A stretch of 64,000 bases of DNA, taken from contig JAQGDQ010000255.1 of the NCBI GenBank assembly GCA_030141605.1, positions 243,746-307,745 of the forward strand, written 5' to 3'. This stretch comes from Tubiluchus corallicola. Lineage: Eukaryota > Animalia > Priapulida. The notes below the pieces were generated by a model. That model made no database searches, was not told where the DNA came from, and was given only the letters and a program-made list of their open reading frames with translations. The position numbers were made by a program, and so were the translations under genes. Shown in pieces: positions 1-64,000 of this stretch; positions within the stretch are counted from its first letter, which is position 1; each line of letters starts with the position of its first letter.

Positions 1-1947
1 GACGAACAGCTTGACTATTAGGAGAATGAGGCATTAAATGGCTCAGATCAGCATACAAGTTGTGGAGTTTCCTCAGAACTGCAATCGACTGCTTTCAGAA
101 AATGTTGAAAATGAAAACCTTCTGGGTTTTTATAGCTGAATCATATATTTCAGTAACAAATTTCTAAATGAAATTGCAGCTCACACTTAAAAAAACGAAA
201 TTAATGTAACCAAACAGTGGAAATACTTCAAATAATTAATAGAAATTAGAAGCAAATTTTTCTCTTTCACATTGTCGTCAACAAATATGATTTACTTCTC
301 AGTAGTCTTATAAAGTTTAATTTAGGTGATTATAATAATTATCGTTAAATGTTATGCTATAAAGCAATATCAAGATCTCTGTTATAATTAAAATGATTTT
401 ACAGTTTCACGGAATAAAAAAACAAAGTTACTCAATCCTATAAAACAATACATATGTCAAAGAACACAACACAGATGCTTACCTAAAGCTATGAAACTAT
501 TGGGATGTAAAATCCTTCTATTTACTACCATGACATAAAACCACAATAAGTCAAAACTTTTTACCTATTCTGGTACTATTGCAAATCGACTATATCTTAT
601 TATTATTATTATAGCCACAAGAAGCCGTAAGCATTGTAATAACATTATAATTACATGTAATTAGAAAATAATTATGTATAATATGATCTACCACAATGAT
701 TGCAGCAGTTTACAAAAACAAATGAGCATTCTTGTTAAAACAGAACTGAAGCAAAACTGTGCCAACATAAATCTACAATTCCTAATGCAACTTCAAAATA
801 TAGCATAACGAAAACTAAATTATAGGATTTTAATTAAATTAAAAATAAACCACTACGTTAAGGCTGTTCCACACCATGTTTACAAAACGACTTGGGTGTT
901 TCACCCAGTAAAGACCCTAAATAAGTGGCGACATGAACAGGCGGGAATTCCAACAAGCCTCTTGGCTTAGCCACCAAGAAAACAAGCTGTGAGCCCCTGA
1001 GGACAATTATACAATCGCTCTCATTGTGATGCTGTGTTTGCCATGGAAACAATAGAACGCAAGAGTCAACAACAGCAGCAGCTGAGAGTCTAGTGTAAAG
1101 ACTAGGTATTAAATTCCAAAATGAACTAATTTATGCAAATTAAACTGTAAGTTACTGCACAACTACATCAGTAATTACATTTATTACTAATGCAGTAGTG
1201 CAATGATACATTAATTTGTTAATAGTTATTGTTTACAATGTATAATAATGCAACTACAAGAGTTAATTAACTTCCATTTTGAATGCATACAAACATTTAA
1301 ATTGATTAAGTAAGGTGTAGCTTTGTAGTCCCTTTCCTTGGAAACTGCTATTTGGCTGATATTCATTATTATTTAATTCTTTACTTTGCAAATTAACTGC
1401 TGTTTGGTTGATATCAATTATAATTTGTTTATTTTAGAAAGACTGTTATTTAGTTGATACTAATTATTATTTGTTTATTTTGCAAATTAATTCATTTGTA
1501 TTTAATCAATTTGATCAGTTTTAATAAATTAAGTTGTTATTAATTAATTAATAAATTAAGAGTGCTTTTGTCTCGCTGACACAAAAACAAGGCTGTCAGT
1601 AGACATTGTTATATGTACATTTACTTACAATACCTTCTACCTTGTATAGAGTTTAAATATTTGAAGCTATTTTGTACGCGAGACAGAAAAACATGTTCTA
1701 ATTTAAAATAATTTTAAAGAGCATAACGTGTATCCTGTATATTATGTATAATGTTGTGGGCGGAGTTACAGTTCTGGTTCATTTTATGCAGTAAGTATAT
1801 AGCCGCTCAATGATATACAAGGTTGTGGCGCCACCTATAGGTAGTAATAGTACCTAAAACCCTGACAAGCACGAATCTTATAATTTCTAAAAAAAACTCA
1901 CTATTACTCTGTATCTGGAACATTTTAGACAGATTAGTAGCAACTAC

Positions 1948-2354
1948 TAGGGGTGAGCATTCTCTGCCAGAAAGCATACTCTAATCGAATTAAATTTGTG
2001 ACTTTCAAATTTGAATTGAACCGAACTTCAATATTTCGAATTTGAATCGAATTCAAATTGAGATTGAAAGATTTTCGAACAAGTTATCGAACCACCAGGA
2101 AAAATTAGTCTTACAAAAATCATGCATATTACTCCATTTTGCTCTGCAGTAAAATGACTAATAATTTGTTTAAAAATTGTGCGCAGAAATCACAGTTAAA
2201 TTATGCTAACTGCATGATGTTTCAAATGTTTTGATGGTAAAGAACACATGTGGTTAAAATGTTGAATTATTGGAATCTATAGTTTTAGGTTCGAATTGAA
2301 TTCGAGCTAAAAAAACTCATTCGAATTGAACTCGAACGTTGATGCTCACCCCTA
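1948..2354. mobile_element. hAT-type MITE (non-autonomous DNA transposon), family A copy 1
   Basis: TIRs TAGGGGTGAGCAT...ATGCTCACCCCTA. Flanking 8-mers GCAACTAC (1940-1947) and GCGACTAC (2355-2362) form a TSD with 1 mismatch. Many subterminal TTCGAA-type repeats; no ORF. Confidence 0.85.
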
Positions 2355-2815
2355 GCGACTACCCAAACAAAAAATAGCACAAAGACTAGAGAGATGAGGG
2401 CGGAGATGGCAATTATAAACTAGAAGCTGGTGCTCAAAGAACGATTTCCTCAGAATGATGACACACACGAACAAAAGCACGAAAGCATACAATGCTCAGA
2501 AGTTGACAAAGCAGCTCACGTCATCTGCAATGACCTCTCATCTTGATTCTCATTGTCACGCTGATTTTGTTTAATTGCATGGTGGCTTAGTTGGCTACAC
2601 TTCTACATTTATTTAAACATGTCTAAATATTTTTTCTGGAGGAACTTTCGTTTAGCGTAAGCGTACTTTTCACACCCAATAACAGCCTATATCGATACAT
2701 ATAACTCATGATCTAAAACAGTATTGAGCTATATTTAAGCTCGATGATGTTAATTAGGACATGACAGACAGAGCCAACCATAATTTTTGTGAACAGTACC
2801 TATGGACGCATGTAC

Positions 2816-5800
2816 CTTTTTCTCTAAAAGTCGGTTAAGTTCCAGAAGACATCTGTCCAAAGCGGCTACACGTGTCGTAGACCAAGGTCCAGTTCCCTGA
2901 GCATGTAGATGCTTATTTAGATCCTTCACCAGCTTCTGTATTCTAAATTAAATTAAATTTCAAGCTTGCAGGTTAAATTATAAGAGTCCAACATTGTAGT
3001 AAAAAAATAACAGTTTTTTCAAAATAAACGATTCTGTTAAAGAAAGACAGGATGATTTTTTATATACCATCCCATTTGCAAGTATGGGAAAAAGAGTATA
3101 CATTTTAATGCCAGTAATACTGGAAGAGCATTTCTGATAGTTAAATAATAGATTAAAATCTTAATGAAAGGTGGGTGAACCCAACTATTGATGACATTAC
3201 AAACGAACATAATTTTCAATAATGATTTTCAACAAACGAACATAATGACTTACTATGCTATAGCTATTTCATTGCATTCTCATCATTATCACCTCATCGT
3301 TTTTTTAATTTTTTTATAATTATTAGCTTTTTTCTTCTCTTTTGCTTACATTACTTACTTACACCCTAATTTTACCTTCATGCCATCTCTTTTCATTGCG
3401 CATCTATTTTATCCTGCCCCTAACACCTAACAATACACCTTGCATTGCAGCTGGGCTTTGCAAGTTCTAGCTCAGCTGCATCTGAAGCAGAAGCAGTTAC
3501 ATCATTTGTTTCACTAATAATTGATTCCTCACTTGACAAGTAATTGTAGTAATTTTTGTTTTCAGTTTGTATAATTGTATGTAGTATCTCTGATTATGTA
3601 ATTGTAATGGCATTTTTGTCTAATGAAATATGCAAATTTGATTTTGTGTGACAAAGTAGGCGTTTGCTAGCATAACACAAATAAGCTTAACTTGCAATTC
3701 TGTAATTAAGTTGTGTGATGTGGATGCCATCTTAATTTCAACTTGAATGCCCTTCTTTAATTTAGTGCTCTTCTGAGACTTCTTGTTATCACAAAAGAAC
3801 AAAACAACTGGGCTTTAAATCTCAAAAATAATCATTATTTTTCACCAAGAGCTTTCATCCTTCTTCAACAGGTGCACAAGGAAATACAATAAAATTACCA
3901 TCTAATTAAAAAAAACGACACACTTGTTTTTGTTACAGATGTGTTGTTTTTGTTTAAACTACAGTAACTTTAGTATGGTAATTTTAGAAATGTGTTCTTC
4001 ATGCAACTGACGAAGGTTATGGGGGCAAAAGTTCTTAGAGAAAAATAAAAATTATTTTTGAGGCATAAAAGGGCAAATATCTCGTTCTTTTATTTCAACT
4101 TTAGCATCAATTATGATAAAACATTAAGTTTTCATAAAAACACGTTAACTATTGTAGTGTATTATTAAAATTTAATAGCGTGTGTAATACCAAAGAAATT
4201 TAAGAGAAAACTAGAGAAAAATAGTAGAGAAAATAAGAGAGATACTAGGTCATGTTGTACTTTAACTAACTGTCTTTGATGCAAAAACTAGAAAAGCAAT
4301 TTGTGAAGCTAGTACTAGCAAAAACACTGTATATATACAAGGAATCCTTACTTTATCTTGTTGGGTGTGTCTATGCTAGGTTGAACTTTCGTTGCTAAGC
4401 TGCTTTCGTATTCTGAACCACTGTAAGTAAATAAATAAACAATTGAGCATCAAATCATCACGACAACATTCGAAATTCAAGTTAACATTATACTAATAGA
4501 CACCAAAAAACTCAGGGAATCTCAAACAAAACACGACGTACAGCCAGACAGGTACCAGATTGTACCTAAATGACCGCATAAGTAAGTAAATTTACTAAAA
4601 CAAATACATTACAGTGAAAAAAACTGAATTACTGTGCTTGCACAAATAGTAAAAAAATAATTATAATCAAAAGGCTGCAATAATTTGCTATACAATATTA
4701 ATTTTCCATGTGACTTATATAAAAATGTGTTTAAAAGAAAACAATCACATACCACGAACAAAAAACAAGTTATGCATGTCAACCATAAAAAAAATAACTA
4801 AATTTTCCAAAACGTTTCCTTGATCCTTTGTGATTTTTGTCATTCAGTAATCTAATTAAATATTGTAAAGGCGACAATATCTATCAGTTGAACATTTTTC
4901 TTCAATATATTTTTCTTTATTTCTAGTCGATCTTAGACCTGCTTGTTCTCGGTGGATTTGATTTGCTGTGCTTCCAAATTTTAAACACTATTTAGTTTCA
5001 CAATTCTTCCAGTAGTTACAGTTTTAGATCAGCAAGTGCAATTTGATAAGTTCTAAAATTATTTTGCAGTATTATTTTGATGAAAGAAAACATGGTTGAT
5101 GAAAGAAGAAAGAGAGAAGAAATACCGCGCCATCATTTTCAGTCGTATCTTCTTGCATCGTTTCCTCAAAGCTTTCTGTCGTTCCTTATCTCTGTTACGC
5201 GCTTGTGCAGGCGCGTCTGATGGAGCGTCGACAATGTGTTTTAAATTGTACGACTCCTGCAAGCAATTACAATGGAAATTTGAGTGCTGCTGCTGCTATG
5301 AAAATACACAATAAGATAATGCCAAAACATATAGATGGTCCGAATAACTAATTGTTTATAATGTGTATCTAGCAAGTAAAGTTAAGCTATGCTAAGCCTG
5401 ATCAGTAAATGCATGAGTGACCCTGGAAGTTAAAGCTACCAATTCTGTACACATTCATAGACACACGTCATTGATAACAAGATAGATTCCAGTCTTACTA
5501 TAGCCTTCTAAATCAATTAACAACTGCTGTTAAATACTGGTTACTTGCTTATGTGAATTTTCATTTGCTGGATTCTCAAACAGTGTAAAAATTAGGGATG
5601 AGTATTGAACATTTGAGTTCGCACACTCAAATTGAATTCACACATTTCGAATTCGATTGGAATGAGTTTTTAGTTCAAGTTATGGATTTAAATAATTCCG
5701 CTTTCAACTTCATATGTTTTTCATCATGCAATTAGCATTTCTATGCACAAGGTAAAACAAATTATTAATGCTTTTACTGCAGAACAAAATCAAGCATTAT

Positions 5801-8800
5801 GCAAGATATTTGAAAGTCTAATTTTTCCTAGTGATTCAAAAATTTACTCGAAATTCTTTAAAATCGAATTCGAATGCGATTCGGCCTCAAAAGTGTTGAA
5901 ATTCGAGTTCGAAAGACACAAACAGCATTTCGATTCGAATTCACTTTCTGGTAGAGAAGGCTCACCCTTAGTAAAAAGAGTATTAGAAGGCGAAAAACAG
6001 ATTTCTTGCAATAACTGTCTTTTACTCATGATCCACATACGCATGTACTAGTGTGTATACTTTATTCAGTGTGTATGTTTACTACGAATTTACAAACAAA
6101 ACCCACCTTGTAAGTAACTAACAGTGACTTATATATCAACACTCAACTATGATCATAACAAGCTGGGATATTAGTTTCAAAACAAAATTACATCTATAGA
6201 GGAAAAAATGCAAAATGTTTTTTCGAGATTCAAGTAGGCAGAATTAAAAAGTACCATTTCATGGGTGGTCATCTCCTTCCCAACTTTTTCTCTCACTTCA
6301 TTCTGATGTTTCTGTCCTCGCAGGTGACTCATTAGGTGAAGTTCTGAAGATATCTGGAAAAGAGTACAATTTTGATTAGGAAATTCAATGCTTCCTCCTC
6401 TTCTCTATTTTTGCATTTAAATAAAACAATTGCAGAAAAAAGTTATACAAACTTTAGACATTTGTTCTCCAATTTCTCTGGTTTTCAAGAATTTTAAATC
6501 ATTAACTTCAACAGGCTTCTCATGAAGTTATAACACTAAGTTATCATAAAAAAATATATCGAGATTGATTTGGGCAAAATACATTATTTTTCTTAATTAT
6601 TATGACTTTTTTCTTAATTGGTACAAAATGGAACAATTCTGAAAGAATTTGATCTGATTAACAAATGCAAATGAAAATTACAGGACACACACAAACTTTA
6701 CCCCCGTGTTTATGGAAAACAAGATGATTTTTCATATCCTACCTCATTAAGTATGGTAAAAAGTATGCATTTTGACATCTATAATAGTGCCAAAGCATTT
6801 CTGGTAATTAAATAATAGATTAAAAACACAATTAGAAGATGAACCAACTAGTGATGACATCATAGCTGAACATAATTTTTAACGGCACAAACATTCCACG
6901 AGCGTGATACAGGCATTTGCGAAAGCGAAAATTGAAGCACAGTATTACTGTACTACATTCAGTGTGATATACAAAAACTCGGAAAATGTTAAGTTCAAAA
7001 TTCTAATTTCAAGTTTACGGCTTTGTTCACACGTACTCTCGAAGGTGTACATTACGTCATAACTGAACACTTCTGAACTAAAAGGTATAGTAACACATTT
7101 CCGAGGTGCTGGCCCTGGTGCTCATTTAACTAGCGAATGGCGAAATGCACATAACAGCGAAGAACTAGCCATGTTAATGCAAAATTACCATTTTGTGATA
7201 ATGAGTCTTTCAAGTAAGTTATTTTTGAAAAAACATATTACCTTTCAATATTTTATAAGGTAGACTGTTTCAAGCTGCAGTTAAAGTTAGGTCCACTTTC
7301 CGTTATGTTTTCAAATTAGTAGATAAAAAATGCAAAACTGTATCTCCAAGTTATGCATAATTTAGGCATAGTTAAGGCTCAAAACCAAGATTTTCACAAA
7401 CATTCTTACCAAGACAGAGCATACAGTACACAATTTCTTCGTATCGTACGGCAATAACTTTGGAATGTCGTCATGATTGGACGAACACCGCAGGACGCTC
7501 GACTCAAAAGCTTTTTCCTTTATCTGTTCGAGAATCTCTGTGTGCCGACGGGCACTCTCGCTTTGCTAAAGAAAAATCAAAGAAGGAAATGACCTAGTGT
7601 AAATTACAAAAAATACTTTCTATTAAATTCCTATGTACCATTATGTGTAATGTTAATGTTTCAAAACGGTTCCATTTCTAGGAAATATTTTTTCAGAATT
7701 TGGATGTACAGATACTGACAGTTTTACTCCACCAAGTTGACTCTACAATAATTAAATATCATATCAATATAATTAAAAAGGACAGCTGAGCAGTAATATT
7801 GTGCACTTAGCAACCAGAATTAAGCAATGCCCAGCTTGCTAAGTAGATGGGAAAACGGCTTCTAGGTGGTTTTGCCTGCTATACTACCTCTGGCTGAGGG
7901 ACGATGTGCAATACGGCCAGAATTTGCAATTGTTCTGAAGTAAATAGACTGCATTGTACAGTAGCTTAGCCATACCTAAAATTTCCAAAAGGAGTACATT
8001 TAAATACTAGGTTTTCACTGGCTATTAACTTTCTTTACATTGCACTTATGCAAACATTAAATAGCTTCTGAATAACTAGTTTTATAGTATCACTAGCCTA
8101 TGGTATAAATACTGATTTTTATTCAACATAAACTTTGGAAATAGATATTACACCGTCCAATGCGTAAGCCCATTTTCCCACGCACACTAGCAATTAAGTC
8201 TAAAACGGAAGTTAAAATGAATAGTTAAACTGTTATCCTAAGACTATTTTCTGGTCTTACACAAAGATGATTGTACTGTCACTAACCATAATGAGAAGTT
8301 GTTCTAATTATTTGTATCGTATGAGTCACTCTTCTCATTTTATTATGTCATAAATAAATATTTTGCCATACCATTTCAATCTTATGCTCTTTTTTTATAT
8401 TTCACTTTATTTACACTATTTACAGGACAAACAATATCTAAACAGTTTCGTAAACAATAATCACATTAACATTTTTCCCTGCTGCCACTAGACCATCGAA
8501 AAACTCTAGACCTGGTGCGTGTAAACGCACTAAGTATGGTGGCACCTGCGATGAATACAACGATTTAAACTTAATTAGTTTAAAAATAGAAAGAAATATG
8601 AGTAATTATCAGGTCTGTATAATTAATTAATTAAGCTGTGGTTGGGTCATCAAGTCGAACAGTCGTAAGTTGCATTGGTCGTAAGTCCATGACTACTTGT
8701 ATTATCAAAAATCTAGAAAAAAAGGAGTTTTCGACAAATGCATTCAAAGATGGCTGAGACTCCTTTGCAAGCTGAGGGTTAGCCCTGATAAGTACATAAT

Positions 8801-11800
8801 TTCTAGGCCCCATACGACTGACTACATTAAGTTATGGCACAGTTATTAAATGTTTGGGTTTATTTTTGCTGTTGTCGAACAAGAGAAACTTACAGCAAGT
8901 AAAAAAAAGCAACCAGGGATGTCAAACAATACAATTTGGTGATACGATAAGGATACAATACGATCCTGATCAATGTATAAATATGCGTAATCTAAGACAA
9001 ATTTTTTTTCTTTGTTTAGTCATAAAATAATCATTAATTTGTAAGCTGCGACAGAAAATATTATTACGTATACATATATTACTACATAAAATATTTATAT
9101 ATATGTGTGAGCTGCACTACTCGCACGTAACTGGGAAAAGTGCCTCTAAAAATACTGCACTTGGCATCCGCGTGTCAAACCAAATAAAGACAGCCGCTAC
9201 TGCAGGAAGAAGGTACAAGAAGATTATTCAAACAATCTTATAAATAACTCTTTTTCAATTTTTGCGTAATTCTAAATTTCATATCAATACAACAATCTAT
9301 AATTACTGACACAATAATTATCGATACATATCGTTATAGTTAACATCCCTAAAAGCAACAATGCTTACTTTTTGTTGTATCTTCTTCTGTAATTCTTCAA
9401 CATTTGCCTGATGAGCAGCATTCATTGCCGACAGTCTCTGTTCGCGATCCCTGCAGAGAAAAATGAATAAATTCTTTGATATCGAGTAATCTTCTGCAAA
9501 TTTCTGCGAACATAAACTGGGAAAGTGAGAGACAGTGTACGAAATAAATGAAGCACTCAAGAAGCAGAACATTACCTGGCCTTCTCACGTGCTGCCTCTT
9601 GTCTTTCCTTCTCCTTCTCTTGTTGCTGCTGCTCTATCTTTGCATCTTTCAGCTTCCTCTTTTCCTGCATCTCTTGCAATCGCGCCATTCTTTCTGCCTC
9701 TAGAGCTTTGCGTCTCTCCTATAAAAATCACAAATGGTGCAATTAAAAAACAAAACAGCTGTACAACAAAAAAACTTGCTTTAATATTTTTTCTCATCTG
9801 TAGGAAGGCTGTATGATTCTCATCTATAGGATTTTCATGCAAAATTACACTGACATGTAGAACTTAACATGATTATTTGTCTGTGTAATACAGAAGTAAT
9901 TTTAGATATATGGTAAGAACAGATACAAAAAACTACAACTGAGGAATTGTCTGTATTATTTTCTAGCGAAAATAAAAAAGAAAGAAGCACAAACACTATT
10001 TTTTGTGGGTCCCAAAAAATAAACAAATTCAGAAAATATCACACATAAAACGAATCAGTCACAGAAAATAAAAACCACAATAGAATAATGCAAATCACGC
10101 GTCAGAATCACGTTAACACTAGATTCAGAACGTTCTTAATCTATTCTACGAAATGCCACTTTAGCTAACATTACAATCTAGAAAAACTCACTTCTGCTGC
10201 TGCCTCCTTAGCTGCTTTCTCTTCCTGCTTCCTTAGCCTCTCCTCCTGTATGTCATGCAGCCTGGCTTCAAAACCCTGATGACGAGACAGCACATCCATG
10301 CGCTTATTCTGAGCTTCTAATGAATTAATAAATGCTATCTCATTTACCTGTAAATAAAAGTCACACATTATACAAATCTAAAATGTCTCATAATAACTGG
10401 AAGAAAACTCCCTTGTTTCTTCCTTTAACAAGATAAACATTTAGAGGAAACGTGGCAAATATTGCCCCAAGGCAACTTTTTTGGCAGATACCCATCCATT
10501 TGCTAACTAGGTCCAGCTGTTTGACTAACCCATGCACAGTGGTTAAACGTGTTACCTTTGCTCTACTGATACAATATTTTCGCATTTTCAGCAATTTTCT
10601 GCTCAAAAACTATGAAGATGTTCCGGTATTACTGTACAACATCTACAACAGCAGTCTTTCAGCCGGCGAGATTTGCGGCTGAGTAGATGAGCGTGCACAC
10701 TTTATGTGAATTGTGTGTGACCTCTGTGAGTCTAATTATTGCTTTAGGTGGTATCACTTGTAAACTTGTCATGCTTGTTTACCTCACAAAAGGGAACATT
10801 ATTGACATATACCCAAAAAGGGCTAAGAAACCTCTGCTGGTCCAGTGGCTCATGTTAAAGGAATATCTTTAGAAAAACCCAGATTCCAGTCACCCTGTAA
10901 ACATTTCATTGAGCAGACCCTGTCATGGATTCCAGTTTATAGAGTAAAAAAGTTTATAAAAAAGGTTGATCAACTTATAATCATGATGACACATAGAACT
11001 TTAACAGTTGCTAACATTAATTGCGTATTTGGTAGTTAGACATAGACTAGAACAAAGTCTAAACTCATGTACAGAAAAAGCAACTTTTCTCAAGAAGAAA
11101 ATAATTGCTGGCACCCACTTTATGGTTCTATTTATTCGATACCTGTTGTGCTAACTGCAACTTTTCAAGTTGTACAATTAGTACATCACATGACTGTGTT
11201 TGAATAATTAAAGACGTGTCTTTGCTTAAGTGGATGACGGTATTTATCTTTAAATTAAGAATTCAATTTCACCTAAATCAGTCTTTTCTCCAAGAATTAT
11301 AAGAAGTGAATGCACTACTGGAAATGTTAATAGAGGATTACTACCACTGTTAAAATATTCATAGATAGGAATGATAGGGGATAGGCAGTGGGGCAAGTAC
11401 TAGTAAATTTGCAAGGTACAATATTCAAACACACAGAACCCACCTTGGCATCTTCTTCTTTAGCTTTGCTAACTTTTAGCTGTAGTTGTTCTTGTCTTTT
11501 TTCTTTCGCTCGCTCAAGTTTCTCTTCCATGTCGATGCGACGCTGAGCAAGAAGCTCCTCTTTATATGCACGAACCTCCTCGACCTGAAAAACACCCAGG
11601 TAATCCAACTTTGAGAAATAATAATCAAATCCACGTAAATTAATTATTTCGATGCTCCAACAATAGTTTTTGTTATTTGTTTCAAGTTGAAACAAACCAA
11701 TTGCAAATATAAACAATGTGATTCAGGACAAACATAAACTACGTGGTGAATTGTTCAAAATTATTAAATTTTGCAAATCAAACTTGTCCAACAAAATGTA

Positions 11801-13319
11801 AAAATTTTGATTCTGAGTGTCAAATTAAAACTTTTGAGTTATAAACTTTTGGGTCAAATCCAGTAAATGTCCAATCTTTCACATTTTATTCCTTTTTTAA
11901 CCAGCTTCCATCAGCCTCTCTCACACATTCACGTGACTGCTGTTAAAAGTATAGACTGTTTCTAACATGAAGCATCCACCCATCACAAATCTTGACTGCC
12001 CCATTTAAATCTGTTCTCCATTTGGTACTACAATTTTCTCTCAAGTTTGGTTCCCCAATTCTTTACTGTATTTAAGTGTAAGCATCTGACAATTTTGTGC
12101 TCAGTAAACGAATGACTAATATTACTGTTCGTAACCTCAAACTGCTTGGCAGATACAGTGTTGCTTAACTTAAGCTGCTAACAATAGGAATAAATTTGAC
12201 AATAGACACTCAAAATTTTAAAATTAAAGTTCTATATAGTTAATTAAATTATGTTTAGTTTTAACTATACTATAGTATGACAAAATGAACCCACTTGGAC
12301 ACTGGTTCAAAGATTTATTTAAACTTTCTTTGTTTTGGTCAAATTCGATTTCAAAATTAACTGCAGGTGATTAACTGATAATTATGTATCATGATGTAGT
12401 TAATGAACTGCTTGTGAATATCACTTTGCTGAAAATGAAATTAAAATTGAAATGAAAAAAATAACCACAACATAGCCATAAATTTTTGTGACAAATGTCT
12501 ACAAACCTTCTTTGAAAGTTCCTTCAACCTCTGCGCTTTCTCATCCATCAGTTTAACTCTTGTCTCCTGCGCTTTTGCTTGCTTCTCTTGATGACGTCGT
12601 ATTGACTCCGTGAGCGAGCGTTTCCGTGATGGGGAAGACAGCTTCTCATGCATCTGGAGGGCACGACCCGGTGCCCTGCTCTCAATCTCGGCACCTTCGA
12701 CGATGTCTGCCCAGGACATGTGAGAACGAGCTGCAGAAAAAACATATGGTCATCTAAGCGTAGATGCAGCATAAAAAATTTCCAAAAAACTAAAACTTCA
12801 CAGTATCGTAAGTATAACAAATTTGTAAAAATATATGTACGCCATTTCTTACGTAAGATTTTATAAGATTTAAATGCTAAAAAAATTAAGAAAGTTGACT
12901 ATATTACACTAAATTGTGTTTTACGATGTGGTATATTTTCACATTAACTACATCTTAAATTTTCGCTAACACTGGTTAAGCATCATGTTTTACTTACAAT
13001 CATACTGTGCCACAATATCATTCCAGTCTTTTGGATCCCTGTCTCCAGTACTTTCTGATACAGAAATCTGAAAAAAATACAACCTATAACTAAAACAAGA
13101 CTCAACTGCCTTATATAACATTTAGTCAAAAACTAAAATAAATTCTTGGTGATGAATGATTACCTCAGATCCTAACCACCTTTCTTTATACTGTGACTAA
13201 TATAAAACAAAAATGGCTAACAGAACTGACAGAAGTTAACATTTTAGCTAAAAAAATGGGAGGAGCTGGCCCCAAAAAACAAGAAATAATCCGGTAACAA
13301 CAACAGCAGCAGCAGCAGC

Positions 13320-13370
<51 letters not shown>

Positions 13371-25488: not shown

Positions 25489-28400
25489 CTGAAAATATCA
25501 ATATCGTCTGTTAGCAAAGAAAGAAAAAGTTTTGTAATCGACATTTTCTCTTGAAAAAAGTTCCAAATCAACTTCAAAGGGCCAGAGTTAAAAACTAGAG
25601 GTCGTAATTTTGCAAATTTTCACATTATATGATCAATATCAGGCTTCTTTTGATTAGAATAGCTTACAACTTTTACATTGACAGTTTAACATCTGAAACT
25701 GAGATCTGGTTTTTTGAAATGAAAACCGCTAAATGTAGATCAGCAATTTTTTATGCTACTCCTCTTATACAGCAACGACGAAATCGGGAAGCCAATCCAA
25801 ATTCTTCAGCAATTAGTAGGACAGATTTAGGTTTGTCCTTCACTGAGTCACTTGAATCACTGCCAGTGAGTAACCCAAGGTCAGAAGTCACACACAAGAA
25901 CACAAAAACCCGGAGACTTTATGCAATGCACAGTAAATTTGTGAGATTTTGTGGCTTTATTTCTAAGGCACAGTTATCCCATTAGCAAATTTTTAACTAA
26001 TTATAACCACCAGGATGACATTAGAGTTTAATCATGACTTTGGGGATTTTCTGCATTCTACTGAAACTCATATGCGATGCTGCAATAAAATGTAACACAT
26101 AGGAGCAAAGAGTTTACATTCTCTCCAATTGTTATCAATTAGTCAAGAGAATAAGCCTGCCAACTGTCTGCTATTTCAGACAACACAAACTTTGGTTTTT
26201 ATGCATGCTTTTCATTATGTTGTTTAGTGACCAGAGTCATCTCATTCCCCCAATGTTAACGTGCTATTAGTCGCATTTCACACACAAACCCTTGTTGCAT
26301 ATCTTTGTGGACTTGGTCAATTATCAGTAAAGCAATACCATGGCTCAAGTGCCTCATTACGTAAAATTTGATGAAAATTAACCAAATTTATCTGCCTAAA
26401 ACCAACAGATCCTTGTACCACATTTCGCCCGCCAAAATTATACCATTCATTATACAAAAACGATTTGACACATATGGTTTGTGTTAAATTAACAACACTG
26501 AAATTATTACTATAAACAACTAGATCTCAAAAATGCCGCCAAAATCTTGGAGCAGTCAGAAAATTTGCTCAGATAAAATCCGAATATCAGGCAGTAATAA
26601 CGGTTGGTACAAACTTAGCTTTGGCATATTTACGTACAAACAAAATTAGCAGAGGTGTGTAACTAGCGTAAAACAGACGTACAGCTATGCTGAAAAAAGG
26701 CTGCTGAAAACCAATGATCTCAACTACTAAGAATTTCTTGCAACATTCAGGCCAGCCAAAGCTGCTTATGCTGCACGAAGCAGTAAACAGCCATACAGCA
26801 GCACCAAAAATAGCCTCTCCTAAGATTATATTACACCTTCTGCTATAGGATTCCTCCCGTTCTTCTCTGATTAGCTGTCAACCAATAGACGGCAGCATAA
26901 ATTGGTTCACAAATGTTGCATTTGCTTTAGTTTTATATGTATCTTGTTAAAAAATGCCATGAAGCACTTCTACACATATTGTAAAGCTTCAAACTAAAAT
27001 GTCGTCTATAATAAATTGTTTAAATAAGTAAAAAATGGTAAATCCAATTGCCCAGTGTGTTTTCATTAAGCACACTGTTCACTGATTATAAGTAATTAGT
27101 TCAAACAACATAAACATGCAAACCTCAGCAGTTAACTATGTCCTGAAGTGTGGCCTCCATCTGGTCGGAGAGGGATTTCACTCTCAACTTCTCCTCTGCT
27201 AACTCCTCTGAAGTAATGCAGCACAAACACATGCAAACGTCATGCAATTATTTGTCAACAATATAAAAAACCGAACAAACAATTTTGAGCTCCCGATTTC
27301 ACGTTGGACATTTGTGGTTGACATGTTCCAAACGTGGCAAATCTTGCAGCAAGTAAAACGTTTCACTTTCCATATTCAAGAAAAAAGGTTTACATATACG
27401 AAATGGAGACTATTTGTTGAGTGTCAAGAATTATCAAACTGTGGACTTGACCTCTGCATTCTCAAAGAGAGATGCCCCGTTTTTGAATGTCGGTTCAAAA
27501 ATCAATCAACCGTGATTTCAAGAGCCCAGGACACTCTGCGTACAGGTCACTAGAGTTAGTACAAAATGCAAAATAAAAAGAAAATTCCAAATAAAAATTG
27601 GGACCAGTAATGGAATGAAGATGGAAACAATTTTGGCAAAAACAGAACAGGCAAAATGGGGTATTCAAAAAGCAAAATGGTGAATATAGGCAAACAAACT
27701 GTACGCAGACGAAAGAATTTGTCAACAATATCGTGATAAAAGCTCTTTACACATAAAGATGACTTAATTCCAACAGAAACAGAGCAATGGTGGCAGAAGA
27801 GAAAACAACAGCATCATCACTGCGAGTATAGAACTCACACCATTGAGAACAGGGAAGCAAACAGTAACAAAAAATAATTATTTGAAACTTCCTGAGGTAG
27901 TTTCGCATATATTATTAGCTCATTTCAGCCATCATGAACAATCGACTGTGACTAGCACTTTAACCTTATCAAAAATCATCATGCTCATTATATTTTTTCT
28001 GTCAATAAAAAAGAATAAATGCGGAGAAAACATGTGAAATCCAGTTTAAAAACCAAGGGCAGTTTCACAAAGCCATCACGACGTCGTTATCATACTCACT
28101 TAACTACATGTATTAATAACGACATTAACTTAGTGACAACTTTGTGAAACTAGCCCAGTTTACTCTGTGAACCATAGGGTAGTATCAACTTGTTCGGGTA
28201 AAAGAGCTTTTATCAGAAAACAAACAAACGCAATATAAATGTACCATAATCTATGAGTTAAGCCGAGAAATGTTAATTAAATTTCTGTATTAAATGAACG
28301 TAGAAGTTGTTAAAGATTAAATCTTCTTTTCTATAATGTCAAAATAACTCAGACGCAAGCAACACAAGGCTCACTTCAGTAAAAATATCCAGTAGGAATG

Positions 28401-31400
28401 CAAAACCTTGCACTCTAACACTCTTAACTCACTACAGATTAGACTAATTGCGAGCAAAGGTGGACCGTTCCACCTTATATCACATAGAACAAAATGTGAG
28501 TAAAACAAAATACACCAGTCGTATGGTTTTGCTATGTTAGAAGCTAAATGGTAGAAGTATTTCATTTAGGAACATAGAAACTAAACAGGTGAACAAAGAA
28601 CATTGTTTAGATAACACCTTGTCCCAAGTTGCAAGAAAAAGCGAAACAAAGTTCTTACCTTCCAGTCTGTCGACCTCCTTCTGGAGCTTCTGTACAGTCC
28701 TCTCGGCAAACTCAGCACGAGTTTCAGCCTATAAGTGAGAAACTCATATTAAGCCAAAACTTACAACAGTGTTACAAAAGCACAAAGCGTATAGTTTGCA
28801 TTTCATTTATAAACATTTCTCATCCAAAAGGTGAAAGCGACGAGGAAGCAATTATGCAGTCATTTTTTTGCAGCTGTTTTATTTTGTTTCATTTCCTGAT
28901 CTACAAAAGAACTGCCCGTTTAGCCGAAAAAGATTTGAAGCATCGTTACTTTTTCAATGCATATTCATTTTGCTCGTTTTAAAACAAAATTTGTAAACAT
29001 TAAGCTTACATCCTTAAGTCTGGCAGTAAGGTCGCGGATCTGAGTTTCATAGCTGTCTTCTCTTTGTGCAGCCTGAAAAAGAAAAGAGAATAAATAAACA
29101 AACACAAAAAACAAAAAATGTTTCAAGAAACTGTTTCAGGCTTATTAGTTGTTTTATCTTAACTACTCTTGTGTTTTCGTTGAGCAACCTCAACAACCTC
29201 AGTGCATATCAAACGACAAACGAAGAAATAATATTGCATTTCCTGACAACAACTGTGAATTAAGCCAAGGATTGTTTTATATCTATTGTTTTTGTATGGC
29301 TATAATACAGTACCTTCTCCTCGCTAACTTCTAGAGATTTCAGGTTGTTGCCGACAACTCGAAGTTCCTCTTCCAATTCTACAATTTTGCTGTAAAATAG
29401 CAAGAAACAATTTACCATTTGACATTCCATCACAATTCATATTCTTGCCTTAACATCATGAAGCAAGCAAATGTGATACTGTACTAAAATGCAACGAATG
29501 ACAGAAATACGACATTTTGCTAATGAAAACAATGTAAATGTAATACTTTGCTAGTGAAACATTAGCATGAAACATGTAAACATGACATGTGCAAATGAAA
29601 CGGGTTATCGGTTGGAGCAAAATTCAGGAAATCTGCAAAACAATAATGAAGACAAATGCTAGGAGATACAGGAAGCTTGGATTTAACGTGCATCAAGTAG
29701 CTGATTCAACGGAAGATAAGAAACATGTGCAAGCTTACCATTACTGCGATCTGCCAGGGCACATAAAATAAACCACAAAATGCTTACAAGTTCTAAATGA
29801 GCAGCGCTTGTACGAAACGGAGACAGATAAGCAAAATTTTTTAGAGCAGCCATACATACACGTTTTACATAGCTGTGATGCATGCATTAACTTTTAACGA
29901 GACATAATCTAGTGCATGATTTCAGCATAGCGAAGCTTACTAGGCTGCCATTCCATATTAACTATGCTAAATACGTTTCACAATCTACAACACTGAGCAA
30001 TTAGACAATAATCCACAATATAATGAAGGGATGATTTGTGTTTTACTGGTGGCTTCCAAAACTGATGCAATTTTGTATTTTAATTTTGCTAAAAAAAGAA
30101 AAATACTATGCTCCAGTTAGGATTTTTTTTGTAAAATCATCCATTCATATTACACAGCGCAACATTAAGACATTTATTTTTAGCCACTATATTTCTCCTA
30201 GAGATTATAATTGCCATTCAAAGCACTTATTAATGAACTGCAGTTTTTCAGCTCACGAAAACAACATGCTTATTAAGTTAACTTAAAGAGGGGAAGTTAG
30301 ACAAAAGCAAAGCAGATATTAGACAAAACAACACACATCTGACATCAAGAACTCCATTATCATAATCACACACTGCAAATATTTAAGTAGTCAAGCAGGA
30401 CGTACTACGTGTAAATATCGTAAGTTAACATGCAAACAGTAAGCGGTAAACGAGCAACATAATCACGCAAATAAACGAAGAAGAACTGGTAATGTATGCA
30501 GGTGTAAACAGATGGAAAAGAGAATCAAAACTGGTAAAAGTGTAATTTGGGGTGTAAAGAATTCAAACGGCAATACGTAGCAATATGGACATAGAGATAA
30601 ACGACTGCGTTTAACTTATGTGAACATTTTGTGTTGACCGTAGACGTGGTGACGCACAGAAATGTATTTTCAGACTTTTGCATTGAGGAAAAAAGTATCT
30701 GAAGGTGCCCAGAAGTTTTTGTGAAGAACTTGATAGCACGTGTTTTGATAAAAAGTGTTCAGCGACGAAAATTAACTGAAGAATCAGAAAGTGAAAACTA
30801 GAGTAAATGACACGCCACCTTCTGTCAGCTTGAAGTAATTCATACTGTGTGCACGTCTTTAAGCGATACACTTCTCTTACAAAAATAAACTAGCAACTGC
30901 ATGTTTTTGAATGCAGTAGAATGGAGAAAAAGCCGAGGAAGCAAAAACATCTGTCAATGAAACGTGCTACCACATCTTACGGCTGCGCACAGAATGCTTC
31001 ATATTACTCATTCATAAACAAAATAATCTCGAAAATTCAATTGAAAATAAATGGCGCAGAAGAGGCAGGCATCAGCAGAGAGGTGCTGTACTCACGCTTC
31101 ACCCCCGGAAGCCCTCTCCTCCGCGCGCTCCAAGTCGGACTCCATCATCTGCACTCTGCGAGACACCTAACGATTGTAACAATGATAAAGTATTAGACAA
31201 TTTAGTCGTAATGTAGTGTACTTACGCCTCGCCTGCCTCTGCACGCTCTTCCGCTCGCTCCAAGTCAGACTCGACCATCTGAACTTTTCGAGCTACCTAG
31301 ACACACATAAGAAACTACTTAGCATAAACTGTAAATTCAAATAATTTTATATGCTTTACTTATTTGTAACGATATGATATGAACAATAGTATAAAAAAGT

Positions 31401-34400
31401 TTTCCACTTTTCAGTGCAGACAAATAAATAAAGCGTTTTCGAAGTCTAAAAAATGTATAACAAACAAGTGTCACAAATAACAGCACTGACCAATGTATAG
31501 CAGTTGCTTAGTTTGCTTTTAAATATTTCACCTATCTAAGCACATAAACTCTAACAAGTGCTAATTAAATTAAATTGAACAAACTGTTAATTCAAATATT
31601 GCACTTCTCATAATGTAATAAATGTCCAGAGCAAACTGTAAAATATGTGAAACTAAAAGCAGTGATGTAAAATGATGACATCGTCAATTTATCTCTGTAG
31701 TCATCGTACTTGGCTCAATTACCTCTACTTCTGTTTGGCAGTAAAATTAATGTAGATACTATGCTAGATAAAATATCAATCAAAATACACAGTTCCTAAA
31801 CTTCTAAGAATCAGCAAAACTTAGTTACAACAAAAACATAAAGAAAACAGTAAATATCTACAAAGCAAATTAAGCTAGAAGGTAATGCAGGTGTATCTAA
31901 AAAAAGTACTAAAAGTAATTAAGTGGCTAAAAAATCTTGGACCACAGGTTTTGTCGTCAAGAATGTAGATAACCCAAGGTATGGAAGACAAGATTTTTTA
32001 AACCACGTACAATATTACTTACTCAGTAGTGTCGTCATTCCAGTTCTACGAATTAATGCCCAACGTAAAAGCACAATAATGCAAAAAAAGCATGCTGTAT
32101 AACAAATCAATACCGCATTCTACTTCTAAAACTTATGTAGTTTAAAGACACAGTAGTAGATTCTGAGCTTTTATAACAGTTTTTCTAACTGACTTATGAT
32201 TAAGAAATTGAAGTTTGGCAATAAAAGAATTCACCAGCATCCACTTGAATAGTGACATGATTTATTTCACAACTGACGTTTCAACATCGAAGCAAGATGC
32301 CTGTTTTTCCAACACAAACATGCTTCATTACTGTTTTTCATAATTTATTGTGCACAATTTTGCTTTAGTTTTAACTGGAAAAAAATTTATGGTAAAATGA
32401 CCCAAACGACCACTAAAGTACGCAATTTGGAAAATTTCTGAAAAAGCTAAAAGGTAGACTTGTTTAGAAGTCATTCAAGATTTTCTAGCTAATCGTGAAT
32501 GAATAATAAATTATTGGTATACATGCTATAGAAACTGTACATCTTTAAACTACAAGCTACAAAACTATTCTAGCAAAACATTTGTACATGTGTACAAGCT
32601 TTTAGAACACCACGAAATCTGTATGATTTCAAATACATCTAAAACATTGAGGAAATAACAAATTTTATGTTACTATATGTCAGGTCACCCTGTCTATCCT
32701 GGACCATCATAATGCTAAGTCATTACATACAAAATGTTTAGCAATTTCACAAACACAATGTGGCTGATTAGGTTTACGACTTGACATTCAAAAATGAAAA
32801 CACAGAACAAACTAAACAAAGTTTCACAAACTGGTCAATGAATGATCAGTAAAAATACCTGAACTTTGGGAATCTAGCTATATCTAGCATGCATGCATGC
32901 ACATATCCGACTGTCTCAGAGGAAACCCAGACAAAACAAGAGAATTTTTCCTTCAAATTATGCAGGAAAACAACATTCAACCAAAGTTATTATGATGAAA
33001 GTTTGAAAAGCACAGTGTTTTACGAAAATATGGCACAATTTAAATTTAACTATTCTTTCTCAAATTTTGATTTGACGGGTTTCTCAATACCATTTTCCAG
33101 AACATTGCTGGCTTTACTGACATTGGCTGGGCTTCCCGAGAAGTGCTCACAAAGATCATAATTCACAATAATGTATTAGAAATGTTGGCGCTTTTACAGA
33201 GATTTGTCCAAAAAATTATTTTAATAATGTAAAAAAATGCTAGTATTAAGATTATTGGTGTGGTTAATAATCCTAATTCAGCAAAAAGCATTGGTTACTA
33301 AAGAAAGCTTTATGGATCTCCTTTGATGCTGTTGATATACAAAAGTTACTGAAAGACTATTAAGCAAACATGTATGGTTATTAACCTACTGTTTATAGCA
33401 TAGGAAACATTACATACATATCATAAATCAGGTGATCGGCAAAAAAGAAAAGAAAAATATGTGCACCGTTACAATTGCCATATCCAGGCAACTGCAGCAT
33501 GCAATTTCCTCATATGCAGTATCATCAGGCACATTTTAACTTTAGTTCCATATGAATATATCAACTATGAATAATAAACTGTCGCTACCATTGTGCGGTG
33601 ATGCGATTAGTACGACGCATTTGCTCTACAAGCGGCAAATTTTGTACATTTTTTGTTCGACTTGTGCGACAAAATGTAAAAATTTCGGCACATTAGGTGT
33701 TACAAGTATGTTGAGCTATGCCGGAGCTGCATAAGTAATATTCAATGACCATCCAGCCGGATGCATCAACTGCGTGTTACTCGGATGCAGCATGCAAGCA
33801 CTGCCGGCTAACCTCATCATATTTTCTATCAGCTTCTTCTGCGAGAAACTGGGCTTCCTTCAGCTGCATGTCGAGCAAATTGGTGCGTTCTTCCTCGCTG
33901 TTCACTCGATTCTCAAGCACCTTGCGATTTCTTGTCAAGGCAGAAACAAACACAGTTAGTCAATCCGCACTCGCAAAATCAACAGTTTAGTTACCATATC
34001 AGTGATGGGCTTGGACGGAGAAAAAGAAATCAGAGCACTGCATTTTCCGCACACCATGCACACAGAGCCTACCCTAAAGTGCGAACCCGAGGAGTACTAA
34101 CACGCATTCACATACTTTTGGACAGGAGCTGTAGATCAGACACGCATGTTGTTAGTACAAAACAGTTGCTAAAACGAAAAACAATGGGTAATTATCAAGG
34201 TCGACGCCTTTAGAAAACCATGCCAGATCACCTCATCATATTTTCTATCGGCTTCCTCCGCCAAGAACTGGGCTTCCTTGAGTTGCAACTCCAATGCGTC
34301 AGTTCTCTCTTCCTCAGATTGGACCTTGTGTTCTAGCATTTTCCTCATGCTAGCATGTACAATAATCAAGTTAAACTCAGTTAACCCTTTTGTCCACGTC

Positions 34401-37400
34401 ACATATATACACAAACAACCCATGCAAAAAATCCCACAGGTCGGGGTCACCTGCGGCTACCTTTTTTCCGTGGCATCCGCATCTGAAAAACAACGTAACA
34501 ACAACAACAACAAAGACACTCGTGTAGAAGATGCATGCACGGGGCCATTGGCCAGGTGTGGGTGTTATAGTATATATCTAGTGTCCCCGGTGCGGGGCAC
34601 CACAGACACACTACACACGCAACTGACGACTTGGCAACGATGATGTGAAGACAGAAAGCGGAACACCTAAAACAGGTATTAGACAGCATGAAGATTAGCA
34701 CGCAGCGCACTCCATCGCATGCATCTGTCACCTCATCGTATTTTCGATCCGCCTCCTCCGCCAGAAACTGCGCTTCCTTCAGCTGCAGCTCCAGGGCGTC
34801 CGTCCGCTCTTCTTCCGTCTGGCATTTGTGCTCAAGCATTTTCCGCATGCTAATATAAGGGTAAAAAATTGTCAATTTTCACATTATCACCTGCACAATA
34901 TCAGCAAAGGGAACCTGTGGGTAAAATACATGTATGAATCAAACAGCGACTACGTTCTAGAGCTCTAACTACACCAGCAAGCTACGAGAAATCCTTACGC
35001 CCACCGAGAGCAAAAGTACAAGGACATAGCCCAACACCGCCCTAAACGCTAACCAACCGGAGTACCTCTTCAAAACGTTGCTCGGCTGATTCGTGTAATA
35101 ACTGTGCCTCTCGAAGCTGCATTTCTAACAGCTCACCGCGGCTGTCGTCCATTGTACTTCTATTCTCCATGGCCTTCCTTGCACTGCGAAACAGAATACA
35201 CAGAGGCGACTGTAATGGCATGCACATGCAAATAAGAAATGGTTAACTAAATGGACCAGATTTACATGCATACCTCCTCATACTTCTTATCGGCTTCTTC
35301 TGCTAGCACCCTATACTGCTGAATCTCTCGCTGAAGATCATCTATTCGATCGTCGTCGACATGGAAGCGATTTTCCATGGCCTTTTTTGCCCTGCCCATG
35401 CAGCGAGAAGCGCAATGAAACAAATACAAAACAGACAAATGCCGGTTAGTCAAATACAGTTTCTATTCTAAGACGTTAGTGAGTTTAAGACAGCATGAGA
35501 AGTGATGTGCCAGTCATTGGCTGTCTGGCAAGGTTCTAAAGAAAAGAGACGGTAAAACTGAAACCACCTGTAGCATAGTTTAGTCCAGCAAGAAATTAAA
35601 CAATGAAGTGAAGAATTACACCATAAAGAATAACAGATGTCTGAAAAAGAAAGATGATAGGAGAGAAGTAGTTATTAAGCACAGAACACAAAATATCAAC
35701 ACTGGAAGGAAAAACACAAACACAAAACCAAGGCCACAGAAACTTGTAAAACACTTTGATTTAGTAAAAAACAGAATCTATTGCATAACTTGCCATTTAC
35801 TGTTTTTAGGTTTATGGATAATGTTACAAAGTATAACTACAGCCATAGACTTTCATTTACTGAAACTAATTAATAAATAGTGTTTCACATTTATCTCAAA
35901 ACATTCATCATATAAACAATTTTTTTTGTTTACAAAAATTCTGCAAAATCACTTATAAAACTTCGTTAAGACAACAAAATTTCATTCAACAAAATCTGAA
36001 TGAAAAAGGATGATGATGCAAGCTTGATTATACACTACTGATGGTCACGAGACCATGCTAACTGATGATATATAGTGATCAATAACTGCTGAACACTACC
36101 TCATCACTTAATCAGTGATATTAATATGTTCGAATAATCAAACCAGTCATTTGATAAAAAAATATGAATTCATATGCAAAAACTATAAAAGCAAAATGAA
36201 AAAAATCTTTTGTAAATTTTTTTTGACATTTACAATAACAAAATCGATGAAAAGGAAATTTCGTCTTTAAGTTCACAAGATCACCTGGACTTAGTTATTA
36301 ATAACTATATTTCATTTTAAAAGTATTAGTTTTTTGTTTGCTTTTGAGTTCAGAAACATGAATATAGAATTCTTTTAACAATTTTGTAATTCATTATATA
36401 ACACCCACAAAAAACCAAGATTGCATCACATTTCATATAAAAATATTGACTTTTTTAACTAGATCATTTTTATCAAGCCAGAGAAAATAGTTTAAGTAAC
36501 AGTTTATGTCATACCGTTCACTTTCATCTGCAGCCTTTGAGGCTTCCTCTAATTTTTCTGTTGCGGTCTTTAATCTTTCCTCAGTTCTTTCCAAATCTTC
36601 TTCCAACAACTGGATTCTCCTGTTTAAGTTCTGTACCTCAGCTTCGGCCTATGGACAAACATTAAACAGGAAAATTGTTGATTACACGCTATTGTTGTAA
36701 ACGATGTCAAATATAAACAGCTAACTTAGATTTGCCCAAAATATGGCGGATAAGTAATAAAATCTCGTTACGTCAGAAAAACTGAGAAACTGGTTCTTAG
36801 ACACATTTCTTTCAAAAAAGATGAGGACAAAACTGCTCAATTTATTTTAGTTTGGAAATAATTGATTTTCAAACAAAAGGCAATGTAGACACAGTCTATA
36901 AAAATATAACAGGCATTTCATACCTATAGACTATATCAGCAGTCCACAATTAAACAACAAGACTCAATTTTACAAGGTACCATGTGTATGCATAGCATGT
37001 CTTTAACACCACAAGTAGTTGAAAAAAGCACTGATAAGCAACAACAACAACAACAACAAATGCATACACGTGGTGTTTACCAAGGTATTTATGAGCTTTT
37101 TCATTTTTAGGTAACAAAACAAGTAAAAAATCACATGTTGTGCCCAAGAACCAATTACTTAATTTTAAGTGATTGAGCAATAAAGTTACAGCTATATATT
37201 TCAAGATAATGAAATGATCACCTTATAATATTTTCTACTTAAACATAATTTTCCGAATGTCATTAGATGAGAGCAAATGGTTTAAATTAGAACTACCAAG
37301 AAGCACTGACAATTTTTATTTGCAAATGAGCAAACCCGAAAAATATCATCTGTAGAGTTCAATGCTCTACACTAGGAAACTATTCATTATAAAAGTGATT

Positions 37401-40400
37401 ATACAGTAAAAAAGCTTTTGCTGCAATGCGAATATGTGATGCAGCAGTATTCCCTCTTTTCTCTATGCAACAATTACAATACAGATCTGATTACAACAAA
37501 ATGAATGTCACTTCAGTTAAACAGTACACATAGGAATCACGGATGAATGAATTTTAATATATCTATACGATTTTAAGATTATTTATATAATAGAGGTAGC
37601 AAGCTCATAGGCCGGCAAGTAAACCTACGCTTTCTCGCTTATGTTCTTCGACTTTTAATTGTCGTTTTAGCTCTTCACATTCATCTTTTGCGCCCTCTAA
37701 CTCCTCCTTCTGCTGCCTCATTTTCTTTTTAATAACATCTACCACACTTGTGCCTGACATTTTGATGCGGAATGCTGTTATCACAGAAAAAGTAAAAAAC
37801 ACCAACACCTCAAATCACTTCTATCAAAATGGTGATGGCCGAAGAACGTAATATTAGAAAATAGTTCACAGAGAAAATTATTTCCATTTTTCATTCGCTA
37901 ATCCGATTTTAAGCAGTGAATTTAGCACTACCGTTTAGCGTGCACAGTACATTATTCAGCTGTTAAAGTTTGTTGCCAAAAAACGTCAAGGTTTAGTTTT
38001 TTATCATTTTTCATATTCATTCGCAGCGTGATACGGTCAGGGTGGGTTTGCTATTTCCTATTCAGGAAGTGTTGGCAGCAGCCGCGGCAGATCTAAACGA
38101 ACATTTTCCCACGCATTACTGATTTTGCCGGCCGGCTGTAGCATGATGTAAAATTATATAAGTAGACTTTATAGCTTGCCTACTTTTAGTGTTCGCGAAA
38201 ATGTCAAGCAAAATATTTAAAAAACTCCCGAAAATGTCATGGTGGTAGTACACAATTTAGTCTAATTAACTCAATTTAGCTGGAGTCAGTCCGTTTTCTC
38301 AGACGGAAATGACTCATCAATGAATGACTCACTGCGCGCAAACCCCAGTACCCCGCAGTTCTCGCATGGGTTTCTTTTTCTGGTAAACGATCCCGTGCAA
38401 GGCATAATTTCTTAGCGTTTAGAGGCAGTGAATGCCCTTATCTTTTAAGGCCTCAGAGGGACCTAATTTAGTCTAGCAGTTTTAAAATCCCTATTATGAA
38501 CACATAATTTTACACCATATAACCACCTTGTACACCACGAGCACCTACTGTATAATTACACCAAATTAGTCAAATTTCAAGTCACTCTTTAATTAGGTTA
38601 CCCACGAAGAAAAATCTCAATTTCAGTAATCGAGTATTTTAAACACAGTACAATTTGTTCCCTAGGATACTTACATCAGCAGCCTGCTTGTCTTTCTCTT
38701 CGAGTTTGTTATTTGCCTGTGATAATTCCTCCTGAGCAGCATCCAACTCGTTCTCCACCTGTGTCATCTTCTTCTGGAGAGCCTTCACTTCCTCTTCAGC
38801 CTGTCAAAAATAAGTTAAAAACTTCAAAAGTCTTGTAGTTTCATATATCCAGCTGTATTGCCATATAAAGCACGACAATAAATTAAAATGGGAACAGGTC
38901 TACAAAAGATATAATATTACACCTAAAGTACAATTCAGCTTACATTGCAGATATTATTAATTCAAACATTAATAGTTATTGAGGGATACACTTGTCTGTT
39001 TCTTATTAAATTTTAAATCCTATTTGTATCAGGTTCAAATAAATTATAGAAATTTCTCTCGAATAATCATAAATAACAATAAAGATTTTAAAAAATTATG
39101 CCGCCTTTGATTACTGATTTAGTAATTTTTATAAAAATAATAATTATTCTTATTTAAGCCTTAACTGCTTTTACTCTTTCTTAGCTTTACTGATTTTAAC
39201 AAAAGCTAGTAATAGGTGGCGCGGAGAGCTTGACCGGTATTGCAAACTACATCGCGGCATAGTCACTGCATGATTATGTCAAATTCTGAGATCACCACCA
39301 AAGCGATTCTGAATAACTAATGACTCTGATCTGGTTTCAAGTTTCGGAGAGAACCTGTTTCTGTATTAAAGCTTTTCAGATACAATGTTACAATTAACAA
39401 AATGTACCATCTTCTAAAATGGTGATGACTTCTACAGAATGAAATGTTAAAAAATGCAAAGGCTATTTGTTGTAAAACGGAAAACTTTATGTTTCATTCG
39501 TGTAATTTCTGTTTCATAAATGTGTGTCTCTAGAAATAATTCAGGACGTTGAAATACCAGTGCAGCTCTTTTTCTTAAGTTTTACTATTTTTTAAACAGA
39601 TTTTGTTTTCATAACTCTTGATGTACAGAAAAAAACCTGATTGACATACCTCATAAGAATGAGTTGGTATTCTAATACAACTGAGAGGCATATAAGATTA
39701 GATATCTGTGTTTTAACAGTGAAAGTGCTTCAACTGTAATCTAGTGATACAAATAGTAAACTAACATTTACTAGATCGATTTGTAGCCTTTATAAACTCC
39801 TGTGCTATATGAAAAATAGTTTATTTTGGTCAAGATTAAAAAGTAAGTTACAACGTAATTAAGTATTAATTTTAAAGTCAATGTTAAATTCATTAATATT
39901 GACTAGAAGAAAGTTTGAACTATGCTAGTTAAGTAAACTTTCGTTAAATTTTACTAATTTGTCGGTGAAATGCAAGCGCAGGTAGTTTTGTTAAGTTAAG
40001 CGCCGTTTTGGGCTAATGATCTTTCCTGTCAGCATTTAAGATCGCTATTATCGCGATTATACGTAAATTAGAATATTAGCTAACAGCGAGGGACTTTAAT
40101 AGCCTTTTATACAGTTGTCATACATGTGTCAATTACTTATTATCCGAGCAAAAATTAATAAAAGGTGTGTTAAGCAGGAAAATAATTTCATTTGACACAA
40201 ATCGGAAAAATGTTACATTTCCACAAAAACGTATGGCAAAATTATTTTATTTCCATACCCACTATTAAATATTGACAAAGAACGGCCCGTCAATGAACTG
40301 TGGAAGTGCACATATTCTAAAACTCGCTGGTTGACAGTGGGATGTACCCTCAATAAATTTTCCCGTATTTTTATTTTCCATTATTTTTATATATTTTCTA

Positions 40401-41920
40401 TTATTTTCCCCTATTTTTATATTCCCTTATTTTTCAGCATACTCTTGTTTTTATTCTTGTTTCATGGACTTAAATGTCTGAAATAAAATGGATAAAATTC
40501 TTGAAGCAAATGGAGAGAAAAACAAGAAAAAATCGGGACTAAGTGTAAATTTGCACCAGGGGCTTTTTGCCTGAAAGGCCAACGCATAATTAACGTTACA
40601 GTTAATTAAATTGTTGAAAGGTTAATGCTAAACGGATTATTTTCATGTCAAATGTTACATTTCAACAACATCCGCGTTGGTCTATGAATGACGTCATAAG
40701 TGTAGTCGCCACCATGCCAGGGATATTATTTCAGGAATGGTTGGCTTACATTTCAGCCAGCAGCTGCCAGATTCTTAGTACTGGGCGAAAGACTAGTCTA
40801 CTGCATTCCGACATGCGGATTTATTAGGGGAGGTATCAGTGAAACCCAAACTATTTCAACTTGACTTTATTTATCTGTAATAGATTTAGGCGACATCATA
40901 GTACCAGAAGCTTCTGTAGCAGTGTCGCTAAAGTTTCTAAAGTTTTTAAAACTAGGTCATCGTTTTACATGCTTACGGAACGGCTTCTGGGTTTTTCTCT
41001 TGTGCACGCCCTTTGCTTTTCCGCCGTGCGCTTGGCCTCTTGACTTATAAAAATAGCACCAGATCGTGTGCTTCGCAAGCCTCCCGCATATGGGTACACT
41101 AATGCCATCTTCTCGAAGACTGAATGGTTTTCGGTCTTATGAACTGCCTGAACTGAGCCAACACTGTGTATTATAAATAATACCGTTTTATTCTATTGTT
41201 TATAGAATTGTCCGCACCTTTATTGTAATGTCTATGCTGCTGTCCGAGAAAATTTTGTTAGCTTTCATGTTTAAGCTTTAGTAATATTAAAATTTAAACT
41301 ATTACACACATACTGGCCATTATCTTGTTAAATGAGAAATCTTGGCAAAACTAGCAAAAGGTTTCAAATCGGGAAATATTAGCTAATGGCAGTAGATGGC
41401 GATACTGACGGTTCTAAACCCTACCATTAATATTGCATTATTTATAGTGAATTTAGTGAAGCCATTTTGAAAGTTCATTGATAAGGAAACAGCAGCTATT
41501 GTTGTTCTAAACAATGTTATTTTCGTTGTTATATTAGCTACTTTCTGCTTAGTAAAATTTAAAAAAGTTACTTTGGCCTATGCTCTAGTTAGCTTTACGA
41601 TCTCATTTTTTGTCTTCTCGGCGTATTAAATAAAATGCACAAAACATGCGTTATGATTAACTGGTGTTTTCTGAAAAAAGTCAGCCTTTGTGATGCATCT
41701 AATTGCGATAAATAGCTAAGTGATATAGAAATGGGAACTGTAATGAGCGAATGTAAGAAAAATGCCATTTCTAATGTTGAAATTTTGTGGAAATGACGTA
41801 AGATACCTGTAAGGCTCTCTTCTCTGCCTCCTTCTTGGCAGCATCGCAGTCGTCTGCCCTGTCCAAGGCATTCTCCCTCTCAAGCTTCATAGCTTGTAAC
41901 TTCTTCTTAATGGCTTCCAT
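25406..41920 (-). CDS. TPM: tropomyosin, complete alternatively spliced gene (284-aa long and 248-aa short isoforms)
   Basis: Canonical exon sizes 114/126/(132)/134/118/71/76/63/70/83 nt. 1a+2+3...9 = 855 nt (284 aa + stop); 1b+3...9 = 747 nt (248 aa + stop). Motifs [55 protein letters not shown]. Confidence 0.98.
27125..27207 (-). CDS. TPM: tropomyosin proximal terminal exon 9 (cytoskeletal-type C-terminus)
   Basis: TTCAG| acceptor, phase 1, 83 nt: [27 protein letters not shown]. Resembles the arthropod non-muscle ending MEATLHDIQNM. Confidence 0.92.
28057..28156. mobile_element. short MITE-like inverted-repeat element
   Basis: TIRs GGGCAGTTTCACAAAG...CTTTGTGAAACTAGCCC, 100 bp, partly palindromic interior. 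Confidence 0.6.
28659..28728 (-). CDS. TPM: tropomyosin exon 8
   Basis: 70 nt, [26 protein letters not shown]|...G|GTAAG. Confidence 0.97.
29010..29072 (-). CDS. TPM: tropomyosin exon 7
   Basis: 63 nt, [24 protein letters not shown]|...|GTAAGC. Confidence 0.97.
29314..29389 (-). CDS. TPM: tropomyosin exon 6
   Basis: 76 nt, [25 protein letters not shown]. Confidence 0.97.
31096..31166 (-). CDS. TPM: tropomyosin alternative exon 5b
   Basis: 71 nt, [26 protein letters not shown]|...|GTGAGT. Confidence 0.92.
31226..31296 (-). CDS. TPM: tropomyosin alternative exon 5a
   Basis: 71 nt, [26 protein letters not shown]|...|GTAAGT. Confidence 0.95.
33813..33930 (-). CDS. TPM: tropomyosin alternative exon 4e
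   Basis: 118 nt, [42 protein letters not shown]| acceptor, |GTTAGC donor. Not shown on the minus strand in the ORF track. Confidence 0.92.
34232..34349 (-). CDS. TPM: tropomyosin alternative exon 4d
   Basis: 118 nt, [42 protein letters not shown]|...|GTGATC. Confidence 0.92.
34732..34849 (-). CDS. TPM: tropomyosin alternative exon 4c
   Basis: 118 nt, [42 protein letters not shown]|...|GTGACA. Confidence 0.92.
35066..35183 (-). CDS. TPM: tropomyosin alternative exon 4b
   Basis: 118 nt, [42 protein letters not shown]|...|GTACTC. Confidence 0.9.
35274..35391 (-). CDS. TPM: tropomyosin alternative exon 4a
   Basis: 118 nt, [42 protein letters not shown]|...|GTATGC. Confidence 0.9.
36515..36648 (-). 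CDS. TPM: tropomyosin exon 3
   Basis: 134 nt, [44 protein letters not shown](R). Confidence 0.97.
37629..37760 (-). CDS. TPM: tropomyosin exon 1b (start of short cytoskeletal isoforms)
   Basis: 132 nt/44 aa, [44 protein letters not shown]. Matches the DVLKKKMRQ motif of fly/nematode short isoforms; phase-0 donor joins exon 3. Confidence 0.93.
38304..38331. promoter_or_regulatory. ETS/AP-1 composite plus second AP-1 site upstream of exon 1b
   Basis: CGGAAATGACTCA (38304-38316) and TGACTCA (38325-38331) in a CpG-richer stretch. Motif match only. Confidence 0.4.
38675..38800 (-). CDS. TPM: tropomyosin exon 2
   Basis: 126 nt, [45 protein letters not shown]|...|GTAAGT. Confidence 0.96.
41807..41920 (-). 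CDS. TPM: tropomyosin exon 1a (start of long isoforms)
   Basis: 114 nt, [38 protein letters not shown], |GTATCT donor. Confidence 0.97.
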
Positions 41921-42075
41921 TGTCGAAGAGGTTCTCTCAAGTCAAAACTTCACACAAAAGAGAGGAATGCACTGTGCGGCTGGTGTGCACTAAGGGAGCA
42001 CTGCGACTGTGTGTGCCGCTGGAGGTTCCTTCTTTACTCCTGGTGTGGCTTCTCGCAGACGGCTGACAGAATCCG

Positions 42076-42339
42076 CCAATCAGGAACGCGCTCAGCTTCC
42101 CAAGCAGCTATAATTAGAAGCGTAGGTGTGAGCTGCAGTAAGATTTAGTATATTGATAGTACGTCAGGGTCCCTTCGCCATCTCGCTCCTGTATACCCTG
42201 AACGATATTGGGACGCATACCTGGAGCACAGTGGTCTCCGAAGATCTTTGAAATTTGTTATTATGTCTTTTGAGTATAGAAAGAGAATCTGGGAAGAGAA
42301 TTGCTTTCTGTAATGAAATACCGCCCCTCCCAAATATGG
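42076..42339 (-). promoter_or_regulatory. muscle-type promoter of tropomyosin exon 1a
   Basis: CCAAT 42076-42080; MEF2 consensus CTATAATTAG 42108-42117; T-box half-site AGGTGTGA 42124-42131; GC box CCGCCCC 42321-42327; CArG box CCAAATATGG 42330-42339. Confidence 0.6.
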
Positions 42340-45199
42340 CTGTGCTTGTTTACCAATGTCCCATCGACAGAGTGCTTGTAAGATCTTCTGCAATGCTGTA
42401 GGCTGTGCGCTAATACGTATGACGCGCTTACTAATAATAAGATACCCAGAAATGTGTTTGCAATGTGACGCGTTTACATGGAAAACATTTTACCCATTTG
42501 ACTTGGAACTGCAGGCTCACATAAACCTTTGAAATTCACAGCATGGGACAAATGACACCATTTATAAAACTGACCACAATGTACGATGTGTCTGAGAAAT
42601 TTTGCTTTATAATTTTTTAATTTTTTTAACAAGCGGAGTAAAATGCTTGAAAACTGGTACAGATAAATTAAAAACTTTGTTCAAATTAAACGAAAATGTG
42701 AAAAGAACTACTGCACTAGCAGGCTTAGCTATTTTGCTATCTTCTTAAAGCACTTGTATTAATGATTAACACATGTATTTCCAATATCAGCAAACATTTC
42801 CAGTTAAATGTTTGCACAACAATCTCTATTTATTATTTCGAGTTCACAGAGGACGATTGAAGGTGTCCTATAATCTTTTCGTATAACTTTTAGCCTGGCT
42901 GCAAAAATGCAGGATGCCCCAAACTTTCAAAGGAAAAATTCTCTTGGATCAGTCCAGTGGCAAACTATCTTGCTTTGACAAAGTCTCTCACAGCTCGCGA
43001 GTTGTGAGGAACGGCTTTATTTTTTTCCAAAACTACATTGTTAACAGTCAAAATATAGCGTGGTCCACATACTGTTTTGAAACGTCAAAGATGTGTCAGT
43101 AGATGAAAATTAATATGAGAAATTTAAGTGCATAGTGAAATTTGACATAAACTATACATAAAGGGATTTGTCATTGATCTCATAATAAGTAAGAAAGAGG
43201 AGAATTGCTGCCTGGTCGATGTATAGGTTTGCTAGACTTGGTTGGCAAGAGAATGGTTGACCACAAGGAAGATGGCTTCTGGGAAGGTCGCAGTATTGGT
43301 TTCATCTGTCGTACTGTTCGTGACTGTTTACTTTGTTGGGTATTGCGTGCCGGACTGTACAAAAAATGTGTTCAAGATTGAAATGCAGTGTTCTCCCTGG
43401 TGAATACTGTGCAGTGAAAATATGCTAATACGCAGACATTGAAATGTAAAAAAAAACAAGATATATTATAGCAAATAAAAGTGGCGTTAGCAAATATAAC
43501 ATTATAATATTTTTACGTGGCTGTGACGTCATAATGCAGAAGTCCAGGTTCGTTTTGGACAAAAGATTATTATTCAAAGCTTTCCAACCTGATAAACTTT
43601 GATTACTCATCTTAACGATGCAGATTTTCATTAGTTAGTGCATTATAATCGTTTATTAATTTACTTAGTACTCAATCACAGTTAATATCGATTTGATGAG
43701 AGCATTTCAACAAATATTTTTCTGCATTGTTCTTAAGAAACACCCTGTACAACACTGCATTGTTAGTTGTAAAGTGCATAAATGATTATTTGTTCAAAAT
43801 ATAGATGCATAAACGCATAAAAAGTAACCGTGGTTCCAGTAAGATACGTCTCTTATTTTAATAACACCCGACTATGATTTAACGAATTTTGATTAATTAT
43901 TTTCTCAGATGCAACACGTGCAACTTCATTAATTTTCCGCACCTTGCACGATTACAAAAATATGTTTCTGGGTTCAATCAGTTTAATATCTATTTATTGA
44001 TCTTTTCCGCTGGATGACATAACAAACTAGGCAGCCTATCGACTGTATGGCATTAATAGAGCAGGAGAAGAAAAAAAATCCTGTACACTTGGCTTCGGCG
44101 GGAAGCCACAGAGCCACGCGACTCGTTCACGATCGCGTTACCAGCATCGCTAAACTTAGCATTTGGAGTACAGAGCTCATAAATAGAAGGTTTGGTCGGA
44201 GTAGAACACATGTTATATACGTCTTTGAACAGGGACCGTATAGCAAGCAGAACGAATGCCTCATGTTCTCACGAAGTCTCAGTGGACCCCTTACTTTCGT
44301 TAAAAATAAAATTAATGAATTAAAAATTGCCAGTTAGTAGTTATTCTGTGGTTCTACCACTAGGTGTGGCCATTTAAAACTTCGTGAACATTCTTGTCTT
44401 GGGACACGTTTCTCAATTACTATCAAAGAGTTTTCTTCTAAACATAATTTATTCAGACGACTCGCTAATTTTTGCAAGCATATAGAGCTACAATGGAAAT
44501 CCGAATTAAATTTAAAATTTTCACAATTTCCCGCTCAGTTTGGGCGTTTTTATAGCAGACTAAGCGCAGCCACTCAATGCGCGTCGAATTTGCAACGATC
44601 AAATAAAATAAAATCAAATTTTATCTAATGTCTGGTTTGACATGAACCTAAAAACATAAAAAGCATGTCTCCTAAGAGATATTAAGCCGACTCATGTAGC
44701 AAAACTAATATTAAATAGTGCTTAAGTGATAAAAAAGCTTTACAAGTATACAGCTATTATAACAAAATAAGTTGGACCGTATAGCATATAAAATCATATA
44801 TAAAATGCTAACTTAAATGCTACGATCAACATAATGGATGCCTGTAATTAATCAAATTAAAATCACCTTTCCCAAGGAGCTTACAGTTTAAAAGTAACAA
44901 TGCAATAAGAACTATAAAACTATCCATTTCTGCGCCATGCGGTATATTAATTTATTTCACGTTCGTCATCTTTTCGATAACATCGTTTAAGACCAAACAT
45001 CAAGACGAAGCCGAGATCACTTATCTAGGTGCTCAGTGGTTACATTTGCTAGTAAAGTTGTTCTGTAATTATTAATACCTGGAAAAGTTGCAATAAGCGA
45101 AAAATGTCAGTTTAACTACAATTACTACATGTAGATAAGTTTGAGTTTAATTGATGAAATCCTCTTACAAGTTTCTAGGGTTTGTATGCGCTCAAAATC

Positions 45200-45348
45200 G
45201 TCACTCACATGTGTTTCCAGGGCACGCCCGTCTTTCTATGTGCTCAAAATGCCCTAAATTTAAATTCAAATTTTGACTTTGAATTTGAATTTAGGGCATT
45301 TCGAGCACATCGAAAGACGGGCGTGCCCTGGAAACACACGTGAGTGAC
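45200..45348. repeat. 149-bp near-perfect inverted repeat (71-bp arms, 7-nt loop)
   Basis: Arms 45200-45270 and 45278-45348 are reverse complements with 4 mismatches. Confidence 0.95.
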
Positions 45349-47017
45349 AGTTCTGTGCTAAACTGGGTATAAGAACCACGTTTAAAATTAAAATTAGACG
45401 GTTTACTATGCCACCCCAGACTCGCGTGACAGTTAATTTTTGCTCACAGACAAAAAACTAAATAAACACCGAAATCGAGCCAAAAAGACTGTTTATTTTA
45501 TAAGTCAACGTTTTATTTCATGCTGTGCTGATTGTATTTACAAAACACCAATTCAAAAAATCAATTCGCTACAATCGTCTTTTGAAAACAAAATAATTAC
45601 GGAGCTGAATATTTTTCGTAATTTATTATTTTTGTTCGCAAAAGTCTTTAAGTAGCTTATGTGGGACGTAAATGTACGTTTTTGCTATATTTAATTTTCT
45701 TCCATGTTTCTAAACATTCTTTCAATTTTGTCACACGAGTGTGACATGGCTATTTAGCTATTGTTGGTACATTTTTTGTGTTTTTTGTCAAACTTCTCTA
45801 AAACCTTAATATAAAGCAGTAGCAGGCACAAAAACCACTGTTAACTAAAAAGTTGCCAAAAGTTTGCACCACTTTGTTGTTTATCTGTGTTATGGTGATT
45901 TTAGTCGAAAATGTGTCATAATGTAGTGTACCGTAGCTATCACAATTAAATTATAATGGCATTTGTAGAAATAAATGCATTTTAGCAATTCGAGAAATTT
46001 GGTTTAAATACGTACACGAGATATCTTTTTTGCGTTTTACACTTTATCTGTTAACATGATACTGATTTTCCTACAACTACCACATTATTGTCGCCACCCT
46101 ATTGCTATATGTATACATAAACATAATTTACACATCCAGTGCACATATATACAGATTAATATAAACAACATACAGGTCTCTTATAATTGTAAACTGATGA
46201 CAGTTATACAAAATGCGTATTTTACAATGTTTGCTAAATTTCAATCAATTTATTGTTTAGGCCTCCCTGTAAGATCACTTGGATATATTAGATTACAAAT
46301 CTATACTAGTTTACAATCTAACAATAATAAGAAAGTTTCGTTTAAGGCTTGTTCACATATACGTGTCAGCGACGGAGTAATACGTTGCACCCATTTATCT
46401 CAATAGTTTTGCATCACTTTGTTCATATGGGGCTGACTTTAGTCAAAAGTGTGTCATAATGAGGAGTGCCATAATTAGCATTATAAAGCTGTAACAGTAT
46501 TAGAGTCGTATATGTAGAAATCATGTATTCTTGCAACACTTTAAGCAAGTGCCATGTTTCTCTAACATCTCAGTTAACGCTTAAGACATACAAATAATAT
46601 TTTACAAAATCAATTGAATGCATTTTTTGCAACGCACTTTACACGCCATGTTCCTGCGCAAACCACAGCACTAATGACAAGAAACCACAGTGAAAATAAA
46701 TTTTATAAAAAATGAAAGACTTGCTTGAGCACAACCATACTAAGTTGCATTTATAAACGTAGGACTGATAATATTAATAAACAATAAACTTCATTGTAGG
46801 AACTCCTCCCTTTTAAACTTTTTGCAGTAGCAGAACGCAAGAATTAAAATTTTAATGGCCTATTATAAAAATAGCTACGCTATTCGTTTCTTCGCTTTTC
46901 CAGAAAAAGCTAATCAATATCTAAAGTAGTAAACCTAAGGTAATTCTAACGTTATAGCAAAATTTTGAGAAGTAAAAACTGTGGTAGAAGGGGTTAAACT
47001 AAACGACTAGGCCACTT

Positions 47018-50000
47018 TCAAACGTATTCTGGTGGAACTTGAGCCGTCTTTTCTTTTCTTTTACACCTCTTAGAACAACAGTATATACCTACAGATATCA
47101 GAAAAATCGATAACAAAGCACAAATTATTATGACTATTACAAACATGTACTGAAATTTTTTCTCTGGAACAGGAAATGTTTTGAGACTAGCGGAAGCCAT
47201 GTTGGACAAGCTGCTCTGACTGTCTTCCTCCTGGGTGGAAAACGTTCGTACAGCAAACCATAGAGTTACGTTGCTGGTTGTAGCTGCTGTGAAAATAGAA
47301 ACACGACATTGTTACAAAGTATACGTTACTGACATGTGTTTAAAAGGGAAGGTTTGGCTACTAGACCAACGGCTACAAATCTATCCAAGTGCTGCCAAGT
47401 TTAAACAATTTTGTAGTTAATTTAGCTGGACTAACTTATCATTTCGTGCAATTACCACGTTGTCGTGAGTCATCGTGCTTTTTTATGCAGCTGAGCCATT
47501 ACAGTACACAGCGCTGTGTCTGGTTAGTAAGCGAATGGGTGACCGCTTGAAAATCTATCATGCGATCCCTGACTATTTAGTGTGACAAGAGAGAGAGAGT
47601 GTAGAGGAGTGCGAACGTGTCAAAGTCGTCTGCTAATTCTGCGTCATCTTAGTAGGTTGTCCTTGATAATGACATAGGTTGCGGTCTTACTAAACCTGTC
47701 TACATCACTAGCCATTGAGCGCTTGATCTTGGTTTGTAAACGCCCGAATTGAACAAACAACGATTGCTTTAAATACTGCCAAGCAAGACGCTCAAGTAAG
47801 GAACTACAGATAGAGGACAAGTATGCGGTTTAAAGCCGAAAAAGTAAAATTATTTTTATAAATTTGCTTGCGAAATCGTAGCGCTAGGTTACTGTATATA
47901 TTAGCTGGCCTCTACTATCAATGTCGTCGTTGCCGGTGTTATCACCGCTAGTTGGGAGCCTGAATTTCGTCCTGGAACGTGTCCCACTTTTACGAAGCCA
48001 TTTTCTGCTGATAAGATGTCTACTGATCATGCTGTACAAAGAGAAGAAGCCAGAATGTGGCCCTGAATTCAGCTGAAATGGCAAACCTTTGCTGCATGGT
48101 GGCTAACTAAATAAATAATCCAGCGCCTTCAACCCTCACCACTGCACACTATCTATAGCTTTTACCGAACCAAAATGCATCGTACTACAAATAAAGACCA
48201 TAGATGTCATCCCGTTAATAAAGTGAGCTGCAAGTTTCAGTTTTCAGTTTTCATGGAATTATAAGTTTCTCTCATTAAATACAAGCAGTGGGCCACATTG
48301 ATACGTTTCGGGCAATTTATCCTTAAATGAGCCTGTATACCTGTTGCATTACCTAAGCTTTAATTTACTGATTAAAATAAGCCTACGGATTCATTTTGAT
48401 AAGATTCATGTGTGCAACATATTGAGCAACATTGGATATCATATACTAAAACTGTATTTAATTTTCTGCATTCATTCGTAAAATCTGCTTTATGTATGTC
48501 CAAGAACTATTCCTCGTTTACCTGATATAGCTTTACAGTTCATAACCGAATCAATTATTATCTGCCTTTATTTTCTTGATTTTAAGAAATATTTTAATTT
48601 TAGGCCCACAGCTATTATTAAGGTGGGAAGAGACAGATGTCGAAGAACAGAGATATAAAAGCGTGGAAGGTGGCGACACATACAGTGTGTTTTCGTGGTA
48701 ACTGGTTGACTTGTCCGAGTGCTGACACATTAATTTGATGCACGATGATTTAATAGCTATAATTATTGAGATTATTGAGCAGTGAGTGACCCTAGACTGT
48801 TAATGAATGATCTTTATTATATAACTTGTTTGGGCCTAGAGTCTTTAATTTAATGATTCGGAGTACAAATGCGTAAAGCGATTTCTATTTTTTAAAACTT
48901 TTTGAAAGCGAATAAATTTTAAAGTAGCTATCGTTTGGCGCAGACCCATAAATATGCACGCAGAAAACCAAATTTGGCTTTAATTTCGCAAAAAATTCTT
49001 TGTCGAATTATTAGTAATACCGTTATAATTATGCTACATTTTACAGCAGGCTCATAACCACTAGATAGCGGTGCCTAGAGTCTAGTGGTGCCCTTTGTCA
49101 ATTGTGTGCTGCCATCTTGAGGCAATTTTTAACAAAAATAATGTATTTCAACTACGATAAGAACAACGTTATAACATTGTTAATCATAATGGATGAGGTT
49201 TTAATATAGCCGAAATTATGAAAAGATGTAGCTTCATCGTTAGGCGGGTGATCAGCATGACAAGCACTTTGTGACCAAAGTTAAGTAACCTGCATATCGT
49301 CAGTAAAAGGATGGTGGTACATTTTGACAGATAGTTCATGCATTCGAGAGTGGTTAAGACTCTTGTGCTGGTTTAGTGTCTCATGCCAGAGCTTTGATAA
49401 TGAAACAGATTCATTAGTTACTACTGCATATTTAGTAAGTTATGTTACAGAGTGCTGAGAATCCCACTTTACACAGTAGAGAGTTGCTGTGTAATTTTGT
49501 TTGCCATAAAATAGAATAGTCAATAGTTTCCAAATTGATATGCTTACCTGTTAATTGAGTGAGTTTTGTCACATTGACAACGTATATTTCCAGAGTTCCA
49601 GAATTTCCAGGAGAAGTAAGATTTCCTGTCGCAACAGCGCTTTCGGGAACAATCATGGTTTTTTCCTGTGACGTTTCTAGTCTCTCAAAGTCGTCGCTAA
49701 TGTAAATCGTATATCGATATGCTATAAACAATAATTATAAAATACAGGCGAAGTGCCCACCATAACAAATAATGCACGAACGTTTCACGCAGTGTCGCTC
49801 CATGCAGATATATTCGCAGAAAAGTCCAACGTTCTGCGTTTGTTCCGAGTAAAATTACAAAATTGGAATGCCGAATTACACAGTTGCCGTTTAGTGTAGT
49901 ACGTGGTTGTGAAGGCACGCGGGAAAATGGCACAGGAAAAAATGGCAAAGAAAAAATTTCACAATTGGAAAAGTAGGTAAATGGCACAGGAAAAAATGAC

Positions 50001-52605
50001 ACGGTAAAAATAGCACAGGAAAAATTGCACGGGAGAAATGGCGCAAGTAAAAATGGCACAGGAAAAAATTGCACAAATGCAAAAGTAGATAAAATGACGC
50101 AGGTAAATTTTTTTTACCTACATTCGGTTGTCACTTGTCAAAAAATATGTTCCGTGCTGACAGTTTAGGCTCTGCTCTGGCAGTTTAGACCTTGTCTATG
50201 AGAAACTCAAAATGTACTTTCAAACACGACCTAGAGTATCACAAGATACAGTACCTTTTTCATCATCTCAAGTTTGAAACTTTTGCATTGCTAAAGTTAC
50301 TGAAAATGTAGATTTTTTGCTTCCCATTTTTCTGGTCGAATTGAAAACTAGACCACAGTGGGATGATAGGAAACCGAGGTGAAATGTTTGAATTATGGCT
50401 AAAAAGTTCTCAAAAACATTGGGGTATTCCTCAATTCGACCTCAGTGGGCTCAGAAAGACAAGAACCACTTTTCGTAATTTTGGTATTAGGAGTTTATGA
50501 CAAAATAATGTTTCTTAATTTCGTGAAACACGGTATGTTAAAGTTTAATTATTATTAGAACATGTATGATAACGCAAACAAACATATAATGTAACACAAA
50601 CAAAATGAAACGAAACGAAACTGCAACGCACGCAATGCAGCACAAAAAAACAAACACAAAACAAAACTAAACTAAACGAACAAACATCAAAATGTGTCAT
50701 AATAGTTAGCTTATGGTTTACCTGCTCCAGAATCCAGACTCCTTCCAGGTGCAGTCCACTGGAGTGAAACCAGTTTCTCTCTACGATCGACGCTTGCAAC
50801 CCTGAGGTCTGTGATATCAGCAGGTGGGTAATACTCTTCATCTGTAATGGTCAATTAACAGGTTAATTATAATATCAGTAAAAATTATTGTTGCACAGCA
50901 GCTGCTTGAGCCTATCATTTACAAAATGAGAAAGCAATGTGGCATACATATTATGGCACATAGGTAAGCCTGTATGACCTTTTGAGTCATCAGAGAATAA
51001 TGAAATTATGGGGCCTTCCTCAGGCAGAGCCACCCTTTAACTCGCCCGCACACGTCTTGAGTGTTTTTTACTCTTGATATACTTTACCGACATTTAAATG
51101 ACTTGAAGTAAACATGTTGAAAGTTCTTGCATAGGCATCCTTTGTTTGTCAATAAATACCACTATTTTACTATTTATTGCAAAACAAATTAGCACGCATT
51201 TTAACACAACCGTAGTGAAAAAACAGATTTTGTACGAAATGTTACCAAAGCTTGAGGAGGCCCCCAAGCTTTAAGGGCCCTAGACTGAAGCCTATACTAT
51301 CCTGTAGGATAATCGACCCCGCACATAGCCTAAATCCTTCAGACAATACCGTGTATCAGCAGTCTCGCAGGCAACAACTATTTTTTTTAAAATTGCCCAT
51401 AATTCAAGTGTCAGCTTAATAAGTTAGGCATGACTTTTACAGTTGTTTAGCAGAACTTTAAATGAAAACTAAAGTAATGAACTACAGTAGGCCTCCTATA
51501 TGGTCGTTGAAGATATCAAGGAAGAAACGTGTCTACTACAGTGTGTATGTATAGGATGTCAAAATACCGTATTATGTTGATAGATTTTACAACAACATTA
51601 TAGCGACTTTTAATCAAATATTCTATTAAAACAGTTAAAATTTAGACTACCCTTAAAACCCAAACAGATGTAGAATGCTTGTAAAAACGATTCACCTGAA
51701 TTATAATTAACTAAAGTAAACATTCCACTGCTTGTTGTCCTCTGGAATCTTCCTGTAAGTTCCATGGGAAAACTCCCCTGATCATCAGAGGTGACCGATC
51801 TTCCAACTGGAATCGATTGACTGATTGCGGTCCACTCATCTTTGTTTGTAACAATAACCTGTAAAATTAAAGCTCATCATAGACAAAATAGTCTGCCATT
51901 TTGCTCTGACCTGCTTTCACGTGGAACTCTTTGTATCAATATCACGCTGTTACATCAACTATAACTATAGGTAAATTATGTGTCTAATTTTACTTGCCAA
52001 TCATTTCTGGCTAGACCATTTTACTTTGAGTCCATTGGCCATTTTCAAAGACCCAAATAATGTTTGAATTATTTAGGTAAAAATTGGTTTGAACTAGAAA
52101 GTTTATATACCTTTGCGCTGTATCTACCGTCTTGTGTGAATTCTGTGAAAAAAGCTGAGTAGACGCCATCATTTTCAGCTGCATCTGCGCCTGCAGTTAG
52201 ATTAATTAATATCGTTATTTTAGTGATTAATCATTCGATTGGCCAGTCAGTTGGTCGGTTTAATTCTGTAGTAAAAATTACGTTCTTAGTAGTAGTAAAA
52301 ATATTAAAAAATCAGTTAGCACAGTTCGTCTCTAATGGAGCTATGCATTCTGTTGCTTTGGAAGAAAGCTTTTGTATAATTTTCTGTAGCTGGAGAACCA
52401 TTTTTGAATTTTGCTTACCTAAGCCATTATCTAGAAGTGTCAATTGAAAAGGTGTAGTCTCTCCTGGCCTTGTGATGTATGACGTTACATTTGCATATAA
52501 TACTGGATTATACCCTGTAAAAACACATACAAAAACAAATATAAATATAAGAGCAGCGAAAACACATACCATTATAAAATACTCTCTCTTTCTCCCTCTC
52601 TTCTT

Positions 52606-52703
<98 letters not shown>

Positions 52704-55461
52704 CACAATACGAGTGCTACGAACCTTTCGAAACTACCGTAAAGATTGCTTGCTGCAAGGGAGGGATTATTTCATTGCGTGACCATTTAGCATCAGCCGT
52801 CACCGGAACCAGATTTTGGGCAGACGGAAGTGACGTCACGCTTAGCGTTATATTCACTGGCTTTTCGTAATTGTTTGTCATTTTGACGTCGTACAAACCT
52901 ATCTGAAATACAACAAACCCACTATAAAAGTCCAAGATGTCGAGAACGTTTCTTAATAGAGATGACTAGGCAAGAAAGGAAAGAGAAGAACACTACTAAA
53001 TTTATGATCAGCTACTTGCAGTGATTTTTCCCTAGCATGGGTCAAAAGCAGTTATAGCTGAATGAATCGCTGTAATAATAATTATATTTACTTGCTTGAA
53101 AGACTTATGTATCTAGAAAAAAGTTCTTAGTAAATTAAAATGTCCTCGCCAACTGGTAAAATGTCACTGACTCATCTTCCCGATGTGCACCACATACTAG
53201 CCAAAAACGTATTTTTAATCTTATTGACAAGATACACTAATTTATACTTTTGCTTCGTTAGGGAAGCACGCAGTACTAATGCTATGATTATTTTTTAAAA
53301 CTTTGCGGAATGTCAGCTAAACTTGTCTCACTTATCTTACTGATAGAAATAATATGTTTAATACGTTACATGTTAATATTTTTTAATATGTGGGTCAATC
53401 TAACACAAACTTAGATACCTTAAAAAGATTTTAAGTTCAAAATTTTGATTTAAAGCAGCACAGTACCATCGAGTTAATGGGCACACCATTTGCCTAAACA
53501 CTCAAATCGTCGATTAATAAATGCCTTGGAATATATCACGGTGAAAAATCACATAATTTTAATTAAACCATAAACTTGCAGTTAGACGTTTAATTAAGTT
53601 GATTAATAGCTATAATTGCACACATAGCATGCAATCACACTTGCTCGCGTCTTTGAAAAGTTAGGTAAACACGAAAAAGCCCATGCGTATTACTCTAGTA
53701 CGAACGTCTAATGATAGATGGAGTTGCACATCTTACCGTTGGCATTTGGGGATCATTCTCAATTCGGATTGTTATTGTCCGGAAGTTCGGATCAAGCTCG
53801 TACTCTGGACTGTTTTTGTTGTAAACTTGACGATTAGGGGTCGCGATATCCACCAGAACGTGATCAGTTGTGTGGCCGTCAAAAGAGAAGAAAAATTCAG
53901 TATTTCGTCCCAGCATTTTGTCAATGTAAACTTCCTTATGTAGCGTGCTGCCAGCGTCGGTGGTGACACCTTCGCTTAAAAGCTGGATTGGATATTCACG
54001 ACCTGAACAAAAATGAAAATTGCTAGTTTTGGCTGAAAATTAGATCAAAAGGCATAAATTTGGACACGAGATTCGTTATTATCATGGTAACTTTATCAGT
54101 GTTGCTGCCATCATTATCATCGACATCATTATCATCACCGTCGTCAATTGTCGTCATAGTCGCGGCCATCATCATTGTCGTCGTCGTCATCGTCATTGCC
54201 GTCATCATCGTCGTCATCATCATTTGTGTTTTAAACGTACGGGTTTCTTGGCTAAGTAGTTTATTTGCTGTGAACACTTTCAAACACTTAACCAGTTGTC
54301 TGCCATACCTTAGGTATAAACGCTAAACATGTTTATTAAGTAAAAGCTGTAAAACCACCATTATCTCGTGAATTAAAAGCTGGTTAAGCCAATTTTAATT
54401 AGGCAACTAAATGTGTGATGAAACTGTAAACTAGTTTAAATTAGCTTTTTTAACCAATCTTGCAGTTAAATATGGTTAAGCAAGTTTCTTAGGACGTGCT
54501 ATATAAGTTTATTTCAGCGCATAAAAATGTTAAAAAATATAAAAGATGAAATCAGACAAAGAACTAAGAAACAGTATAAGGCTTGCATTATGAAAAGAGC
54601 TACAAATAAGTGCATATTGCATACTTGCTCCTCTTTTTCCCAGTTCTAGGAATGCTTCATTTAGGCCATTAGATGGCGTGTCAGTGCGGAAGTAGTGAAG
54701 AGAACCCTTCGTCAGACGTGCGAGGTTCTCCAGCTTCTCTGAACCATCTTCACTGATGGCTATAGAGTCTACAACTATGTGCTGTTCTGTTATCTAAAAA
54801 TGTTTAATTATAAACTTTTCAACTGAACAAGTGGACAAATAAACAAATTAGTAGAGTCATTAAGAAATAAAAGGAAGAGAGAGATGGGGAAAGAGAATGA
54901 GCTGGCGAGAAGAAAAGAGGCGAAAGAGGCAGTAAACTAACAAAAAAGAAAGAAAGAAGAATAAAAACATTAAGAGCAAAAAGCGAAGAACAAAGAAAAC
55001 TCATCAGCAACTTACACAACTTACATTTAGTTCTACGTCCTCTATAAAAGGTGGGCAGTTTTCCTCTCCATCACTGACCACAACCATGTGTCCTCCTTCT
55101 GGTGAGAGATATTCTCCTGACATGTTTGACAAGACATCAAGTCCCAACTGAAGACCTACCATAGAGACATATAAGTCTATAAGCTATCAATAGTACACTG
55201 AATGTTTAATACAAGGGCTAGCGAATTTTTAAGAAGACTAATTAAAACGATATAATATTATTTAAATAAATTTATCATTGTAACCATAGCAATATTAACA
55301 ATGCCTGTTAATACAACGTAGTAATACCTTACGTTTAACATTCTAATTCAACAATATATTATAGATGGCATCGTTTGTTTCACCATTTGAGGCAAATGTT
55401 GAAATTTAACAGCCATATTAATTAAATAAGACGAAGTAATATTAATGATGATATAATATTA

Positions 55462-55514
<53 letters not shown>

Positions 55515-58500
55515 AATGAGGAGGAGTTCCACAAAAGCTCTGAGAAACAGCCATAAAAAAGCATCATTTAAAGAGAAAAAGTTCAACTTGGAATATTTTG
55601 CTCTCATGTATAACTTATGTCATCTGAAATTCAGTTCAAAACCAAAACCATTGTAACAAGATCCACCGATTTTAGCGTTAAATTTGGGTGAAATTATCTT
55701 AACTCTTTTTTCATCCGCTTCATCAGCTCAGTCAATCTCAATTTCCTCTAATCTTAATATTTTAGATTCTTTTGCAGCTTTTAACAGATTGTTAGACTTT
55801 TTTGCGGTTTGGATCTGAAATGTGTGTAACTTTGTATATAAACTTTACATAAATAATTTGACAATATAACGATAATCATTGTATGTAAATAAATACTAAA
55901 TAATAAAAAAATTAATACTAAACGGGTGTGTGGTTGTTTTGATGTTAGTAGAACATTGGAAAAGAACAATAATAACCCGAACATAAGAACATTAAATGTT
56001 AAAACAGCTGCCAGTTTAAAACCAATTTAAAAACGTAATTCTAAAATTAATGATACATAAATCATTAATCTAGTTTTAATAGCAAGGTGGCCAAATTTAA
56101 TGAACTGTGGATTATTCAATATTTTTCTATTCTATATTCAAACTAAAATACATAAATTACTATAATTATTATGATGACTCACGTAAAACTTTTGTTGGAG
56201 TGTATATCACTAAAACTTAATAAAATGATGCAAGCTGAGCTGGTCTTCAAACCTTTGCGATGAATAATAAGCAATGTTTTCTTGACCCAAAAAGACCTTT
56301 CACGCAGTTATAAGCTGCTTGTAGTTTAGTGCTGAAAGACTGATTGACTGTCTGATTGACTGACTGACTGACTGACTGACTGACTCACTCACTCACTCAC
56401 TCACTCACTCACTCACTCATTCACTCACTCACTGACTCACCTGTTAAATTACATTGCTACTGAAAAGCTTAGGATAAAGTTTAAGTAAAGATGGGAGTAC
56501 CTTTTCCAATGCTCGTGTGACCGTTTGCAAAGGTGGGAAGACGGTCTATTAGAGACTGCCTGGTGTCATTGTTTATCATCTCCAGCGGAGACAAGATGTA
56601 TGCTGTCCCTACAGATTGGGCGGTTGGGTTGGTAGTGCCATTGAAAACAACGATGCCAACATAGTCACCATCTTTTGCAACTTCGAGAAGAAAATGACGA
56701 CAGGCCTGAAATTTCGACAAAGTTATTTACAAAATTATAAAATGGTAAATAAAAAAATATTTTTCTCATTGTTTCAAAAGTGCATCTTAAAACATTATTA
56801 AATGTCTAACGCTTTTGGGGTCGTTCTAAGAAATTAAAAATACAAAGTGATTGAAAATTATTAGACATTGGAACATTTTTTAATTTCATAAAAAATTATC
56901 TTAACCTCTCTTAAGTCAAAATTTTTTTAAATCAAAGCAGAACGGACGATATGCGCTGTTATTTTAGACTAAGATAAATTTTTTTGTTTATTTTCTTGCG
57001 ATGTAACATCTATACACAGATTTGCTTCGCCGTGGTCTCGTTCTGCTTGTTGTTCTTCGTGTAATACAAAATGCCGCCATTTACTCATTAATTTGGATCT
57101 ATGATGACCGTAAACGAGTGCTTTTTAACAACATTCCGAGAACTGTGAGCAAAGACTATATAGAACATTCGTGCATTATTGCATTATTGATCATCAGTTG
57201 GTAGATTTATTAGGGTTTGTCGTTTCAGGCAGTGCAAAATGTATTTGTAATTGCTGTTGTTCTTGGCATGGTGTGGGTGGTTTCGTATGGACAGGTGTAG
57301 TGTGGGCGGGCTGGTATTTTAATATTACATTAATATAGTATATGGCTTAATATGGAAAATGGTGTTCTAAATGACAGACCCCCAAGGCAGAAAAATTAAA
57401 TAAGCGAGTAATCCAATACTTCGCATTACAGACTAGCTTCAGTTTTGTTTATTCACTGAACACTAATAAAAGTAATGCAATTTGTATTCATAATAAGAAA
57501 AATAACAACAACTGGTTCTATCATATACACGGTACCAAAAAGTTGATATCACGATGGAATTTTTTTTAGAATTTTGTTTCTAGTTAAACCCACCGACGAC
57601 TACTTTCAATTTTTTTCCAAATTCTAGAAAACCTGATAATAATACTAAATTTTAGAGCTTGTGTAGCTAGATATTTATATGGCGCTTATAGAAGTTGATC
57701 TTTAAAAAGAAGCTCAACAAGCGTTAGTACCTGTCGTAGCTTCAGAAGGCGATCAGACTCCTCTTCATTGAGAAAGGGAAGCATGCTCCCAGAAGTGTCC
57801 AGTACAAGCACGGTTCTCCTCGGTTTCACTTGGAGGTATCTAAACACTGGAGGAGATGGATCGTCTGCCAGAGGAGGATTTGAACCGCCGGCAAAGTCTT
57901 CGTGCTCTCTCATTACCTGGAATAGTAACATTGATTAATTATTACATGATTAAAGGAAAGGCCAAGCATTCTAGGAGGTTAGGCTTATTTCAATGTTCGC
58001 GAAAAATGTGAGAAGGATTTAGTAATAAAATTGCAATAACCGCCAAGTTTAATTTGTAAAATCACGTTGAAGATACGATCACTTAATGCTTTGGCATTCC
58101 CATTTTCAATGCTTATTCTTCTTCCAATGACGTCATTCAATGAAAAATAGCGCACTGTCAACCTTTACCAAAAGTATAACAAGTTTTTACAAAAAAATTG
58201 ATAGCACATTAGTAATATTTTTACGTGGACATTACGTAAGTTGTGGACATTGCGTGGACATTGCAGAAGTTGAAATTAGTTTAAGCAGCGCGCGCTTACG
58301 GAAAGTCACGACGCGCTTACGAAAAGTCGCGAAGTCTCCCAGTTACGTCATGATTTTCAAGTAAATGGCGGCAACCACAACGCCTGAAAGTTTCTATTCA
58401 GAGGCAGTATGTTTTAAATTTATGCTTTATAAGCAGTTCCTTGCAAATGCTTCGTCATATTTTTCTAAGTTTAAGTGGTTTAAGTGCTAGTAGTAAAATA

Positions 58501-61500
58501 AACTCAACATATTGAGTGACTTGTCCTTTCCTTTAATGAGTGGCTTTATTATCAACTGTCAGCAGAGGACGTAATAAAAAGATTTTGCATTATATCTTAG
58601 CACACGATTATTATTAACTAGATAAGGGTCAAATGTCAGAGAATGAGTCAAAATTTTAAGACATGAGTCAAACTTGCTGATGGCACCAACAGTCAGTAAG
58701 TCCGCAGGATTCGAGACCCAGGTCATGCGTATCCAAATTCTGTCACGTTAACTACACAATCATCAAGCTGTTACTAGCCCAAACTATGGAAAACATAAAT
58801 ATAAGCACAGTTCTCACTTCAAACATGCTGTGTCCTTACACTACCACCCACGATATTTGCGCAAAGTCTGATTACCTCCCACACGCTTTTTTGTTTGCAC
58901 TTGCGATTCTGTTGATTGGGAGCCTCTCTGTTATGAAGGTATCGTGGATCTGATTTGTCATTATCACAAAATCCATCAATCTGTAAACATAAGAAAGACA
59001 TTCAACTGAACATTGCACAATATATGTGTAAATGAATGTATAGTACGTATAGTGTACACATACATAGACAGTGTCTGTACAGTATACAGCAGGTGGCACC
59101 AGAAAATATTTAACTTTGTCAGTCGTATTCAATTCAGTTCAATTCAATTTTATTTCGTAAAAAATACGATATAAAAAACAGACACACTATTTTACAAAAG
59201 AACAAAATGTACATGGAAAGTAATGAGGCTAAGAAGTATAATTGAAAATGTTTGCGCCAACTCGTTAAACATCGCTGTTTCGCCATCCCTGTGTGCACCA
59301 ATGGGTCACCAAAACTTATTAAAGTTTTATAAAGGGTTACCACTAAGGCAAGCTCGGTATGTAATAAGATAGCATGTAAATGATACAAAATTCATAACAA
59401 ATTTTTAAGCTTTATTTACGAAGAGTGTTTGCTTGTGTTTTGTAGTAAATGGGGTTTGCAAAATCTTCTAGTTATAGGAGAACAGATCTCAAAGGGTATT
59501 TGCGTGAAAGATTTTAATTGCATCCGGTAGCGGTTATTGCTATTCAGTATTCAGTGTTGTTAAGCGCGCGCTTGACTTATTAAAGCTAGCCTTTGAAACA
59601 CTCCTCGGTAACACCCTGTAAACCAAGATTTGTAACTTTTTACCTGCTTTAAATACTGTTTGTACATGAGTGATCCAGATTTTTTCTTGCCATCTTTATC
59701 TTGCCATCTGCAGACGGAAGGCGGTTGATTCGTGTAAGGATCTATGTAGCATTTTCCACCTGTCTGGGTATTAATCAGTTCACCTATACAAGAGATCAAG
59801 AGTTCGACATCAGCGAATGACAAAATTTTTAATCTTTATCGTACCAGAATGCAATATAATCTCAAAAACTTTAAATGATAGTGCAGGCTTTTTACCTTTT
59901 TCAACACTTTCAAAATGCAAAGCTATACATTCTTTTAATGACAAAATGATGCTCGTAGTATATTTTTGAAAGCAAATTTGACCAGAAGAAAAAATCAAAA
60001 TATATATAAAATGATCGTAACTAAACTTAGGTTTAGACTAGGACGTTACAAGCTTAGTATGGAAAAGGCTGGGTCATTTTAGACTGATAATCCGCTAATT
60101 ATTCATTGAATTTTGCCATTATATCAAGTTAATAGAGGTTCAGGAATCACAATGCATGAAAATGTTAAAAGCGATGTCTGTGGATAATATGGATTGAGAA
60201 TTCTACTTTAAAAGAAAACAGAAAGGGAGAGCAAATCAAATGAATGTTACAAAGTTTCATTCTAGGCTGTACAAAAAATCAATACTAACACACACAGTGG
60301 AATCCTACCAGCACGAACTAATCAGTTTTGAAACTGGAGCGTTAAGTGTTCTGCCCAAGTAATCTTTACACTATTTCCAAAGTATATTTTTCAAGTCTGT
60401 GGCTGTGCGCATTGTGACAGTGAAGCACTGCAGAGCATAGTAAGAGAAGTGTCAGTATGCATTTTAAAACGGTTTATCTTCAAGGTTCGTCAATACCAAA
60501 CTAGCTAGTAGATATCCAGTTTCAAGTGAATATGAACTTTATCGAACTTTGCGGTAACCAGCAAAATTAAAATGGAATAGATTCCGGTATTAATAATAAT
60601 AAAAATTCCCATGAAATAAAAAAATCTTGACATTGTAGACGTGCTTATAATCATTAACGCAAATGCCTGTAACGTTTTTTGGTGCCTGCACAGCTTCAAT
60701 GTTGCTTAATTTCGGTCGTGGAACGTACAAGCACATTTAACATTTTTTTGGTTTTTCCTACAGAACTCAGTGCTCTAAACAAAACCTATTAGCCTTTTTA
60801 AACACAACACGATCATAATTCGTATTAAAAGCATCAGAATTAAATCTATTATTACTGCCTAAAACTTTAAAAGTTGTTTTGACATTTTCTAGAATAGATT
60901 TGTCATAGTGAAAAACATTTTAACCTGTTTTAAACAAACTTATATCGCAACGGTCAAATTGACCTTTGCGGCTGTTCTAGGTACTATGACTGACAGTTCG
61001 AGTGTTAACTTAGATCCATTACCTCGGGCACCAAGACCCTAGTACCCGTCGCCTCAGCACCTTTCGGGGGAACAATAAAGTTTTGTGTTCTATTTGTATA
61101 ATAAAAACTTAAATTATTGTGAGATTGGTAAATATAGCAATTCACTTAGCAAACGCACCTTTTATAGCCAACGAGCATCGAACACCAGTGAAATCGCCCC
61201 CTCTGGACGCGTATAAAAACTGTTGGTTATTTCCTACAGGGTATTCGTCGTAAACGCCCCATCTTAGATGCGCCCATTCGTGAACAATCACCTAAACAGT
61301 ATTCGAGTTCGTTAATATCATATAAGACAAATTCTTTATAAATTAATCAAGTTAGTTTCGATTTGAATCTCATACTGAGTGTGTGCATCTACCCTGCGAA
61401 ACATATATTCAAAATTGTTTAAGCAAAATTTGCGCACATTATGTAGCTTTTTTTTGGAGGGAGGGGGGCGTTTTATGTTAGGCACCAAATTACATTTGTC

Positions 61501-61863
61501 CGTTTGTTCGTTGAATCTTTATAATAAAATTTACTATGGCGAATCGTTTATTGAAGCGGATATTGTTCTTGTTATAAAGAATTAAAAAAAAATCATGCAA
61601 TGCTTATACTTACCTTTTCGTAAGGGCCCCACCGCTTGGCCAGTTTCTTGTGTAATAGGTAATCTGGATGCAGATGCATGTAATGACCAGCTTCTCCGCA
61701 AAGATTGGGATTCATTACGTATGGTTCGATTATGTCATTGTTCAAATAATCAATCTGTACATCGGCCACATCAAAAGATTCGTTGAGGGCAGGATGGTAG
61801 GCTGGCTTGCTGCTCCAAGATTTCGGAATCACAACTGAGATTTCTTTAAAATAGGCTCGTCTC
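47018..61863 (-). CDS. CLCA: calcium-activated chloride channel regulator (CLCA) family protein, single-pass membrane form; 16 exons seen, N-terminal exon(s) outside window
   Basis: Exons (-): 61614-61863, 61159-61291, 59644-59783, 58876-58980, 57731-57916, 56501-56705, 55025-55155, 54625-54793, 53737-54002, 52725-52902, 52419-52514, 52111-52190, 51696-51858, 50722-50841, 49548-49721, 47018-47286. Phases are consistent (2665 nt). Motifs: YFKEISVVIPKSW, CGEAGHYMHL, HEWAHLRWGVYDEY, HNREAPNQQNRKC, VWA MIDAS VLVLDTSGSM/TSIG/SDGEE, LLDNGLGAD...NDGVYS, FN3-like PPADITDL...WTAPG, C-terminal TM. Confidence 0.95.
47487..47700 (+). mobile_element. 5S-rRNA-like SINE remnant
   Basis: GTCTGGTTAGTAAGCGAATGGGTGACCGCTTGAAAA aligns by eye to the 5S internal element/C box. 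The 5' half of 5S is absent, so this is not a 5S gene. The 3' boundary is approximate. Confidence 0.55.
49274..49318 (+). mobile_element. degenerate 5S-like SINE fragment
   Basis: ACCAAAGTTAAGTAACC...GTCAGTAAAAGGATGGT, same motif order as 5379 and 47487. Confidence 0.4.
49914..50106. repeat. ~14-15-bp minisatellite (AAAATGGCACAGGA-like units)
   Basis: About a dozen degenerate tandem units; explains the repetitive pseudo-ORFs 49697-50082. Confidence 0.85.
52582..52699. repeat. (CT)n microsatellite
   Basis: Visible directly, in a CLCA intron. Confidence 0.95.
54078..54222. repeat. degenerate (ATC/GTC)n trinucleotide repeat
   Basis: Visible directly; intronic. Confidence 0.8.
55462..55519. 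repeat. (ATG)n microsatellite
   Basis: Visible directly. Confidence 0.95.
56337..56440. repeat. compound (GACT)n-(CACT)n microsatellite
   Basis: Visible directly. Confidence 0.95.
58697..58770 (-). mobile_element. possible tRNA-derived SINE head
   Basis: Minus strand has an A-box-like TGATTGTGTAG and B-box-like GGTCTCGAATCC at tRNA-like spacing; no cloverleaf evident. Confidence 0.3.
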
Positions 61864-62394
61864 CTGTAATGAGGCGTGGAAGAATAGCGTGGAGGTAATA
61901 CGAATTGTTTACAGTCAATTTAGGATGTAAGTACGATAACTAAAAAATCAGCCAAATCTGTAGTCATTCGTAATTTTATGGGCAAAGTGACCAGTCATAA
62001 TGAATTGCTGTGATTACTTTTAATTTTTTTTATGAAGCAAATGTACATAGGAGTTTCATGGCAGGGAAGTAAGTTTTACATTTTTCTGAAAACATCCATT
62101 TTGATACTATTGTGTTTTAAACAACTTACTTTTAAATTAAGTCTCTTCTTATCTAATATGTTTATAGTTTGTACTAGTTTTTAATAATGTATATCATCTT
62201 TTTTATATGTGTCGCCTATTTAAATGTAGGTAATATAAAAACTGTACTTTCCTCGACTGAATTCAATAAATAAATAAATGGAAATGATAATTTTTTACTA
62301 ACAAGTGTAAAAAATTGCATTAACCTATGCCAAAGAAAGAGAGAAAAACAAGGAGAATGAGACAGAGAGACAGATAGGCGGACGGACGATCGGT

Positions 62395-62400
<6 letters not shown>

Positions 62401-62426
<26 letters not shown>

Positions 62427-62557
62427 CAGTCAGTCAGTCAGTCAGTCAGTCAGTCAGTCAGTCAGTCAGTCAGTCAGTCAGTCAGTCAGTCAGTCAGTCA
62501 GTCAGTCAGTCAGTCAGTCAGTCAGTCAGTCAGTCAGACAGACAGACAGGCAGACAG
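62401..62557. repeat. (GTCA)n/(GACA)n microsatellite
   Basis: Visible directly. Confidence 0.95.
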
Positions 62558-63639
62558 ATGGAACAGAGAGAGAAAGACAGCGACAGAGAAAGGGAATAAG
62601 TGGTGTGAAACATCTTGCAGGAGAAAAACTATTTCACTGTTACAGTGTATTTGTATGAATCTCTGCGTTAAAGAAGAGGTCATCAGTAGTTGTCATGCTT
62701 CAATGGAGTATGTGGACACCTCCTCATGGCGCCGCAACAGCCAAGGTGTATGCTGCCGCTGTTGGGGTTATGGTAATATAGCGGAATTGCCAGGTAGAAT
62801 ATGAGCTTCCTTTGACACAGAGATCTTATGAATAACAGGAAAACTAAAAGGGGAAAAAGTAAAGGGAGCAGAAACAAAAACGACGGAAACTCTGAGTAGC
62901 TTTTACTTCACGTCTGACCTGGAATATTCTTAGTGTAAAAGAATTTAAAGAAAAAAATTGTTTCCATGCGTGTTTAACTTTGGTTTTTGTGAAAATGTTA
63001 GCACACGTTTTTCACTAGTGGTACGTTACTCGCGAAAGTGTTTGGTATTCAGGAAATTTCCATTCGATGGTCTAAAGTATGTTTTCCTTTACATCTGAGA
63101 AGTACAAGCTTTTTGTGTAAACAAAACCGAATTGAGCTAGTTTTGTTTCAGCCGAATTCCGCTCTAACATCCATGTTTTTGTAACATTCATGCGCAAAAA
63201 CCAACTCAAATTACTGCGCAAGGATTATTTTGTTTCCGATATTTTGTTTTTCGGAATAATCTCGGGTCGAATGGATAGCTATTAGTTTACTGGTACGAGG
63301 CACTATAATGAGGGAAGAATACACCAAGGAGTAGGAGACTACAGTTTAGGGAGAAGGAATACGAGCTCCAGAAAGCGACAGAGCTGCACCAGTTTTTATG
63401 TTTTAATGAGATTAACACATAGCTCTATTTCGCAGACGAAAAAAGTCGTGAATATTTTAAATTAGTGTCTACGAGTCCGATTTGCAAACTGGAGGAAACT
63501 TTGTAAAATGAATTCTAATAGAGCAGCCATGATTTCCATATGAATGTTTCTTTTCTCTGCGAATATTTGAAAAAATTGTGTTTTACAAAATATTGAATTC
63601 GATCATTACAAGAGGGTAAAAATATTAGAATTTAAAATC

Positions 63640-63852
63640 TAATTAAAGAAACGAAAAAAAGAAAAGCAAAGAAACCGGAGAGAAGAGACGGAAGAAAAAC
63701 GAAAAAAGAAAAAAGATGAAAGAAGACGGAGTAGAAAAGGAAAGAAGTGAAAGAAAGGAACGGAAGAGATGGTAGAGAATGAGACCGAAAAGAAAACATT
63801 AAAAAAGAATACAAAGAAAGGCAAGAAGAAGAAAACGAAAAAAAGAAAATGG
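63640..63852. repeat. A/G-rich low-complexity tract
   Basis: Visible directly; source of the Phe/Ser-rich pseudo-ORFs. Confidence 0.8.
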
Positions 63853-64000
63853 AATATATTCATGATCTAAACGACTTTTTTCTAACGAAAAAAAGTAGTT
63901 CTATGAAACTCAATTCTGGTTTGCTCGTTTTATTAAACTAATTCATCTTGTAGATTTGGTGATTGACTTTGATAACTTTTAGTTCTTCGCCATCCTTTCG

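What the first reader, a model, noticed from the sequence alone, without database searches (positions are those of the whole stretch)
33813..35391. Five tandem mutually exclusive versions of tropomyosin exon 4 in 1.6 kb
Seen: five paralogous exons (35274-35391, 35066-35183, 34732-34849, 34232-34349, 33813-33930). Each is exactly 118 nt, phase 2 to 0, with AG/GT ends and no stops or indels. They fall into two sequence classes (4a/4b: xKAMENR...D; 4c/4d/4e: [18 protein letters not shown]). Including two, or none, breaks the frame. Established: exon 4 (residues ~125-164, the central actin-binding period) is constitutive in vertebrate TPM genes, and the invertebrate internal mutually exclusive sets I know of are mostly pairs. 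Inference: a five-way, mini-Dscam-like cassette array in the core of tropomyosin, which I do not recall being described.
Basis: partly seen in the sequence, partly recalled or inferred. Interest (0 to 1): 0.9.

Follow-up and report, generated by a model that had tools for sequence, protein, structure and literature searches.

The report
Five-way swappable tropomyosin hinge exon
An invertebrate tropomyosin gene carries five intact copies of the exon for the flexible middle of the protein, two of which are seen spliced in one at a time; it is a real but modest extension of an arrangement already published with three copies in the worm C. elegans.

Summary
Observation confirmed. Five 118-nt copies of tropomyosin exon 4 (residues 126-164) lie in tandem on the minus strand, each AG/GT-bounded and open. 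All 40 of 40 single-choice isoforms read to 284 or 248 aa; all 27 zero- or multi-copy choices hit an early stop. Spliced contigs of one run show 3-4c-5a and 3-4d-5a as alternative paths. All ten pairs show purifying selection (4c/4d: 22 synonymous, 3 replacement differences), and a 77%-identical 4b exists in another organism. No Dscam-like docking site was found. New here: the count of five, via a likely triplication of the muscle-type copy, with 4c/4d differing only at core residue 134 and at 136. The scan had not noted this before.

The parts
41807..41920 (-). Tropomyosin exon 1a (coding part, ATG of the 284-aa form)
   Evidence: spliced 1a-2 joint in run X2
38675..38800 (-). Exon 2
   Evidence: joints 1a-2 and 2-3 in X2
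37629..37760 (-). Exon 1b (alternative first exon of the 248-aa form)
   Evidence: best matches are nematode and crustacean short-form starts
36515..36648 (-). Exon 3 (constitutive, ends in phase 2)
35274..35391 (-). Exon 4a: upstream class, F134/D137; closest to the upstream pancrustacean copy (20 of 39 identical)
35066..35183 (-). Exon 4b: upstream class, S134/D137; 30 of 39 identical to unnamed protein P0085
34732..34849 (-). Exon 4c: muscle-type class, C134/E137; spliced between exon 3 and 5a
34232..34349 (-). Exon 4d: muscle-type class, V134/E137; spliced between exon 3 and 5a
33813..33930 (-). Exon 4e: muscle-type class, V134/E137
33500..35600 (-). Intronic TGCATG (9) and ACTAAY (5) elements around the five copies; candidate splicing-factor sites
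   Evidence: 9 against 1.3 and 5 against 0.7 expected, 0 of 1000 shuffles each; region chosen after looking
31226..31296 (-). Exon 5a (alternative to 5b)
   Evidence: joined to 4c, 4d and exon 6 in X2
31096..31166 (-). Exon 5b, 59 nt downstream of 5a
29314..29389 (-). Exon 6
29010..29072 (-). Exon 7
28659..28728 (-). Exon 8
27125..27207 (-). Alternative last exon 9x (coding part with stop)
25406..25488 (-). Last exon 9y (coding part with stop)
   Evidence: joint 8-9y in X2

Best explanation
This is a cluster of five tandem-duplicated copies of tropomyosin exon 4 in one protostome gene; 4c and 4d are spliced in singly, and 4a, 4b and 4e are likely used the same way. It likely arose in steps: an old split into an upstream class (4a, 4b) and a downstream muscle-type class, then a likely lineage-specific triplication of the latter (4c, 4d, 4e). 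The choice is probably made by tissue-specific splicing factors acting on intronic UGCAUG and ACUAAY elements, with frame-shift decay as a possible backup, rather than by a Dscam-type docking site. Each choice changes residues 126, 134 and 137, which set the stiffness of the coiled-coil middle in vertebrate tropomyosin. The isoforms would therefore tune calcium sensitivity and myosin interaction for different muscles and for non-muscle actin. Shown: anatomy, frame logic, selection, and single inclusion of 4c and 4d. Inferred: use of 4a, 4b and 4e, tissue assignment, regulators, and biophysical effect.
For: Anatomy and frame: (40 of 40 single choices open; 27 of 27 other choices stop at least 258 nt before the last junction, with either exon 5). 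RNA: run X2 gives 8 joints, all with GT..AG ends on the minus strand, including 4c-5a and 4d-5a. Both records carry 25 letters of the exon-3 end. Their depths add up to 97% of the exon 1a-2-3 contig (8524 + 5718 against 14631), as a two-way bubble would. Selection: pS exceeds pN in 10 of 10 pairs (p from 0.02 to 1e-19), while flanking introns show no similarity. The 4 listed differences between runs and window inside 4d (3) and 4a (1) are all synonymous. 4b has a 77%-identical counterpart elsewhere. Its upstream frame reads a pentapeptide compatible with the tandem GCATG element found at nearly the same place before 4b (inferred from protein only). Tree: 4c/4d/4e group together (bootstrap 85), and all five as one clade is rejected (p-AU 0.006). 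Parallels: the crayfish muscle allergen form uses 4b of a 4a/4b pair. In C. elegans the long forms LEV-11A/O use 5b and short forms use 5a or 5c. A134L, D137L and G126R alter stiffness and Ca-sensitivity (abstracts; passages). UGCAUG and ACUAAC are muscle splicing elements (abstracts).
Against: RNA support comes from one run, as contigs, with only 21-25 letters on the short side of the exon-4 joints (under the tool's 31-letter bar). Contig depth is a poor measure of level. Single inclusion is therefore shown for 2 of 5 copies only. The trees rest on 39 columns with long-branch warnings, and the five-as-one group was tested after a first tree was seen. Convergence between classes could mimic old orthology, and PMC9741552 regards the fly and worm events as unrelated. 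The motif region was chosen after looking, and TGCATG is partly palindromic (GCATG: 12 sense, 10 antisense). In C. elegans the trio was NMD-independent, so decay may play no part. One C. elegans copy (5c) is dispensable for viability, so not every copy need matter much.
Confidence: 0.8

Rival explanations
1. Only two or three copies (4c, 4d, perhaps 4b) are functional; the others are recently dead or barely used relics.
For: Only 4c and 4d are shown spliced. 4a has a long end branch (0.81) and no close relative was found. Pairwise pN/pS reflects past selection and cannot date a loss.
Against: 4a, 4b and 4e have no stop or indel and keep AG/GT ends while flanking introns have lost all similarity. 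4b is conserved in another organism. The one listed difference in 4a is synonymous. Rarely used tropomyosin exons are functional in C. elegans.
Confidence: 0.12
2. A Dscam-like array in which one copy is picked, largely at random, by competing RNA pairings between one docking site and selector sequences.
For: Five copies within 1.6 kb. Three of the four inner introns (216-382 nt) are too long for steric exclusion. 4c and 4d occur together in one sample.
Against: The best shared docking window scored -95.9 against shuffled values of -74.6 to -99.4 (downstream) and -72.2 against -63.2 to -71.1 (upstream), 6 shuffles each, and the top downstream windows are self-complementary GCATGC runs. None of the 25 longest of 237 inverted-repeat pairs recurs across the inner introns. 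Without orthologous DNA the test is weak.
Confidence: 0.06
3. An assembly or haplotype artefact has placed allelic or paralogous exons side by side.
For: 4c and 4d are 95% identical in protein, and a second tropomyosin-like transcript exists in X2.
Against: 4c and 4d are only 79% identical in DNA with saturated synonymous sites and unrelated flanks. An X1 contig spans 4a-4c. Both 4c and 4d splice to the same exon 3 and exon 5a.
Confidence: 0.02

Closest known systems
C. elegans lev-11 exons 5a/5c/5b (PMC4165533, passages read)
   Same: Homologous, mutually exclusive, 118-nt (3n+1) exons with short inner introns and 36-84% identity. They are the same exon by inference: nematode models put three copies between the exon-3 end and the exon-5 start, and lev-11 exon 7 covers residues 188-234.
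   Different: Five copies against three. Here the muscle-type copy is tripled, and exon 5 is also duplicated.
Pancrustacean tropomyosin exon 4a/4b (crayfish, PMC11791374, passages read; insect and Daphnia models)
   Same: An upstream divergent copy followed by a downstream muscle-type copy. 4a is closest to the first, 4c-4e to the second. Exons 5 and 9 are also alternative.
   Different: Two copies in every named pancrustacean model seen (lower bounds), against five.
Mollusc tropomyosin exon-4 sets in public gene models (Pinctada P0177, Batillaria P0017, Octopus bimaculoides isoforms)
   Same: Tandem sets of the same exon: four in the Pinctada model, three in the Batillaria model, three distinct among 16 Octopus bimaculoides isoforms.
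   Different: Automated predictions and lower bounds, not described in the papers I could search. Orthology to the window's copies is unresolved.
Recurrent tandem exon duplication in bilaterian tropomyosins (Irimia et al. 2010: not held, seen only as cited in PMC3342872 and PMC9741552)
   Same: Duplicated exons are assigned to long (muscle) or short (non-muscle) isoforms made from two promoters. The gene here has both first exons.
   Different: That model explains pairs. It does not by itself explain three muscle-type copies, two of them in use in one sample and two residues apart.
Arthropod Dscam1 hypervariable exon clusters (mechanism recalled; search listings only)
   Same: Tandem homologous exons, one chosen per message.
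   Different: Five copies rather than dozens, no docking site detected, and a structural coiled coil rather than a recognition surface.

Membership tests
Tropomyosin (PF00261), exon 4 | Profile match at the central region and canonical 284/248-aa products | tested here: met
   (each 39-aa piece alone lies below the whole-protein cut-off, E 1e-5 to 4e-9)
Mutually exclusive homologous exon cluster | Tandem homologous exons of equal length and phase with canonical splice sites | tested here: met
Mutually exclusive homologous exon cluster | Exactly one copy keeps the reading frame | tested here: met
   40 of 40 single choices open, 27 of 27 others stop early
Mutually exclusive homologous exon cluster | Transcripts that include one copy and skip the others | tested here: met
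   4c and 4d only, one run, short joint sides
Mutually exclusive homologous exon cluster | All five copies used, and no stable double inclusion | tested here: inconclusive
   only contigs of one RNA-like run were available, and they drop rare variants
Mutually exclusive homologous exon cluster | Purifying selection on the copies | tested here: met
Dscam-type docking/selector array | One docking site complementary to a selector beside each copy | tested here: inconclusive
   no signal clearly above 6 shuffles; no orthologous DNA for covariation
Dscam-type docking/selector array | Stochastic, cell-by-cell choice | not testable with these tools
   needs single-cell or reporter data
Steric-exclusion pair (too-short intron or near branch point) | Intervening intron too short, or branch point too near the upstream donor | tested here: not met
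   inner introns 90, 216, 382 and 301 nt: possible only for 4a-4b, not for the cluster

The most novel reading that the evidence does not exclude
The largest tropomyosin exon cluster found so far acts as a five-position stiffness dial for the coiled-coil hinge. The co-expressed pair 4c/4d, kept apart long enough to saturate synonymous sites, differs in the core only by Cys or Val at position 134, so 4c gives a disulfide-capable, redox-sensitive hinge that a muscle can switch on by splicing.
Probability: 0.15. Interest if true: 0.65.

Novelty: new variant of a known kind. Interest (0 to 1): 0.38.

Why it matters
Tropomyosin exon duplication is a textbook case of recurrent evolution, so one more cluster is expected. 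This one matters modestly. It gives the highest copy number I could find for this exon. It also supplies a natural allelic series at residues 126, 134 and 137, which muscle biophysicists otherwise probe with engineered mutants. The 4c/4d pair, two residues apart yet both retained and both spliced, is a clean test of how small a change in the hinge selection can see, and it is not explained by the muscle/non-muscle model for such duplications.

Tried and rejected
No whole genome is held for this window, so other tropomyosin genes of the organism could not be listed. No listed run is on record as RNA. X2 was treated as RNA because its contigs join across GT..AG introns. Exons 4a, 4b, 4e, 5b, 1b and 9x had no cover in X2; contigs show presence, not absence, so this is not counted as evidence. 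A word-based protein search with 4b gave 6 candidates and no hit. A metagenome scan with 4b plus P0085 matched 210 stretches and confirmed none, so no orthologous locus was obtained. A second scan gave 80 loci, mostly short or spliced: 13 held two copies, none more (lower bounds). Docking/selector search: nothing clearly above shuffles. Repeats: nothing beyond the exons themselves. Scaffold alignment A1 was misaligned and not used. The Atlas look-up of a SCAPER exon for lineage was uninformative. Lineage stayed unresolved. Over exons 3 and 5-8 the protein is closest to a tardigrade (121 of 138) and nematode-like rows (115-120), and furthest from vertebrate-like rows (89-93). The tree leaves it unplaced among protostomes, with a weak 76/47 link to molluscs. 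Irimia et al. 2010 is not held; its figures and supplements may list larger exon-4 sets. Supplements of the papers read were not opened, and the crayfish Fig. 1 and S2 could bear on copy counts. Scripts ended in errors and were rerun. Four exon ends were off by one base and corrected.
Full report
Observation. On the minus strand each is 118 nt, follows AG, precedes GT, completes the Arg codon left by exon 3, and then reads 39 codons without a stop. All five match Pfam tropomyosin positions 84/85-122, and 4e aligns to residues 127-164 of solved vertebrate tropomyosins. No sixth copy lies in the window. Only 4.4% of equally long windows in the flanking introns are stop-free.

The gene. Reading both flanks gave a complete tropomyosin gene: 1a-2 or 1b, exon 3, five exon 4 copies, 5a/5b, 6, 7, 8 and two last exons. 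All 40 of 40 single-choice combinations are open to the final stop and give the canonical 284 or 248 residues. All 27 choices of zero, two, three, four or five copies stop at least 258 nt before the last junction, with either exon 5. The neighbours are SCAPER downstream and a CLCA gene upstream. The animal is a protostome. Its constant exons are closest to a tardigrade and to nematode-like sequences, but the tree does not place it. 'Probably an ecdysozoan outside the sampled arthropods and nematodes' is my inference.

RNA. Two runs were listed. X2 has eight joints, all with GT..AG ends on the minus strand: 1a-2, 2-3, 4c-5a, 4d-5a, 5a-6, 6-7, 7-8 and 8-9y. The 4c and 4d records are each 167 letters and carry 25 letters of the exon-3 end on the other side. 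Each is therefore a path 3-4x-5a that skips the other four copies. Their depths add up to 97% of the upstream contig, as a two-way bubble would. The limits are one run, contigs only, 21-25 letters on the short sides, and depth as a poor measure of level. Single inclusion is thus shown for 2 of 5 copies.

Selection. In 10 of 10 pairs synonymous divergence exceeds replacement divergence. For 4c against 4d there are 22 synonymous differences at 23 sites and 3 replacements at 94 (p 1.5e-19), while the flanking introns share nothing. This excludes a haplotype artefact and a very recent duplication. The three listed X2 differences in 4d and the one X1 difference in 4a are synonymous. A profile search of 1.84 billion representatives returned an unnamed fragment, P0085, identical to 4b at 30 of 39 positions. 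Its upstream frame reads a pentapeptide compatible with the tandem GCATG element that lies about four bases away in the window's 4a-4b intron. That is inferred from protein only, since its DNA could not be fetched.

History. On 39 columns 4c, 4d and 4e group together (bootstrap 85) among the downstream, muscle-type copies of arthropods. 4a and 4b fall with the upstream copies of pancrustaceans and the middle copy of nematodes. Holding all five together is rejected (p-AU 0.006), and 4a with 4b is neither shown nor rejected (p-AU 0.21). Few columns, long branches and possible convergence make this suggestive only. PMC9741552 (passages) treats the fly and worm duplications as unrelated.

Mechanism. 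The inner introns are 90, 216, 382 and 301 nt, so steric exclusion cannot run the cluster. A search for one docking site pairing with all four inner introns gave nothing clearly beyond 6 shuffles. The cluster's introns hold 9 TGCATG (1.3 expected) and 5 ACTAAY (0.7 expected), with 0 of 1000 shuffles reaching either count, though I chose the region after looking. (U)GCAUG is the Fox-1 family site (PMC2777236, abstract start), and both words mark muscle-regulated exons (PMC1950531, abstract). That ACUAAY binds QKI/HOW-type proteins is recalled, and it also resembles a branch point. The likeliest model is regulated, tissue-specific choice, with decay as a possible backup. In C. elegans the equivalent trio did not depend on NMD.

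Protein effect. The copies differ at 126 (A/A/M/M/N), at core position 134 (F/S/C/V/V) and at core position 137 (D/D/E/E/E) (numbering). In vertebrate tropomyosin G126R and D137L raise sliding velocity and Ca-sensitivity (PMC3848074, abstract). A134L stiffens the molecule and changes Ca-sensitivity (PMC7698929, abstract), and D137 marks a locally flexible bend (PMC3384579, passages). 4c and 4d differ only at 134 and 136. A functional effect here is inferred, not shown.

What is known. C. elegans lev-11 has three homologous, RT-PCR-verified, mutually exclusive 118-nt exons (PMC4165533, passages). Long forms use 5b (PMC5921574, passages) and short forms 5a or 5c, with 5c dispensable for viability (PMC11702560, passages). 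Crayfish has 4a/4b (PMC11791374, passages), and Schistosoma TpmII has six duplicated pairs (PMC4026961, passages). Recurrent duplication of tropomyosin exons in most bilaterian lineages is reviewed in PMC3342872 (passages). Public models show three copies in Gongylonema, Trichinella pseudospiralis and Batillaria, three among 16 Octopus bimaculoides isoforms, and four in one Pinctada model. Of 80 metagenome loci, 13 held two copies and none more. All of these are lower bounds. No five-copy set turned up in the paper searches, but Irimia et al. 2010 was not available and most subscription journals are not searched.

Verdict. A real, selected, mutually exclusive exon cluster and a new variant of a known kind. 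It has five copies where two to four are on record, with an unexplained near-identical muscle-type pair as its most interesting feature. It is not shown to be Dscam-like. Earlier notes of this scan held nothing on this locus or this exon. Interest 0.38.

Noticed in passing
window 31096-31296 (-): Exons 5a/5b are a second duplicated pair only 59 nt apart, with a branch-point-like word about 33 nt from the 5a donor: a candidate steric lock. Duplicated exon 5 also shows in springtail, beetle and octopus models.
   Followed up: partly
run X2, record 7 laid at window 34730-34815: A 1264-nt contig carries a further 4c/4d-like exon (19 differences in 86 letters) joined to its own exon-3 and exon-5 sequences: likely a second tropomyosin gene of this animal, or another organism in the sample.
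   Followed up: no
window 34064-34243 and 34349-34574: X2 has low-depth contigs that run from exon 4d into both flanking introns: pre-mRNA, retained introns or DNA.
   Followed up: no
window 27100-27250 (-): The alternative last exon 9x is flanked by three TGCATG words and one ACTAAY word, like the exon-4 cluster.
   Followed up: no
protein P0010 (unnamed, 604 aa): A tropomyosin-like protein from another organism in which the exon 4 + exon 5 unit is repeated several times in series (7 matched stretches): an elongated tropomyosin rather than alternative exons.
   Followed up: no
protein P0177 (Pinctada imbricata model): A mis-joined public gene model strings four exon-4 copies together, pointing to an undescribed four-way cluster in a bivalve.
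   Followed up: partly
window about 850-20600 (-) and about 49400-62000 (-): Neighbouring genes: SCAPER (PF16501) and a CLCA family gene (PF08434).
   Followed up: partly
window 47018-47311 (-): A small open frame with a hydrophobic stretch and weak TMEM154/LSR profile hits below cut-off; possibly an exon of a small membrane protein.
   Followed up: no
window about 45195-45345: A roughly 150-nt near-perfect palindrome upstream of the tropomyosin gene, seen by eye; possibly a miniature inverted-repeat element.
   Followed up: no
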